This document shows positions 1 to 55,778 of a stretch of 55,778 nucleotides of DNA, in pieces (the stretch's first letter is position 1; each line of letters starts with the position of its first letter). The stretch is taken from positions 1-55,778 of the forward strand of contig JBBRFT010000001.1 in the NCBI GenBank assembly GCA_038241375.1, read 5' to 3'. The position numbers and the translations under genes were made by a program. The stretch is from Spirochaetota bacterium (lineage in GTDB: Bacteria > Spirochaetota > UBA4802 > UBA5550). Under the pieces are notes generated by a model, which searched no databases, was not told the DNA's origin, and worked only from the letters and a program-made list of their open reading frames with translations.

Positions 1-42
1 ATAATATGTCTATCATTATTAAGAAGCTATAAATATAGATAG

Positions 43-113
43 ACTGCTCAAAAACTAAAGATAAAACTGTTCTTCGGCGCGGCGGAGATAAACGTCACAA
101 GTTTATGGGTAAG
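43..113 (+). repeat. Conserved intergenic element, copy 1 (candidate structured RNA / cis-regulatory element)
   Basis: Shares ordered blocks ACTGCTCAAAAAC, GATAAAA, GTTCT, AGATAAA, GTCACA and GTTTATG-GTA with 24289-24369. The central hairpin differs in sequence but still pairs (CTTCG/CGGAG here, CTCTGCA/TGCAGAG in copy 2). It ends about 30 nt upstream of the kinase ATG. Confidence 0.5.
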
Positions 114-143
114 TACAATACAGGCTTATAAAAAAAGGGATAT

Positions 144-2249
144 ATGTTTAAAACAGATAATCGGAATATAAAAAACATCTTATACTGGATAGTGAAAATA
201 TTTATACCGAATCTTATCCTTGCAATATTTATTTTCGGACTACTGGCTTACGCTGAAAATATTAAACAATCCACTTATTATCTGCTTCTCGGAGGGATGC
301 TGATCTATTTCTTTTCACGCCTGTATTTTTATTACTACAAAGTAGGTTTTTTTCTCTGGACCAATTTAAAAAATTTAAGACAGATCGTTGCTGAATTCAA
401 AAAAGGGAAATTTATACTGAACGAGTCCGAAATAAGTGTAACAGATAATGTGTCGCAGGTATTAAAAGAACTGCTCACTGTGGGTAAACAGTTTGAATCG
501 ATAGTTTCATCTCAGAGTGATGAACTCAAAAAATTTCATGAAATATACAGCCATATAATCTGCTCGATTAATTCACATTTTATTGTTATAGATAAAAATG
601 AAAAAATTCTCTATGTAAATGAAAGCTTCTGTAAAAAATTCAACATCGAAGGGGAGAAGGTTATAGGTAAAGGTCTCAGCAGTGTTTTTTACTTTGTAAA
701 CACCCGTCTCAAAATGGGGATAAGCCATGTAATAAAAAATGGAGAGAAAGACTCTTCCGTATTGAAAAATGTTCATTTAATGTCGGTTAACAGAAAATCG
801 ATAATATCCGATCTTAAAATTTCAACCATGAACCTGAAGGGTGAAGAACAGATCGTAATTATTATCGATGACATCACTGACCGGTTCAGCAAGGATTATC
901 ATGCGTCAATTTTAAGCCATCTCTCTGAAACAATGGGTGTTGAAAACGAAACTGAAACTACTTTTTATAATATACTTACAGGCGTAACCTCCGGTTCGGG
1001 ACTCGGTTTTAACCGGGCAATGCTCTTTATGGTTGAAAATGATGAGCTGCAGGGGAAGATGGCAGTGGGCCCCGATTCCTTTGAAGAGGCCATTGAGATA
1101 TGGAACTCTCTCTCCTCGGCTGATATCGATGTTACAGTACAGTATCCCATCGAGATTAAACGGGGCAGTCTTCTAAAAAAAGTTCAATCGTACCGTGTGA
1201 GTCTTGCAGAGGATAGTATATTTACTCAGGCAATAAAAAATATGGAGAGAATCCATATCCGGAACTCAGGGTCAGATACAAGAGTAAATGAAGATATAAG
1301 AAATTTTATGGAAGTTGATGAATTTCTGATTATGCCGATGATATCATTTCAGAAAACAATAGGTATAATTGTCGCGGACAATAAATATAACATGACAGGG
1401 ATATCTCTTCAAAGTATTGATCTTCTATCAATTTTCTGCTTCCAGTCGGCATTTCTTATTGAAAGTTATCTCAATCTCATCGAAGTAAAAAAAGAGATGA
1501 AAAAAATTGAAGAGAGACAGGACGCGATTATCGAATCTGAAAAGATGGCGGCAGTGGGAAGAATTGCCTCCCATATAGCACATGAAATAAGAAATCCCCT
1601 TGTAACAATGGGAGGATATTCCAAACGAATTTTAAAGTATACTTCCGAGAATATGCTCGATATAAAGAAAGTAATAAAATCTGCGGATATTATTCTAAAA
1701 GAATCCGAGCGTCTCGAGAAAATCCTTTCGAATGTAATGGACTTCACAAAACCGTCAAAATATATAAAAGAATTCAATGATGTGAATCATATAATCAGAG
1801 ACACATACCGTCTGCTTAAAAATGTTCTCCTTGAGAAAAATATAAAAGTAAATATGAATCTTTCTGAGAATATTCCAAATGTAAAATCCGATTTTAATCA
1901 GATGAAACAGGTGTTTTTGAATCTGTTCCAGAATGCGATTGAAGCAACACCTTCCGGCGGAACTCTAGCCATCTCGACAGCACCGGAGGAGACAGATGTT
2001 GTGATACGGTTCATTGACAGCGGAACCGGTATTAAAGCAGAAAATCTGGAACTGCTTTTCGAACCATTTTTTACAACAAAAGTAACCGGTGTCGGACTTG
2101 GTCTTGCTAATGTTAAAAAGATAATTAAAGATCATAAAGGGAAAATTTCAGCACTGAATAATGATGATGGGGGAGCAGAATTTATAATTAAACTCCCTAT
2201 ACCCTCATCTGAACAAAAAATTATTGAAACTGATGTTTTTATTCAATAA
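144..2249 (+). CDS. Membrane sensor histidine kinase (TM - PAS - GAF-like - HisKA - HATPase_c)
   Basis: 701-aa ORF with an AAGGGA RBS. Hydrophobic N-terminus. H-box SHIAHEIRNPL, N-box LFQNAIEA, G-boxes DSGTGI and GVGLGL. Confidence 0.85.
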   Translation: MFKTDNRNIKNILYWIVKIFIPNLILAIFIFGLLAYAENIKQSTYYLLLGGMLIYFFSRLYFYYYKVGFFLWTNLKNLRQIVAEFKKGKFILNESEISVTDNVSQVLKELLTVGKQFESIVSSQSDELKKFHEIYSHIICSINSHFIVIDKNEKILYVNESFCKKFNIEGEKVIGKGLSSVFYFVNTRLKMGISHVIKNGEKDSSVLKNVHLMSVNRKSIISDLKISTMNLKGEEQIVIIIDDITDRFSKDYHASILSHLSETMGVENETETTFYNILTGVTSGSGLGFNRAMLFMVENDELQGKMAVGPDSFEEAIEIWNSLSSADIDVTVQYPIEIKRGSLLKKVQSYRVSLAEDSIFTQAIKNMERIHIRNSGSDTRVNEDIRNFMEVDEFLIMPMISFQKTIGIIVADNKYNMTGISLQSIDLLSIFCFQSAFLIESYLNLIEVKKEMKKIEERQDAIIESEKMAAVGRIASHIAHEIRNPLVTMGGYSKRILKYTSENMLDIKKVIKSADIILKESERLEKILSNVMDFTKPSKYIKEFNDVNHIIRDTYRLLKNVLLEKNIKVNMNLSENIPNVKSDFNQMKQVFLNLFQNAIEATPSGGTLAISTAPEETDVVIRFIDSGTGIKAENLELLFEPFFTTKVTGVGLGLANVKKIIKDHKGKISALNNDDGGAEFIIKLPIPSSEQKIIETDVFIQ

Positions 2250-2306
2250 TATTTGATTATCACTTTCAATGCGTATATTATAGTTTTGTCTGGTAATAAT
2301 TCTCTA

Positions 2307-2336
2307 TCCCCTCGCCGCCAAATGGAGCGAAGGGGA
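2307..2336. repeat. GC-rich intergenic hairpin (REP-like)
   Basis: TCCCCTCGC ... GCGAAGGGGA, a 9-10 bp stem with one bulge. It forms a GC island in AT-rich spacer and contains CGCCGCC. Confidence 0.5.
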
Positions 2337-2384
2337 CAATATTTTTATAATATACTATTGAGACTTAAGATTGAATTAGATCTT

Positions 2385-2465
2385 GTCATTTCAAACGTAT
2401 GTGAGAAATCTTAAATTTAATGCAAGAATCAGATTTCTCAGTCGCTATCGCTTCTTCGAAATGAC
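2385..2465. repeat. Long imperfect palindrome (~81 nt)
   Basis: Outer arms GTCATTTCAAA / TTCGAAATGAC and inner arms GTGAGAAATCT / AGATTTCTCAG, each matching 10 of 11. Confidence 0.55.
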
Positions 2466-2599
2466 AGATTATCAACTATTTCATTTTTAAAAAGTTATAA
2501 TTGTTACCCGGCAGAAACGGGATGTTAGTAATCGGAAGTAAAAAACAGATCTGTACGGTAAATGCAGAGTATATAAATTAATAAATTCAGGTGGAACTT

Positions 2600-2950
2600 A
2601 TGCCAAAGTTACTGATTGTTGAAGATGAAGAGAGTCTGAGGGATCTCTACGAAGAAGATCTTATAGACGCGGGATATGAAGTCGAAAAAGCCTCTAACGG
2701 AAAAGAGGCCATGGAACTTGTTAAAAAAGGGAACTTTGATCTTATTATAATGGATATAAGAATGCCCGAAATGGACGGGATTGAGACACTGGGGAAAGTA
2801 ATTACCCAGGAGAAAAAAATCCCTGTAATTATCTACACGGCATACTCAAACTACAAAAGCAATTTTATGACATGGACAGCCGATGCATATTTAACAAAAT
2901 CTTCAAATCTTGATGAACTTAAAAATAAGATCAGTGAACTTCTCGCTTAG
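2600..2950 (+). CDS. Single-domain response regulator (receiver only)
   Basis: LLIVEDEE, IIMDIRMPEMDG, YTAYS and YLTK receiver motifs. AGGTGG lies 5 nt upstream of the ATG at 2600, so I prefer it to the GTG at 2591 in the ORF track. Confidence 0.85.
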   Translation: MPKLLIVEDEESLRDLYEEDLIDAGYEVEKASNGKEAMELVKKGNFDLIIMDIRMPEMDGIETLGKVITQEKKIPVIIYTAYSNYKSNFMTWTADAYLTKSSNLDELKNKISELLA

Positions 2951-3335
2951 AGATGCTCTTCTGCAGATAAAAAGTACATCTGGAAGTATCAGATTCCCAT
3001 ACGGTTACAGATTCAACATATAGATCAGGATTGATCTCTGTAATCTCCTTCTGTGCTTCCAGAGCAATATACTCCGCAATATTTTCCGAACTCGGATTTA
3101 TAACATTAAAAGGCTCAACTTCATTGATATTTTTATGATCAAGATGATTGGTTATTTTCTTTAAAATGTCTTTAAGGTCATGAAAATCGATAAGAAGCCC
3201 TATCTCATTAAGCTTCTCACCCTGGACATTAAGAACAACTCTCCAGTTGTGCCCGTGAATATTCTCGCACTTCCCTTGATATCCTCTAAGCTGATGTGCA
3301 GATGCAAAATGATCCTCTATTGTCAATACGTACAT
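2931..3335 (-). CDS. queD: 6-carboxy-5,6,7,8-tetrahydropterin synthase (QueD / PTPS family)
   Basis: 134 aa with a CENIHGHNW (Cx3HGH) motif and a family-typical N-terminus, EDHFASAHQL. GGGGGAG RBS. Its 3' end overlaps the convergent receiver gene by 20 nt. Confidence 0.8.
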   Translation of the reverse strand: MYVLTIEDHFASAHQLRGYQGKCENIHGHNWRVVLNVQGEKLNEIGLLIDFHDLKDILKKITNHLDHKNINEVEPFNVINPSSENIAEYIALEAQKEITEINPDLYVESVTVWESDTSRCTFYLQKSISKREVH

Positions 3336-3366
3336 TGTTTTTCTCCCCCTCTGTCGCTATGCGACA

Positions 3367-3392
3367 TCTCCCCCATGATGAGATGGGGGAGA
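3367..3392. other. Perfect 10-bp GC-rich hairpin between the DegT-like gene and queD
   Basis: TCTCCCCCAT gatgag ATGGGGGAGA. No U-tract follows on the minus strand, so it is not a canonical terminator. Confidence 0.55.
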
Positions 3393-3468
3393 CTGTTTAT
3401 TGAATTAAAATATTATACAATAATATTTTCAAAATCTGTGTAAAAACAGAACCTATTGTTACAATCTT

Positions 3469-4503
3469 CTAGATAAATGCTCCGAGTGATTTTGATATCT
3501 TATCTATCTCTTTTTTTGTAAGAGTCGGATATAACGGAATAGAATGAAGCTTTTTAGAAAGCCTGTCGGCATTAGGATAATCAAAGCCTTTAAGTCCCGC
3601 GATAACGTGAAGCGGTGAAGGGAGAACTCTTGAAGCTTCAATCCCGCACTTCTTCCAATACTTGTCAACTCTGTCGACCGGAGCATCAAATATTACAGGA
3701 AAGCTCTGATAGCTGAATGAATCATTATATGGGAAAAGAGGTCTGTGAGAGGTAATCCTTATTGCTTCGTAATATTTATTTGCAATTTCACGTCTTCTTT
3801 TCAGAAAATCTTTAAGTTTCATAACCTGTGTAATCCCCATGGCACCCTGCAGATCGGTCATAGTGAGATCGAAATTAATGCTTTCATCGTTGTATCCACG
3901 GAGATCTCTCATTACAGAAAAATATCGTGAATTGTTAGTCAGAACCATCCCGCCATTACTCGTTGTAATAATCATCGACGGAGCAAATGATGCAACTGCG
4001 AACGTCCCCCATGAACCTGCTGGTTTTTCACCAAATTCTGTACCTGCTGAGTGTGAAATTTCTGCGATCAGAGGGATATTTAACTCTTTAAGCTCCTCTC
4101 CATCAAAATGAAAACCGAATGTATCCCCGGCTATTATAGCCTTTGTCTTTTCATTGATTTTCTCTTTAATCTGAGCGGTAGATGGAAAAATTGAATTTTC
4201 ATCTGAATCTATTATTACAGGAACTCCGCCTGTAAGTTTTAGTGCACTTAGCGCTGCATTATTGAAAAATGACGGGATTATAATCTCATCCTCTCCCCCT
4301 ATCTCAAGCGCCTTAAAAACCAGCAGATATGCCGATACCAGCGAATTCACCGCCAGGGGATATTTAAATCCTGATAGTTCCGAAACAGCCGCTTCGAAAT
4401 TTTTTACAGCCCCGCCGGTATTAAGCTCATCCTGCATAAGACAATCGAGAACTCCTTCAAGCTCTTTTCTTGTAATAGTAGGCTTACTTGACAATATTTT
4501 CAT
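3469..4503 (-). CDS. DegT/DnrJ/EryC1/StrS-fold protein lacking the PLP Schiff-base lysine
   Basis: 344 aa with family-like blocks DEIIIPSFF, KTKAII and SFAPSMIITTSNGGMV. The last block aligns with the family motif SF...K.ITTGEGG, with Met in place of Lys. Confidence 0.75.
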   Translation of the reverse strand: MKILSSKPTITRKELEGVLDCLMQDELNTGGAVKNFEAAVSELSGFKYPLAVNSLVSAYLLVFKALEIGGEDEIIIPSFFNNAALSALKLTGGVPVIIDSDENSIFPSTAQIKEKINEKTKAIIAGDTFGFHFDGEELKELNIPLIAEISHSAGTEFGEKPAGSWGTFAVASFAPSMIITTSNGGMVLTNNSRYFSVMRDLRGYNDESINFDLTMTDLQGAMGITQVMKLKDFLKRRREIANKYYEAIRITSHRPLFPYNDSFSYQSFPVIFDAPVDRVDKYWKKCGIEASRVLPSPLHVIAGLKGFDYPNADRLSKKLHSIPLYPTLTKKEIDKISKSLGAFI

Positions 4504-4561
4504 TTATTTCTTCTCTATAATAGTTATTTTTAATATCAACATTTTATTTAAGTCCACCTCC

Positions 4562-4576
4562 GGGGGATTTAGGGGG
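4562..4576. repeat. 15-mer GGGGGATTTAGGGGG
   Basis: The exact reverse complement is found at 14356-14370. A partial third copy, GATTTAGGGGGC, is at 14375-14386. Confidence 0.6.
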
Positions 4577-4751
4577 CCTCCCGGGAAGATCTCTCTCTAC
4601 TTAAAAATGTAGTCAGCTGTAATTCTTCTCTGATAATACCATATCAAAAAGAGGTCAAGGATTTTTGCGACATAAAATTAAATTATGATTAAGGATAGAA
4701 TATCAGATTCCGATAAGATAAACAGGTGTTTATATATTCGGAGGTACCAAC

Positions 4752-5768
4752 ATGAACAAATTGCTGAAAAGCATATCAATATCCCTGGCCGGTGCAATAG
4801 TTATGATGCTATTTATTGGATGCACTCCCGGGAAAGCCCAGACAAGAGGCAATGATTACAAGGGGAGCTTCCAGAGTGAAGAATTTGAAACATTTGGCAA
4901 TGATAACGGTTCAAATGATGACGTAATCCCTGCAATGAATAAAACTAAATCCGCGGATTCCGGGGATAAATATGCTGATAATAGTAAAAACTATAATAAT
5001 CCCCGCGTAAAATCGGAATCAGGATATAACGAAGTTAAAGGAAAATATTCAGATCCAGAAAATTATAGTGATGCAGCTGAAAACGGAACAAACAGCAGAA
5101 ACAGAGACTATGAGGATGAAACTGACAACGATGCGAATGTTTCTGAGAAATTCGACCAGAAAGGATTAGCTTCATGGTACGGAAGAGAGTTTCACGGTAA
5201 AACAACTGCTTCCGGCGAAAAATTCGACATGAACGATATGACTGCTGCTCATAAAACTCTGCCTTTCGGAACAATCGTGGAAGTAAAAAATCTTGATAAT
5301 GGAAGAGCTGTCAGACTGAAAATAAACGATAGAGGTCCTTACAGAGGGAACAGAATCATAGATCTGTCATTCGGCGGAGCCAAAGAGATAGGCATGATTA
5401 AAACCGGTGAAGCAAATGTCGGAATAAAAGTATTGAGAATGGGGAACAGCGGAAAAGTCGCAGCCGCAAAAACTTCAGGAAAATATGTAGAACCTGTATC
5501 TGATGATGAAGCATATGTAAATGTAAGAAGTGAAAGAGAATCTGAATATAGTTCAGGTATTAAACTTCAGGCCGGGGCATTCTACACAAGAAAAAATGCC
5601 GAAAATCTTAAATCAAAGATTGAAAACATAACCGACCGCCCCGTAAAAATAGTCCAGGATAATGAGTTCTTTAAAGTCCATGTTGAAGGATTAAAAGACA
5701 AACGAGATGTAAACAAAGTTAAAAGCATTTTAAGCGACGAGAGTATTTCATCGTTTGTAGTTGAATAG
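4752..5768 (+). CDS. rlpA: RlpA-like lytic transglycosylase (DPBB domain) with C-terminal SPOR domain
   Basis: Lipoprotein signal with Cys (LFIGC). ASWYGREFHGKTTASGEKFD and INDRGPY DPBB motifs. SPOR-like tail LQAGAF...NA..L. GGAGG RBS. Confidence 0.8.
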   Translation: MNKLLKSISISLAGAIVMMLFIGCTPGKAQTRGNDYKGSFQSEEFETFGNDNGSNDDVIPAMNKTKSADSGDKYADNSKNYNNPRVKSESGYNEVKGKYSDPENYSDAAENGTNSRNRDYEDETDNDANVSEKFDQKGLASWYGREFHGKTTASGEKFDMNDMTAAHKTLPFGTIVEVKNLDNGRAVRLKINDRGPYRGNRIIDLSFGGAKEIGMIKTGEANVGIKVLRMGNSGKVAAAKTSGKYVEPVSDDEAYVNVRSERESEYSSGIKLQAGAFYTRKNAENLKSKIENITDRPVKIVQDNEFFKVHVEGLKDKRDVNKVKSILSDESISSFVVE

Positions 5769-5799
5769 AAAAACTCCATTTTAAAACTATAATATGTAC

Positions 5800-5837
5800 A
5801 AAATAGAACAAGGGGTTGAAACCCCTTGTTCTATTTT
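5800..5837. terminator. Bidirectional intrinsic terminator between rlpA and tyrA
   Basis: 16-bp perfect stem AAAATAGAACAAGGGG / CCCCTTGTTCTATTTT with loop TTGAAA. A/T runs lie on both sides. Confidence 0.75.
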
Positions 5838-5841
5838 AAAA

Positions 5842-6615
5842 CTACTTTATATTTTCCCGCAGTTTAGTCAGAAGCTTTTCCATCTCTTCATAATCTCTTG
5901 CTTTAATAATATGAGTCAGATATGACAGTTGTGAGTTTATGCTTTCAATCTGTTTAAGAGTATAAGGATTAAAAAGAATTTCAGATACAAGATAATCATC
6001 TTCAGAGAGAAGTCCCTTTGCTATCTCCATATGCTTTTTGAATGTAGTACCAGGGGCATCAATTTTTTTCATACACGCGGCAAATACAAGTGATGAAGCG
6101 AACGGTGTGGATAGAGAGTACGCTGTAATTTCGTCATGTTCTTTAAATGAGTATTCGTAAATATTAAGTTTAAGATCTTTAAAAAGATTCAAGAAGAATT
6201 CCTTACCCTCTTCATCGGACTCGGTTATTACAATGGCACTTTCATTGCTAAGATTTCTCACATTCCCGAAAGTCGGTCCGAACATCGGGTGAGTGGAGAC
6301 GAATCTTCTTCCGGTGTTTTTATAGTAATCAACAAGACCATTTTTAACTGAAGTTATATCCGAAAGAATACAGTTTTCCGGAATAAGCGGCAGCAGTGTA
6401 TCAAAGACCTCTTCAGTTTTATGAAGACTTACGCAGTTTATAACCATATCCGGTTTAAACTCTTTCACTTCATCAAGCGACATGTATCTATGAACATTTA
6501 CAAAATATTTTAATTTTCGCGGATCAGTATCGAAAACCGCCACTTCATTATCATGACAGAGTTCTTCAGTGAGCCAGCTCCCCATATGGCCGGCTCCTAT
6601 AATAAAAATTTTCAT
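5842..6615 (-). CDS. tyrA: Prephenate dehydrogenase
   Basis: 257 aa with Rossmann motif IIGAGHMG and the family block STHPMFGP. Its start overlaps the pheA stop by 4 nt. Confidence 0.8.
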   Translation of the reverse strand: MKIFIIGAGHMGSWLTEELCHDNEVAVFDTDPRKLKYFVNVHRYMSLDEVKEFKPDMVINCVSLHKTEEVFDTLLPLIPENCILSDITSVKNGLVDYYKNTGRRFVSTHPMFGPTFGNVRNLSNESAIVITESDEEGKEFFLNLFKDLKLNIYEYSFKEHDEITAYSLSTPFASSLVFAACMKKIDAPGTTFKKHMEIAKGLLSEDDYLVSEILFNPYTLKQIESINSQLSYLTHIIKARDYEEMEKLLTKLRENIK

Positions 6616-7694
6616 TCTTCCTCTCCTTTTATCGTCTCATCAGCAATAAATTTTTCCACATAGCATCCAAGAAGTTTAAGATCCACTGTCGCAATCGTCG
6701 CTTTTTCAAGAGCTTCTATTATTACCGGATCTTTATCGGAACCGTCAAAATCAAGAAAAAATGAATACTTACCGGGTTCTGTCGGTATCGACTCAATCCT
6801 GGTAAGGTTTATTCCGGCGCTTGCGAATATTTCGAGTACTCCGAAAAGTGTTCCGGACTTATGAGCAGTCGTAAATGTAATAGAACATTTAGTCCCGTGA
6901 CTTTCACTCTTCTCTTTTGCAAGAATCAGAAATCTTGTTCTGTTTACATCGGAATCCTGAATATTATCCTTTAGTATCTCAAGACTGTAAAGCTCGGCAG
7001 CAAGTCTGCCGGCTATACATGCTGCGGCTCTTGGTTTTGTTTCAGTAAGCATTCGTGCCGCACCCGCAGTGTCGTAAAACGGAACAGGTGTAAGATTGTT
7101 TCTGGATAGAAACCGTCTGCACTGCGACAGAGCCTGCGAATGTGAATATACTTCACGAATCTCGCGGTGGTCAGTACCGGGGAGCATGAGAAGATTATGG
7201 TGAATGGGCATATCCACCGCACCGACAATAAAAAGCTCAGTGTTTATGAGAAGTTCATTTACGGGTCCCACAATTCCGCCGAGAGTATTTTCAACAGGAA
7301 CAACTCCGTAATCGAACATCCCGGAGTTTACGCCTTCAAATACTCCATTAAAAGTAGTACAAGGGATAGTAAGCAGATCTTTGCTCCATCTTCTTGCTGC
7401 ATCTTCACTATAAGCTCCATGCTCACCCTGAAAACCGATTACCTGACAATCTTTCGCCTGTAGCTCCTTGCTCCAAGATATAATCAGTTTATAAATCGAT
7501 TCCGTCAGATTCTGATCGAGAAGTGAATTCGGTGTATGCTTGAGTTTCTCCATAATATCTTTTTCACGCTGGGGATCCTCAATTGAATTTTTAAATTTTT
7601 TAGCCAGAAGCGCCTGTTCCATTCTGTCATTAAGAAGCTTCAGTATTTTAGAATCGATCTGGTCTATGGCCGTTCTTATCTCTTCAAGTTTCAT
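6612..7694 (-). CDS. pheA: Bifunctional chorismate mutase / prephenate dehydratase with ACT domain
   Basis: CM helix MKLEEIRTAIDQIDSKILKLLNDR, then a PDT domain (GEHGAYSE, TRF) and a C-terminal ACT-like region. GGAG lies 10 nt upstream of the ATG at 7694. The longer start at 7739 has no RBS. Confidence 0.85.
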   Translation of the reverse strand: MKLEEIRTAIDQIDSKILKLLNDRMEQALLAKKFKNSIEDPQREKDIMEKLKHTPNSLLDQNLTESIYKLIISWSKELQAKDCQVIGFQGEHGAYSEDAARRWSKDLLTIPCTTFNGVFEGVNSGMFDYGVVPVENTLGGIVGPVNELLINTELFIVGAVDMPIHHNLLMLPGTDHREIREVYSHSQALSQCRRFLSRNNLTPVPFYDTAGAARMLTETKPRAAACIAGRLAAELYSLEILKDNIQDSDVNRTRFLILAKEKSESHGTKCSITFTTAHKSGTLFGVLEIFASAGINLTRIESIPTEPGKYSFFLDFDGSDKDPVIIEALEKATIATVDLKLLGCYVEKFIADETIKGEEE

Positions 7695-7848
7695 TATATA
7701 TACTCCATTTAAAATTTTTTCATTCCGCCCGCCGCTCATGGCGCGGGATAAGCGATCCGGAGATTCCCCCGAAACCCCTGCCAGTCAGATCATCTGCTAA
7801 CTGGATAGACACACGGCTTCAAAAAAGCCGCGGGTGAACGGTGATTCT

Positions 7849-8832
7849 TTATAAAGAATAAGACCTGTTTATTAAAAAAAGATCCGCAGCTGCAATAGCG
7901 GCGCAGGCTTCAAAAACAACCGGCGCACGAAGCGCGATGCATGCGTCGTGTCTCCCCTGTATTATTAAGCTTCCCGTTTGACCTGTTTCGAGATTAACTG
8001 TCTGCTGTTCCATTTTTATACTGGGAGTAGGCTTAACCGCTACTCTGAATACAACTTCATTCCCGTTTGTTATCCCGCCGTTTACCCCCCCTGCATTATT
8101 TGTGGCAGTTCTGCCCTCAGTGGAAATGATTGAATCATTATGTTCACTGCCGCGCATTCCTGCTGCTGCAAAACCTGAACCGAACTCAATTCCTTTAACA
8201 GCAGGAACAGAAAAGACTATATGACTGATACAGGACTCAAATGAATTGAAAAAAGGCTCACCTAATCCTGCGGGTAGATTTGTTATTTTTACTTCAATAA
8301 CACCTCCCGCTGAATCCCCAGCAGCAATTACCTCTTCCAGTAATTCTGCATAATCGGCTTTACCGGCAATAGTCAAAATTCGTGACTGAATAGTAATACC
8401 ATTTAAAACTTTTTTTGCAAGCGCCCCTGCAGCAACAAGCGGGAGAGTAATTCTTCCGGAGAAATGCCCTCCCCCCCGGGGATCATTAAATCCTTTATAT
8501 TTCTGCATCCCTGTTAAATCTGCGTGCCCCGGCCTGGGCATATTCCGGAGCTTATCATAATCTGAAGAAATTGTATTACTGTTTTTGAAAATAATTGTAA
8601 GCGGCGCACCTGTTGTCTTCCCGTTATAAATGCCGCTTAATATTTCCGGGATATCACTCTCTTTTCTGGGAGTGGTACCGGCAGCACCGGGCATCCTTTT
8701 CAGTATGTCACTCTCCATATCCGATTCAGAAAAATCTATACCGGGGGGACATCCATCTATGGTGATACCGATGGCCGTACCATGTGATTCGCCGAATATT
8801 GAAACTCTGAAAATATTCCCAAAACTGTTCAT
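7849..8832 (-). CDS. aroC: Chorismate synthase
   Basis: FGNIFRVSIFGESHG, PRPGHAD and GGGHFSGR signature blocks. Confidence 0.9.
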   Translation of the reverse strand: MNSFGNIFRVSIFGESHGTAIGITIDGCPPGIDFSESDMESDILKRMPGAAGTTPRKESDIPEILSGIYNGKTTGAPLTIIFKNSNTISSDYDKLRNMPRPGHADLTGMQKYKGFNDPRGGGHFSGRITLPLVAAGALAKKVLNGITIQSRILTIAGKADYAELLEEVIAAGDSAGGVIEVKITNLPAGLGEPFFNSFESCISHIVFSVPAVKGIEFGSGFAAAGMRGSEHNDSIISTEGRTATNNAGGVNGGITNGNEVVFRVAVKPTPSIKMEQQTVNLETGQTGSLIIQGRHDACIALRAPVVFEACAAIAAADLFLINRSYSL

Positions 8833-10076
8833 TTTATATCCGCTCCAAGTTTTATCATATCATCATAAAATTCATTGTACGATTTATTCACACACTCGGC
8901 ATGATCAATCACAACTGCACCTGAACTCCCTAAAGCTGCAATGGCACATGCCATTGCCATGCGGTGATCACCATGGGAATCTGCAAGACCGCCAGTGAGA
9001 GATGAGCCTCTTATAATCATACAATCCTTGTCTATTCTTACCGAACCGCCCATTTTTTCAAACTCAGAGATAATTGCGGCACCTCTGTCGCTCTCTTTAT
9101 GTTTAAGCCGTCCAGCTCCCCAGATAACGCTTTCACCCTTGCAGTAAAAAGCTAGTGCAGCAAGCGGAGGAAAGAGATCGGGGCACTCCGTTGCATCGAA
9201 CTCAAATCCATATAGATTCCCTGATTTTACATGTATGACATTTTTTTCCACTGTTACTTCAGCACCGCATTTTTTCAAGGCGGTAATAACGGCTCTGTCC
9301 GGCTGATATGATTCAGAGTTTAACCCCGTTACACTGACACTCCCTGCAATAGCACCAGCACAAAGCAGAAATGCCGCTCCACTCCAGTCACCTTCAACAG
9401 AAATATTCGCTGGTTTATATTTCTGCCCGCCTGGGATCTTAAACTCATTGTATCCGTGATTTTCAACTCTGACTCCGAATTTCTTCAGCACATCAATAGT
9501 AATATCAATATATTCTCTGCTTTTCAAACTATCAACTTTTATAACACTATCCTTTTCCGCAAGAGGGAGAGCCATAAGAAGTCCCGTAAGAAACTGCGAA
9601 CTAAGACTTCCGTCTACCTCAGCCGATCCGCCTTTCAGCATGGATGACACCTCAATCGGGAGTAAACTATTATTCGACTTAACAGAAACTCCCAGCTTTT
9701 CAAGAGCCGCCTCTATTCCGGAGACTGGACGCGACACGAGCGAACCTTCACCGGTAAAAACCATTTTTCTTCCCGAGAGCGCAGCGATGGGAGTAAACAT
9801 CCGGATACACAAACCTGATTCGCCGCAATTCAGCGTATCGGATACGGGTTTTATTCCGCCGTTAATGATAACTCTGTCAGACTTTTTCTCCACGGTCGCG
9901 CCGAGCCCTGATGCAACTCTCATCGCGGCAAGTGAATCGTCACAGAACGATGGATGAGTTATGACGCTCTCCCCATCCGCAAGGAGCGCCGCAGCTATTG
10001 CTCTCTGCATTACACTCTTAGATGCCGGCGCGGCAATTATACCGCTGATTTCAGAAGGATAAACGTATTTCTTCAT
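8829..10076 (-). CDS. aroA: 3-phosphoshikimate 1-carboxyvinyltransferase (EPSP synthase)
   Basis: 415 aa with PASKSVMQRA, LKHKESDR and GDHRMAMA blocks. Confidence 0.9.
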   Translation of the reverse strand: MKKYVYPSEISGIIAAPASKSVMQRAIAAALLADGESVITHPSFCDDSLAAMRVASGLGATVEKKSDRVIINGGIKPVSDTLNCGESGLCIRMFTPIAALSGRKMVFTGEGSLVSRPVSGIEAALEKLGVSVKSNNSLLPIEVSSMLKGGSAEVDGSLSSQFLTGLLMALPLAEKDSVIKVDSLKSREYIDITIDVLKKFGVRVENHGYNEFKIPGGQKYKPANISVEGDWSGAAFLLCAGAIAGSVSVTGLNSESYQPDRAVITALKKCGAEVTVEKNVIHVKSGNLYGFEFDATECPDLFPPLAALAFYCKGESVIWGAGRLKHKESDRGAAIISEFEKMGGSVRIDKDCMIIRGSSLTGGLADSHGDHRMAMACAIAALGSSGAVVIDHAECVNKSYNEFYDDMIKLGADIK

Positions 10077-11352
10077 TTATAAGTTCCGCCGTTTTTTCTG
10101 GTGATGTTTCTGTTAATACAATCGATTCACATGATTGAGCATAATATTTTTTTCTGGAATTAAAAAGATCCACAGCTTCCATGGGATTTTTCATCGCATT
10201 AATGAGAGGTCTTTTTCCGTCAGTCACCCTCTCAATCATGGAATCCATTCCGCAGTAAAGCCATATACATTCAGTTTCATTTCTCAAAAATTCTCTGTTC
10301 GACTCTTTTAAAACAATACCGCCGCCGCATGAAAGTATTATATTCTTTTTATCTTTAAACGAATGAAGCATATCCGATTCCAGTTCACGGAAATTTTCTT
10401 CACCCATGGCACTAAAAATTTCATTTACAGTTTTAGACATCTTTCTTTCAATCTGTTCATCTATATCTATGAAATCCATTTTACTTAGCTTCGCAAGTTC
10501 TTTACCTACCGCTGTTTTGCCCGACCCCATAAATCCGATTAGCGAAATAACATCTCTCCTGTTACGAGGCAGAGCAATCCCTTCATCCGCAGTCTTCACA
10601 TCGGGAATAAAATCAATAAAATGTCCGCACGCGTGAATCGCCTGATGAATGAGCCACTCCTCTCCCGGGACAAAGCTCAACCCGTATCTCTCTGCTGCGT
10701 CTTTATAATGAGATTTTTTATATGATGCATCCATTAAAACAGACCCGCTCTTCATCGATGAAACATCAAGTGGTTCAGCCTCATAAGGAAGAGTTGATAC
10801 AAAAATATCAGCTTCAGAAATATATTTACCTGAATTGGAAAGAAGATCATATCCACAGCTGAATTTATCAGCAATATTCTTCGCTTCCTGAAGAGTAATA
10901 TTCAGTACCGTAACGCGGCATCCGGCACGTGAAAGTCCAAAAGCTGCAGATACGCCAGCTCCGCCGGCGCCGGCAATCAGCGCATTTTTTCCATTCAAAG
11001 ACCCGAGTCTTTTCTCAAGCGGAGATGTAACTCCGTAATGATCTGTATTGTACCCGATGAGTTTACCAGCCCTATTTACAACTGTATTAACACTTCTCAT
11101 CTTATCAGCATCTTCCGATACTTCGTCAAGATGAGAAATTATGCTGTTCTTAAACGGAGCCGTAACATTCATCCCGGCCAGGTTCAGATCACGGCATATC
11201 CGGACAGCTTCATCAGCCCATTGAACCGCGATTCTCATATAAGAAGCATCAATCCCCCTCTCTCTGAAAATTGACCTGAATATATTCGGGCTCTTGCTGT
11301 GAAAAACAGGAGACCCGGCAACTCCCAGAATTATATGCTTATCATCACTCAT
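10051..11352 (-). CDS. Fused shikimate dehydrogenase (N-terminal) / shikimate kinase (C-terminal)
   Basis: Residues 1 to ~265 carry AroE blocks (GSPVFHSKSP, GMNVTAPFK, VNTV, GYNTD, GAGGAG). From ~270 on there are AroK blocks (P-loop GFMGSGKT, GEENFRELE, CGGG, KRPL). Confidence 0.85.
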   Translation of the reverse strand: MSDDKHIILGVAGSPVFHSKSPNIFRSIFRERGIDASYMRIAVQWADEAVRICRDLNLAGMNVTAPFKNSIISHLDEVSEDADKMRSVNTVVNRAGKLIGYNTDHYGVTSPLEKRLGSLNGKNALIAGAGGAGVSAAFGLSRAGCRVTVLNITLQEAKNIADKFSCGYDLLSNSGKYISEADIFVSTLPYEAEPLDVSSMKSGSVLMDASYKKSHYKDAAERYGLSFVPGEEWLIHQAIHACGHFIDFIPDVKTADEGIALPRNRRDVISLIGFMGSGKTAVGKELAKLSKMDFIDIDEQIERKMSKTVNEIFSAMGEENFRELESDMLHSFKDKKNIILSCGGGIVLKESNREFLRNETECIWLYCGMDSMIERVTDGKRPLINAMKNPMEAVDLFNSRKKYYAQSCESIVLTETSPEKTAELINEEIRLSF

Positions 11353-11994
11353 TTATGAATTCCTGATCATCTCTATAATTGTATTGAGCTGCTGAGAATC
11401 AAATTGACCCGGCGCTGTTTTTTTACTCTCATCGATAGACGCGTATGTAAAGGGAGCACCGAGAAGCGTTGCGGCTATTCGTGTAATCTTCCCCTCCTGC
11501 CCCATCCCGATTGAAATTATCGGATTTCCATAACTGTAAAGAGACAGGAGTCTTGAACATCCCTCTACTGAATCTACATGACAGGCAATCTTCGCTATAT
11601 CAGCGTTGCTTTCAAAACACCATCTCATTATCTGTTCAAGCTCACGGATAACCGGAGTTTTTTCATAATTATGATAAGACACAATTGTTTTACATTTCTT
11701 TAACTTCGCAGCTTCGATAATTTCATTCTTAAAATCATCATTATTCTCAACTTCAATGTCAACGTAAGATGCTCCGGTATTCACTGCAGCTATCAAAAAC
11801 TTTTTTCTCTCATCATCAGATACTGATTCAACAGGTCTGTATGTCGCTATTGTTTTATACTTAGAATTAAATAATTTATATATATCTTCAGCGGAGAATT
11901 TCATTCTGTCGAGTCTTATCTCTGAAAGTTCACTTTTCTCTATAATCTTTATCGCTTCCGATACACCCAAATCTGCTATACTAACACATATCAT
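11353..11994 (-). CDS. aroD: Type I 3-dehydroquinate dehydratase
   Basis: 213 aa with the SYHNYEKTP block and a family-typical beginning, ICVSI...E.R.D. Confidence 0.8.
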   Translation of the reverse strand: MICVSIADLGVSEAIKIIEKSELSEIRLDRMKFSAEDIYKLFNSKYKTIATYRPVESVSDDERKKFLIAAVNTGASYVDIEVENNDDFKNEIIEAAKLKKCKTIVSYHNYEKTPVIRELEQIMRWCFESNADIAKIACHVDSVEGCSRLLSLYSYGNPIISIGMGQEGKITRIAATLLGAPFTYASIDESKKTAPGQFDSQQLNTIIEMIRNS

Positions 11995-12008
11995 ATATTA
12001 ATTTCCTT

Positions 12009-13076
12009 TTAATTATTATTGAAGCTGCTGTATCCGGATATATATTTCATCAGCTCTTCATTTTTTATGCTCTGAATAACACTTTCACCTATACCATTAA
12101 GCAGTATAAAATTTATCGAATCTCCGCCTTTTTTCTTGTCGCTCTCAACGGCTTTCACAATATCCGGAAGATCTTTTTTATCTATCACTTCAGCAAGTGT
12201 ACATGGAAGACCGAAAAACTTCAGCAGATCTTTTACTTCATTTTCAAGTGATAAATCGATAAGGCCATAACTTCTGGAAAGCTCCAGAGCAAAACCAATC
12301 CCTGCACCAACGGCATATCCATGCTTTGTCCCTTTTACTTTCTCAACAGCATGACCAAGAGTATGCCCCAGATTAAGAATCTTTCTGACACTCTCTTCCC
12401 GTTCATCCTCTTCAACTATCTTTGCCTTAAACTTAACAGATCTGTACACTGCTTCGGAAACAATTTCACTATCCCGATTACGAAGCATTTCTCTATTCAT
12501 TGAAATAAATTCAAAAAGTCCATCGGTATCTAAACATGCAGTTTTAACGAGTTCCGCCATCCCGTTTATATATTCATCTTCAGGGAGAGTTTTGAACATG
12601 TCGTGATCACATATTACAAATTCCGGCTGATTGATCACGCCTGCCATATTTTTTAAACCGTCAATATTCACACCGTTCTTTCCGCCAACACTGGCATCAA
12701 CCTGTGAAAGCAGAGATGTGGAAACAAATCCGAAAGGTATACCTCTCATATAAATTGAAGCGGCAAATCCTGCTATATCGCAGACAATCCCTCCACCGAT
12801 ACCAAGAAGAAATGTTTTTCTATGCGCCCGGAGTTCAATGAGATTTTTTACTATTGTTTCAACAGTAGTAAGAGTTTTAATACCTTCACCGGTACCAATA
12901 ATTATTACCGGATAATCAGAATATTTTTCTGAATAATATCGATTAAGATTTTCATCCGTAACGATAATAGTATCCGCAGGAGATGCGTAATCCCTTATAT
13001 TATTAATCGACTCGCCAATCCTCACCGTTGATACATGATCATTGATAGTTATTTTTATCTCTTCCAATTTCTTCAC
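12009..13076 (-). CDS. aroB: 3-dehydroquinate synthase
   Basis: GIGGGIVCDIAGFAA, VGGKNGVN and LNLGHTLGHAVE blocks. GTG start. Confidence 0.9.
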   Translation of the reverse strand: MKKLEEIKITINDHVSTVRIGESINNIRDYASPADTIIVTDENLNRYYSEKYSDYPVIIIGTGEGIKTLTTVETIVKNLIELRAHRKTFLLGIGGGIVCDIAGFAASIYMRGIPFGFVSTSLLSQVDASVGGKNGVNIDGLKNMAGVINQPEFVICDHDMFKTLPEDEYINGMAELVKTACLDTDGLFEFISMNREMLRNRDSEIVSEAVYRSVKFKAKIVEEDEREESVRKILNLGHTLGHAVEKVKGTKHGYAVGAGIGFALELSRSYGLIDLSLENEVKDLLKFFGLPCTLAEVIDKKDLPDIVKAVESDKKKGGDSINFILLNGIGESVIQSIKNEELMKYISGYSSFNNN

Positions 13077-13087
13077 CAGCTTTGATT

Positions 13088-13906
13088 TTAAAAAATCTCG
13101 TCATCCATGAATTTTTTAAGTTTAAGAACTTTTTCAGTTATCGCATAGAACTGCTCCGGAGTCAACTGCTGATCGGCATCACTCTTCGCTTCTTTAGGAT
13201 TTATATGAACTTCAACAAGAAGTCCGTCAGCACCGGCAGCAACAGCAGCAAGACACATTGGCTCGATAAGACTCAGTTTACCTGTTCCATGTGAAGGATC
13301 TACCATTACGGGAAGGTGGGTCAGCTCTTTAAGCGCCGGGATTATACTCAGGTCAAGTGTATTCCTTGTGTATGTCTCAAAGGTTCTAATCCCTCTTTCG
13401 CAGAGAATAACTTCAGGATTCCCTTCAGCCATAATGTATTCTGCGCAATTCAGCCATTCCCGGACAGTTGAGTACATCCCTCTCTTCAGGATTACAGGTT
13501 TTTTAGATTTTCCTACTTCTTTAAGAAGAGAGTAGTTCTGCATATTTCTTGTACCGATCTGTAAAACATCGGCGTACTCGCAAACCCAGGATACATCTCT
13601 TGGATCGATTACCTCAGTTACGATAGGAAGACCTGTCTTCTGCTTTGCCTTTTCAAGAATTTTAAGACCCTTTAGACCGAGTCCCTGAAAATCATATGGA
13701 GAGGTTCTCGGTTTGAAAGCACCGCCTCTAAGCATATTTCCATGCCCTTTTTTAACAGCCTCAGCTGTTTTCAAAGTCTGCTCTTCACTTTCGACAGAGC
13801 ATGGGCCCCCGATAATTACGAAATCCTTCCCGATGATTGAATTGCCTACTTTGAATGTGCTCCTCTGTTTATCATCATTAATCTGTACCAGCTTAAGATT
13901 TTTCAT
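13088..13906 (-). CDS. aroF: DAHP synthase, type I-beta (KDO8PS-like), core barrel only
   Basis: 272 aa with [26 protein letters not shown] and VDPSH blocks. There is no N- or C-terminal regulatory extension. GGAG RBS. Confidence 0.85.
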
Positions 13907-13985
13907 CTATTTCTCCATTTTTATCTATTTTCATCTATTTTCTACATTTTCATCTACATTCTAATTATAATTGAAGGACTAACCT

Positions 13986-14025
13986 ATAAAAAAAGCCCTT
14001 TGAGTTTTTATCAAAGGGCTTTTTT
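13986..14025 (-). terminator. Intrinsic terminator of the aro attenuator
   Basis: 12-bp perfect stem (13992-14003 pairs with 14011-14022), a 7-nt loop, and U7 on the minus-strand RNA. It lies between the leader ORF stop (14052) and the aroF ATG (13906). Confidence 0.75.
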
Positions 14026-14034
14026 AAGTATATT

Positions 14035-14049
14035 CTTATGATAAAACTC
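14035..14049 (-). promoter_or_regulatory. Candidate antiterminator strand
   Basis: RNA GAGUUUUAUCAUAAG is complementary, with two single-nt bulges, to CUUUGAUAAAAACUC (14016 to 14002). That target is the distal half of the terminator 5' arm, the loop, and 2 nt of the 3' arm. The segment starts 2 nt after the leader stop codon. Confidence 0.55.
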
Positions 14050-14051
14050 GT

Positions 14052-14165
14052 TCAGTTCAATATGTCGCTTACGTAAAAATAGAAATAGAAAAAACCAAAG
14101 CCAAAAGACTTCAGTTCGTTTACTGCATAAATTCCGTTAAGAGACTGTTTTACCAGAGATTTCAT
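14052..14165 (-). CDS. Phe/Tyr-rich leader peptide (37 aa): MKSLVKQSLNGIYAVNELKSFGFGFFYFYFYVSDILN
   Basis: Hand translation of the minus strand, ATG at 14165 and TGA at 14054-14052. Residues 21-31 hold 6 Phe and 3 Tyr and no Trp. The ORF is below the 60-aa cutoff of the supplied track. The AGGA lies about 16 nt upstream, which is a weak RBS spacing. Confidence 0.6.
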   Translation of the reverse strand: MKSLVKQSLNGIYAVNELKSFGFGFFYFYFYVSDILN

Positions 14166-14210
14166 AAAGGTTTTTAAAGTTTCCTTCTCAATTATATTTA
14201 AAACAATAAC

Positions 14211-14241
14211 TGTATAGTTTCTACACACAGAAACCTGTCAA
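14211..14241 (-). promoter_or_regulatory. Possible promoter of the aro leader, with a palindrome in the spacer
   Basis: Minus strand TTGACA (14241-14236), a 19-nt spacer containing GTTTCTgtgtgtAGAAAC (14234-14217), then TATACA (14216-14211). The spacer is longer than optimal. Confidence 0.3.
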
Positions 14242-14353
14242 ATATTTTTTAATAAAAAAACAAAAAATAAGAAAATTTTATCAGTTTACTGACTTATCGG
14301 TCGGTTTTAAACCCCTCCAGAGGTGCGGAATCTTCACCACATCTCTTTTGCGC

Positions 14354-14387
14354 AGCCCCCTAAATCCCCCGGGTGATTTAGGGGGCT
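14354..14387. repeat. 13-bp perfect hairpin built from the GGGGGATTTAGGGGG repeat
   Basis: AGCCCCCTAAATC ccccgggt GATTTAGGGGGCT, located 33 nt downstream of the stop of the 14420 gene. There is no U-tract. Confidence 0.6.
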
Positions 14388-14419
14388 GTTGAAAAGTGGG
14401 TAATGTACCCGGGGTGAGT

Positions 14420-15034
14420 TTAATACTTTATCTTTGAATACTTTTTAAGATATATAAATCTCAGAAGAGCAGATTCGATAATGTTTATCGGTTTTGCTCC
14501 ACCGAGATATCTGCCCTGAACATGAATCCGGCATGCCTTTTCGGTAATCATTGCAGTTGCAATCGCGTCATCCAGAGATATATCCGCGCACATCGATCCG
14601 TAATCTTTAATGAGTAAAGCACTCCGTCTTTTAATGAGAGATTTAATCTTACCGGTATTATCAAGCTCTGTACATTTTATATCAATACCTGCAATCTGAG
14701 CAATATCATCGACATACGGGCGTACCGTTTCACCTGTTCGTGATACAGAAAGAGAATATTGAGTTTTGCTGTTAATTATTGAGCCGAGTCTTTTATATTT
14801 TGCGTACAGTAGAACATTTATTTTTGAAATTTTATCACTATCTGAAAAATTATCTTTTATATGAAAGTTTTTCAAGTCGCTCTCCCTCAGCGAAGAGAGA
14901 TCAGCACCCTCTCTTGTGATCCATATATAATCACCATGGCGCATACTCACTCGATCATCTGAAGTAAGAACTCCGGAGATAACAGCAGGGGTACAGTGAT
15001 CTGCCAGTATTGATAATACATTTTTAATATCCAT
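14420..15034 (-). CDS. Class II aldolase/adducin-fold paralogue with all metal ligands substituted
   Basis: It aligns by eye with the upstream paralogue. HMEIY becomes NVLLY, IIHTHQ becomes IINSKT and ANHGA becomes KDYGS. I prefer the ATG at 15034 (GGGGA RBS) to the track start at 15100. Confidence 0.65.
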   Translation of the reverse strand: MDIKNVLSILADHCTPAVISGVLTSDDRVSMRHGDYIWITREGADLSSLRESDLKNFHIKDNFSDSDKISKINVLLYAKYKRLGSIINSKTQYSLSVSRTGETVRPYVDDIAQIAGIDIKCTELDNTGKIKSLIKRRSALLIKDYGSMCADISLDDAIATAMITEKACRIHVQGRYLGGAKPINIIESALLRFIYLKKYSKIKY

Positions 15035-15044
15035 ATATAATCCC

Positions 15045-15698
15045 CTATCTCTTTCCTTTCTGCATCTCGTAATGCCCGCATATTGTTTTATCATCTGCAT
15101 TTTTAAGTCCGGTCATATCCATAAAGCATTTACTTATAAATTCCTCACAGACCTTTTCCAGAACTCTTGATACTGCAAATGCTTCATCAATATCCTTACC
15201 TATGCAGACAGCTCCATGATTGGCCATGATCGCACACCTTGAACCTCCGACAGCTTTGACAGTTTCAGATGTAAGCTTATCTGTTCCGGGAAGACCATAT
15301 GCTCCGCAACGGACAATTTCTGTTGAAAGAATATCACGGTCAGCTGTCGATATAATGGGCACGTCTTTACGCGCTGCCGAGCAGACCGAAGCGTTTAACT
15401 GATGTGTATGTATAATCGCACCTGATCCCGGCTGCTTTTTATAAATCTCCATATGCAGTTTACGTTCCCCGGAAGGTTTTACGTCACCTTCAAAACTTCC
15501 GTCATTGAGATTTATAATAACTATATGCTCAGGCCTCACATCTTCATACTTTACACCGCTTGGCGTGATTGCCATTGTCTGTTCATCTATACGTATGCTA
15601 ATGTTTCCCCAGGTCCGAGCAACGAGCCCCTCTTTCACAAGACGGAGTCCCGCCGCACAGATATTACGCTGAGCAGCAGAGATCAGATTTTTATTCAT
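15045..15698 (-). CDS. Class II aldolase/epimerase family enzyme (FucA/AraD/MtnB-like)
   Basis: TWGNIS, a Glu in HMEIY, IIHTHQ and MANHGAVCIG, which together form the full Zn-ligand set of the family. Confidence 0.8.
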   Translation of the reverse strand: MNKNLISAAQRNICAAGLRLVKEGLVARTWGNISIRIDEQTMAITPSGVKYEDVRPEHIVIINLNDGSFEGDVKPSGERKLHMEIYKKQPGSGAIIHTHQLNASVCSAARKDVPIISTADRDILSTEIVRCGAYGLPGTDKLTSETVKAVGGSRCAIMANHGAVCIGKDIDEAFAVSRVLEKVCEEFISKCFMDMTGLKNADDKTICGHYEMQKGKR

Positions 15699-15922
15699 TT
15701 TACGGTAACCCCTTCTATATTCAGGAACACACGTTCGAAGCGTTTTAGAGATTAGTCAATATCTTTTTCGGTATAGGTTGCGCTGGTGTACCTCAATTCA
15801 ATCGTAAACAGCTATAATCATCTAGGGCCGGATAAAAGGACATCTTATTAATACTTGAATATTAGTTTACATTTTAGGATTAGATAGTTACTATGTTCAC
15901 ATTCTAATTTGTCAGGTCATAT

Positions 15923-17308
15923 ATGAAACTTAAAACTAAAATACTCGTTATTTTTGCTGTTACACTGATATTAAATATTTTTATTATTATCTTCGGACTC
16001 ACATATGTTCTCGACAGCCTTTCAACAAAAATGATGAAAAAACAGGCAGAAAATATTTCACTTTTTCTACAACACCGGATTGTTTCCTCTCTTACAGATC
16101 CGGATCACCAAAAAGCCCTGACAGCCATATCTTCGGATTTCATTATAGCAAAACATATCTCTGATGAAAGCAATGGATTCAAACTTAAAAAAATACTTCT
16201 TATAAAACCGGATTACAACGTCGAAGCCGGCTTTCCGGAAGAGGAAACCGGCACAAGCTATGCGTCTCATGAAGATATCCGCGCAGCATTTATTAACAAA
16301 AAAATGGAAACCGTTGTGGAATCAAATAAAGCTGATGATGGAACCATTTCAAAGGATATTGATGTTGTATCCTTTTTCACCACTGCAGAAGGATCTCCGT
16401 TGGTACTGGAGGTAAAACTGGACTTTGCTGAAAGCATAACACTACTTGAAGATCAGTACACAGCAATAGAAACCGGCGCGATTATCATAGCAATAGCACT
16501 TCTTATAGCTCTGCTTGGTGTACTGCTTTTCATAATGGGAAGAACAGCCATTAGACCCGTAATAAAAGTTACCGGCGCCATGGAAGAGGTCGGAAACGGC
16601 AATCTCGATATCAGACTTTCAGAAGAATCGAAAGATGAATTCGGACTTCTCGCTAAAAGGTTCAATGAAATGGTTTCCGGACTTAAGGAGAAGTTCCGTC
16701 TTTATAATTATGTATCGCAAGGTACGATTGACGCTGTTAAAGGATCTCTTGGAGATAGCGGTGGTCACCGTACATCTCGAAAAGTGCTTGTTCTTTTTTT
16801 CTCTGACATTAGAGGTTTTACAACCTATTCAGAAACAAGAGATCCGGAAATTGTAATCAATGTACTGAACAAAATACTATCTCTCCAGTCTGATATTATT
16901 CATAAATTCGGCGGTGATGTTGATAAATTTGTAGGTGATGAAGTAATGGCAATTTTCAGTGACCCTGCCGCAGCAATAGACGCAGCTCTTGAGATTCAGA
17001 AAAAAATGAATGAAGAGCGGCATAATCTTGATAATCTGCATATCGGTATAGGAGTGCATATGGGTGAAGTTATGCAGGGAGACGTGGGATCTTCAGATAT
17101 GCGCGACTTTACCGTAATCGGCGACAACGTCAATACTGCAGCAAGACTTGAATCAGTTGCCGGCAAAGATGAGATTCTTATCTCGGAACATATTGCAAAA
17201 AGTGAAAAAGTAAGATACAGCTATCTTCTTAAACCGAGAGGCGAACTTAAGCTTAAAGGTAAAGAGGTGACCATAAATACCTATCTGGTTACTGAAAAAA
17301 AAATTTAA
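15923..17308 (+). CDS. Membrane class III adenylate/guanylate cyclase with HAMP domain
   Basis: Two TM segments flank a periplasmic region, followed by HAMP. Cyclase blocks FFSDIRGFT, GDEVMAIF and VIGDNVNTAARLES. Confidence 0.85.
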   Translation: MKLKTKILVIFAVTLILNIFIIIFGLTYVLDSLSTKMMKKQAENISLFLQHRIVSSLTDPDHQKALTAISSDFIIAKHISDESNGFKLKKILLIKPDYNVEAGFPEEETGTSYASHEDIRAAFINKKMETVVESNKADDGTISKDIDVVSFFTTAEGSPLVLEVKLDFAESITLLEDQYTAIETGAIIIAIALLIALLGVLLFIMGRTAIRPVIKVTGAMEEVGNGNLDIRLSEESKDEFGLLAKRFNEMVSGLKEKFRLYNYVSQGTIDAVKGSLGDSGGHRTSRKVLVLFFSDIRGFTTYSETRDPEIVINVLNKILSLQSDIIHKFGGDVDKFVGDEVMAIFSDPAAAIDAALEIQKKMNEERHNLDNLHIGIGVHMGEVMQGDVGSSDMRDFTVIGDNVNTAARLESVAGKDEILISEHIAKSEKVRYSYLLKPRGELKLKGKEVTINTYLVTEKKI

Positions 17309-17370
17309 TTTAAATGAAATTTATGAAGGTCACTTTGTTAAGAATGATATTTTTTGAAGCTACTGATGTT

Positions 17371-17399
17371 TTGACAGTTCCGTTACGAGTAAGTACCAT
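17371..17399 (+). promoter_or_regulatory. Putative sigma70 promoter for the PAP2 gene
   Basis: TTGACA, a 17-nt spacer, then TACCAT, located 60 nt upstream of the ATG at 17460. Confidence 0.4.
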
Positions 17400-17459
17400 T
17401 ACGTCATGTTTCATGCAGGTTTAAAGCAGTTCTCTGTATAATTGCAAAACTTAGATAAT

Positions 17460-18272
17460 ATGAAACAGAGTAAAATTAAAATTTACGCCATATTCATGAT
17501 TTTTACGGCAATTATCTTATTCCCTCAAGCTGCCCTTTATTCATCACCGTATGAGTTATCCCCCATTGTTGACGGTACACTGACTGGTGCCGGTTTAACA
17601 CTCTTTGGAATATCTCTTTATACAGGAAAAAATGTCGAATCTCTTTCTGATGAGGAGATTGCTTCATTATCAAAAGATGACATTAACAATTTTGATCGTT
17701 CTGCAGCAGATAACTGGTCACCTGCTGCAGGTAAGTGGAGTGATATAGTTATTACACCGCTTATAATTTCGCCTCTTGGATTTCTTCTGGAGAATGAAAC
17801 AAGAAACGACTTTTTTATAATTGGTGTGATGTATGGAGAATCAATCCTTATTACTCAAGGTTTGACCGGTACTGCAAAAAACATTATACAACGAGAACGA
17901 CCCTTCACATATAATTCCGATGCACCATACTTAAATAAAAAGGATAAAGATGCAGTACGCTCTTTTTATTCCGGTCACTCTGCAAATGCATTTAATTCAG
18001 CTGTTTTTGTCAGTACAGTTTTCTCTGACTATTATCCCCATAGTTTATGGCGCTATGCAGTGTGGGGAACAACTCTCTCCACTGCTGCACTTACAGGATA
18101 TTTGCGATATAAGGCGGGTATGCACTATCCATCTGATATATTCACTGGCGCGGCAATCGGCAGTTCTATAGGATATCTTGTACCGATGCTGCATCGTACC
18201 GGCAATAAAAATATTTCGTTGCAGGTAATAATTGGAGAAGAAAAGATTATTGCTCTGCTTTTTGCCTTCTAA
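17460..18272 (+). CDS. PAP2-superfamily phosphatase (membrane)
   Basis: Three PAP2 motifs are present: K...RERPF, SGHS and RYKAGMHYPSD. I prefer the ATG at 17460 to the TTG at 17442. Confidence 0.8.
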   Translation: MKQSKIKIYAIFMIFTAIILFPQAALYSSPYELSPIVDGTLTGAGLTLFGISLYTGKNVESLSDEEIASLSKDDINNFDRSAADNWSPAAGKWSDIVITPLIISPLGFLLENETRNDFFIIGVMYGESILITQGLTGTAKNIIQRERPFTYNSDAPYLNKKDKDAVRSFYSGHSANAFNSAVFVSTVFSDYYPHSLWRYAVWGTTLSTAALTGYLRYKAGMHYPSDIFTGAAIGSSIGYLVPMLHRTGNKNISLQVIIGEEKIIALLFAF

Positions 18273-18324
18273 AAATCTATTCACCAGATTTGAACCTGTT
18301 ACTATATTATTTACCGGAGAGAAT

Positions 18325-18528
18325 ATGCCGTCAAAAATTTTTTTTACCAGTAGTTATATGATAAATACCACTTTTCTACCTGAGAATAGATTCGTCGGAT
18401 CAGCTGAGCTTCTTAACTCCTTTGCAACTGCACTGAACCTTGAACCTGACCGAAACGGATTTATTTCAATCCTTGTGAAGAAAAAGAAGCTCTACAATAT
18501 AAAACAGAAGGATAAAAATCCTTTATGA
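18325..18528 (+). CDS. Small hypothetical protein (67 aa)
   Basis: GGAGAG RBS. Its stop overlaps the next start (ATGA), which suggests translational coupling. No recognisable domain. Confidence 0.35.
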   Translation: MPSKIFFTSSYMINTTFLPENRFVGSAELLNSFATALNLEPDRNGFISILVKKKKLYNIKQKDKNPL

Positions 18529-19526
18529 TTCTAAAAATTACTTATACTATACTGTTGCTGATCACCTCCGCAATAATACTTATGCCGGGCTATGCAGATG
18601 AGACTGATAAGTCCGCGGTCAGTCTCTTTGATGAACCTCTTACCGTAAGATTCTCTCTCGAAGTGCCGATTTTTCTTTTATGTTTAAAACCTGATATAGG
18701 AGAAAACGAATCTGTGAGGGACGAAAAAATACGTGAAGATTCGCATATCACATATATGCCGGACATGAGAGTAAACGGCGGTCTCGGTCTTTACTACAAA
18801 GGGTTTGGAGCCTCTTATGTCAGTAAAATTTTCAATATTACTGCAGGAAGAAACAAAGCAGTTACTAATTATACGGATATACGACTGAAAAATTATTACA
18901 GAAAATTCGGTGCCGACCTGGTTTATATGGATTATAAAGGATTCTATTTAGCAGATAATAAAAGTCACGGCTACTCCGCCGAAGATCCGGAAACAAAGAG
19001 ATCAGATATTCACTTACGGACCCTCTCTGCCTCAGCATTTTATATCTTTTCGGATAATTTTTCGTTCAATGCTGCCTTCATGCAAAGTGAAAGACAGAAT
19101 GTATGGGACTGGACCCTGCTTGGAGTTTTTTCTGCAGTTCATCAATCTCTATCTGGCGAATACTCACTAATTCCGGGTAAGAATGAACCGGCATTCGGTA
19201 ACAATTCCGGAATAAATTCGGGTGAATTCAGCGGGGCGGCTGCAGGAGCGGGATTCGGGATTACTGTTCCATACCAGAATTACCTGTTCACTGCTGTGTC
19301 CTATTTCGGCAACGGTTATATGCACCGCTCATATGAGACTTTCCAAGGGGAAAAAACAGTTTACGATGGATTCTACAGGATTAACGCAAAAGCATCAATA
19401 GGATATACCGGTAACAGTTACTTCTTCGGCATGTCTTTTGTATTTGACAGTATAGCAAATTATTCCGGGATCAGGATTCTGACCAACACATATACTACTG
19501 AACTCTACAGCGGTTTCCGTATTTAA
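18525..19526 (+). CDS. Secreted hypothetical protein, possibly an outer-membrane beta-barrel
   Basis: Signal peptide, an alternating aromatic/Gly-rich pattern, and an aromatic-rich C-terminus. Similarity to the DUF4421 type is a weak recollection only. Confidence 0.55.
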   Translation: MILKITYTILLLITSAIILMPGYADETDKSAVSLFDEPLTVRFSLEVPIFLLCLKPDIGENESVRDEKIREDSHITYMPDMRVNGGLGLYYKGFGASYVSKIFNITAGRNKAVTNYTDIRLKNYYRKFGADLVYMDYKGFYLADNKSHGYSAEDPETKRSDIHLRTLSASAFYIFSDNFSFNAAFMQSERQNVWDWTLLGVFSAVHQSLSGEYSLIPGKNEPAFGNNSGINSGEFSGAAAGAGFGITVPYQNYLFTAVSYFGNGYMHRSYETFQGEKTVYDGFYRINAKASIGYTGNSYFFGMSFVFDSIANYSGIRILTNTYTTELYSGFRI

Positions 19527-19777
19527 CTATTCACAGCAGAGTCTTCCCGTCTAATCGAAACCAGACAGACTGATTTTTTAAAAATATCATATTTGAAAAA
19601 GCCCGGAACAAGTACCTGTTAATTATTTTTTCGATCTTCATATTAAGATTCTCTAACCCGATGTTCTCTACATTATTAAAGGTTAGTCATACTAAAATAA
19701 TTTATAAATCAGGAGTGAATACATCTGGAAGGTATATAGATTTAAAGTCACTGCTGAAAATATCAGAACCATAAACC

Positions 19778-20665
19778 CTAAATTACAACATTCCCGAATA
19801 TATGATATTTCACATTATTCTTTCCGTTTTCTTTTACTGAGTACATGACAGCATCCGCCGTTTTTACAAGTTCATCAAAAGTATAATTATTGTCTCTGCA
19901 AGTTACAACGCCGATACTTAAAGATATGGGCCACCGGTTTTTTCTCACATCATCCATAAGAATATTCTGTATTTTATTGATAACTTCGCAAACATGATCC
20001 TCCCCTGTTTCGGGAAGCAATATGGCAAATTCATCTCCTCCTAAACGTGAAAGAACATCATATATTCTAAGATTTTCCCTGATCGAACCGGTAACAATTT
20101 TCAGCAATTCATCACCAGCTGAGTGACCAAGCGTATCGTTGATTGTTTTGAAATTATCTATATCAATATAAGCCAGAGAGACAGGTCTTTGAAAACGCTG
20201 CGACCTTTCAATTTCATTAACAGCCAATTTATAAAAATATCTACGATTAATCGCTCCGGTCAGAGGATCGGTGCGTGCAAATATTTTTTCATTGTCATAT
20301 AACTTTCTGATGGTTGATAAAAAATATGAAATAAGCAGATAATAAAGAACAGCCGCTGTCGTATTCCAGGCGGCAATTGAATAAGGCATATCATAATCAT
20401 CTGATTTGAAATCGGCAATCATAAGAACTATACCGCTGAGGATAGAAATAAAATATGCATCACGACGTCCGGAATACCATGCCAAAAGCGATATTGGCAA
20501 TAGATAGAATATAGAAAGCGATATTTCATAACCTGTTATGAAATCTATATAACCAAGCAGCAAAACAAAAATCATACTGATCAGAATCCATAACCACCGG
20601 TATGAAAACTTAATAAGACCCATTCCGTTTTCCTGTGTTAAATTATTATTTAATAATGAATTCAA
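19778..20665 (-). CDS. Membrane diguanylate cyclase (GGDEF)
   Basis: About 4 N-terminal TM helices, DPLTGAINRRYF, and the active-site sequence RLGGDEFAILL. Confidence 0.85.
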   Translation of the reverse strand: MNSLLNNNLTQENGMGLIKFSYRWLWILISMIFVLLLGYIDFITGYEISLSIFYLLPISLLAWYSGRRDAYFISILSGIVLMIADFKSDDYDMPYSIAAWNTTAAVLYYLLISYFLSTIRKLYDNEKIFARTDPLTGAINRRYFYKLAVNEIERSQRFQRPVSLAYIDIDNFKTINDTLGHSAGDELLKIVTGSIRENLRIYDVLSRLGGDEFAILLPETGEDHVCEVINKIQNILMDDVRKNRWPISLSIGVVTCRDNNYTFDELVKTADAVMYSVKENGKNNVKYHIFGNVVI

Positions 20666-20769
20666 TTGTTTTCACTCCCAATAAATTTAACTTTTTATAA
20701 ACATAACATTTCAATCCCTCCCGCCTTCGGCAGCAGGGAAATCAAAATAATTTCATACAATTGATGCTA

Positions 20770-21222
20770 TTACTTGATTTTTTTATTTTCAAGTATTTCC
20801 AGTATTCTGCTTATAGCTGCATCCTGTGCTTCTAAATGATTTAATATAATTTTTATCTCCTCTTCTGATTTCATATCAATCTGATAATCATTATGAGCTT
20901 CTATCCGGTCTTTTTCTGAAATTCTATTCTGGCTCATCATCAGCACCGGCGCGGCATAGGCAGCCTGAAGCGATAAAAAAAGATTTAACAGAATAAACGG
21001 ATACGGATCCCATAGATTTTTGTGCAGTGCAGAATTAATTATAATCCAAATAGAAATTATAACTGATTGTAGAATTATAAATCTCCATGAACCTAGAATT
21101 CTCGCGACAAAATCAGCGACCTTCTGCCCGAGAGTCATTCGGTCTTCAATGAGTTCATTTACATTTTTTATTGCAGGATGCTGATGCTTATAATGATTTG
21201 GAAATGTGATTTTATTTAGCAT
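20770..21222 (-). CDS. DUF1003 family membrane protein
   Basis: FVARILGSWRFII, then PYPFILLNLFLSLQAAYAAPVLMMSQNR, typical of DUF1003. Confidence 0.7.
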   Translation of the reverse strand: MLNKITFPNHYKHQHPAIKNVNELIEDRMTLGQKVADFVARILGSWRFIILQSVIISIWIIINSALHKNLWDPYPFILLNLFLSLQAAYAAPVLMMSQNRISEKDRIEAHNDYQIDMKSEEEIKIILNHLEAQDAAISRILEILENKKIK

Positions 21223-21238
21223 TTAAAAAACCTCTAGA

Positions 21239-21799
21239 TTATTGTTTATCAAGATTTCTTCTTCTAACAATTCTTCTTATTATAAAAACGACTGCGATAA
21301 TTACAATAACTACAGAACCTATAATTTCAATTCTTTTAATATCCCCGATAATAACTTCAACCGTATGCCCGAAAAAATAACCAAGGAATCCTATAGAGAC
21401 AGCCCACAGTATCGCACTTATCAGATTCAGTATAAAAAATTTTAAAACAGGAATACCGGACATGCCGATGACAAAAGGAGCAATAGTCCTTAAGCCGTAT
21501 ATGAACCGGAAAATGAGAATAACAAAAATATCATACTTGTTAAGTAATAACTGAAACCGCTCGATACGCTTTTTCGATTTAATTAATTTTTTTTCAACAA
21601 ATCCGCTTTTTGTTCTTCCTATGAAATAATAAAGCTGATCGCCCAGGAAACTCCCGAAAAACGCGGCAAGAATTACGATCTTTATATTTAAATAATTCTG
21701 GTGTGCAAGAAAAGCGCCTATAAGAAGAACAGTTTCACCTTCAAAAAAAGTCCCTGCTCCTATTATGATGTATCCATATGTCGAAATAAGATGTTCCAT
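21239..21799 (-). CDS. DedA/SNARE-associated family membrane protein
   Basis: FFEGETVLL..G, GDQLYYFIGR and RFIYGLRTIAPFVIG blocks. Confidence 0.8.
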   Translation of the reverse strand: MEHLISTYGYIIIGAGTFFEGETVLLIGAFLAHQNYLNIKIVILAAFFGSFLGDQLYYFIGRTKSGFVEKKLIKSKKRIERFQLLLNKYDIFVILIFRFIYGLRTIAPFVIGMSGIPVLKFFILNLISAILWAVSIGFLGYFFGHTVEVIIGDIKRIEIIGSVVIVIIAVVFIIRRIVRRRNLDKQ

Positions 21800-21923
21800 T
21801 AGTAAAGAATATCTTAAAAGAAGTAATTAATCAAGTGGTTTTTATAATTTTCAAAAATTCCATGATCAGTATTTCCTATTCGATCTTTCTTCCATTTATT
21901 ACTACTAATCACTGCAGATTAAA

Positions 21924-22113
21924 CTACTCCTCTCCCCGGGATTTCAGAAACTTCATCATCTCTTCATCAAAATTAATCTTAACAAAATAAAGTTTTCCCG
22001 TAACTGTCGGCACAATCAACCTTCGCCCCGGTATCAAGCCGCACTCGTACAAGTTCTATTTCTGAATGATTCATTGCAAGAAGCAGCGCCGTTTCATCGC
22101 TACTGTTCAAGTC
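21924..22113 (-). pseudogene. Ankyrin-repeat gene remnant (no start codon, frameshifted)
   Basis: The minus-strand frame reads DLNSSDETALLLAMNHSEIELVRVRLDTGAKVDCADSYGKTLFC-stop, which fits the ANK consensus. A C-terminal piece, INFDEEMMKFLKSRGEE-stop, continues in another frame. Confidence 0.5.
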
Positions 22114-22173
22114 TTAAAAAGAAACTTTAAGCCATATCAGTTCATATGCCAGATCTAAACCGGTATTATCCCG

Positions 22174-22199
22174 AAGTACCAGTCAATTAAATTTTGCAC
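22174..22199 (-). repeat. 26-nt box, copy C (GTGCAAAATTTAATTGACTGGTACTT on the minus strand)
   Basis: 23 of 26 positions are identical to the box inside repeat A (43143-43168). It is also similar to the box in repeat B (49701-49726). Confidence 0.5.
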
Positions 22200-22224
22200 A
22201 TGACAATAATCTGTAGAATAAAAC

Positions 22225-24093
22225 CTATGATACTTTAAAAGTCATAATAAATTTTGTTCCTGCCCCACCTTCAATCACCATGTTTCCGCTTATCTGTTCG
22301 ATTAGCATATTTACAAGATTCAGGCCGAAACCTGTATCACCGTCACATTTTATATCTTCCGGCAATCCAATACCGTTATCCTCAACGATCAGGCAGGCCA
22401 TATCATCTTTCAGTGACATGGTTACATTAATTATCCCGTTGTCTCTCCCTACAAAAGCATGTTTCATAATATTTGTAAGCAGCTCATTGATAATAATTCC
22501 AAGAGGCGCCAACAGACTTACGTTGAGAATAAAATCTTCAATATCGGTATTCAGATTTACAATCTCCCGTTTCGGGAAGTTGCAGATTATCTCCTCTGTT
22601 AATGTCTGAAAATAATCTCTGACTGAAAGTTCCCTGTAATTCTCGGAACAATAGAGCTTGTCATATAAAATGATCATGCTCTGAATACGGTTTTCCACAT
22701 CCCCCAGCATCGGAGCATATGACTGATCGCTCAGGTTATTGATCTGAAGTGTAAGCAGTCCTTTGATGGTATTCATGTTGTTTTTAATGCGGTGGTGTAC
22801 CTCTTTAAGCAGCAGTTCTTTCTCTTTCAGAAGGTTATGTATCTTTTCTTCAGCAATTTTTCGGTCTGTGATGTTTTTTGTAAAACCAAGGTATCGTGTG
22901 TCTGAAAGTTTAACTCCGTCGACTGACCACCATCTTTTTTCACCGTCTTTATGGAGAAATTCAAACTCACTGCTTACGTGCCCGGTTTCTTTAAGCTTTA
23001 TAAAAACCTGCATATCTTTCCCGACAGTTTCAGAAGCCAGGAGATCGGGGATTGACATTGAGATGAGTTCTGCTTCGGTATACCCGGTTATTGCTGAAGC
23101 TGCTGGATTTACCTCGAGATATTTACCATTCTCATCCGCAACAAAGATTCCGTCTGGTGAATTGTCGATGTAACTGCGGAATTTAGCTTCACTCCGTTTG
23201 AGCAGCTCTTCGCGCTGAAAAATATCCGCAGTAGCGCGTTTGACTTTTATCCTTAAAAGAATTGTAAATGAAAAGAAAATAAAAGCAATTAATCCGAGAG
23301 CAGCGGCAGAATATTTGATCCATTGAGGAATGATCTCAATTGTTCCAACATTGCCATGCGACCATTTCTGACGCGATTTATTGAAAACTGAATTTTCCTG
23401 ATGTTTCCATTTATTAAGATAGCTGTCCAGAAGTTCAAGCAGTTCAGTGTTTTTACCATCTGCTGCGGCAAAATAAATATCAAAGGGACTAAATACAACT
23501 CCGGTTGACCGTATTCCGTATTCACTCTGTTTCGAAACTCCGTATGTGCAGTTTACTACACCGGCATCAGTTTTTTTGTCAGCAACAGCCTGGAATACTT
23601 CATCGAATGAGGCAAATTCAACTATTTCAACAACTATATGAAATTTTTTTACCATATCGATAAAATTATATGCATTGAAATCATTTTTCATTACAGCAAC
23701 TTTTTTTTCATTCATTTCTGTAATATTATCAATATCGGATTTAAGCGGAACATATAGTTCGCTCCAGACAGTGAGAAGAGGAGTTTTGCAGTAATCAAGG
23801 TAAAGAGCGCGTTCAGGAGTGTAAGCAACACTTGTGAGAATATCGACTTCTCCGGTTTTTATACGTTCTAAGCCCTCGCTCCATGAGCCCCAGATGTATT
23901 CAAAACGTATATTTTCCTTCGCGGCGATTTCCGCAAGGGAATCTACATAAAATCCTTTAATAACACCATCGGTATCCATAAATATTCCGGGGTAAAAGTT
24001 AAAAGCTCCGACTCGGACAACCCGCGGTTCAGCAGCGTATAATGAAATATGTATCAGAAAAAGTAAAACAACGGAAACAAATTTAATTTTCAT
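22225..24093 (-). CDS. Sensor histidine kinase: periplasmic solute-binding (SBP_bac_3-like) domain - TM - PAS - HisKA_2 - HATPase
   Basis: Signal peptide, an amino-acid-binding-protein-like domain, a PAS domain (GIFVADENGKYLEVNPA), the H-box HHRIKNNMN, and EDNGIGLP. Confidence 0.8.
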   Translation of the reverse strand: MKIKFVSVVLLFLIHISLYAAEPRVVRVGAFNFYPGIFMDTDGVIKGFYVDSLAEIAAKENIRFEYIWGSWSEGLERIKTGEVDILTSVAYTPERALYLDYCKTPLLTVWSELYVPLKSDIDNITEMNEKKVAVMKNDFNAYNFIDMVKKFHIVVEIVEFASFDEVFQAVADKKTDAGVVNCTYGVSKQSEYGIRSTGVVFSPFDIYFAAADGKNTELLELLDSYLNKWKHQENSVFNKSRQKWSHGNVGTIEIIPQWIKYSAAALGLIAFIFFSFTILLRIKVKRATADIFQREELLKRSEAKFRSYIDNSPDGIFVADENGKYLEVNPAASAITGYTEAELISMSIPDLLASETVGKDMQVFIKLKETGHVSSEFEFLHKDGEKRWWSVDGVKLSDTRYLGFTKNITDRKIAEEKIHNLLKEKELLLKEVHHRIKNNMNTIKGLLTLQINNLSDQSYAPMLGDVENRIQSMIILYDKLYCSENYRELSVRDYFQTLTEEIICNFPKREIVNLNTDIEDFILNVSLLAPLGIIINELLTNIMKHAFVGRDNGIINVTMSLKDDMACLIVEDNGIGLPEDIKCDGDTGFGLNLVNMLIEQISGNMVIEGGAGTKFIMTFKVS

Positions 24094-24288
24094 TCTATCC
24101 CCGGGAAATATAAAAACCTCTGAAAGTTCTCTGATTATGTATATTTATTTTTTAATCAACAGATGCATAATAATTATAATAGAGTTTAAGTATAACAACT
24201 CTTTTGTAAATTGCAAGAATTATAATTTCTGACGAGTATATCAGAATCAATTTGTGTTGAACGAAAAATTAGGGCGGCTTAATCGGTA

Positions 24289-24369
24289 ACTGCTCAAAAA
24301 CCAGTGATAAAATCGTTCTCTGCATCGCCTAAGGCCCTGCAGAGATAAAATGTCACAGGTTTATGAGTA
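24289..24369 (+). repeat. Conserved intergenic element, copy 2 (candidate structured RNA / cis-regulatory element)
   Basis: Same ordered blocks as 43-113. The central stem is CTCTGCA/TGCAGAG. The flanks CUCAAAAAC and GUUUAUGAG are complementary at 8 of 9 positions. Confidence 0.5.
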
Positions 24370-24415
24370 GATAGACTTAATTTTTTCAAAAAACATATAA
24401 ATTCATATTTAATTC

Positions 24416-24446
24416 TTGACTTTATAGACGACCGGTCGTTTATTGT
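24416..24446 (+). promoter_or_regulatory. Promoter with a palindromic operator upstream of the TetR gene
   Basis: TTGACT at 24416-24421. The perfect 12-bp palindrome ACGACCGGTCGT sits at 24428-24439 within the spacer. A weak -10 (TTTATT or TATTGT) follows. Confidence 0.45.
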
Positions 24447-25044
24447 GAGTATGAAGATGAAAAAAATTAATACCAGAACAAATCTACTCGAAGCCGGCCT
24501 TAAGCTTTTCGGTGAAAAGGGATATCATGGAACAGGCCTGAAAGAGATTGTTGAGAGCCTTGGAATACCTAAGGGTTCATTTTACACCTATTTCGAAAGC
24601 AAAGAAAATTTCACCCGCGAAATAGTCCTGCATTACGCAGAACTTCTTGAAGAGATGTGGGAAAGGTGCGTATCGGCTGGACCGGATGACGATCCGATTC
24701 AGATGCTTCAGAACTCATTTGAACATATGATTTCACTCCAGGAATCAAAAGAAGTGCAGACGGGATGTCTCATCGGCAATCTGGCTGGAGAAATTGCCGA
24801 ATCGAGTGAAATATGCCGCTTAACTCTTAATGAAGTAAAAGAACTATGGTGCAGCAGAATATCTTTTCATCTCGCCCGGGCGCAGCAATTGGGGAAAGCG
24901 AGAAATGATCTTTCCGCAGATGAACTTGCCGGTTTCTGCTGGGATGTCTGGGAAGGTGCGCTCTTGCGGATGAAAATAGAAAAATCAACAGATTCAATAC
25001 GCAAAACGATTACCATACTTTTTAAAAGTTTTTTAAAACCGTGA
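24445..25044 (+). CDS. TetR/AcrR family transcriptional regulator
   Basis: N-terminal HTH, LLEAGLKLFGEKGYHGTGLKEIVESLGIPKGSFYTYFESKE. The start is uncertain (GTG 24445, ATG 24451 or ATG 24457). Confidence 0.85.
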   Translation: MSMKMKKINTRTNLLEAGLKLFGEKGYHGTGLKEIVESLGIPKGSFYTYFESKENFTREIVLHYAELLEEMWERCVSAGPDDDPIQMLQNSFEHMISLQESKEVQTGCLIGNLAGEIAESSEICRLTLNEVKELWCSRISFHLARAQQLGKARNDLSADELAGFCWDVWEGALLRMKIEKSTDSIRKTITILFKSFLKP

Positions 25045-25121
25045 TGGATTAATCCATAAACTTTATTCGCTAAACTATAAGTTTTTAGATTAAGTTTAAG
25101 ACAAACATATTAAAGAGGGAA

Positions 25122-25952
25122 ATGAACATGAATCTTTTTACAATAGATGAAAACAAATGTACAAAATGCAGCATATGTGCGAAGGAGTGTCCCGCGCAGG
25201 TTATCCAGACTCCGGCAAAAGAGAAATTCCCCGCTCCTGCAAATGAAGCGGAAAACTTCTGTATTAAGTGCGGTCATTGCGTATCGGTATGCCCCGAGGG
25301 AGCTTTCGCGCTAAATTTTATGAATCCTGCTGATTGCACTCCGGTGATGAATAATCTTCTGCCCGGTGAGAATAGCATTGCTGAATTTCTAAAATCGAGA
25401 CGTTCCGTGCGGAGATTCAGTAGTAAAACTGTAAGTCACGAAGCTCTTGCCGATCTGGTAGATGTTGCCCGATATGCTCCAACTGGAAGCAACAAACAGC
25501 AGGTTAACTGGACAATATTTGAAGACTCGAAAGATGTTAACCATCTCTCTTCACTTACAATAGATTGGACTAAATCAATAGCGGATAAAATACCAGACCC
25601 GGCAACAGCAAAAAGAATGGCAAGGCTCGCGGCGGGATGGGACAGCGGGAGAGACACTGTACTTCATGGATCACCTCACGTCATAATTGTACACGCACAG
25701 GCCGATCTACCGTCCGCTCATAGTGACTGTATCATTGCATTAACATATCTGGAGCTATATGCATACTCAAAAGGATTAGGAACATGCTTTGCGGGATATC
25801 TCACTACTGCAGCTAATTCATACTCACCGTTATCTGAAGCGATCAATCTCCCGACGGGACATAAATGTTTCGGGGCTGTGATGATCGGATATCCTCAATA
25901 CAAATACAACCTGATACCTGAACGGAATCAATCCGTCATAAACTGGCGTTAA
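25122..25952 (+). CDS. Nitroreductase-family protein with N-terminal 2x[4Fe-4S] ferredoxin motifs
   Basis: CTKCSICAKECP and CIKCGHCVSVCP, then nitroreductase blocks RRSVRRF and APTGSNKQ. The ATG at 25128 has the better RBS spacing. Confidence 0.8.
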   Translation: MNMNLFTIDENKCTKCSICAKECPAQVIQTPAKEKFPAPANEAENFCIKCGHCVSVCPEGAFALNFMNPADCTPVMNNLLPGENSIAEFLKSRRSVRRFSSKTVSHEALADLVDVARYAPTGSNKQQVNWTIFEDSKDVNHLSSLTIDWTKSIADKIPDPATAKRMARLAAGWDSGRDTVLHGSPHVIIVHAQADLPSAHSDCIIALTYLELYAYSKGLGTCFAGYLTTAANSYSPLSEAINLPTGHKCFGAVMIGYPQYKYNLIPERNQSVINWR

Positions 25953-25986
25953 CAATAACAATAAAAGAAATAAAAGGAAAAATAAA

Positions 25987-27087
25987 ATGGAACAAATACA
26001 ACCGCTTTTGAAAGAATATAAAATAGGAGACCTTACTCTTGCAAACAGAGTAGTAATGGCTCCGATGACTCGAAGCCGCGCAGATAATCCCGGCAACGTC
26101 GCGACTGATCTTATTGCTGACTATTATGTGCAGAGAGCTTCGGCAGGTCTTATAATATCTGAAGGTTCACAGATATCCAAACGTGCAGTGGGATACATCA
26201 ACACACCGGGGATTTACTCCGATGAACAGGTTGAGGGGTGGAAGAAGGTAACATCAGCAGTTCATGCCAATGGCGGGAAAATATTCATACAGCTGTGGCA
26301 TGTGGGACGCATGTCTCACCCGGATTTTCATAATGGAGAACTCCCTTTATCAGCCTCTGCATTTAATCCAAATTCAAAATCATATACTCCTCAGGGATTT
26401 AAAGATACTGTTGCACCAAAGGCTATGACAATTGATGAGATAAAGGAAACAATCCGCGATTACGGAAGAGCGGGTAAAAATGCCATGTCTGCAGGTTTTG
26501 ACGGAGTTGAGATTCACTCCTCAAACGGATATCTGCTTCACCAGTTTTTCAGCAGAACATCAAACATAAGAACTGATGAATACGGCGGGTCAATTGAAAA
26601 CAGAGCTAAAATACTATTTGAAGTAATAGATGAAATCAAAAAATATGTTCCTGAAAACCGCATTGGCCTGAGACTTAACCCTTCGCTGCATGGCGTCTTC
26701 GGGATGACATTAGACGAGGAAAGCATCCCTACTTTCGATTATATAGTAAAAAATCTAAACAATTATAAACTTGCTTATCTTCATCTTTCGGAGCCGTTTA
26801 CTGATGTGACAAATGTTCCCGGAGCAGAACCTCATATAGCGAAACATTACAGACCGATGTATAAGGGAACGCTTATGATAAATACAGCTTTCGACAGGGA
26901 GAAGGGAAATCAGGTCATCGAAGATGGACTTGCCGATCTTGTAGCCTATGGAAAACCTTATATATCCAATCCTGATCTTGTTGAAAGATTTGCGGCTGAA
27001 GCTGAAACAGCAATGTGGAATACGGACACCTTTTATACTACTGGACCTGTGGGTTTTACCGATTATCCGGCACTTAAAAAGTCTTAA
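25987..27087 (+). CDS. Old Yellow Enzyme family NADH:flavin oxidoreductase (NemA-like)
   Basis: LANRVVMAPMTR, QLWHVGR, GFDGVEIHSSNGYLLHQF and RTDEYGGS blocks. Confidence 0.9.
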   Translation: MEQIQPLLKEYKIGDLTLANRVVMAPMTRSRADNPGNVATDLIADYYVQRASAGLIISEGSQISKRAVGYINTPGIYSDEQVEGWKKVTSAVHANGGKIFIQLWHVGRMSHPDFHNGELPLSASAFNPNSKSYTPQGFKDTVAPKAMTIDEIKETIRDYGRAGKNAMSAGFDGVEIHSSNGYLLHQFFSRTSNIRTDEYGGSIENRAKILFEVIDEIKKYVPENRIGLRLNPSLHGVFGMTLDEESIPTFDYIVKNLNNYKLAYLHLSEPFTDVTNVPGAEPHIAKHYRPMYKGTLMINTAFDREKGNQVIEDGLADLVAYGKPYISNPDLVERFAAEAETAMWNTDTFYTTGPVGFTDYPALKKS

Positions 27088-27098
27088 ATAAAATTTAA

Positions 27099-27138
27099 GA
27101 TTGTATTTTAGTCTGAAATTTCAGATTAAGATACAATC
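27099..27138. terminator. Long hairpin after the OYE gene
   Basis: Outer stem GATTGTAT / ATACAATC encloses the 14-nt perfect palindrome TCTGAAATTTCAGA. The flanks are A/T-rich but there is no clean U-run. Confidence 0.45.
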
Positions 27139-27178
27139 AAAATTATTAACTCAGTAAACACAAACGCTTAATTCTATA

Positions 27179-27481
27179 TTAAATACGCTGTTCCATTCTC
27201 ACCATAGTCGAAGAACGCTGATGGTCATCGGTGTAATGGTTGTCCAGACAGTTTTTCATGTCGATAAGCTGCTGCTCTGCAATTAGATCAAATTTCCTGT
27301 CCAGCGCTGCATAAAAATAAACTATATTTTTTTCAGATAAGCCGTTTTGAAATGATTGTTTCAAGTAATAGAAAAGATCCCGATAGCGCGGAAGAGCTTT
27401 CTCTCTGTTTCATTTGAGGAGATCGGCAAGTTTAGCTTTGGCGAACCGGCGCTGGTTATCATCCGGATTTGCAAAGTGCAT
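27179..27481 (-). pseudogene. 101-codon reading frame interrupted by one in-frame TGA (codon 24)
   Basis: Minus strand: ATG at 27481, MHFANPDDNQRRFAKAKLADLLK, TGA at 27412-27410, then NREKALPRYRDLFYYLKQSFQNGLSEKN... running to the stop at 27179. The track shows only the TTG-initiated distal part. Confidence 0.4.
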
Positions 27482-27517
27482 TCTACTGTGCCTTGATTAT
27501 AATATTAAAAGTTTCCT

Positions 27518-27550
27518 AAAAAAAAGCAGAAAAGTAACACTTTTCTGCCC
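27518..27550 (-). terminator. Intrinsic terminator of the 27577 gene
   Basis: Stem GCAGAAAAG / CTTTTCTGC with a 5-nt loop, followed by U8 on the minus-strand RNA. Confidence 0.75.
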
Positions 27551-27576
27551 ATTAAAAATGATTCTGGTCGAGACAA

Positions 27577-27927
27577 TTATTTTATAGTCGTCTCAGATAC
27601 TGTTGTTGCGGGAAGACTGCAGGTTGCAGTAACGGTGATCATATCACCCTTCTTCCCTTCAATTTTGAAAGTTGCCATCACATTATCACCGTCTTGTGAT
27701 GTCATGGTTTTCCGTACCAGTTCTTGGCCGTTTACATCTACTCTAATTACCTTGATGAAATGCTGTTTTGGATTACTGTTTTTTGATGTGGAAATTGCAT
27801 GATTGATACGTACTGTTAGTGTTTTTGTTTTTGCATCATAATCGGTTTTGATCTCCGATGGCGAATGAGCAAAAAGCATGCTTAACGGGAAAATAAACAG
27901 TGCGACAAGAATTACTAATTTTTTCAT
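27577..27927 (-). CDS. Small secreted protein, paralogue 1 (116 aa)
   Basis: Signal peptide ending LFA followed by HSP. Conserved NHAIS, QHFIK and CSLP. Probably an all-beta domain. Confidence 0.7.
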   Translation of the reverse strand: MKKLVILVALFIFPLSMLFAHSPSEIKTDYDAKTKTLTVRINHAISTSKNSNPKQHFIKVIRVDVNGQELVRKTMTSQDGDNVMATFKIEGKKGDMITVTATCSLPATTVSETTIK

Positions 27928-28111
27928 AAATACTCCTTTTCACTTTTTTTAATTTTACTTATTAATAAATAGTAACCAATAATATTGTTTTTTTTATTTT
28001 TTTACACTATTATAAGAAAATAAATTTAATCCGGTGATTTCTGGCGGAAAAAATTCAAAGCCGAAGCGACATGATGTTGCTGTGCCTTGCTTATAATATT
28101 ATAAATTTTGT

Positions 28112-28144
28112 AAAAAAGGACAGAAAAGTAAGACCTTTCTGCCC
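28112..28144 (-). terminator. Intrinsic terminator of the 28170 gene
   Basis: Stem CAGAAA.G / C.TTTCTG with one mismatch, followed by U6 on the minus-strand RNA. It is homologous to the terminator of unit 1. Confidence 0.6.
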
Positions 28145-28169
28145 TTAAAAATGATTCAAATCTAGACAA

Positions 28170-28520
28170 TTATTTTATAGTCGTCTCAGATACTGCTGTT
28201 TCAGGAAGACTGCAGATTGAAGTAACGGTTAGCCTGTCACCCCTCTTCGCTTTGATTTTGAAAGTTAACAGCACAATATCACCCTTTTGTGAAGTCATGG
28301 TTTTTCGTACCTGTTCTTTGCCGTTTATATCCACTTTAACTAACTTGATAAAATGCTGTTTTTCATCTTTGTTTTTTGATGTGGAAATTGCATGATTGAC
28401 ATGCACTGTTAGTATTTGTGTTTTGGCATCATAATCGGTTTTAATCTCCGATGCCGGATGAGCAAAAAGCATGCTTAACGGGAAAATAAACAGTCCAACA
28501 AGAATTACTAATTTTTTCAT
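28170..28520 (-). CDS. Small secreted protein, paralogue 2 (116 aa)
   Basis: 29 differences in 116 residues from paralogue 1 by hand count. Same signal peptide and the same His/Cys positions. Confidence 0.7.
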   Translation of the reverse strand: MKKLVILVGLFIFPLSMLFAHPASEIKTDYDAKTQILTVHVNHAISTSKNKDEKQHFIKLVKVDINGKEQVRKTMTSQKGDIVLLTFKIKAKRGDRLTVTSICSLPETAVSETTIK

Positions 28521-28727
28521 AACTACCCCTTTTCTCTTCTTTAATTTTGTTTCTTAATAAATAGTAACTAATATTATTGTTTTTTTTTATTTTTTTGCAC
28601 TATTATAAGAAAATTAATCAAATTCGAGAGCAGAAAACCTAGTATTTGATAAAAATATGCTATTTTCAGCATTAAAGCACTTCATGCAATAAATCAGATA
28701 TAAAGATATATCCGGGCTAACCGGAGC

Positions 28728-29222
28728 TCAATGCTTTTGAAAGCATTTACCGGCGCATGAATACTTATTGTCTTCTATCTCAAGTTCACCTTCATAATTA
28801 GTTCCATCATAGGTAAAATTCCATTCAAAATCACGCTCAAACTTGTCATAAAGAAATTCAAGTTTTCCGATTTCAAATATGCCGGTAAACAACAATCTGT
28901 CTTTAAGAAAGAACTCTGCTTCTCCATCTTTTATCACGATAACCTTACCGTTGACAATTATTGCATAATCATCAAAATTAATTCTGTAAGAATTTTCTGC
29001 ACTTATAAACATTACATAATCAATTCCATCGTACCCGGTTTCTCCCGGTTTTATATTGGCTATTCCATCGTAGAATGAATTCCGTACCGCAGTGAACACC
29101 GCATTTGTCATCTCAAGCGCTTTTTCATCGGAAACACGCTCTTCGGATAATTCATGCTTCGCGCAGGATGATATAAAGACAATACCTGACAATATAATTG
29201 AAACAGCAATTTTTCTAATCAT
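28728..29222 (-). CDS. Hypothetical lipoprotein
   Basis: Lipobox FISSC after a hydrophobic signal peptide. No recognisable domain. Confidence 0.6.
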   Translation of the reverse strand: MIRKIAVSIILSGIVFISSCAKHELSEERVSDEKALEMTNAVFTAVRNSFYDGIANIKPGETGYDGIDYVMFISAENSYRINFDDYAIIVNGKVIVIKDGEAEFFLKDRLLFTGIFEIGKLEFLYDKFERDFEWNFTYDGTNYEGELEIEDNKYSCAGKCFQKH

Positions 29223-29425
29223 AATTCCTTCCTTCCTCTTTTACACTAATAAATAAAAATATTCTACCTAATCATACTACATTTTTAATTTATTTTATAT
29301 AACAATATATAATTCAAAATACTATAAAATTTTGAAATTAAATATCGCTTTATTGGTTTTATTTTATAGAGAAGAGGATACGCGGAAATGCGGTTTTAAA
29401 AATTATAAAAACAGAGGTTTTGTTT

Positions 29426-29977
29426 ATGAAAAGATCATGGTTTGTATTTGCGCTTATTCTTGCCACGGTTATAAATGTTACAGGTGCTTATGCACAAAAA
29501 GCAGTCAAAGAGACTTCAGGAGGAATCAAATTCAGCGGTTTCGGCGCCCCGATTGCAAAGATGTCACAATTCCATGACCAATGGAAAGTTCTTGTCGGTG
29601 GTGCTGGCGGAGTATTAATCAACGACAACATTGGTATCGGACTAGCCGGGTATGGTCTGGCTGGAACATTCGATAAAGAGTACAATGGAACTACTAATGA
29701 TATTGGTATGGGATATGGCGGACTGCTTCTTCAATACTATTTTTTCCCTGAAAATCTATTTTCACTGGAAATCGGATCACTTATTGGAGCCGGCGGGGCC
29801 GGATACGAATCCGGAAATGGAGAAGACGAAAATGACAATGCACATGGCTTTTTTCTGGTTGAACCGGAAATTAATTTATTCTGGAATGCCACAGAATTTC
29901 TCCGAATCGGCATTGGCGGTTCTTACAGATATACAATTGGTGCAAATATTGACGGGATGAGTGATAGCGATTATTAA
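29426..29977 (+). CDS. Secreted Gly-rich protein, possibly a small outer-membrane beta-barrel
   Basis: Signal peptide ending AYA followed by Q. Gly-rich alternating strands. AGAGG lies 8 nt upstream of the ATG at 29426. Confidence 0.6.
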   Translation: MKRSWFVFALILATVINVTGAYAQKAVKETSGGIKFSGFGAPIAKMSQFHDQWKVLVGGAGGVLINDNIGIGLAGYGLAGTFDKEYNGTTNDIGMGYGGLLLQYYFFPENLFSLEIGSLIGAGGAGYESGNGEDENDNAHGFFLVEPEINLFWNATEFLRIGIGGSYRYTIGANIDGMSDSDY

Positions 29978-30167
29978 TTGCATCACATCTCTTTCCCTGC
30001 CTGATCATCTTAAAATATATATTCAGGCAGAAGGGAGTAATCAAGATGCAGAAGCTTTTGAATGAGGAATTTGCATTAAACTTTTGACTAGTTTTAATTC
30101 TAACGATAAAGACTCTTTCAAAATAGAAAATTCTTCTAAAAATGCAAAATATTTTCTATCTATACTT

Positions 30168-30353
30168 TTAATCATTGCAGTATTTATTGCAATTAGCCCT
30201 ATCCTTACCTTTAAGACCTTTACAATCATGCTTGCAATCTTTTTTGTCATGTCGATCTTCATATTGGTTATGGTGAGTATAATCAGGTACAATAATTGCC
30301 CTACATCCGAAAAATGACAGAAATGAAAGTATTACCAGGAATCTAAATATCAT
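30168..30353 (-). CDS. Small lipoprotein (61 aa) with a His/Asp/Lys-rich tail and two CX3C motifs
   Basis: AGGAG lies 7 nt upstream of the ATG. Lipobox FFGC. Mature tail ...THHNQYEDRHDKKDCKHDCKGLKGKDRANCNKYCND. I prefer this ORF to the overlapping plus-strand ORF at 30084-30317. Confidence 0.5.
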   Translation of the reverse strand: MIFRFLVILSFLSFFGCRAIIVPDYTHHNQYEDRHDKKDCKHDCKGLKGKDRANCNKYCND

Positions 30354-30681
30354 CGTTTTCTCCTTTTAATGACCTTTGTTTCTTTATTATATACTTTACA
30401 AAGGAGAATTTCAATTTTATTGTAAAAGAAGAGACGAAATACGTACTGCAACTATGCTGACAATCTGCCAGTGTATTTTTGATTTAGACAGTATGGGCGA
30501 GACCCTCAAATTTTCGGTTGCTAACCAATTATTAATTGGTCAAGGTGATGAATGTCCTAATGTAGCAAGTGCACTCGACCTTCGGCAGTCCCCCTTGTGA
30601 GAGATGCAAATGAGCGGCCACAAACTATGAAAAAAATAGTAAAATAAATTAAAGAATTTTAAAAATATATCACAACAAGTG

Positions 30682-30833
30682 CTACTGTGATGCAGCTCCA
30701 GAAGCAATTCCCGTTTCAGCATGACCGCCTCCATCTGCACAAGCAGCAACAGCAAGACCAATTGTAACTCCTGCAAGTCCGCAGTGCCCTCTTCCAGAAT
30801 AAAGAAACCGGTACCGATAGTAACAGCCGCCAT
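30682..30833 (-). pseudogene. Frameshifted fragment paralogous to the C-terminal part of 42445-43005
   Basis: MAAVTIGTGFFILEE, then after a 1-nt shift GHCGLAGVTIGLAVAACADGGGHAETGIASGAASQ-stop. Compare MAVTISTGFFIPESGHCTLAGVTTGLAAATCVDG...ADGGAHVATGIASGAAF in the full-length gene. Confidence 0.55.
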
Positions 30834-30893
30834 CCGGGGCTAGTGATATAACTATTCCGGCAAAATCAGACTGGACCCGTTGCTGAATAACTG

Positions 30894-31874
30894 TCAGAAA
30901 TACCGATGATCCCAGTTTTGATTCGAAGTGGTGTACTGATTAAATTCGATGCCATCGTTTCTATATATTTCAGTGCAGGCATCAACTACATCAGAATCAA
31001 AGCGTAATCCCCTGTATTTGTTAATTTCCTCTATTGCTGCATCTATGCCGAGAGATTGTCTGTAAGGCCGATGAGTTGACATTGCCTCGACAACGTCTGC
31101 CACACATACGATTTTTGATTCAGTAAGCATCATATATCCCTCAAGACCAAGCGGATATCCTGAGCCGTCAATATATTCGTGGTGTTGATAAACGATTGCA
31201 GCTACAGGCCATGGGAAATCAATAGTGGATAAAATCTGAAATCCAACATTGGTATGATGTTTAATCAGTTCATACTCCAGTTCAAGAAGGACCTGCGATT
31301 TATTCAGAATGTCTGAAGGTATACTGATTTTGCCTATGTCGTGAAGTGAGGCTGCGACACGGACCCCTTCAATCACGTGAGGATGGAGATCCATCTGTTT
31401 GGCGATCTTTCTTGCAAGGTTGCTTACTCTCTGCTGATGCCCGGCAGTATATGAATCGCGTGCTACAATTGCATGCCCGATTGTCTGGATCACTCCACCC
31501 AGTTTTTCACGAAGAGTCTGGAGATTATCAATTTCCATTTTCTGTTTATTCATATCAATTGAGGCATCATAGGATACGGAAAGAATAGCCGCTTTCCCCT
31601 GATATATTATTTTAGTATTTTTTATTTTTACGGGTATTATTGTCCCGTCCTTTCTTCTGAATGAACCTCTGATTATAATACTGTCTGTAAAAGTAAGATA
31701 TTCAAAAAGATCCTTTATACTTTCATTATCTTCGCATGAAAAAAAATCACAGATATTTTTAAGCTCAAGTTCCTCTTTAAAATAATCGAGTGTTACTAAA
31801 ATCTGTGAATTAAGGTAGAGTATCTGCCCTTCATTATCATAGAGAACTAAAAAATCCCCGAAGTTATCAAACAT
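30894..31874 (-). CDS. PAS - HD-GYP domain protein (probable c-di-GMP phosphodiesterase)
   Basis: HD motif SLHDIGKI and the HHEYIDGSGYP signature. Confidence 0.85.
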   Translation of the reverse strand: MFDNFGDFLVLYDNEGQILYLNSQILVTLDYFKEELELKNICDFFSCEDNESIKDLFEYLTFTDSIIIRGSFRRKDGTIIPVKIKNTKIIYQGKAAILSVSYDASIDMNKQKMEIDNLQTLREKLGGVIQTIGHAIVARDSYTAGHQQRVSNLARKIAKQMDLHPHVIEGVRVAASLHDIGKISIPSDILNKSQVLLELEYELIKHHTNVGFQILSTIDFPWPVAAIVYQHHEYIDGSGYPLGLEGYMMLTESKIVCVADVVEAMSTHRPYRQSLGIDAAIEEINKYRGLRFDSDVVDACTEIYRNDGIEFNQYTTSNQNWDHRYF

Positions 31875-32097
31875 CGAGGATATATAAGCAAACTGTTAAG
31901 GTGAGTAATTTACAATGTAGTTTAGATTAGGATGCATCAAGGCCTCTCTATTTATGCTATTAAAGAAAAATCATAACCCGGTCTATGTATATATTTTTTA
32001 CAGTTTCATAACTCTATTATCGGAATTTGTTAAGTAACAATTCAATTAATTTTTATAGAATTAACCTATATTAGTGTATGACATAAGAAATCATTGC

Positions 32098-32126
32098 TTG
32101 ACATTTCAATATCTGGAATGGATAAT
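32098..32126 (+). promoter_or_regulatory. Near-consensus sigma70 promoter
   Basis: TTGACA, a 17-nt spacer, then GATAAT, located 54 nt upstream of the ATG at 32180. Confidence 0.6.
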
Positions 32127-32179
32127 ACTTAGTACTTTTAAAAATCTATTTTTTATATTAAAATTAAGGAGTCCTAATA

Positions 32180-32626
32180 ATGAGTATCAAAAAAATTCTT
32201 AAAATTGCTTTTTCACTCCTGATGTTATTTGTAATAATTCAGTTTATTCCCTACGGTAAAAATCATATCAACCCTCCTCTATTATCAGAACCGAAGTGGG
32301 ATAGCTCCCAGACATCAGGAACATTCTACAGGGTATGCGGAGACTGCCACAGTAATAAAACAACATGGCCATGGTATAGCAGAATTGCTCCTGTATCATG
32401 GCTGGTACAGTCTGATGTTGATGAAGGGCGCTCAAAACTCAATGTTTCCGAGTGGGGAAGAGCAGAAAAGAATAAAGGGAATGAGGCTGCAGATGAAGTA
32501 AAAGATGGCGGGATGCCTCCATTTATTTATACACCGCTTCATCCTGAGGCGAAAATGTCTCAAAGCGAAAAAGAGGAGTTTATAAAAGGACTAATTTTAA
32601 CCTTTGGAGAAAATAAACAGAAATAA
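32180..32626 (+). CDS. Haem-binding domain protein (Haem_bd-like), membrane anchored
   Basis: [32 protein letters not shown], typical of the family, with a second MPP motif. AGGAG RBS. Confidence 0.7.
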
Positions 32627-33087
32627 ACCCGCTCCGGGGTATAAAAGATTATGAGTTTTTCTTTCAGGGAAACAGCCTTAAACCTGCAGAGGGTTTTTTA
32701 AAACCTTTCTGCAGCTGTTAAATGCTCTACATCAGACGGAGGGTGAATATCATTTTAGGAACCGGCCGTTCCATAGTTTATAATCTTTTAATGAATAACT
32801 TTTAAGTCACAGGATGTTACTATAAATTTAAATCTTCATACCGGTTTATTTTCCGGCTGAATAGTCTCGCCTGCTGTTTATTTAGAGGCAGAATATACAA
32901 AATCATCAAAACGGAAAGTCAGGAAACTTAACGGTAACCATCCCTGAATCTGATTTTTACAAATCCAGCAAACTGCGGGAAAATTCATAATCCTTTTAAT
33001 AGCGGATTAATAAATAATTTCACCATCCGGAAATAAAACCATTCTCCTATATTTTAACGCAACTGCTCAGTACTCCGGATCAGATAA

Positions 33088-33114
33088 GTTCCCTGCGCCT
33101 ATAACGCAGGGAAC
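33088..33114. terminator. Hairpin just downstream of the 33131 gene
   Basis: GTTCCCTGCG cctataa CGCAGGGAAC, a 10-bp perfect stem located 16 nt after the stop. Confidence 0.5.
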
Positions 33115-33130
33115 CTCTTTCTATAAGTGA

Positions 33131-33976
33131 TTATTCGAAGTCTTCAATATTTTTTGAAACACTAAAATACAGATACGCGATCCATAAAATGAGCAGCAGA
33201 TGCAGAACATCGTTTGCATTGAACCAGATACCTTTACTCCAGAGAACACTGGCAAGTCCTGAAAGATAGAAACCGAAGTATGCAACAACAATAAGCAGCA
33301 TAAATATCCATGCCCCTATAAGCAGTAAATCGAGTTTCTTACGATTTTTTCTGTAATTAGAAAAATTCACAGCAAAAAGAATCAGAAATGATAACGCAGG
33401 GAACAGCACCATAAATTCAAATGATGATAGAAAATAATCGGGCAGAAAAGCGCCTGTCAGCACCAGTATCAAATAAGCGATGGTACTGACTGCTGCAAAT
33501 ACCTGTAAACCTTTTCGCACCTTTCCGGCTGAACATGAAAAAGAAACAGCGGCAGTTATTAAATTCATAGCTGCGACAAACAGAATCAGATACCATATTT
33601 CCCACCAGCTTGTCCAAAGGCACAAGGCTCTTCCCGAACATTTGATTTCGTAGCTGAATGCCTGATAACTTGTACCGGCACTGAATGTTGACAATGACCA
33701 TAGAATTAGAGCGATCCCCCAGAGTAGACGAGACGTGTTTTCACCGCGTGTTTTCAGGAAATATATCCCTGCGGCAAGGATAACAAAACCGAGTCCATAT
33801 ACAAAAATCGTTGAGCTCGGCTCAGCAAAAATAAAGTCCAGTGAACCGATCTTAACTTGCATATGAGAATGTGTAGCCAGCCATTTATCAGGAGTAATCT
33901 CCCATGTAAGTTTCTCAAGACGGCTGCATCCGGTTAATGAAACCAGTGCGATTAAAAAGTATCTTATTCTGCTCAT
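33131..33976 (-). CDS. Polytopic membrane protein with lipoprotein-type signal
   Basis: SLTGC lipobox followed by about 7 hydrophobic helices. No recognisable domain. Confidence 0.6.
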   Translation of the reverse strand: MSRIRYFLIALVSLTGCSRLEKLTWEITPDKWLATHSHMQVKIGSLDFIFAEPSSTIFVYGLGFVILAAGIYFLKTRGENTSRLLWGIALILWSLSTFSAGTSYQAFSYEIKCSGRALCLWTSWWEIWYLILFVAAMNLITAAVSFSCSAGKVRKGLQVFAAVSTIAYLILVLTGAFLPDYFLSSFEFMVLFPALSFLILFAVNFSNYRKNRKKLDLLLIGAWIFMLLIVVAYFGFYLSGLASVLWSKGIWFNANDVLHLLLILWIAYLYFSVSKNIEDFE

Positions 33977-34267
33977 AAATATTTCTCCGTAAGTGAATTT
34001 GTTTTTATAATACTATTTTATTCCCATAAATAATTCAGTGATGTCTTTCCTGAACAACTGCAGGTAGAAGGAACTTTACTTTATTAAAACTTCAATTAAA
34101 AATTATTTTTTTTTATACCCATCTGATCTGAACCGGCGTATTTTTTTTGGCAGCTGCATTAAGATTTATAAAAATTGTATGATGAAAACGAAGAATATCA
34201 CATTATACTGTTCGTACACTCCGATATGATCTTTAACGTATCCTGAAATTTCGTTTTAGAAATCAAA

Positions 34268-35005
34268 TCAATTCTTTTCAACAAGATGCTTCCAGTACCT
34301 CACGGGCATAAATTGTTTCTGCAGACGGGGATTGATTCTATCTTTTATTGCAGTTGAATTGTAGAAATTTTTCCATAACCCACTGTAAATATCCTCATTC
34401 AAATCACGGTCAGGAATACGTTCCAGCTCTATACATAAAATCTCCGGACGTCCGCTCCGATTGATCGCAGCGGTTCCTCTTTTTTTATCATGAATTATCC
34501 ATTTCCCGCCCGGCATCCTTTTTGAGAAATGACCCGTTATAAGTGGAAGAATATCGTTATCCGGTTCAATCTCTGCATAGAATGTATCACCTTCAACGGA
34601 TGAAAATCTCACAAGCCCCAGCATCTTGTGAGACTCATGCTTTACCCGCGACACAATTTTGTTCATCTCATTCACAGGATAAACAGTCAATCTCTGATCA
34701 AGCCTATTCCCGTACTCAAATCCTGCATTGATATAGTCAAAAATTATCTGTTCCTTATCATGACTACATGATAAATAGCAGTAAAAAATATTCTTCAAAG
34801 ATTCACGATTAATCTTTGCTTCAATACGCAGGTATAGATCTTTTGCTTTTATAAAATCAGTTTCGTGATAAAATACTTCATCGAAAAGTCCCGCATCATC
34901 AGCCGAAATGGTAAAACTCGGAGATGGAGTTTTACTTTGCGAAGCATAATCCATTGCTGAAAAAAGTCCCTCAACTGTACCGTCATAAACATACATCTGA
35001 TTCAT
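34268..35005 (-). CDS. DUF4130-type probable DNA-metabolism protein (partner of the radical SAM protein)
   Basis: Its start overlaps the upstream gene's stop by 4 nt. The length and blocks (YDGT.EG..S, LVRF, WIIHD, YW..L) fit my recollection of the family. Confidence 0.65.
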   Translation of the reverse strand: MNQMYVYDGTVEGLFSAMDYASQSKTPSPSFTISADDAGLFDEVFYHETDFIKAKDLYLRIEAKINRESLKNIFYCYLSCSHDKEQIIFDYINAGFEYGNRLDQRLTVYPVNEMNKIVSRVKHESHKMLGLVRFSSVEGDTFYAEIEPDNDILPLITGHFSKRMPGGKWIIHDKKRGTAAINRSGRPEILCIELERIPDRDLNEDIYSGLWKNFYNSTAIKDRINPRLQKQFMPVRYWKHLVEKN

Positions 35006-36324
35006 ATATCACCTGTAATAGCAGAGACGTATGATTCAGAATCGGGGAGAAGAGCCTGTTCCGGGAACAGCAACAACTGTGATGAATCTTTGCGAGGCGA
35101 TGAATCTACAAGAATCATCCGGACTCTCTCCGGTCTGTCAATAATCTGTGCCGCCGGTCTGCCGGAACATGTAATAAAGTATTTCGCCCGCTTCATTACA
35201 ACACCGATCTTCTTCAGACTTTCAGGAGTAAGTGACCCTGCCCTGCGTGCCTGTATAATCTTACGGGCAGACAAAACTCCGACTCCCGGAATGCGAAGCA
35301 GAGATTCATAATCTGCATGGTTCACATCCACGGGAAAAAAATCGTAATTCCGCACAGCCCATGCACTTTTAGGATCAATTTCAAGATCGAGAAAAGGATG
35401 TTTCTCATCGAGTATCTCCGAGGCGCTATAGTTATAAAAACGGAGCAGCCAGTCCGCCTGATAGAGACGGTTTTCGCGTCTAAGCTGCGGCGGCGTCACA
35501 GGGAGTATTGAACTCTCTTCTCGTACCGGAATATACGCAGAGTAATATACCCGTTTAAGTCCGGCACGAAGATATAGCGCTTCTGAAAGATTGACAATTG
35601 AAAAATCTGTTTCAGGAGATGCGCCGACAATGAGCTGAGTGCTCTGCCCTGCCGGTACAAACTTCGGAGTATTTGCCCTCCTGGCCGGAACATTCTCAAT
35701 TATCCCTTTTCTGATCATTCCAATTGAAGAAAAAATTTTATCCTTACTCTTCTCTGGAGCAAGAAGCGCCAGACTTTTTCTCGATGGAAGTTCAATATTC
35801 GCACTCATCCTGTCGGCAAGAAATCCCGCCTCACGGATAAGCCTTGAATCAGCACCGGGAATCGCCTTCATATGTATATAACCGTTGAATCGATGATGAA
35901 CCCTTAAAAGTTTTACGGCACGAATCATCATCTCCATGGTATAATCGGGTGAACGGAAAACGCCCGAGCTTAGAAAAAGACCCTCGATATAATTTCTTTT
36001 ATAAAAGTTAATTGTAATATCAGCCACCTCTTCAGGTGTAAGAGAGGCCCTTGGAATCTGATTGGATGAACGGTTCACGCAGAACGCGCAGTCGTACAGA
36101 CAGTTGTTGTTCATGAGTATTTTCAGCAGAGAGATACACCTCCCGTCATCAGCCCAGGAATGACAGATCCCCGACTTTGCGGCATTTCCGATCCCGCCGG
36201 CAATATTGCTACGGGTACTCCCGCTTGAAGAGCAGGAGACATCAAATTTAGCCGAAGCGGCCAGGATCTTCAGTCGTTCAGATATTTCAGTTGTTTTGTG
36301 CGACATAATATATATAGCATACAA
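35002..36324 (-). CDS. Putative DNA modification/repair radical SAM protein with C-terminal helix-hairpin-helix
   Basis: CLYDCAFC (CX3CX2C) cluster motif. C-terminal HhH, LLRIPGVGVLSARKII. The start could also be the ATG at 36306. Confidence 0.8.
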   Translation of the reverse strand: MYAIYIMSHKTTEISERLKILAASAKFDVSCSSSGSTRSNIAGGIGNAAKSGICHSWADDGRCISLLKILMNNNCLYDCAFCVNRSSNQIPRASLTPEEVADITINFYKRNYIEGLFLSSGVFRSPDYTMEMMIRAVKLLRVHHRFNGYIHMKAIPGADSRLIREAGFLADRMSANIELPSRKSLALLAPEKSKDKIFSSIGMIRKGIIENVPARRANTPKFVPAGQSTQLIVGASPETDFSIVNLSEALYLRAGLKRVYYSAYIPVREESSILPVTPPQLRRENRLYQADWLLRFYNYSASEILDEKHPFLDLEIDPKSAWAVRNYDFFPVDVNHADYESLLRIPGVGVLSARKIIQARRAGSLTPESLKKIGVVMKRAKYFITCSGRPAAQIIDRPERVRMILVDSSPRKDSSQLLLFPEQALLPDSESYVSAITGDI

Positions 36325-36514
36325 ACGTATAGCATTATTGCAACTTTTTTTTCCTGAATCACCAAATATTTCAAAAAAAGTAACCTGCTTTACAAAATAA
36401 TCCTTTTTTAATCATATTAAAAACTACAGAGTACCAACTAAAGGGCGGTCCCAAAAATTCCGTTTCCGGAGCCTTGCGGGGCTTATAAAGGGGCTACTGC
36501 CCTAAAGGAATTGT

Positions 36515-37279
36515 ATGATAAATTTTAAATATATCGGTCACTTTATATGCCAGCGCGACTACAAAGATGAGCAGCCAAGGCAGGGAATGTTTTCTGATGC
36601 CGGTGGCTGCATCGAACTTGTTAAAGGCGAGAACTATGAACAGGCACTCAAGGATCTGGACGGGTTTGATTATATCTGGGTAATTTTCGTTTTCCATCAC
36701 AACTCTACATGGAAACCCGTGACAAACCCGCCGTATAGCGACGGCAATGGAAAGAAGGGTGTATTCGCCACCAGATCACCCTACCGGCCTAATCCAATCG
36801 GAATGAGCTGTGTCAAAGTTGAAAAGATTTCAGGAAACAGAATTTATATTCGAGCATCGGACATACTAAACAATACACCAATACTCGACATCAAACCGTA
36901 TATATCCGATTACGACAGCTTCCCCGATGCTTCAAGGGGTTGGCTCGATAATGTTGTAAAAGATAACTATTCAGTTGAATATTCGGACAAGGCTGATGTG
37001 AAAATTAATTTTCTTAAACACCATGGCGTCGATCTCACTGGAGCAATAAACAGTCAGCTTGCATTCAACCCCTTTGATAAGACCAGAAAAAAGTTTGAAG
37101 CTGGAGATAATGGATTCATTTTCAGATTTAAAACCTGGAAGATAGAATTTGTTATAACCGATAATCTCATTACAATACAGAATATTTATTCGGGATATAA
37201 AGATTACAATACTTTATGCGGGAATGATACACTTGGGGATTTAGCAATTCACAAATTATTCAATGAAAAATTTATTTGA
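36515..37279 (+). CDS. trmO: tRNA (N6-threonylcarbamoyladenosine(37)-N6)-methyltransferase TrmO (YaeB/TsaA family)
   Basis: FDYIWVIFVFH, GVFATRSPYRPNPIG and TPILDIKPY blocks. Confidence 0.85.
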   Translation: MINFKYIGHFICQRDYKDEQPRQGMFSDAGGCIELVKGENYEQALKDLDGFDYIWVIFVFHHNSTWKPVTNPPYSDGNGKKGVFATRSPYRPNPIGMSCVKVEKISGNRIYIRASDILNNTPILDIKPYISDYDSFPDASRGWLDNVVKDNYSVEYSDKADVKINFLKHHGVDLTGAINSQLAFNPFDKTRKKFEAGDNGFIFRFKTWKIEFVITDNLITIQNIYSGYKDYNTLCGNDTLGDLAIHKLFNEKFI

Positions 37280-37291
37280 ATTCAGAATAAT

Positions 37292-38089
37292 TTATTCAAC
37301 ACCGGCCATCTCTTTTGGGAGCCTCATGGTAAACTGGTACGCACCGAAATTTGCATATGAATCATCGTATCCGTCATAAGTCAGTTCACCATTATAGAAT
37401 TTGCGTATTGCATTATTTATTGAAGGGAGCCCATATTGAGAACTTTCACAGTTCCCGCGATGTATTCTCTCATTTCTCAACTTAACTCTTCTGGTCCACC
37501 CGCAATTCAATGATTCTTCAATTTTCTTTTCTATACTCTCATCAAACAGTGCATAGTTTCTCATTATTAAATCGATATACCCCGGTTTTCTTCTATTTGC
37601 AAGACAGACCACTTCAAGCATACAGTTCAAATTTTTATTATTTTCTCCATGTGTGTCTGATAGTTTTTTTTCTATTATATAATTCGATTTAACAGCATTG
37701 CTTATAAGTTCAGGGATGATGTATAATGCCATGGGATTATCGGACTCTTTTAATATTGTTAATTTATCTGACAGAAAACTTACTACATCTTTATTCAGAG
37801 CGGCAACATAATTTCTAAACTCTTCAATTTTAGCGCTATCAGCTCCTGCGGGAACAAACGGAAGTATACCGTAATAAAAACGCCTGAGAGCAGTCGTGCC
37901 ATTATAAAAAACTGTATGAGATTTTACTATATCTTTGCTTGTATTAACCAGAGAATAGCTCTGATAATCTCTCTTAGCGTTCAGATAACATTTTTTAATA
38001 AAAACATTCTTTGAACCATGAAGTATCTCAGGAATATAACTATCCGGATGACATAAAATTTCCTTCTGTTTTACCACCTTTGCAAGCAT
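37292..38089 (-). CDS. Hypothetical protein with a possible degenerate GHKL ATPase N-box
   Basis: A 265-aa ORF with coding-like composition. PELISNAVKS resembles the E..NA N-box and YGLPSINNAI is a weak G2-like segment. No clear G1 box. Confidence 0.5.
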   Translation of the reverse strand: MLAKVVKQKEILCHPDSYIPEILHGSKNVFIKKCYLNAKRDYQSYSLVNTSKDIVKSHTVFYNGTTALRRFYYGILPFVPAGADSAKIEEFRNYVAALNKDVVSFLSDKLTILKESDNPMALYIIPELISNAVKSNYIIEKKLSDTHGENNKNLNCMLEVVCLANRRKPGYIDLIMRNYALFDESIEKKIEESLNCGWTRRVKLRNERIHRGNCESSQYGLPSINNAIRKFYNGELTYDGYDDSYANFGAYQFTMRLPKEMAGVE

Positions 38090-38253
38090 CCGTACCCCTG
38101 TTCAAATTCTAATTTTTTCACTGCCAAATTTTAAGCAATAAATTTTATAATTATGTCTCTTAATTTCATATTAAATATTTCCTGTCAACCTTAAACTTAT
38201 AATAAAAAGATAGCAAATTAATTTCGGGGGTGCACGCGCTTCGCGTAAGCCTG

Positions 38254-38296
38254 AAAAGGGGGATTACGAGGGCGTTGCCCTTATAATCCCCCTTTT
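38254..38296. terminator. Bidirectional terminator-like hairpin
   Basis: 13-bp perfect stem AAAAGGGGGATTA / TAATCCCCCTTTT around a 17-nt loop that has its own mini-stem. On the minus-strand RNA it ends in U4, downstream of the 38364 gene. Confidence 0.6.
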
Positions 38297-38363
38297 CTTT
38301 TCACATCACCGATGCACTACGCCCACAAGATAAAATCACAACCTTTTAAAAACCAGAGCTTAA

Positions 38364-39038
38364 CTATTTTCTCTCGGCTTCCCACTCGTGTCGTTCTTTT
38401 CTGTCGTTGGTCATAATCCCTTTTATGACCTTGCCGGATGAACTGTATTTGCCTGAAAAATTATGTTTAAACAGATAATTCGCACCAAGTCGTCTTATCT
38501 CTTCCGGAGTAGATGCAGACCGTGTAAATCTCACTCCCCCGGAACTTATTCTTACTCCTTTAAGATATTCTACAGCACCTTTCGCCCACCCGGGAAAACG
38601 AAGACTTCCGTATACCTGTTGCTTTTTCGAGACACCGAGAACAAGAATACCTTCATGTCCCTGTAATATTATTTTATATCTTCCAAGATATTGCACCGGA
38701 ACGGGCAGAATTTCTTTATCCTCATCATCCTCTTCCTGAATAATTTCAATACTTATAATGTTATCCATGGACAGAATAGTATAATAAAACCGGCCGGAAT
38801 CCGGTGAGGGTAGAGATGTTTTATTTTTAACAGACTCCGAATCTCTTTTTACTATAATTGTGCTGCCGCAAATAAAAAGATTTCCCCCTCTGTAATAATT
38901 CAAATCTTTATCATGTATGATTACCGTATATGATGAAGTCATAACTTTTACTATTGGTAAGGCAATAAGAAAGATCAGAGATACCGACAGTAGTATTAAA
39001 GCAACTTTATTCAATACATCTTTTTTTTTCTTATCCAT
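38364..39038 (-). CDS. Hypothetical membrane-anchored protein
   Basis: A Lys-rich N-terminus, one TM helix, and an acidic linker (EEDDEDKE). No recognisable domain. Confidence 0.55.
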   Translation of the reverse strand: MDKKKKDVLNKVALILLSVSLIFLIALPIVKVMTSSYTVIIHDKDLNYYRGGNLFICGSTIIVKRDSESVKNKTSLPSPDSGRFYYTILSMDNIISIEIIQEEDDEDKEILPVPVQYLGRYKIILQGHEGILVLGVSKKQQVYGSLRFPGWAKGAVEYLKGVRISSGGVRFTRSASTPEEIRRLGANYLFKHNFSGKYSSSGKVIKGIMTNDRKERHEWEAERK

Positions 39039-39195
39039 TGATAAAAACTCTCCATTAATATAGTGTTATTCATTAATATATCGGTTATAATTCCCCCGAT
39101 GCTGAAAATAAAATCAAAGCTGAGTAAAATCTTAATTGATAAAAAATACCGATCAGGCCGATAATTAAAAAAAGAAAAGTGTCTCCGGAGGAACA

Positions 39196-39591
39196 ATGTC
39201 TAAAAATATCATGTATTATCAGAATTCTGAAAATATAATTAAAATCGGTCAGCTCGAACAGAGAATGTATATCATCCTTGAAGGACGGGTAAGTGTATTC
39301 CTCACAAGCGGTGAAGAAAATATAATTGTAGCAACAATGGAGAAGGGGGATTTTTTCGGAGAGATATCGCTTTTTACAGACCACCCAAGAAGTGCTACCG
39401 TCCGGGCTCTTGGAGATGTAAAACTTGCGTATATCGATAATGTAACTCAGCTTAAATCTTTTCTTATTTTAAATCCTCAATTTGCTGCAAAAATGGTATC
39501 AATTCTTGCGCAAAGACTTGCAAAAACAGATACTATATTAATAGGTAAGATCAGCGAAATCAACAGGCTTAAGCAGACACAGGCTATTTAA
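39196..39591 (+). CDS. Stand-alone cyclic-nucleotide-binding domain protein
   Basis: GDFFGEISLF...RSATVRA cNMP-binding signature. GGAGG RBS. Confidence 0.8.
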   Translation: MSKNIMYYQNSENIIKIGQLEQRMYIILEGRVSVFLTSGEENIIVATMEKGDFFGEISLFTDHPRSATVRALGDVKLAYIDNVTQLKSFLILNPQFAAKMVSILAQRLAKTDTILIGKISEINRLKQTQAI

Positions 39592-39629
39592 CTCCCTGAG
39601 CTGATTTAAGCACTTCCACGGGAGATAAA

Positions 39630-42347
39630 ATGAGTAATAAAATAAAGAAAAAACTATTCATACTGGACGGTCACGCCCTCTGTTACAGGGCGTATTTTGC
39701 ATTTATAAAGAATCCTCTTAAAAACTCTTCGGGACAGAATACATCTGCAATATTCGGTTTTGCCCGGATGATGTTTAAACTTATAAAAGAACAGAACCCT
39801 GACTACCTTGCAGTGGCATTTGACCCTCCGCAGAAATCCTTCAGATTCAAGCTTTACGAAGAGTATAAAGCAAACAGGGTAAAAATGCCCGATGACATGA
39901 GAAGCCAGATCGGTGAGATTAAGCGCATGGTGGAAACCCTGGGTATAACAACACTTGAGCATGCCGACTACGAGGCAGATGATGTACTCGGCACCGTCGC
40001 GGAGAAGTTTTCATCCGATGAACTGGAGGTCTACCTTGTAACAGGCGACAAAGACGCTTACCAGCTTGTAAAAAATAATGTACGCATATACGCAAACACA
40101 AAGGGAATTTCGGAGTACGAGATTTACGATGCAGAGGGTGTTTTAAATAAAGTCGGCCTGGGTCCCGATCAGATAATCGATTACATGGCACTAATGGGTG
40201 ATACATCGGATAATGTTCCCGGAGTTAAAGGTATCGGAGAGAAGACAGCACTTAAACTTATTACAGAGTATGGGACTCTCGAAAATATTTTCGAAAATGC
40301 AGAGTCAATCAAAGGTAAAACCGGTGAGATGCTGAGAACGGGAAAAGAGATGGCCTTCCTGAGCAGAGATCTTGTAACAATCAGAAGAGATGTCCCTCTC
40401 GATGCAGAACTTTCAGATATGAAATTCACTGAGATCGATCCTCAAACTGCTGTTGAATACTTCAACGGTATTGAGATGGAATCTGTTGCTAAAGATTTTT
40501 TCCAGGGAGTGAAATCTGAAAAAAAAATTTCCAGCATGGCAAGTACAAAGGAATATGTAACGATTAAAACAGAGAGTGAACTTAAACAGATGATCGAAGA
40601 GATCAGAAAAGCCGGCACGCTATCCTTCGATACAGAGACAGATTCAATCCACCCCGTGGAAGCTAATCTAGTAGGGATGTCTTTTTCCATCAGAGAGAAC
40701 AGCGGATGGTTCCTCCCTCTTCAGAGCCAGGGACTCTTCGGCGGCGATTACCCCGATCCGTCGATTTCACTCCCCCTTGTTAAACCGGTACTTGAAGATG
40801 AAAAAATAAAAAAAATCGGACAGAACATAAAGTTCGATCTTCTAGTACTTAAACGCGCGAAGATAGAACTCCGCGGAATATATTTTGACACCATGATAGC
40901 CTCATACCTTCTCAATCCCGCAGAGAGACGGCACAACATGGATGATCTCGCTGAAAAATATCTCAATTACAAAACTATAACATACAAAGAACTCACAGGA
41001 ACCGGGAAGAACGCAATCCCGCTTGCAGAAGTTCCTCTTGAAAAACTTGCAGAATACGCTACTGAAGACGCAGACATAACTTTCAGATTATATAAACTCT
41101 TTAAACCGATGCTTGAGAAAGAAAACCTCACTACCCTATTTGAAACAATCGAAATGCCTCTGCTTTCAGTACTTGCAGATATGGAGTATGCAGGGGTAAA
41201 AATTGACACAGCACATTTTGAGAAAATGAAAAAAACAATAGTAGAGAGAGTTAAAGAGGTAGAGAAACAGATCTATACCCTTGCCGGTCAGGAGTTCAAC
41301 ATCAACTCCACGAAGGAACTATCTTCTATTCTCTTTGAAAAACTGCAGCTGAAAACTGCGAGGAAAACCAAAACCGGATTCTCCACGGACATTCAGGTTC
41401 TTGAAACTTTAAAGGGGAGCCACAAAATCATTGACTACCTCATAGACTACAGAACGCTGAGTAAACTTCACAGTACATACATCGACTCTCTTCCGAAAAT
41501 GATAAGCAGATACACAGGGAGAATCCATACTTCGTACAACCAGACAATCGCCGCAACAGGGAGACTTTCATCAACAGATCCGAATCTCCAGAACATCCCT
41601 ATACGTGATGAATTCGGCGGACAGATCCGGAAGGGCTTCATTCCGGAGAAAGGTTTTCTCTTAATGTCAGCGGATTATTCACAGATTGAACTCCGCCTTG
41701 CCGCGCACTATTCAAATGATGCGAATATGATATCGGCATTCAGAGATAAAATCGACATTCACAGCATGACCGCCTCATCAGTCTTCGCTGTTTCTATAGC
41801 GGACATTACTCCCGATATGCGGAGACAGGCGAAGATTATAAACTTTGCCACAATATACGGAGTTTCACCATACGGGCTGTCACAGCAGGCAGAGATAGGG
41901 ATGAGAGATGCGGCTGAATTCATAAAAAAATATTTTGAAACATACCCGGGATTTCGCGACTATATCGATTCAACCATCGCATTCGCAAAAGAACACGGCT
42001 ATGTGCAGACACTCATGGGTAGAAAACGTCCCGTACCGGAGATAACATCCGAAACATCATTCCGGAGAGAGGGGGCTGAGCGCGCCGCAATAAATATGCC
42101 GATTCAGGGAACCTCTGCAGATATGATAAAAATCGCCATGATTAACATTCAAAATGAAATGATATCCGGAAAAATGAAATCCCGAATGATAATGCAGGTT
42201 CATGACGAACTGGTATTTGAAGTACACGAGGATGAAAAAACAGTGATGGAAGATATGATCCGTGATAAAATGGAGAATGCAATTAAACTGAATGTTCCGG
42301 TAATTGTTGAAATAGGTATAGGGAAGAACTGGGATGAAGCTCATTGA
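39630..42347 (+). CDS. polA: DNA polymerase I
   Basis: 905 aa. 5' nuclease (LILDGHALCYRAYFA, GDTSDNVPGVKGIGEKTA), 3'-5' exonuclease (FDTETDS), and polymerase motifs (DYSQIELR, RRQAKIINFATIYG, QVHDELVFE). Confidence 0.95.
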   Translation: MSNKIKKKLFILDGHALCYRAYFAFIKNPLKNSSGQNTSAIFGFARMMFKLIKEQNPDYLAVAFDPPQKSFRFKLYEEYKANRVKMPDDMRSQIGEIKRMVETLGITTLEHADYEADDVLGTVAEKFSSDELEVYLVTGDKDAYQLVKNNVRIYANTKGISEYEIYDAEGVLNKVGLGPDQIIDYMALMGDTSDNVPGVKGIGEKTALKLITEYGTLENIFENAESIKGKTGEMLRTGKEMAFLSRDLVTIRRDVPLDAELSDMKFTEIDPQTAVEYFNGIEMESVAKDFFQGVKSEKKISSMASTKEYVTIKTESELKQMIEEIRKAGTLSFDTETDSIHPVEANLVGMSFSIRENSGWFLPLQSQGLFGGDYPDPSISLPLVKPVLEDEKIKKIGQNIKFDLLVLKRAKIELRGIYFDTMIASYLLNPAERRHNMDDLAEKYLNYKTITYKELTGTGKNAIPLAEVPLEKLAEYATEDADITFRLYKLFKPMLEKENLTTLFETIEMPLLSVLADMEYAGVKIDTAHFEKMKKTIVERVKEVEKQIYTLAGQEFNINSTKELSSILFEKLQLKTARKTKTGFSTDIQVLETLKGSHKIIDYLIDYRTLSKLHSTYIDSLPKMISRYTGRIHTSYNQTIAATGRLSSTDPNLQNIPIRDEFGGQIRKGFIPEKGFLLMSADYSQIELRLAAHYSNDANMISAFRDKIDIHSMTASSVFAVSIADITPDMRRQAKIINFATIYGVSPYGLSQQAEIGMRDAAEFIKKYFETYPGFRDYIDSTIAFAKEHGYVQTLMGRKRPVPEITSETSFRREGAERAAINMPIQGTSADMIKIAMINIQNEMISGKMKSRMIMQVHDELVFEVHEDEKTVMEDMIRDKMENAIKLNVPVIVEIGIGKNWDEAH

Positions 42348-42444
42348 TGATGATACAGTATGGCTAACACAGTCTCCTTGATGATGACGTGGGTTATGGT
42401 GATAATGTTTCTTTTTAGGAAACTTCAATATAACACATAAAGTA

Positions 42445-43005
42445 TTAAAAATATATAACTCCCAGTGAGATTGTAAATGCGGCTCCCGAGGCGATACCTG
42501 TAGCAACATGCGCTCCGCCATCAGCCAGGGCAAGTGTTGTAACAAAACCTGCAGTTGCAAGAACTCCCAGTATTGCGTGAGTGTTGTATTTCCAGTCTCC
42601 TTCAGTTAAACTGATCAGTCCGCCATATTCATATATCCCGTCAACACAGGTTGCCGCTGCAAGCCCTGTTGTTACACCAGCTAATGTGCAATGGCCGCTT
42701 TCCGGAATGAAAAAACCGGTACTGATGGTGACAGCCATCATCCCGAGAGTACTCCACCCTAGAACTTTGTGCCAATTGATCTGAGAAGCATTATCAGAGT
42801 CAGAGGATGTTCCTGCAGTATTGATCACATCAGCATTATCTACTGCGGCGATATACATATAGCCGGTGTTGTAATTTAGAAAATCATTATCGCTCATGAC
42901 AATGCTTGAATTGTTCAGTTCAGATGCGGATAAGTTTAACGGGGAAAAAACAAAAAGAAAGATTACGGATACCATGATAATAATTATTTTAGATACAGTT
43001 TTCAT
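42445..43005 (-). CDS. Secreted/membrane hypothetical protein
   Basis: AGGAG RBS before the ATG at 43005, which I prefer to 43047. Signal peptide, then Gly/Ala-rich hydrophobic C-terminal helices. It has a pseudogene paralogue at 30682-30833. Confidence 0.6.
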   Translation of the reverse strand: MKTVSKIIIIMVSVIFLFVFSPLNLSASELNNSSIVMSDNDFLNYNTGYMYIAAVDNADVINTAGTSSDSDNASQINWHKVLGWSTLGMMAVTISTGFFIPESGHCTLAGVTTGLAAATCVDGIYEYGGLISLTEGDWKYNTHAILGVLATAGFVTTLALADGGAHVATGIASGAAFTISLGVIYF

Positions 43006-43075
43006 ATTAACTCCTGCATTTCTTTTCAGGAAACTGCGATATAACATATAAAGTTTTAACGTGACTTTCTGTGTT

Positions 43076-43260
43076 ATAAAGGATCATAATGAATTTTATC
43101 AGGATCTTCAACAAGTATCAAACTTTACAAAATGTCCTCTACAAGTCTCAGTTAATTAAATTTTGCACTTCGCGCAAATGTTAAAAAAACAACTTTCATT
43201 ATGATTGTAAATTAACAGCCAATTGAAAATTAAGTCAACACCTTTATCTTTTCTGAAATT
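43076..43260 (-). repeat. ~185-bp direct repeat, copy A
   Basis: Collinear with 49634-49820, roughly four fifths identical by eye with small indels. It contains a consensus promoter and the 26-nt box. Confidence 0.8.
43093..43121 (-). promoter_or_regulatory. Sigma70 promoter inside repeat A, reading toward 42445-43005
   Basis: Minus strand TTGATA, a 17-nt spacer (cttgttgaagatcctga), then TAAAAT. Confidence 0.6.
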
Positions 43261-43603
43261 TCTTCCAGTATTATCAGGGAAGGTTAAAAGAGCTGATTCC
43301 AAGGCCTTCCCGGGATCAGTACCAGGTGCCCCGGATAGGTCTATGGTCTACTGCGGCAAGTACGGCATCCTTCTGGATATTACGCCAAGCACAATGTAAC
43401 CGTTGTTTTCAACTGAGAATCTCAGCAGCACATCCGGGTTATTTCTGTATTTGTGATCCCGTGGTGAAGTTTACAATCAGATATGTGTTTTATAGTAATC
43501 GTTAATCTATATAAAATTAAAATTATTCAGAAAAAAAATGTCCCCCCTGATACTGCTCTTTTTTTTTAATTTTTTAAAATATTATAAGACCATAGATACA
43601 AGA

Positions 43604-43625
43604 GAGATTGAATATATTCAATCTC
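43604..43625. promoter_or_regulatory. Perfect 22-nt palindrome upstream of the island kinase
   Basis: GAGATTGAATA / TATTCAATCTC, nested inside outer complementary AAGACC ... GGTCTT. Confidence 0.4.
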
Positions 43626-43842
43626 AGGTCTTCTGCAGTTTTTTCTTTTTACAATAATGATATTCGGAGTTTCAATTCTGCTGAATAAATATGATGGTAC
43701 CTGTAATTATAATTATACCTTTTGTTTTTTATAAAACTGATAATACACTAACAGGTATTTTCATACATGGAGTTTATAACGGACCGGCTTTTGTTGCTGT
43801 CGCGATGGGAGTAATTAAGTGACTTATATTTAATATTGACAT

Positions 43843-45780
43843 ATGCTGAAGGCCCAAGCTTGTTGTTATTGTATATTTTTTAAGTCATTAAATCTAGTTA
43901 AGCATAAAAAAATAATTACTCAAAACAAAGTATATATGAAAAATGATGATTTTTTTCAAAAAATAGTCAGCCTTACCTCTGATATAATATGGGAGGTTGA
44001 TAAAAACTGGTGCTTCACTTCAATATCGGGAAAATTTAAAGAGTATATAGGTTATGCTGCTGATGAAGTTATAGGCAAAACTCTATTTTCTTTAATGCCC
44101 GGGAAAGAAGCGGAAAGACTCTCCATAATGTTTCACGAAATAACATCAAGAAGAGATTTTGTTACAGATGTTGAAATAAAGTTAATCAATGAAAAAGATA
44201 TTGTCAGCTATCTGAAGATAAATGCAATTCCTGTTTTCGATGAAAAAAATAATTTCAAAGGATACAAAGGCATTGCAAGAGATATAACTGATAAAAAAAA
44301 TATAGAAACAGCTTTAAAGATAAGTGAAAGACATCTCTTCACACTCATGAACAACCTCCCTGGAATGGCTTACAGAGGTCATTTCACCAATGATATTAAA
44401 AATAGTTTTAAAATGGATTTTGTAAGCGACGGATGTTATCAGCTGACAGGTTATACACCCTCAGATTTTATGGATATAGGATTATCGTCAGATTCTTTTA
44501 CACATCCCGAAGATACAAAAATGATTGATGAAACTATTTTAAAAGCTTTATCTGAAAAAAAACAGTTCGAGGTTCTCTACAGGATTATAACTGCTGATTC
44601 CATGCTAAAATGGGTAATGGCCAAGGGTTTCGGCATTTACAGCAAAGATAAACTTACAGGCATCGAAGGTTTTGCTTTCGATGTAACTGAAACAAGAGAT
44701 GCAATAAATTACGGCAGAATAAATGAAAACAGGTTCAGAAATCTTTTTGAAAAAAATCCGCAGGGCATTGCCTTAGGGGACAGAGACGGTTTTGTTATTA
44801 AGACAAATAAAGTCTGGAATAGAATGTTCGGCTATCCGGTCGATTATAAAGATAAAATTCATTTTACAGATTTAAGACAGGAGCAGGACAAAGAATCTGA
44901 TCTTCTGCTTTACAGATCTCTTTTTAAAGGAATAAATGAAACTTATAGGATTGAAAGACTTTCAGCCAAAAGTGATAGCACTACTTTCTGGTGCGATCTC
45001 ACTGTTGCATTGATAGAAGATCCAGAAGAAAAAGATATTTATGCAATAGGAATATATTCTGATATAACTGAAAGAAAAAATATTGAGGCTGAATTAAAAA
45101 GATTTCATGAAGAGCTGGAAATTCTCGTCTCAGAAAGAACAGAGGAGATAAACCGTCTGACTTTGCAGGTTATCAATTCGCAGGAGAATGAAAGGCAGAG
45201 AATTGCCATGGATCTCCATGACGGAGTCGGTCAGACTATCCTTGCTGCTAAGTATGCAATCAACAGCATAACAAGTGAAAACAGCAAAAACAAGACCCTT
45301 CTCGAACGCGGCAAACTTCTGATCGATATGGCCAGCCAGGAATTGCGGGAAGTCTATACCGGAATATACCCCTCCATGCTCAATGAGCTAGGACTGAATG
45401 ATACAATAAACTGGTTTATCAGAAATTTTCTTGAAACATCAGGGATTATAGTAAATCATAGAAATACTCTCATTACAAAGATATCACATAATTTATCAGT
45501 AAATATCTTCAGAATTATCCAGGAAATTTTCAACAATATAGTAAAACATTCCGAAGCACTATCAGTCGATGTTTCTTTGACTCAGACATTACAGTTTATT
45601 ATTATTGAGTTATCTGATGATGGAAAGGGATTTAATATTGAAGAAAGAAAAAAAACAAGCACAGGTGCAGGTCTTATTAACATACGACAAAGAGTTGAAC
45701 ACCTCAACGGTAATATTGAGATGGAATCCCTACCAGGACGAACCTGGATAAAAATTCAAATACCGATGGAAAAAGAATGA
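43843..45780 (+). CDS. Cytoplasmic multi-PAS sensor histidine kinase (HisKA_3 / NarX-type)
   Basis: About three PAS/PAC modules and a coiled coil. H-box ERQRIAMDLHDGVGQ, then HATPase (DDGKGF, GAGLINIRQR). The start may instead be the ATG at 43936. Confidence 0.85.
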   Translation: MLKAQACCYCIFFKSLNLVKHKKIITQNKVYMKNDDFFQKIVSLTSDIIWEVDKNWCFTSISGKFKEYIGYAADEVIGKTLFSLMPGKEAERLSIMFHEITSRRDFVTDVEIKLINEKDIVSYLKINAIPVFDEKNNFKGYKGIARDITDKKNIETALKISERHLFTLMNNLPGMAYRGHFTNDIKNSFKMDFVSDGCYQLTGYTPSDFMDIGLSSDSFTHPEDTKMIDETILKALSEKKQFEVLYRIITADSMLKWVMAKGFGIYSKDKLTGIEGFAFDVTETRDAINYGRINENRFRNLFEKNPQGIALGDRDGFVIKTNKVWNRMFGYPVDYKDKIHFTDLRQEQDKESDLLLYRSLFKGINETYRIERLSAKSDSTTFWCDLTVALIEDPEEKDIYAIGIYSDITERKNIEAELKRFHEELEILVSERTEEINRLTLQVINSQENERQRIAMDLHDGVGQTILAAKYAINSITSENSKNKTLLERGKLLIDMASQELREVYTGIYPSMLNELGLNDTINWFIRNFLETSGIIVNHRNTLITKISHNLSVNIFRIIQEIFNNIVKHSEALSVDVSLTQTLQFIIIELSDDGKGFNIEERKKTSTGAGLINIRQRVEHLNGNIEMESLPGRTWIKIQIPMEKE

Positions 45781-46442
45781 ATAAAATAAGCATATTCCTT
45801 GCCGATGATCATGTTATATTGAGAGAAGGATTAAAGCATATATTACTGGAAGATAACAGCATTGAGATTATCGGTGAAGCAGGAGACGGCAGAGAAGCCC
45901 TTGAAAAAATTGATAAACTGAAACCCGATATTGCCATACTCGACATATCCATGCCCACACTCTCCGGGCTTGAAGCCGCGAGAGTTATCCGCAAATATAA
46001 TAAAAACATTAAACTGATTATTCTTACCCGCCATGATAATGAAGAATACGTTCATCAGGCTATTAAAAACGGAGTTAATGGCTTTATACTAAAAGACAGT
46101 GCCGGCGATGACCTTTTAAAAGCGGTAAGAGATGTCATGAACGGCAACATTTATCTCAGTCCGAAGATAGTGACAAATATTGTTAAATCAGGAATGGCTG
46201 AACCAGGCAGTAAAGACAGAATAAAGTTAAAATCTGAAAAAAAAGAACTGCTGACAAATAGAGAGAAAGAAGTGCTCAAGCTTGTAGCAGAAGGTAAATC
46301 AAGCAACGACATTGCTGCACTGCTCAAAATATCTCCTAAAACCGTAAAGGTCCACCGTCTCAATATAATGAATAAACTTGATATACGCAACATAACTGCA
46401 CTTGTAAAGTATGCAATCAAATCCGGCATGATTGATATTTAA
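45777..46442 (+). CDS. NarL/FixJ-family response regulator (REC + LuxR HTH)
   Basis: FLADDH, ILDISMP, then LTNREKEVLKLVAEGKSSNDIAALLKISPKTVKVHR. ATGA overlap with the kinase gene. Confidence 0.9.
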   Translation: MNKISIFLADDHVILREGLKHILLEDNSIEIIGEAGDGREALEKIDKLKPDIAILDISMPTLSGLEAARVIRKYNKNIKLIILTRHDNEEYVHQAIKNGVNGFILKDSAGDDLLKAVRDVMNGNIYLSPKIVTNIVKSGMAEPGSKDRIKLKSEKKELLTNREKEVLKLVAEGKSSNDIAALLKISPKTVKVHRLNIMNKLDIRNITALVKYAIKSGMIDI

Positions 46443-46610
46443 TCTGGTTTGCAAACTAAGTACATGGTAGTAGCTATAACTCATAATAAATAAGCACCGT
46501 ATCATAGACTTTTAGTACTTTTACCATATTTACAGATTTAACCGCATATTATATACACAAGCTATGAAAAGTAATGCATTTTCTTACTTAACAATAGAAC
46601 AGGTAAAAAT

Positions 46611-48326
46611 ATGAACTGGTTTAAAAATCTCCGTGTTGCGTACAAAATTTTAATAAGCTGCTCCATTCTAATACTGATGCTTATTGCTGTTGTTTTCTTT
46701 TCGGTCACTTCAATGATGAAAATTGAACACACCGTCAAAGATTTTACCATCAATAGCGTCATGCCGGTTATTAAGATGGACAGTATTGCAAAGAATCTTC
46801 TTCAAGGAAGAATTAACATGTATGCAGTCTACTTTTTAGCTGCAGACAAAGATAAAGCTGGAATTGAAAGTCTTCAGCAGGAATCTCTTCTGATAAGGGA
46901 AGATAATGTTAAAATTTTAAAGTTTCTTAAAGAACGATCAATGACTGAAGCTGAAAAGAATCTCACAGATAAATATGAAAAACTCCATATAGAACTCGGA
47001 TCTATAATGAAAAATTACCTGGAAACCCTTGCAACGGGGGATAAGTTAAAAATAACAGCTGCGATGAACGCATGGGTCGACAAGTATCAAGTTGTAAAAG
47101 ATACCCTCAATGAACTTCATAGTGAAACCATGAAAACCGGATCAGACAAAATCACAAGTGAATTTGGACAAATGAAACTTATAACTATTTATATGTTTAT
47201 CATCATGCTATTCTCGGTAATTGCAGGAATTTTTATTACCGTAAGGCTAAGCAGGTCTATTTCAGGACCCGTAAAGCAGGGACTCGATTTTGCCATGAAA
47301 CTGGCAGTGGGAGATTTCACAGGAAGGATTAACCTCGATCAGACTGATGAACTTGGAATGCTTGCTCGGGCCCTGAATGATGCTGCAGACAAACTCGAAA
47401 ATACTGTTACTGAAATAATCGGCGCATCGAACAACCTTGCACAGGCGGTTGAACAGATTGCTTCAGGCAACCAGAACCTTTCACAGCGCACAAGTGAACA
47501 GGCAAGCGCACTTGAAGAAGTTGCAGCAACAATTGAAGAAGCCAATTCATCAATAAATCAGAATTATGAAAACTCCATACAGGCAAACAGGATGTCAGAA
47601 TCATCATCTGCTATTGCTGTAAACGGCGGAGAACTTGTTGGTGAAGCGGTACAATCAATAAATGAAGTTAATGCAAGCGCAAAAAAAATCGGCGAAATTA
47701 CAACAGTTATAAATGAAATCGCTTTTCAGACAAACCTGCTTGCGCTCAATGCAGCAGTTGAAGCTGCAAGGGCTGGAGAACAGGGACGCGGATTTGCAGT
47801 CGTAGCGGGTGAGGTAAGAAACCTTGCACAGCGCGCGGGCAACGCTGCGAAAGAGATCGCCAACCTTATCCATGACACTGTCACAAAAGTTGAAAACGGC
47901 ACTGAAAAAACATATAAAAGCGGTGAGTCTCTAAGGGAGATAATAGAGTCTGTTAAAAACGTTGCGAAAGTTGTAAGCGAAATCGCTGCATCTTCAAACG
48001 AACAGAGACAGGGCATGGATCAGATTGCCACTGCAATTTCAGATCTGGACTCGATGACGCAGCATAATGCCGCCCTTGTTGAAGAGACTGCAGCAGCAAG
48101 CGAAGAGATGGCAAATCAGTCGCAGGAACTGATGAGCCTTATGACACAGTTTAAAATAAGAACTGAAATAAAACAGTCAAAAACGGAAACACTTCAAAAG
48201 CCGGCCGTTAGAACAATTAATAGTAAAACCAATATGGCCGGCGGAAACGGAAAGGATAAGACAGTTGCACATGGTAAAGAAAATAAATCCGAGACGTTTG
48301 AAAATGAAGGATATGAAAGGTTCTAA
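46611..48326 (+). CDS. Methyl-accepting chemotaxis protein (TM - sensor - TM - HAMP - MA domain)
   Basis: Highly conserved hairpin region [40 protein letters not shown]. Confidence 0.9.
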
Positions 48327-48398
48327 AGCCGTATTGGCATAAACAGATATTTCAGCTGCTGATATTTTAAATCAGATTTAACTAACACGAGGTTCAAA

Positions 48399-48902
48399 AT
48401 GCGGGATGTGCTTGAGAGAAAAGATATAAAACACAAAATGTCGGACACAACAAGTCAAATGTATGTAACCTTTAAGATTGATGATGAAACTTACGGTATA
48501 GATGTCAATCGCGTACAGGAAATTATCGGAATAATACCGATATCACATATTCCCAATGCAGCGGATTACTTGAAAGGTGTAATCAATTTAAGGGGAAAAG
48601 TCGTTCCGGTAATTGATGTCAGAGTAAAATTCAGGATGAACACAAGAAATTATGATTCGACAACGGTTATACTTATAGTTGAATTAAAAGATAGTTCAAT
48701 CGGCCTTATAGTCGATTCAGTAGCTGATGTAATAGATATTTCATCGGAATCAATTCATGATTATTCCGGGGTTGATGCAAAAATGAAATCCGGATCTATT
48801 ACCTCCATTGCAAGCTATAATGACAACCTTATACTTTTACTCGATCTTGATGAAATGATTGAGTACGAAGAAATCTTATCTGTTGAATTACCGCAGGATT
48901 AA
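48399..48902 (+). CDS. cheW: Chemotaxis coupling protein CheW
   Basis: YGIDVNRVQEI, GVINLRGKVVPVIDVR and GLIVDSVADV blocks. Confidence 0.9.
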   Translation: MRDVLERKDIKHKMSDTTSQMYVTFKIDDETYGIDVNRVQEIIGIIPISHIPNAADYLKGVINLRGKVVPVIDVRVKFRMNTRNYDSTTVILIVELKDSSIGLIVDSVADVIDISSESIHDYSGVDAKMKSGSITSIASYNDNLILLLDLDEMIEYEEILSVELPQD

Positions 48903-48922
48903 ATTCAAGGTTATATAATACT

Positions 48923-49372
48923 ATGGAATCTAAACAGAAAACCATACTTTTAGTTGAAGACCAGATTGTTGCCGCTGCGCCTGTAATTAATATTTTAAAA
49001 AATTCCGGTTATAACCCCATTTATGTTATGCGGGGCGAGGACGCTGTAAATATTATAGAAACCGGAACACTAATTGATGTTATTGTAATGGATATTGATC
49101 TGGGTCCTGGAATCTGTGGTATAACTGCTTTTGAGCAGATTAATTCAATTCGTCAATTGCCGGTATTATTCTTCACCAGTCATCCTGAGGAAATTATTAA
49201 AGAAAGAACCGGCGAAATACATTATTTAAACTACTTATCAAAAAAAAGTGCATTAGCATCACTGGTGATGTCTATTGAGAAAACATTTTTTTCTTTTAAT
49301 TTTTTACATGAGATAAGTACGGAATTTCATGATATAAAACCATCCTTAATAAATATACCGCAAAAGGATTGA
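48923..49372 (+). CDS. Receiver-domain protein (CheY-like, divergent)
   Basis: ILLVEDQ, VIVMDIDL, FFTSH and YLSKK occupy the receiver motif positions. The C-terminus is atypical. Confidence 0.7.
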   Translation: MESKQKTILLVEDQIVAAAPVINILKNSGYNPIYVMRGEDAVNIIETGTLIDVIVMDIDLGPGICGITAFEQINSIRQLPVLFFTSHPEEIIKERTGEIHYLNYLSKKSALASLVMSIEKTFFSFNFLHEISTEFHDIKPSLINIPQKD

Positions 49373-49392
49373 TCACTCTGAACTCCCGCTAA

Positions 49393-49569
49393 ATCAAAAC
49401 AGGTTTAATACAACACCATACTCCGGCACATAGACTGGAACTTCAGGATATTTTTTTTTCATGACTTCCGCAAATTCCGATGTATCAACATCCATACTTC
49501 CCAGATGAAGTATTTCCTTTCCGGAGCATTTTACATGATAGACAAATACCGGACCGCAAATATAATCCA
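49393..49569 (-). CDS. Possible small ORF (58 aa) downstream of the repeat-B promoter
   Basis: Hand translation gives MDYICGPVFVYHVKCSGKEILHLGSMDVDTSEFAEVMKKKYPEVPVYVPEYGVVLNLF. There is no Shine-Dalgarno site, and it is below the track cutoff. Confidence 0.3.
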
Positions 49570-49633
49570 TGTGAATTTTATTGATTAAAAAAACTGCGTT
49601 AAAACTGTAGAGTTTTTACATAAAATCTCTACA

Positions 49634-49820
49634 GATAAAGGATCATAATGAATTTTATCCGGATCTTCAACAAGTAACAAACTTGACAAAATGTCCACTA
49701 CAAGTCTCAGTTAATTAAATTTTGCGATTCGCGCTATTGTTAAAAAAACAGCATTTCCTATGATTGCATACTTACATCCATTAAATAAATTAAGTCAACA
49801 CCTTTATATCTTCTAAAATT
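49634..49820 (-). repeat. ~185-bp direct repeat, copy B
   Basis: See copy A. Confidence 0.8.
49651..49679 (-). promoter_or_regulatory. Sigma70 promoter inside repeat B
   Basis: Minus strand TTGTTA, a 17-nt spacer, then TAAAAT. Confidence 0.55.
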
Positions 49821-50154
49821 TGAAAATTTTTCAAGGAGATCTTACCTGTTTTGCAAACGGCTTAAAATACCCGCCGATTATAACATGCGTTTAGCGAGCA
49901 TCTTAATCGCGTTATCAGCAGGTCATAAATATACCATATCTTTAATCATATATTTTAAACAATCGGGGTAGACTTCCGGATTTTTTTGAAATGAATTTTC
50001 AATTGCTTTTACCCAGGTTCGTGTTTCAATTTTTTTTATTTTTTCATCGATTTCGTGAGCCCAGGTACCACTTTTTTGACACAAAAGTGATGTCCGATAC
50101 GACAGTGGTTCGAGGGTCTCACCAGCCGAACTGCAGAGTTCGAAACATTTTTTT

Positions 50155-50405
50155 ATGTTTATGGTAAAAGAGTTTCAAAACAAAAAGAGAATGCAATAAG
50201 AACAACCGGAAAGCCCAGAGTACAACGAGCAGAAGCCGATAATGCAGGTTCATGACGAACTTGTATTTGAAGTGTACGGGGGTGAGTAAACAGTATGGAG
50301 GATATGACCCTTGATAAAATGAAGAATGCGATTAAACTGAATAAAATTGCTCCCCGCCGCGCATTCGGAATCCAGGAAAAGATTCCGACGATTTTGTTAA
50401 TAATA
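50155..50405 (+). pseudogene. Decayed relic of a polA 3' end
   Basis: It reads ...MVKEFQNKKRMQ-stop-EQPESPEYNEQKPIMQVHDELVFEVYGGE-stop, then after a 1-nt deletion MEDMTLDKMKNAIKLN, a 39-nt GC-rich insert, and IPTILLI. The intact polA reads MQVHDELVFEVHEDEKTVMEDMIRDKMENAIKLNVPVIVEI. Confidence 0.75.
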
Positions 50406-50418
50406 TTTATTCCTCAAA

Positions 50419-51123
50419 TTACTTCTTCCAGGCGTAAATCACCACACTCTTCGGAAAAAAATAATTTACAAAAAGTTCCGCCTTCCGCATAAACTTCGAA
50501 AAGAGCCCCAGAGTCAAAAATTTATGGTACCCCTTCGTCATGGGATGTTCCGCGTTATTAAGTCCCACAACACATCTGATAATCCACCAGATCGTATGAA
50601 AAGAATGCTTAAAACCGACAGCATATACTTCAAGACCGTTCTTCCGCATAATCTCCGCAAGCTCTGAAGGGAAATATTTCCTGACGTGACCGCCCGGCGA
50701 TGTAAAATATTCATACGTCAATGTGTCATATATTATCTCGCTGAAAAATGTCGGAACAGTAATTGCAATTCTTCCGTTTGTCTTAAGAACTCTTGCCAGT
50801 TCCGAGCAGGCCTTGAAATCGTCATCAACATGTTCCATAACTTCTGAACATATTATCCGGTCAAAAGTTCCAGTTTTAAATGGAAGGTTAAGAGCGTCAC
50901 CTACATGAGTTACGAAACTCGCACCCTCCGGCGATCCGCCGCTCTGCTTCATACTGGCAAGCGTATAGCGTGTCTTCAGAAGAGATCCGATATCAAGATC
51001 CATACAGAACACCGATGCGCCGCGTCTCATAAATTCAATTGAGTGCCTTCCGAGCCCGCATCCGGCATCGAGAACAACATTTCCTTTCTGAACTGCCAGC
51101 CTGTCAAAATCAACTGTGAGCAT
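50419..51123 (-). CDS. Class I SAM-dependent methyltransferase
   Basis: VLDAGCGLGRHS motif I and FDRIICSEVMEHV. I prefer the ATG at 51123 (MLTVDFD...) to the Arg-rich extension from 51186. Confidence 0.85.
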   Translation of the reverse strand: MLTVDFDRLAVQKGNVVLDAGCGLGRHSIEFMRRGASVFCMDLDIGSLLKTRYTLASMKQSGGSPEGASFVTHVGDALNLPFKTGTFDRIICSEVMEHVDDDFKACSELARVLKTNGRIAITVPTFFSEIIYDTLTYEYFTSPGGHVRKYFPSELAEIMRKNGLEVYAVGFKHSFHTIWWIIRCVVGLNNAEHPMTKGYHKFLTLGLFSKFMRKAELFVNYFFPKSVVIYAWKK

Positions 51124-52348
51124 CGATAACCCCCTTGTACATCTCTTCCATCTCCCGCGCCGCGTTCTCCCAGGTGAAGACTTCAAGGATTCTTTTACGC
51201 GCGGCTTTACCCATCTTTTCCCGGATATGGGGGTTATCTATAAAGAAATCTATCGCCTCTGCAAGCGCGTAGGGATCTCTCGATTTAACAACATAACCTG
51301 TTTTCATATGTTCACCAACAACTTCAGGGAGAGCCCCTCCGTCTGATGAAATAAGCGGAAGTTCGCAAGCCATTGCTTCAGCTGCAGGGAAACCGAATCC
51401 TTCGTACAATGAAGGTGAAACCGCAATCTGATGCTGCGAATAAAGCTCTATAAGTTTTTCACCCGGAATCTTCCCGGTAAAATGCACACGGTCATTAATT
51501 CCGAAATTATCGATCCATTTTGTAACATAACGCCTGTTAGGAGCTCCACCGTCAACGACAGTGAGATGAACTTTATTTTTAGTAAGAGTGAGCGCCTTGA
51601 GCAGATAAACAACGCCCTTCTTCCTGTCTTCAACATTACCGACAAAAATAAGACTGTTCTCTTTTTTCTTAACTCCCGGCAAAGGCCTGAATATACTGGT
51701 GTCGAGCCCGTTATACACAACACTCATCTTCTCCGGCTTAACACTAAAAGCTTTAGCAATCTCAACCTTCGCATCGTGAGAAACTGTAAGAATATGATCC
51801 ATCCGTCTTGCAACAAAACCCTGCATAATCAGCGGATAATAGAGAACTCTCTTAACTTTAAGAAGAAAATCCGAGGGATACTCAAACCATGTAGTCCGGT
51901 CAATCGACAGAGGGTGATGTATTGTCGAAATAAACGGCACACCAAAATTCTTGATAAGAAGAAAACCATATCCAAGACTCTGATTGTCATGTATAACATC
52001 GAATTTGTGTGTTTTCAAAAGCTCTTTAAGTTTAAAATACGCACGGAAAGAGAAAGTCTCAATCTCGGGAAATATCCCGAGTTTTGACGCGACAAACTCA
52101 TAAAAATTTAAAGGCTTCAGTGTCGCGAAGGGTTTGTGAGGTTTTATATAATTAGTTTTATTATTAAAATAGTTATGGTTGCTCACGTAATGGATGTGAA
52201 CGCCCTCCATTGGAGGGAAATAGGGCGGCCCCTGTATAACATGAACTTCATGACCAAGCTTCACCAGTTCGCGGGCGATATACATTGTGTAAATCCCCTG
52301 GCCTCCGCAGTATGGATTACCTCTATATGTAAGCAGACAGATCTTCAT
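51110..52348 (-). CDS. GT4-family (GT-B) glycosyltransferase, paralogue 2
   Basis: N-terminus YRGNPYCGGQGIY. C-terminal EGFGFPAAEAMA (EX7E region). Confidence 0.85.
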   Translation of the reverse strand: MKICLLTYRGNPYCGGQGIYTMYIARELVKLGHEVHVIQGPPYFPPMEGVHIHYVSNHNYFNNKTNYIKPHKPFATLKPLNFYEFVASKLGIFPEIETFSFRAYFKLKELLKTHKFDVIHDNQSLGYGFLLIKNFGVPFISTIHHPLSIDRTTWFEYPSDFLLKVKRVLYYPLIMQGFVARRMDHILTVSHDAKVEIAKAFSVKPEKMSVVYNGLDTSIFRPLPGVKKKENSLIFVGNVEDRKKGVVYLLKALTLTKNKVHLTVVDGGAPNRRYVTKWIDNFGINDRVHFTGKIPGEKLIELYSQHQIAVSPSLYEGFGFPAAEAMACELPLISSDGGALPEVVGEHMKTGYVVKSRDPYALAEAIDFFIDNPHIREKMGKAARKRILEVFTWENAAREMEEMYKGVIDAHS

Positions 52349-53586
52349 ACTCTGCTCCTGTATTCCTTAATTACATCTTTATAAACTTCAAGTGTATTCT
52401 TTGCTGCAACGGACCAGGCAAAGTTATCAACAGCCCATTTACGCCCGTTTTTACCCATCTTTTCACGCATTTTTTTATTCTTCAGAAGTTTCATAATCCC
52501 GTCTTTCAGTGCCACAGGATCCATGGGGGGAACAAGTATTCCACAGTCGGGCGACACAACCTCTTTGAGCGAACCGGCTGTAGTAACCACAACTGGAGTC
52601 TGACACGACATAGCCTCAACTGCTGGAAGTCCGAAACCCTCGAAAAGTGACGACATTACAAGAATAGTTTTACGGCTGTACATGCTGACAAGCTGATCAT
52701 AGCTCAGCTTCCCGGTAAACTTAACTCTGTGTCCTAGATTATACTTTTTGATAAGGTCACCTGCAGTCATCTTCTTCGGAGGTCCGTCATCAACGATTGT
52801 AAGCGTAACCTCTTCAGGAAGCATTGTCATCGCTTCGAAGAGATAGACAAGTCCCTTCTTTGTATCCTCGGTGTTCCCGACAAAGAGAAGAGCATTCTCC
52901 TCTCTCGGTTCGCCGGTATTCTGAAACATATCAACATCCATACCGTTGTAGACAACGGAGACTCTCTCTTTCTTAACCCTGAAAGCTTTCTTCAGCTCAT
53001 CTACACCTTCATGGAATGAAGTAATAATTCTGTCGATTCTCCTGATTACAAAGCCCTGCATAACAAGCGGATAGAAAAGAATCGTTGTAGTCTTATCCCA
53101 GATTCCCCAGTTCCTCTGCAGATCAGCCTCCCTGTCTTTAGTAAGAGGGTGATGAACCGTAGTCACGATGGGGATTCCGTAACCCTTCATAGGAACCGTT
53201 GCCCATCCGAGAGATTGTATATCATGAATAAGATCATATCTTTTTGTTTTTAGAATCTTCTCCAGAGCAAAGAAAGCCCTGAAACTGAATGTCTCCATCT
53301 CGGGAAAGAGATGAAGCCGTGTTAAAACATAATCGATAAAGTTCCATGGAGAGAGTATTCTCTTCAATTTTTCAAGCGGGATATCTTTCGTCTTGATTGA
53401 CCACATATTAAGATTCTCGATTTTGTAGACTGTCGCCCATTCTTCAAGAGGATCGGGATATGGAGGACCCACCATGACGTCCACGGTCACACCGAGCTTC
53501 GCAAGCTCTTTTGAAAGATTGTAAATGTATATCCCCTGCCCTCCGCAGTAGGGATTACCTCGATAACCAAGAATTAAAACTCTCAT
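52345..53586 (-). CDS. GT4-family (GT-B) glycosyltransferase, paralogue 1
   Basis: N-terminus YRGNPYCGGQGIY. C-terminal EGFGLPAVEAMS. 4-nt overlap with the next gene. Confidence 0.85.
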   Translation of the reverse strand: MRVLILGYRGNPYCGGQGIYIYNLSKELAKLGVTVDVMVGPPYPDPLEEWATVYKIENLNMWSIKTKDIPLEKLKRILSPWNFIDYVLTRLHLFPEMETFSFRAFFALEKILKTKRYDLIHDIQSLGWATVPMKGYGIPIVTTVHHPLTKDREADLQRNWGIWDKTTTILFYPLVMQGFVIRRIDRIITSFHEGVDELKKAFRVKKERVSVVYNGMDVDMFQNTGEPREENALLFVGNTEDTKKGLVYLFEAMTMLPEEVTLTIVDDGPPKKMTAGDLIKKYNLGHRVKFTGKLSYDQLVSMYSRKTILVMSSLFEGFGLPAVEAMSCQTPVVVTTAGSLKEVVSPDCGILVPPMDPVALKDGIMKLLKNKKMREKMGKNGRKWAVDNFAWSVAAKNTLEVYKDVIKEYRSRV

Positions 53587-53605
53587 TTTATCTTCGTTAT
53601 TCTTA

Positions 53606-54082
53606 TTATTTTTTATTCGGAATAAGAGTCGATCTGGTTGATATAATAGCCATCCCTACCCAGAATACTGCTCCAAGAACAACAGCAGAAATAACAAGAG
53701 CAGGTACGGCAAGCGCCCAGAAACTTCTAACATAAACTCCGTAAATTATTAAAGCAGAAAGTGACGCCGTAATCAGGCAGAGAAAAACTGCTTTGATTTT
53801 TGAATTATCTTTTTTTTCAACGATTTCAGGCATTGGGGGTACCACCTTTATAGTCAATATTATCCATCCTATCCAGAACCCTGTACAGAGTACAAAAACT
53901 GCAACAGCTGCAAGAGGTATTGATACGGCATAGAATGTCATAGTGCTGAGTTCATTCAGATTAACAGCATTGAAGATTGTAAAATCATGATAGTTTAGAA
54001 TGAAGATTGAGAATATACTCAAGCCGAAAAGAGCCGCAGACAGAATAACCGCCAGGTAGCCCCAGATTTTTGCTCTAGGCAT
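53606..54082 (-). CDS. Small polytopic membrane protein (about 4 TM), first gene of the GT operon
   Basis: 158 aa with four long hydrophobic segments, ending 19 nt upstream of the first GT4 gene. Confidence 0.6.
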   Translation of the reverse strand: MPRAKIWGYLAVILSAALFGLSIFSIFILNYHDFTIFNAVNLNELSTMTFYAVSIPLAAVAVFVLCTGFWIGWIILTIKVVPPMPEIVEKKDNSKIKAVFLCLITASLSALIIYGVYVRSFWALAVPALVISAVVLGAVFWVGMAIISTRSTLIPNKK

Positions 54083-54597
54083 AATATTGCCCCGTTATGT
54101 ATGATTTTTATACAACTCTGACAGGCTAATTTCACAAATTCAGATGTCAACTTTATTATTCTTCACATTTTCGTATTTAAAGCAACTGTTCTTAAACTGG
54201 TTTCATTTTATTTCCGCCGCGCATCAAGTGAAGTAAAGAGCGTTTTTACCAGAAGTTTGCGGGTAAAACCTATTTAAAATATAGAAGATCTCACTCGAAG
54301 ACAAATGATATTATAAATTTTCAGAAAGTTTCAGTTATTCCATTGACATCACAGCAATAAACTTTGTAAAAGTAAAAAAATGATTTTGAAAGTATTTTCA
54401 CCTATTATCACAAATAAGTATAATAAATTACAAAGTTCCAATTTTTTTTAAAAATAAATACTTATTTCTTTTTTTAGTTGAAATACAATATTCTTAATTA
54501 TTTGATAATCGTTATAATAAATGCCGCTCATAAAAGTATTTTGTAGAATTTTTACAGATTTCTGACGATAATCTAAGAAGAGATATAAATAAAACAA

Positions 54598-54951
54598 ATG
54601 GTCATGCGAATGAAAATAACAACAGAGATAAAGGACGAATTTGTACTAATCAATGTAAAAGGTACACTTTCCATAGAAAACATATCCCCTTTTGAAACTC
54701 TTTTGAACAAATATGTAGATGAAAAAAAACATATACTTATCGATCTTTCCGAAATGACATTTATCGACAGTTCATCCCTTGGAATAATAGTTGTTTATTA
54801 TACCAAGTCCGAAAAGAACAACAAACACTTTTCACTGATCAATATAAATGGTGATATCATGCAGATGTTTAAAATCACCGGTCTTGACAAACGAATTAAA
54901 ATTTTCGACAATCTCGATTCAGCTACTAAAAACCTCGATTTCAGCATTTAG
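54598..54951 (+). CDS. STAS-domain anti-sigma-factor antagonist (SpoIIAA-like)
   Basis: LIDLSEMTFIDSSSLGIIV contains the phosphorylatable Ser context, followed by MFKITGLD. The start may be the ATG at 54610. Confidence 0.8.
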   Translation: MVMRMKITTEIKDEFVLINVKGTLSIENISPFETLLNKYVDEKKHILIDLSEMTFIDSSSLGIIVVYYTKSEKNNKHFSLININGDIMQMFKITGLDKRIKIFDNLDSATKNLDFSI

Positions 54952-54971
54952 CGTTTCAGGAACTACATCAG

Positions 54972-55505
54972 GTGAAAATTCTCGCATTTCTCGGAAATCC
55001 CGGCAGTAAATACACCCGCACTAGGCATAATATCGGATTTATGGCGGGAGAAAAATTCGCCGGGCTTAATAACATCAAAATAAATAAAAAGAATTTCCTG
55101 TCAGAGACAGGTACCGGCAAAATCGAAGGGATTGATGTACTTCTGCTCTTCCCCCAGACATATATGAATGAAAGTGGAAAGGCTGTAAAAAAAGCCATGG
55201 ATTTCTACGGAGAAAACCATTCCAGCCTTATTGTATTTCATGATGAACTTGAGCTGAAATTTGGAGATGTAAAAACAAAATTCGCCGGCGGCCACAAAGG
55301 TCACAACGGAATAAGATCAATTATAACAGAAACCGGAAGCGCAGATTTCCACAGAATCCGTTTCGGAATCGGTCGTCCCGAAAATGAATCGATGTCCGTA
55401 TCTGACCACGTACTTTCTAAATTCTCACCGGAAGAGATGGACGAAATCGAAAAGATGATGCCGGAAGTTATGAAGATACTCCATACTTTTTTAAACGAAG
55501 ACTAA
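54972..55505 (+). CDS. pth: Peptidyl-tRNA hydrolase
   Basis: GLGNPG-like LGNPGSKYTRTRHNIGF, FPQTYMNESG and GGHKGHNGIRSI blocks. GTG start. Confidence 0.9.
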   Translation: MKILAFLGNPGSKYTRTRHNIGFMAGEKFAGLNNIKINKKNFLSETGTGKIEGIDVLLLFPQTYMNESGKAVKKAMDFYGENHSSLIVFHDELELKFGDVKTKFAGGHKGHNGIRSIITETGSADFHRIRFGIGRPENESMSVSDHVLSKFSPEEMDEIEKMMPEVMKILHTFLNED

Positions 55506-55778
55506 TTCCGGCATATTACAACTCAGGCTCAAGTTAAATAATAACCTTCCCAGCTATCTTCAAAAATATAAAAAATCATCTTGATTTAATGATTCAAATT
55601 TATTACTTTGTGCATAATATTCCGTATATTTTGTAGAATAATATATACAGGTAACATTTCACTTGTATATTCAACTCAAAAGTGATTATAATTAATTCAG
55701 ATATTTCATAAAGATAAGGCTCCGGCGGATAGGAGCTTTCACAAAACAGGGGGGACAATGTTTCTAAGATTTTTAATA

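Follow-up and report, generated by a model that had tools for sequence, protein, structure and literature searches.

A putative ribosome-mediated attenuator with a mixed Phe/Tyr leader peptide upstream of a spirochaete aroF–tyrA operon

Attenuation of amino acid biosynthetic operons via a leader peptide is a textbook mechanism, exemplified by trpL, pheL and hisL. The Escherichia coli pheL-pheA and pheM-pheST leaders combine a run of Phe codons with mutually exclusive terminator and antiterminator structures and a stop codon that is placed such that a terminating ribosome blocks the antiterminator. The T-box leaders of aromatic genes in the Firmicutes have no ORF and sense uncharged tRNA directly. 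Closer to the subject of this report are two leaders found upstream of aroF. The Corynebacterium glutamicum aroR leader, with a Phe-Tyr-Phe sequence ahead of an aroF operon, is a ribosome-mediated attenuator according to PMC11802643 (citing Neshat et al. 2014), which summarises experimental evidence that Phe limitation raised transcription and that Tyr availability did not. The uORFC-13-1 motif of Acholeplasma comprises a predicted upstream ORF with Phe codons located directly before an intrinsic terminator and occurs exclusively upstream of aroF (PMC8632094). For the spirochaetes, we found no report of leader-peptide attenuation of amino acid operons in the full-text literature. An earlier note on the DNA described here knew of no description of a mixed Phe/Tyr leader governing a complete aroF-to-tyrA operon; a mixed leader controlling aroF is on record, however, in the form of aroR (PMC11802643).

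The DNA in question (referred to below as the window) is a 55,778-nucleotide stretch from a Spirochaetota bacterium. On the minus strand, an eight-gene operon (13906–5842) comprises aroF (13906–13088), aroB (13076–12009), aroD (11994–11353), a fused aroE-aroK (11352–10051), aroA (10076–8829), aroC (8832–7849), pheA with CM_2, PDT and ACT domains (7739–6612) and tyrA (6615–5842), all assigned using NCBIfam and Pfam. The genes abut or overlap, the one exception being aroC and pheA, which are 109 nt apart. These assignments bear out the earlier description of the operon as possessing pheA and tyrA but no trp genes. A strong terminator, identified by reading of the sequence and by a terminator scan, is located at the end of the operon on the same strand (5832–5800; AGAACAAGGGG-UUUCA-CCCCUUGUUCU followed by AUUUU). 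Judging from its sequence, the region upstream of aroF very probably forms a ribosome-mediated transcription attenuator governing the entire operon, with an end-product codon run, an intrinsic terminator, an exclusive antiterminator and the characteristic placing of stop codon and codon run all present.

The product of the first gene is a 272 amino acid type I-beta DAHP synthase consisting of the catalytic barrel only. The enzyme contains a single DAHP_synth_1 domain (Pfam/NCBIfam), among solved structures it lies closest to the undecorated enzymes of A. pernix (1vs1) and P. furiosus (1zco), and in an alignment with the 338 amino acid T. maritima enzyme, which bears an N-terminal extension, its residue 5 falls opposite residue 70. 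The earlier view of AroF as a bare barrel without an allosteric domain is therefore upheld. In general, type I-beta DAHP synthases that lack a regulatory domain are reported to escape feedback inhibition (PMC6362186). With the usual allosteric domain missing, transcriptional control would make up for it, and it is reasonable to suppose that such control is the main form of regulation at the entry point to the pathway. The aroF ORF is preceded by a Shine–Dalgarno sequence (GGAG, 13916–13913) located 6 nt upstream of the ATG.

Further upstream on the minus strand is an ORF of 37 codons plus stop (14165–14052), with a start codon at 14165–14163 and a TGA stop codon at 14054–14052, whose predicted product is the peptide MKSLVKQSLNGIYAVNELKSFGFGFFYFYFYVSDILN. 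Residues 21–31 (encoded by 14105–14073) have the sequence FGFGFFYFYFY, made up of six Phe, three Tyr and two Gly residues with no Trp; direct reading shows that the earlier note had located both the ORF and its aromatic run exactly. No other leader-peptide candidates were found in the 55-kb window. The exact peptide is absent from a collection of 15 billion proteins, in which close relatives are present without names.

To place the leader in an evolutionary context, AroF was used to scan one genome per GTDB species, yielding 80 loci (designated L followed by a number). The clade to which the window belongs is made up of 21 Spirochaetota loci with AroF identities of 82–97%, the closest two (97% and 96%) being from Spirochaetota metagenome-assembled genomes. 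As had been proposed in the earlier note, relatives sharing the operon were searched for a short F/Y-containing ORF upstream of aroF, and such an ORF is retained in all 21, with a TTG start codon in three. Across these loci the leader frame is free of stop codons (the other two frames have 104 and 22). In a codon alignment of the 21 leaders, seven columns of the run are occupied almost entirely by Phe or Tyr, with third-base variation (TTT/TTC and TAT/TAC) and swaps between the two amino acids, and the residues towards the N- and C-termini vary freely. At the amino acid level, constraint is confined to the F/Y columns. Freely varying ends, coupled to an F/Y-only run that undergoes synonymous change, indicate selection on codon identity and not on the protein, and from the frame-specific openness of the ORF and its conservation at the codon level we infer that it is translated. 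Spacing is also preserved: the distance from the run to the stop codon is always six or seven codons, and that from the stop codon to the upstream strand of the antiterminator (see below) is 0–4 nt in all 21 relatives and 2 nt in the window.

Between the leader ORF and aroF lies an intrinsic terminator (14025–13988, minus strand) made up of an A6 tract, the stem strand GCCCUUUGA, the loop UAAAAAC, the stem strand UCAAAGGGC and a U7 tract. The stem strands pair 14019–14011 with 14003–13995, and A:U pairs contributed by the flanking A6 and U7 tracts extend the stem, giving a 15-bp hairpin in ViennaRNA with an energy of −19.3 kcal/mol for the fold in which the terminator is the sole helix. This fold dominates in the full-length RNA. 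The hairpin is conserved in the relatives, where 99.1% of alignment cells are paired and three pairs have changed on both sides (n = 21), confirming the terminator stem and U7 tract described in the earlier note. A simple terminator scan did not report 14025–13988, probably because the stem is extended through A:U pairs that use up the T run. In the window, 81 nt separate the end of the U tract from the aroF ATG (13906). Tandem Repeats Finder identifies a 10-nt repeat here, TAGATGAAAA, present in around six copies on the minus strand (13956–13900), beyond the terminator and ahead of the ribosome-binding site of aroF. The repeat is confined to the closest relatives, with most relatives having a terminator–aroF spacer of ~30 nt, and is a clade-specific insert that probably lies outside the switch.

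The upstream strand of the proposed antiterminator, GAGUUUUAUCAUAAG (14049–14035, minus strand), begins immediately beyond the 2-nt gap that follows the stop codon. Its proposed partner, CUUUGAUAAAAACUC (14016–14002), lies in the terminator 5′ arm and loop region. As folded, 14049–14035 pairs with the 16 nt from 14017 to 14002 to give 14 bp interrupted by two bulges, and thus overlaps the 5′ arm and loop of the terminator. The structures available to the RNA depend on the position of the ribosome. When nascent RNA extending to the end of the terminator loop was folded with a ribosome footprint masked on the F/Y codons, the antiterminator formed (−7.3 kcal/mol), whereas with the footprint masked on the stop codon only −0.3 kcal/mol of structure was left. 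The helix obtained in this way is exactly that predicted in the earlier note, and the mutually exclusive folds that the note had suggested seeking are indeed found.

How far does this pairing exceed what might be expected by chance? As a two-strand duplex, the antiterminator has an energy of −10.3 kcal/mol over 14 bp, a value matched by none of 2000 dinucleotide shuffles of the upstream strand (mean −3.4 kcal/mol). Around 4% of arbitrary 28-mers drawn from the window match this pairing with the terminator arm, however, so that the signal from a single sequence is only moderate, and it is conservation across the relatives that makes the predicted pairing convincing. An equivalent of 12–14 bp is present in all 21 relatives, with per-sequence duplex energies of −9.2 to −14.4 kcal/mol, and in 17 of the 21 no more than five of 500 shuffles match the observed duplex. 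On a MAFFT alignment, 91.5% of antiterminator cells are paired, compared to 52% at most when the partner is slid.

Covariation in both helices, which the earlier note had suggested as a check, is seen in the terminator, with its three two-sided pairs, and modestly in the antiterminator, where a single pair in the MAFFT alignment has changed on both sides. High conservation within the clade leaves little room for covariation in the antiterminator. Other compensatory events were identified from the per-sequence duplexes and by eye, outside the MAFFT alignment. In L021 a three-way change alters a terminator pair from U:A to C:G and an antiterminator pair from A:U to G:C, matching both terminator arms, and in L020 an antiterminator U:A pair becomes C:G. 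In L008 and L013, a change of CUC to CGC breaks a pair in the terminator and matches a change from GAG to GCGG in the antiterminator strand (A:U to C:G). Antiterminator U:A becomes U:G in L009–L014, and in L017 the U run and A run of the antiterminator have shortened together. The antiterminator, which is AU-rich, has far less stability than the terminator and so would have to win kinetically. The antiterminator of the classical trp attenuator likewise wins kinetically.

The apical loop of the antiterminator contains an AUAUA box (14033–14029, minus strand) in which every one of the 21 relatives has ATA and at least 90% of them share the two bases that follow, within variable flanks. The sequence UAUAUAC is found also in the leaders of L036 and L040, which are otherwise unrelated in sequence. 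The possibility that the box (read as AUAUA/TATACT) is part of an internal promoter was rejected: the resulting transcript would hold the whole terminator, and there is no −35 box at a workable distance. A trp-like 1:2 or ‘anti-antiterminator’ pairing was likewise rejected. Codons 4–6, UGGUAAAAC (14155–14147), pair with GUUUUAUCA in the minimum-energy fold of the single sequence, but the pairing is no better than shuffles (mean fraction 0.21 across the 21 leaders) and is absent from the RNAalifold consensus.

That consensus, for the 21 leaders, contains two helices only: the terminator and a hairpin within the leader ORF, CUGAAGUC-UUUU-GGCUUUGG (14114–14095, minus strand), which the terminator scan flagged as terminator-like. 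The 6-bp core of the in-ORF hairpin is kept in 19–21 of the 21 leaders, with U:G/C:G/U:A and G:U/G:C/A:U variants, and U-rich F/Y codons follow it. The hairpin is a candidate RNA polymerase pause signal that may serve to hold the polymerase until the leading ribosome arrives, which would couple the two. The coding constraint on ‘FG’ overlaps the hairpin and confounds this reading of its conservation.

Upstream of the leader ORF is a conserved A/T-rich tract with a −35 box (14254–14236, with TTGACA at 14241–14236, minus strand). In all 21 relatives the TTGACA box, preceded by the A-rich tract, is found unchanged 47–76 nt upstream of the leader start codon. A weak candidate −10 box, TATACA (14216–14211, minus strand), can be read from the sequence at a spacing of 19 nt but is only loosely conserved amongst the relatives, so that the position of the transcription start is a matter of prediction. 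A consensus promoter scan called no promoter upstream of the leader, as a result of the poor −10 box. Reading of the sequence also reveals no Shine–Dalgarno sequence at normal spacing from the leader ATG, the sequence GAAGGA ending at least 16 nt before it. The weak −10 box and the missing leader Shine–Dalgarno sequence can be considered the weakest links of the attenuator model.

Taken together, these elements suggest the following model. Transcription would begin downstream of the conserved TTGACA promoter and a ribosome would translate the 37-codon leader, with the polymerase pausing at the conserved in-ORF hairpin and the U-rich codons until the ribosome arrives. With an ample supply of charged tRNA-Phe and tRNA-Tyr, the ribosome would pass through FGFGFFYFYFY and reach the UGA, where its footprint would cover GAGUUUUAUCAUAAG, allowing the terminator hairpin and U tract to form and transcription to stop before aroF. 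Should either tRNA be poorly charged, the ribosome would stall within the run, leaving 21 nt or more before GAGUUUUAUCAUAAG, which would then be free to pair with the emerging 5′ arm and loop of the terminator. The terminator would not form and the polymerase would enter the operon. As Phe and Tyr codons alternate, too little of either amino acid should suffice for de-repression (OR logic). Such logic fits an operon that makes both Phe and Tyr starting from a DAHP synthase that lacks an allosteric domain.

The alternative that fares best is not a different mechanism but a variant nested within this one, in which the same attenuator senses Phe only and the Tyr codons are merely tolerated as spacers. 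We consider this unlikely. Phe codons outnumber Tyr codons by six to three in the run in the window, and in C. glutamicum aroR, the sole tested analogue, Phe limitation acted and Tyr availability did not (PMC11802643). The relatives tell a different story, however. Tyr positions in the run are conserved no less strictly than those of Phe (Tyr fills one column in all 21 leaders and another in 20 of 21), replacement of Phe by Tyr is accepted where other residues almost never appear, and in some relatives the run is dominated by Tyr, as in the YYYFYFYFY of L008. That the operon ends with tyrA also argues for a sensor of both amino acids.

A more radical alternative is that the ORF is not translated at all and that the switch responds instead to a protein that binds RNA, to a small ligand or to uncharged tRNA, as in TRAP, PyrR, riboswitch or T-box systems. 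The leader ATG with its missing Shine–Dalgarno sequence would be in keeping with this, as would two conserved elements that have no proven role, the invariant AUAUA box and the in-ORF hairpin. The specific lack of stops in one frame, the restriction of synonymous variation to F/Y codons and the fixed spacings are, by contrast, marks of translation that an element working purely as RNA would not leave, and Rfam searches (E up to 10 on the leader region, gathering score on the whole window) brought no family to threshold, whether for the window or for 20 related loci. No T-box appears among the 35 matches listed for the leader region at E up to 10, riboswitches are similarly unmatched, and the whole window gave no Rfam hit at gathering score. 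Control of an untranslated leader in this way is thus very improbable. As for the idea that the ORF is the gene of a small hydrophobic protein that is itself functional, or that the unit is a small RNA ending in a terminator of its own, with aroF transcribed from a separate downstream promoter, in a few assemblies homologous peptides of 37 amino acids have been entered by gene callers as proteins without a name, but the peptide is not conserved outside the F/Y run, the unit is always found directly upstream of aroF, the ~30 nt between terminator and aroF in most relatives leave no room for a promoter and the conserved antiterminator is left unexplained, making this extremely unlikely.

The attenuator reading proposed in the earlier note is supported by the presence of all the classical elements in 21 of 21 clade relatives and by the recurrence of the same geometry in other Spirochaetia and in the Desulfobacterota. 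Amongst the 80 aroF loci, 31 have a short aromatic-rich ORF with a terminator within 70 nt, followed by aroF: all 21 members of the window clade, six other Spirochaetia and four Desulfobacterota. None of the 14 aroF loci from Syntrophomonadaceae/Bacillota (L022–L035) has an aromatic leader ORF with a terminator, and those of the Bacillota and Syntrophomonadaceae aroF loci that were scanned have neither a T-box nor a leader ORF. Six of the distant leaders, three from Spirochaetia and three from Desulfobacterota (L036, L040 and L075; L049, L052 and L057), were folded; MTNNFYFYYFYRYAIL (Spirochaetia) and MNTNQTRQSNYYFYFWRGGSLSMG (Desulfobacterota) are examples of the distant leaders. These six are unrelated to the window leader in nucleotide sequence but have the same geometry, and masked folding yields an antiterminator for each when the ribosome occupies the aromatic run, and none when it occupies the stop codon.

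A pattern scan of metagenomes with GGNTWYTTYTATTTYTATTTTTAC returned 97 stretches. Five of the 97 are true family members, all of them near-duplicates of loci already in the set, and the scan yielded no new antiterminator covariation. Three stretches (L109, L172 and L176) contain a separate F/Y leader, MNTAQGFGFFYFYFYFRE, which together with a terminator precedes a pheA-aminotransferase-tyrA-DAHPS/CM operon on a contig that we would guess to be from the Bacteroidota. The remaining stretches were rejected as low-complexity chance matches, including a recurrent CMGYFYFYFYSL element in ORF-poor contigs that are probably eukaryotic.

What might these results mean more broadly? The mechanism itself is known; what is added is a conserved architecture in a phylum for which we found no published example, extending leader-peptide attenuation to the Spirochaetota and providing a testable account of how entry into aromatic amino acid synthesis is controlled in a lineage of spirochaetes represented solely by metagenomes. 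Mixed Phe/Tyr(/Trp) leaders occur widely ahead of aroF (31 of 80 loci), are absent from Rfam and could be added to annotation pipelines, and the alternation of F and Y makes for a tidy natural case of an attenuator with two inputs. More tentatively, and with rather more doubt than conviction on our part, the Spirochaetota and Desulfobacterota leaders may represent an uncatalogued cross-phylum set of dual- or triple-input attenuators (F/Y, sometimes W) attached to operons for type I-beta DAHP synthases lacking a regulatory domain. Such attenuators could act as the main control at the entry point to the shikimate pathway and as an OR gate on the charging of tRNA-Phe and tRNA-Tyr, with the in-ORF hairpin and AUAUA box programming pausing.

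Finally, how does the window leader compare with the systems already described? None of the related aromatic leaders is represented in Rfam, where sub-threshold matches to the leader region are driven by the terminator. The best match is to the E. coli thr leader (Thr_leader, RF00506), scoring 30.7 bits against a gathering score of 55. Only the terminator aligns, and the match reflects a common arrangement of A tract, GC stem and U tract, the regulatory codons of Thr_leader being those for Thr and Ile. The window leader is not a sequence member of Phe_leader (RF01859), to which it scores 19.6 bits (E = 1.6) against a gathering score of 55. T-box leaders have the same output, namely a choice between terminator and antiterminator that is determined by tRNA charging, but the window would arrive at this by way of an ORF. 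The uORFC-13-1 motif, which is set beside the window leader here by its description, belongs to another phylum and encodes at least one Phe without the alternation with Tyr. The E. coli pheL-pheA and pheM-pheST leaders share with the window the codon run, the exclusive folds and the placing of the stop codon, but are Phe-only and control one or two genes. The closest parallel is with C. glutamicum aroR which, as summarised in PMC11802643, has Phe and Tyr codons in its leader and an operon headed by a DAHP synthase gene, just as the window does. On the same account, the aroR leader has a short Phe-Tyr-Phe sequence and belongs to an actinobacterium, whereas the window leader has nine Phe or Tyr residues in a stretch of 11, belongs to a spirochaete and precedes an operon that extends through pheA and tyrA. 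It is likely that the two arose independently and that their likeness is one of function only.

The stretch of DNA between the -35 box (TTGACA, 14241-14236) and the candidate -10 box (TATACA, 14216-14211) of the leader promoter is occupied by an inverted repeat on the minus strand (GGTTTCT-N6-AGAAAC, 14217-14235). Across the window clade (21 loci with 82-97% AroF identity), the arms of this repeat are conserved and its centre is variable, and in other clades the equivalent position is taken by GACCGATCGGTC or by GAC-N6-GTC. The repeat is a putative operator that could provide a second layer of control. Further downstream, the antiterminator strand and the terminator are separated by an interval that holds an AUAUA box (14029-14033, minus strand), which falls in the antiterminator's apical loop. 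The box is kept in 21 of 21 leaders (three bases are invariant and two are conserved at 90% or more) amid variable flanking bases, and UAUAUAC is found at the equivalent place in the leaders of two further aroF loci, L036 and L040, that are unrelated to that of the window. A possible role of the AUAUA box is that of a pause signal.

A tandem repeat of about six copies of the 10-nt unit TAGATGAAAA (13900-13956, minus strand) follows the attenuator terminator and precedes the aroF ribosome-binding site; it lengthens the terminator-aroF spacer to 81 nt, compared to around 30 nt in most relatives. The repeat is confined to the closest relatives of the window (aroF loci L001, L002 and L005, and L007 in part). 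In L001 (approximately 2321-2500) and L005 (approximately 2334-2500) the spacer is enlarged further by an insert, roughly 100 nt long and containing a GC-rich inverted repeat (for example CTCCGCCGCGCCGGAGGCGCGGCGGAG in L005), which resembles a small insertion of a mobile or REP-like kind.

Two other regions of the minus strand deserve mention. The aroC-pheA gap (7740-7848), in an otherwise tightly packed operon, comprises 109 nt of GC-rich sequence with two hairpins; it has no match in Rfam, and no Shine-Dalgarno sequence precedes the pheA ATG. Upstream of the leader, a strong GC-rich hairpin without a U tract (GCCCCCTAAATC-ACCCGGGG-GATTTAGGGGGC, approximately 14350-14392) directly follows an aldolase-like gene (14420-15100), and may be either the terminator of that gene or a repeat element.

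Looking beyond the window clade, a terminator stem of the form GCCGUG(R)..CACGGC is common to aromatic leaders of the Spirochaetia and the Desulfobacterota (L036, L040, L041, L046, L061 and L075, together with L049, L052 and L057). That this stem is found in both phyla, and that AroF at these loci is 71-75% identical to AroF of the window, suggests that leader and operon are transferred horizontally as a unit.

Aromatic-rich short ORFs, such as MTIARSRWQNFFYYFSFSYRYQENHK, are also seen upstream of aroF on four contigs labelled as archaeal metagenome-assembled genomes (L068, L070, L072 and L078). The 3' end of each pairs with a complement downstream, with no U tract following. This arrangement may be a form of the switch that acts at the level of translation; alternatively, the contigs may be mis-binned. 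A separate Phe/Tyr leader (MNTAQGFGFFYFYFYFRE) with an intrinsic terminator is present at 1268-1400 of L109, a metagenome contig that we would guess to be from the Bacteroidota, upstream of a pheA-aminotransferase-tyrA-DAHPS/CM operon; L172 and L176 are similar. Leaders of the L109 type and the window peptide have the core GFGFFYFYFY in common.

Follow-up and report, generated by a model that had tools for sequence, protein, structure and literature searches.

A strain-variable insertion site beside polA in uncultured Spirochaetota, with nested direct repeats and a polA pseudogene fragment

Described systems resembling the polA site

At integrase-free hotspots of horizontal transfer, which lack mobile elements, homologous recombination is elevated in the core genes on either side (Oliveira et al. 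2017, PMC5635113). The minimal mobile elements of Neisseria were defined by Saunders & Snyder (2002) and Snyder (2007), both cited in PMC3787668. The site described here, from a 55,778-nt stretch of Spirochaetota DNA (the window), resembles both in that it is defined between two conserved genes, close relatives hold different whole-gene cassettes or nothing between them, and the window's version is without mobility genes. A further shared feature is that polA, on one side of the site, bears signs of recombination. Both models, however, involve a double crossover in the flanks that leaves no duplication, whereas insertions at this site are bracketed by direct target duplications (41, ~190-245 and 106 to 2143 nt), in some of which the duplicated sequence is part of polA itself. 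A further difference is that the hosts here are uncultured spirochaetes.

A second comparison is with single-crossover ("Campbell-type") integration, of which heterogenotes formed from specialised transducing DNA are a related classical case. Like the products of such integration, the locus of the sister genome OW818666 has a complete and a 5'-truncated copy of polA in direct orientation around an insert, an arrangement that is plausibly the ancestor of the polA relic in the window, and the repeats are long, their arbitrary length being determined by how far homology reaches. In contrast to the Campbell-type cases, neither a circular intermediate nor a donor was seen here. Merodiploids triggered by transformation form through alternative repeat pairing (Johnston et al. 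2013, PMC3784515). Those of pneumococcus are 100-900-kb tandem duplications between IS-derived repeats, while the insertions at this site are 6-11 kb and the duplications are old and eroded (PMC3784515 for pneumococcus).

Islands, ICEs and prophages that integrate into the 3' end of a gene are similar in that a direct repeat of the 3' part of a housekeeping gene bounds the insert, the gene remains intact and relatives have empty sites. Tn5253 in rbgA is reportedly an example in a protein-coding gene; a literature search that was not exhaustive brought up no description of polA as such a target. The window differs from these elements in having no integrase or excisionase, in a repeat that stops short of the gene end, in boundaries that are not reproducible between genomes and in a cargo that is a normal chromosomal signalling operon.

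The insertion between polA and a methyltransferase gene

On its left, the variable site is bordered by the conserved resident polA, which is intact (39630..42347, forward strand), an ORF of 905 aa whose product is 93-94% identical to the PolA proteins of relatives L001 and L003 and whose homologues contain the PolA domains (Pfam). The right flank (50419..53586) is convergent to polA on the reverse strand and consists of a SAM methyltransferase gene (50419-51123) and two GT4 glycosyltransferase genes (51110-52348 and 52345-53586), all assigned by Pfam. This flank has 89% nucleotide identity to both L003 and OW818666, and the methyltransferase protein is 100% identical to its L003 counterpart. 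In six relatives (L008, L019, L020, L027, L028 and L030), polA and the methyltransferase gene are convergent with a spacer of 1-6 nt; about 8 kb has therefore been inserted between them here, and the interval represents DNA added to an ancestral arrangement that had polA directly beside the methyltransferase/GT operon. The six genomes with empty sites are more distant relatives. An earlier note on this DNA had proposed an ~8-kb island at the 3' end of polA and suggested a search for just such an empty site; the insertion is borne out, while the single element is not, as the interval is a nested mosaic.

The cargo is the five-gene signalling module that the earlier note had recognised, now confirmed with Pfam. 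All five genes are intact and on the forward strand: a PAS-PAS-PAS/HisKA_3/HATPase sensor kinase gene (43936..45780; also NCBIfam), a NarL/LuxR-type response regulator gene (REC and GerE; 45777..46442), a methyl-accepting chemotaxis protein (MCP) gene (4HB_MCP, HAMP and MCPsignal; 46611..48326), a CheW gene (48399..48902) and, ending the module, a gene for a stand-alone CheY-like receiver (48923..49372). The kinase start was set at 43936 by colinearity with L047; the mechanical ORF begins at 43843. The module is colinear with L047 7291-12602 (71% nucleotide identity) and is a conserved chromosomal unit elsewhere in Spirochaetota (L047 and L046), where it is without the B repeats described below. 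The best homologues of the MCP are 68-77% identical and are all from Spirochaetota. The module presumably supplies the lineage with an accessory chemosensory and two-component pathway. A GC profile, proposed earlier as a check, shows native composition (cargo 0.33-0.40; contig gene range 0.39 +/- 0.035).

Close relatives (PolA ≥90% identical) carry different cargo at the site, with seven contents including that of the window: a 506-aa ORF in L003, DUF2281/PemK in L042, IS66 and Y1-transposase fragments with omptin and other genes in L039, SpoIIE in L049, A2M/PBP1C/sulfatase with a second polA copy and SpoIIE in OW818666, and a homologue of ORF186 (see below) with a 606-aa ORF in L016. The module is missing from the polA site in every relative compared, and no close MCP homologue from the complete OW818666 chromosome occurs among the best 120 matches, which together indicate that new genes arrived. 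Direct repeats do not flank the insertions of other relatives (for example, the 8.4 kb of L039 relative to L042), so insertion here does not generally come with a duplication. Over its final ~300 nt, polA groups discordantly, with 89.7% identity between the window and L042 versus 79-83% to the others. On these sequence comparisons, the interval is an insertion hotspot whose content varies among the strains of an uncultured Spirochaetota clade.

Nested direct repeats and the polA relic

The interval holds three nested pairs of direct repeats, of 41 nt, 187-245 nt and 106 nt. The first copy of the 41-nt repeat (42408..42448, forward strand) overlaps at its right end the stop codon of the ORF186 gene, and the second (43019-43059) lies within the left extension of repeat B; the copies are identical at 36/41 positions (score 31; shuffle mean 9.1, maximum 19). 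The ORF186 gene that they bracket (42445..43005, reverse strand) encodes a small membrane protein, unassigned to any family (no Pfam or NCBIfam match), that has a signal peptide and is hydrophobic over its C-terminal half. Its mechanical ORF extends to 43047; the start was placed at 43005, where AGGAG stands 7 nt upstream. A decayed paralogue is present at 30540-30835 in the window, and the L016 homologue (77% nucleotide identity over 375 nt) adjoins the methyltransferase gene in the opposite orientation.

The module is enclosed by repeats B (43019..43261, core 43076-43261) and B' (49568..49821, core 49635-49821), both on the forward strand. The cores are 187 nt long and 87% identical, with a weaker extension to 43019 and 49568, respectively. 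Both are copies of the spacer that follows polA in L042: B matches L042 12713-12868, beginning at the L042 polA stop codon, and part of B' (49568-49659) matches 12713-12801. A promoter-like site on the reverse strand within B (43121->43093) faces ORF186. Neither the B/B' pair nor the 41-nt repeat appears in the earlier note. The stretch between B and the kinase gene (43262..43935) is AT-rich (GC 0.27-0.35) and non-coding, with no Pfam match in six frames and no protein homologue to suggest a gene remnant. Likewise, the decayed coding sequence previously suspected at 43270-43470 and 49830-50237 has no Pfam match and no homologue among 5.8 billion proteins.

The outermost pair consists of a segment of the resident polA (repeat A, 42188..42293, forward strand; polA nt 2559-2664, aa 853-888) and its copy A' (50238..50342, forward strand), both of whose boundaries are sharp. 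The two are identical at 93/106 positions (87.7%; E-value: 7e-33 by local blastn, 8e-31 in a self-search of 25.8 kb). The 13 differences counted previously comprise 12 mismatches and one gap, and include an in-frame TAA (GAA AAA -> GAG TAA) and a 1-nt deletion; by its sequence, A' is a polA pseudogene fragment. The repeat had been thought to cover the last ~160 nt of polA, but it ends after 106 columns and the relic is without the final 54 nt of the gene. Two proposed extensions of the relic were not supported. Rightward similarity to ~50405, interrupted by 39 inserted nt, does not exceed chance when scored as polA (shuffle p 0.13-0.34), and the PolA palm-like translation reported upstream of 50238 was not found by tblastn (empty left of MQVHDE), by a nucleotide test (p 0.54) or by Pfam in any frame.

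The sequences around the relic are matched separately by L039, L042 and OW818666. A spacer segment at 49882..50054 (forward strand) is shared with L039 (21161-21405, 83-84%) and partly with L042 (12862-12884). It is followed by a non-coding segment, seg (50074..50179, forward strand), that is 80-81% identical to 23685-23787 of the OW818666 merged locus, where it stands 44 nt upstream of the 5'-truncated polA copy. To the right of the relic, a decayed GC-rich palindromic terminator-like element (50343..50409, 67 nt, forward strand; hairpin 50365-50388, then a T-run) is not polA. It is homologous to GC-rich palindromic sequence in the polA-methyltransferase spacers of L042 (12930-12999; score 28, at most 21 in shuffles, p<0.0004) and OW818666 (26002-26038; p 0.002). 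The earlier note had taken the relic for a displaced polA terminus beside its original neighbour. Because it is without the terminus, is set off from the methyltransferase gene by the spacer element and is preceded by the ~100-nt segment shared with OW818666, the relic appears instead to be the residue of a larger truncated polA copy and not a clean attR.

These features bear on whether a site-specific island, prophage or ICE carried a polA 3' fragment in its attP, restored polA, left attR beside the methyltransferase gene and later lost its recombinase. Such an element would account for inserted DNA bounded by a direct repeat of a gene's 3' region, for the empty sites, for the IS66 and Y1 transposase debris in L039 and, through an element-borne 3' end, for the discordant last 300 nt of polA. 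We nevertheless consider it very unlikely. First, as the earlier note had also observed, there is no integrase: neither a recombinase nor a remnant of one was found in the interval by Pfam in all six frames or by comparison with 5.8 billion proteins, the regions suspected of decay included. (No tRNA and no Rfam family was found in the window.) Second, the repeat ends 54 nt short of the polA stop codon, other sequence separates the relic from the methyltransferase gene, and relic and resident copy belong to the same allele class. Third, the interval is nested and mosaic rather than a single unit, its GC is native and its cargo recurs at this site in no other genome. Fourth, the OW818666 duplication is far longer than an att site and, as it starts at polA nt 586, implausible as one. 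The locus bears a genuine, if rather ordinary, mark of recombination and is not recognisable as an island driven by an integrase.

Truncated polA copies and the proposed course of insertion

We somewhat favour reading the site as a hotspot of recombination akin to a minimal mobile element, at which nested, homology-driven insertions made target duplications and the relic came from a truncated polA copy. At least three nested insertions would have built the window's version, each bracketed by a direct duplication of its landing sequence: 41 nt around ORF186, ~190-245 nt (B/B') around the module and, outermost, the polA 3' region, of which only 106 nt survive. The duplications are long and variable (41 to 2143 nt) and no recombinase is present, which fits host homologous recombination. 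Two routes are inferred: incoming DNA, circular or partly homologous, may have integrated by a single crossover, or sister chromosomes may have exchanged unequally. Deletions, and exchange among strains by way of the conserved flanks, would have come later.

A purely local origin would bring in no foreign DNA by recombination at polA; the repeats would come from tandem duplication at the 3' end of polA, spacer included, or from replication template switching that left short polA and spacer "filler" at deletion or insertion junctions. In its favour, every repeat is direct and has its source nearby, in polA or the spacer behind it, the fragments are short and sharply bounded, and composition is native. 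Yet the order is A, B, cargo, B', A', where tandem duplication predicts A, B, A', B'; the 11.1 kb between the OW818666 polA copies is unduplicated, the sequences diverging 13 nt past both stop codons; and, as noted, no relative has the module at this site. We give this explanation very little probability.

Homologous extra polA pieces occur in three lineages of one tight clade and in none of about 20 other loci. The OW818666 copy, known from a metagenome assembly that was not read-checked, is 2143 nt long and 98.7% identical to its polA, and L039/L040 have a third fragment of 57 nt. Under the favoured hotspot reading, the relic is most likely what deletions have left of a larger 5'-truncated second polA copy, and probably shares common descent with that of OW818666. 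The order seg, polA fragment, GC palindrome is colinear in both. The relic, though, is closest to the window's own polA (88%), has derived states common to the window and L042, and is 80% identical to OW818666, so that common descent needs concerted evolution; otherwise the events were independent.

An unlikely alternative is indeed that the three fragments are independent, a clade-specific mechanism repeatedly copying part of polA upon downstream insertion, with seg as incoming DNA or a preferred junction and not an inherited neighbour. Each extra copy in OW818666 and the window is nearest its own genome's polA, break points differ (nt 586 in OW818666, 2176/2232 in L039, 2559/2664 in the window), the linkers between seg and the polA fragment (58 and 44 nt) are unrelated and without polA trace, and the OW818666 copy is probably young, as a 2.1-kb direct repeat is unstable. 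Against this stands the shared order; a single origin with erosion and loss explains the clade restriction equally well, and no carrier is identifiable, viral-contig scans with the seg and B cores giving only chance 20-mer matches. L042 retains a B-like spacer and hairpin with no polA fragment, and thus did not arise simply by polA recombining with a second copy. In OW818666, the private changes of the truncated copy (three nonsynonymous, two synonymous) look relaxed, and those of the full polA (one nonsynonymous, four synonymous) look constrained.

Variable content between polA and a convergent methyltransferase gene

The interval studied lies on a complete contig of 55,778 nt from an uncultured member of the Spirochaetota. 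Its left flank is polA (39630-42347, plus strand), and a SAM-methyltransferase gene (50419-51123), accompanied by two GT4 glycosyltransferase genes, converges on polA from the right. The first gene after polA is ORF186 (42445-43005, minus strand), a small gene assigned to no family. An AT-rich non-coding stretch separates it from five plus-strand signalling genes (43936-49372) encoding a PAS/HisKA_3 kinase, a NarL-type regulator, a 4HB-MCP, CheW and a stand-alone receiver, and approximately 1 kb of non-coding DNA lies between the receiver and methyltransferase genes. A frameshifted, decayed paralogue of the ORF186 membrane protein is found elsewhere in the window (30540-30835, minus strand), with 74% nucleotide identity over 85 nt to 42659-42743. 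The neighbouring GT4 genes have a 40-nt stretch in common (52289-52328 and 53527-53566, 90% identity), as they do in the sister genome OW818666; these two genes are probably old tandem paralogues.

Scans with PolA and the methyltransferase yielded approximately 50 loci from relatives, which are metagenome-assembled genomes labelled Spirochaetota, Spirochaetia or Leptospirales. An earlier note had read the interval as an 8-kb integrative island and had called for an empty site. Such a site was found in six more distant relatives (L008, L019, L020, L027, L028 and L030; PolA 70-78% identical), where polA and the methyltransferase gene converge and their stop codons lie only 1-6 nt apart. The window therefore carries an insertion of approximately 8 kb.

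The polA and methyltransferase-GT4 flanks are conserved (85-90% nucleotide identity), and between them we found seven alternative contents in addition to the empty sites. Among close relatives (PolA at least 90% identical), the content differs every time. L003 and its near-identical copies carry a 506-aa ORF, L049 a SpoIIE phosphatase, and L042 a DUF2281/PemK toxin-antitoxin pair. L039 carries this same pair plus 8.4 kb with IS66 and Y1-transposase fragments, an omptin and other genes; no flanking repeat was found around this extra DNA relative to L042. OW818666 carries A2M, PBP1C and sulfatase genes, followed first by a second copy of polA and next by SpoIIE. In L016, an ORF186 homologue adjoins the methyltransferase gene (94% identical to that of the window) in the opposite orientation, on a contig that ends before any polA. 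The signalling genes of the window are absent from the polA site in all of the approximately 50 fetched loci. The 1.5-kb gap of L021 (2716-4191) contains a 218-nt tandem repeat (97%) and 247-nt inverted repeats (89%), and its content is unlike that of all other relatives.

Integrase-free hotspots, or "minimal mobile elements", combine conserved flanks, alternative cassettes and an empty state (PMC5635113, PMC3787668). The site behaves like one of these: its content varies between specific conserved flanks among the closest relatives. It is unlike the usual hotspot in that insertions here are bracketed by long, unequal direct target duplications (41, ~190-245, 106 and 2143 nt). The locus adds one more case to the strain-variable hotspots already known between core genes, with an instructive set of footprints, and reveals no new system.

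The signalling module and the search for a mobile element

All five module genes have Pfam matches above the gathering thresholds. The module is colinear with a five-gene unit in L047 (71% nucleotide identity over 5.4 kb), which lies among other signalling genes and lacks the B repeats that bracket the module in the window. The genome from which L002 was taken has the MCP-CheW-receiver portion as well, at an unrelated metabolic locus (L046). The MCP is 68-77% identical to its best homologues, and no protein from the complete chromosome of OW818666 is among the 120 best MCP matches. The cargo has a GC content of 0.33-0.40 (GC3 0.27-0.36), as compared to a contig gene range of 0.39 ± 0.035, and no compositional anomaly was detected across the interval. 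Based on the colinearity with L047 and this native GC content, the module is an ordinary signalling operon rather than compositionally foreign DNA. It is a chemosensory/two-component operon of a type ordinary for spirochaetes, and accessory in this clade.

The earlier note had recognized no integrase, and our search by several routes was equally empty: no tyrosine or serine recombinase or remnant was found in 42348-50418, where all ORFs belong to other Pfam or NCBIfam families or to none. Decayed coding DNA had also been suspected near both junctions. Pfam scans of 43050-43850 and 49370-50240 in all six frames returned nothing at E ≤ 1, and a search of 5.8 billion proteins gave no homologue of the best junction pseudo-ORF. 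No tRNA, tmRNA or known RNA was identified as target or cargo, and a non-exhaustive literature search returned nothing useful on polA as an integration target.

Transposases make short target duplications of fixed length; integrases work on short core sequences and are accompanied by a recombinase gene. Because the duplications at this site are long and unequal and no recombinase gene is present, neither pattern applies. A transposon or insertion sequence was rejected specifically because the window contains no transposase, the ends have no inverted repeats, and the duplications range from 41 to 245 nt and are unequal. A recurrent element with constant ends was rejected because the cargo occurs at polA in none of the other loci among the approximately 50 fetched. 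The module is found at unrelated loci in L046 and L047. Viral-contig scans with repeat B, and with a non-coding segment upstream of the polA relic (50074-50179), gave no match or only chance 20-mers, and a phage origin of either was rejected.

Direct repeats and palindromes within the interval

A segment of polA (repeat A, 42188-42293) recurs as a relic (A') at 50238-50342. The two align over 106 columns with 87.7% identity (12 mismatches and one 1-nt gap; local E-value 7e-33, or 8e-31 in a 25.8-kb self-comparison), and the relic contains an in-frame TAA. The core of the repeat reported in the earlier note is therefore real, and the relic is, as proposed there, a pseudogene fragment of polA. 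The extensions claimed on both sides were rejected by shuffling against polA. Rather than the last ~160 nt of the gene, the repeat covers only polA nt 2559-2664; the final 54 nt and the stop codon are absent. A weak continuation to approximately 50405 was not above chance in shuffle tests (p 0.13-0.34). The sequence at 50343-50409 proved instead to be homologous to a palindromic, GC-rich element resembling a terminator, which is found in the spacer between polA and the methyltransferase gene of L042 (p<0.0004) and, in OW818666, after the second copy of polA (p 0.002). To the left of 50238, where a PolA-like translation had been described, the tblastn alignment ends at MQVHDE, the nucleotide test gave p 0.54 and the six-frame Pfam search was empty.

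Of the interpretation in the earlier note, three parts were borne out: an insertion, an empty site and a pseudogene fragment. A single integrative element with a polA end as attP was not supported. An attL/attR arrangement was rejected because the polA terminus and stop codon are not duplicated and a spacer palindrome follows the relic.

Two further repeat pairs, both overlooked in the earlier note, are nested inside A/A'. B (43076-43261) and B' (49635-49821) span 187 nt with 87% identity, with a weaker extension reaching 43019 and 49568, and bracket the signalling module. A 41-nt pair (42408-42448 and 43019-43059; 36/41 identical, score 31 versus a shuffle maximum of 19) brackets the ORF186 gene. 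All repeat pairs in the interval are direct, and the resulting order is A, 41-nt repeat, ORF186, 41-nt repeat and B, module, B', spacer pieces, A', palindrome and methyltransferase gene. B is not a random stretch: its left part matches L042 DNA that begins at the polA stop codon. L042 has retained sequences like B and the palindrome, yet it has no polA fragment. Promoter-like sites occur at the same position in B and B' (43093-43121 and 49652-49680, minus strand). The site in B (TTGATA, 17 nt, TAAAAT, with an upstream TG) points towards the ORF186 gene, and that in B' towards only a 58-aa ORF (49394-49570) of no family. A weak CRISPR-DR65 match within B (E 0.07) was dismissed, as B is present in only two copies 6.5 kb apart.

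The GC-rich palindromes form a family (window 50343-50409; L042 12907-12991; OW818666 merged locus 4485-4559, 8440-8577, 28270-28408 and 25990-26060) with UUCG-type loops and A-run/T-run flanks in AT-rich intergenic DNA. They look like bidirectional terminators. The motif is not an abundant repeat in the window, where it is present as a single copy. The palindrome of L042 is missing at the same spot in L039 and has a ACTTTAAAA-like repeat on both sides; for this reason, the palindromes might be small mobile elements.

Partial polA copies and a proposed duplicative insertion

When each locus was scanned with its own PolA, extra polA pieces were found only in the window, OW818666 and L039/L040 lineages, which belong to one tight clade. 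In OW818666, for which a metagenome yielded a complete chromosome, the full polA is followed after 11.1 kb by an apparent direct copy, polA', that starts at polA nt 586 and extends 13 nt beyond the stop codon (2143 nt, 98.7% identical; OW818666.1 approximately 3297575-3299720; L007 10001-12146 in L001+L007). The two copies diverge immediately beyond 13 nt after their stop codons. On the strength of these junctions and the repeat order in the window, a tandem-duplication model was rejected. The polA' copy retains an intact ORF of 665-672 aa with the 3'-5' exonuclease and polymerase domains and without the 5'-nuclease domain ("Klenow-like"). The copies differ at 28 of 2143 positions, 24 of these synonymously, and 14 of the synonymous changes are clustered in a 127-nt patch (polA nt 1797-1923). 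Polarization with four outgroups assigned three nonsynonymous and two synonymous private changes to polA', and one and four, respectively, to the full gene; these counts are small, and would fit polA' being a young, unconstrained duplicate.

In L039 and L040, a direct 57-nt polA fragment (aa 726-744, 18/19 identical) lies 7.7 kb downstream of polA. This fragment (ITPDMRRQAKIINFATI; L039 20441-20497, L040 16442-16498) is in frame within a called 213-aa HATPase_c_4 ORF.

The window and OW818666 have a further feature in common. The segment at 50074-50179, 58 nt upstream of the relic, is 80-81% identical to approximately 100 nt of OW818666 (merged locus 23685-23787) located 44 nt upstream of polA', and segment, polA fragment and GC palindrome have the same order and orientation in both genomes. 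The linkers between segment and polA are unrelated and contain no polA trace, and the polA break points of the relic and polA' differ. The relic has derived bases in common with L042 and with the resident polA of the window; its identity to OW818666 is only 80%. Given this divergence, common descent of the two fragments needs concerted evolution; otherwise, they reflect independent, recurrent events.

Full and 5'-truncated copies of a gene in direct orientation around an insert are what a single crossover classically produces when a chromosome recombines with a circle that carries a fragment of that gene. A related product arises when partly repeated donor DNA pairs in alternative ways between sister chromosomes (PMC3784515). 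The pattern of duplicative insertion is present in OW818666, with full polA, insert and polA nt 586-end, and in the window as three direct pairs, the truncated polA copy being reduced to 106 nt. The explanation that we favour, which we infer from the anatomy of the locus alone, is homology-driven, duplicative insertion followed by erosion. The relic would be what remains of an OW818666-type truncated copy after two deletions, one of approximately 2 kb on its left side and one of approximately 95 nt on its right. Several observations sit uneasily with this account: L042 has the B-like and palindrome sequences but lacks a polA piece, the extra 8.4 kb of L039 is not flanked by a repeat, and the window and OW818666 differ in polA break points and linkers. 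We consider it rather unlikely that integrase-free hotspots are also filled, beside double crossover, by recombinase-independent, homology-targeted circles or by one-ended, target-duplicating recombination; the polA copies in three lineages and the nested 41-245-nt duplications would then be preserved footprints of this recurrent route, and the segment at 50074-50179 its closing joint.

If the favoured reading holds, the locus offers a clean natural example of hotspot turnover between two core genes without a dedicated recombinase. Some insertions would leave target duplications, including dead pieces of an essential gene, that are usable as markers for the order of events, and the partial copies of the essential flanking gene would suggest that a duplicative route operates alongside the customary double crossover. 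The locus also bears on the spread of accessory signalling modules among uncultured bacteria. It cautions against inferring an integrative element from nothing more than a repeat of a gene's 3' end around foreign-looking genes.

In the small number of genomes compared, the window and L042 cluster together over the last ~300 nt of polA but not over the remainder of the gene, and L042 is the nearest relative over window 42100-42347 (polA nt ~2400-2718) at 89.7%. This grouping fits recombination that may have run through this flank. A hypervariable patch at polA nt 2521-2550 lies immediately ahead of the left boundary of repeat A.
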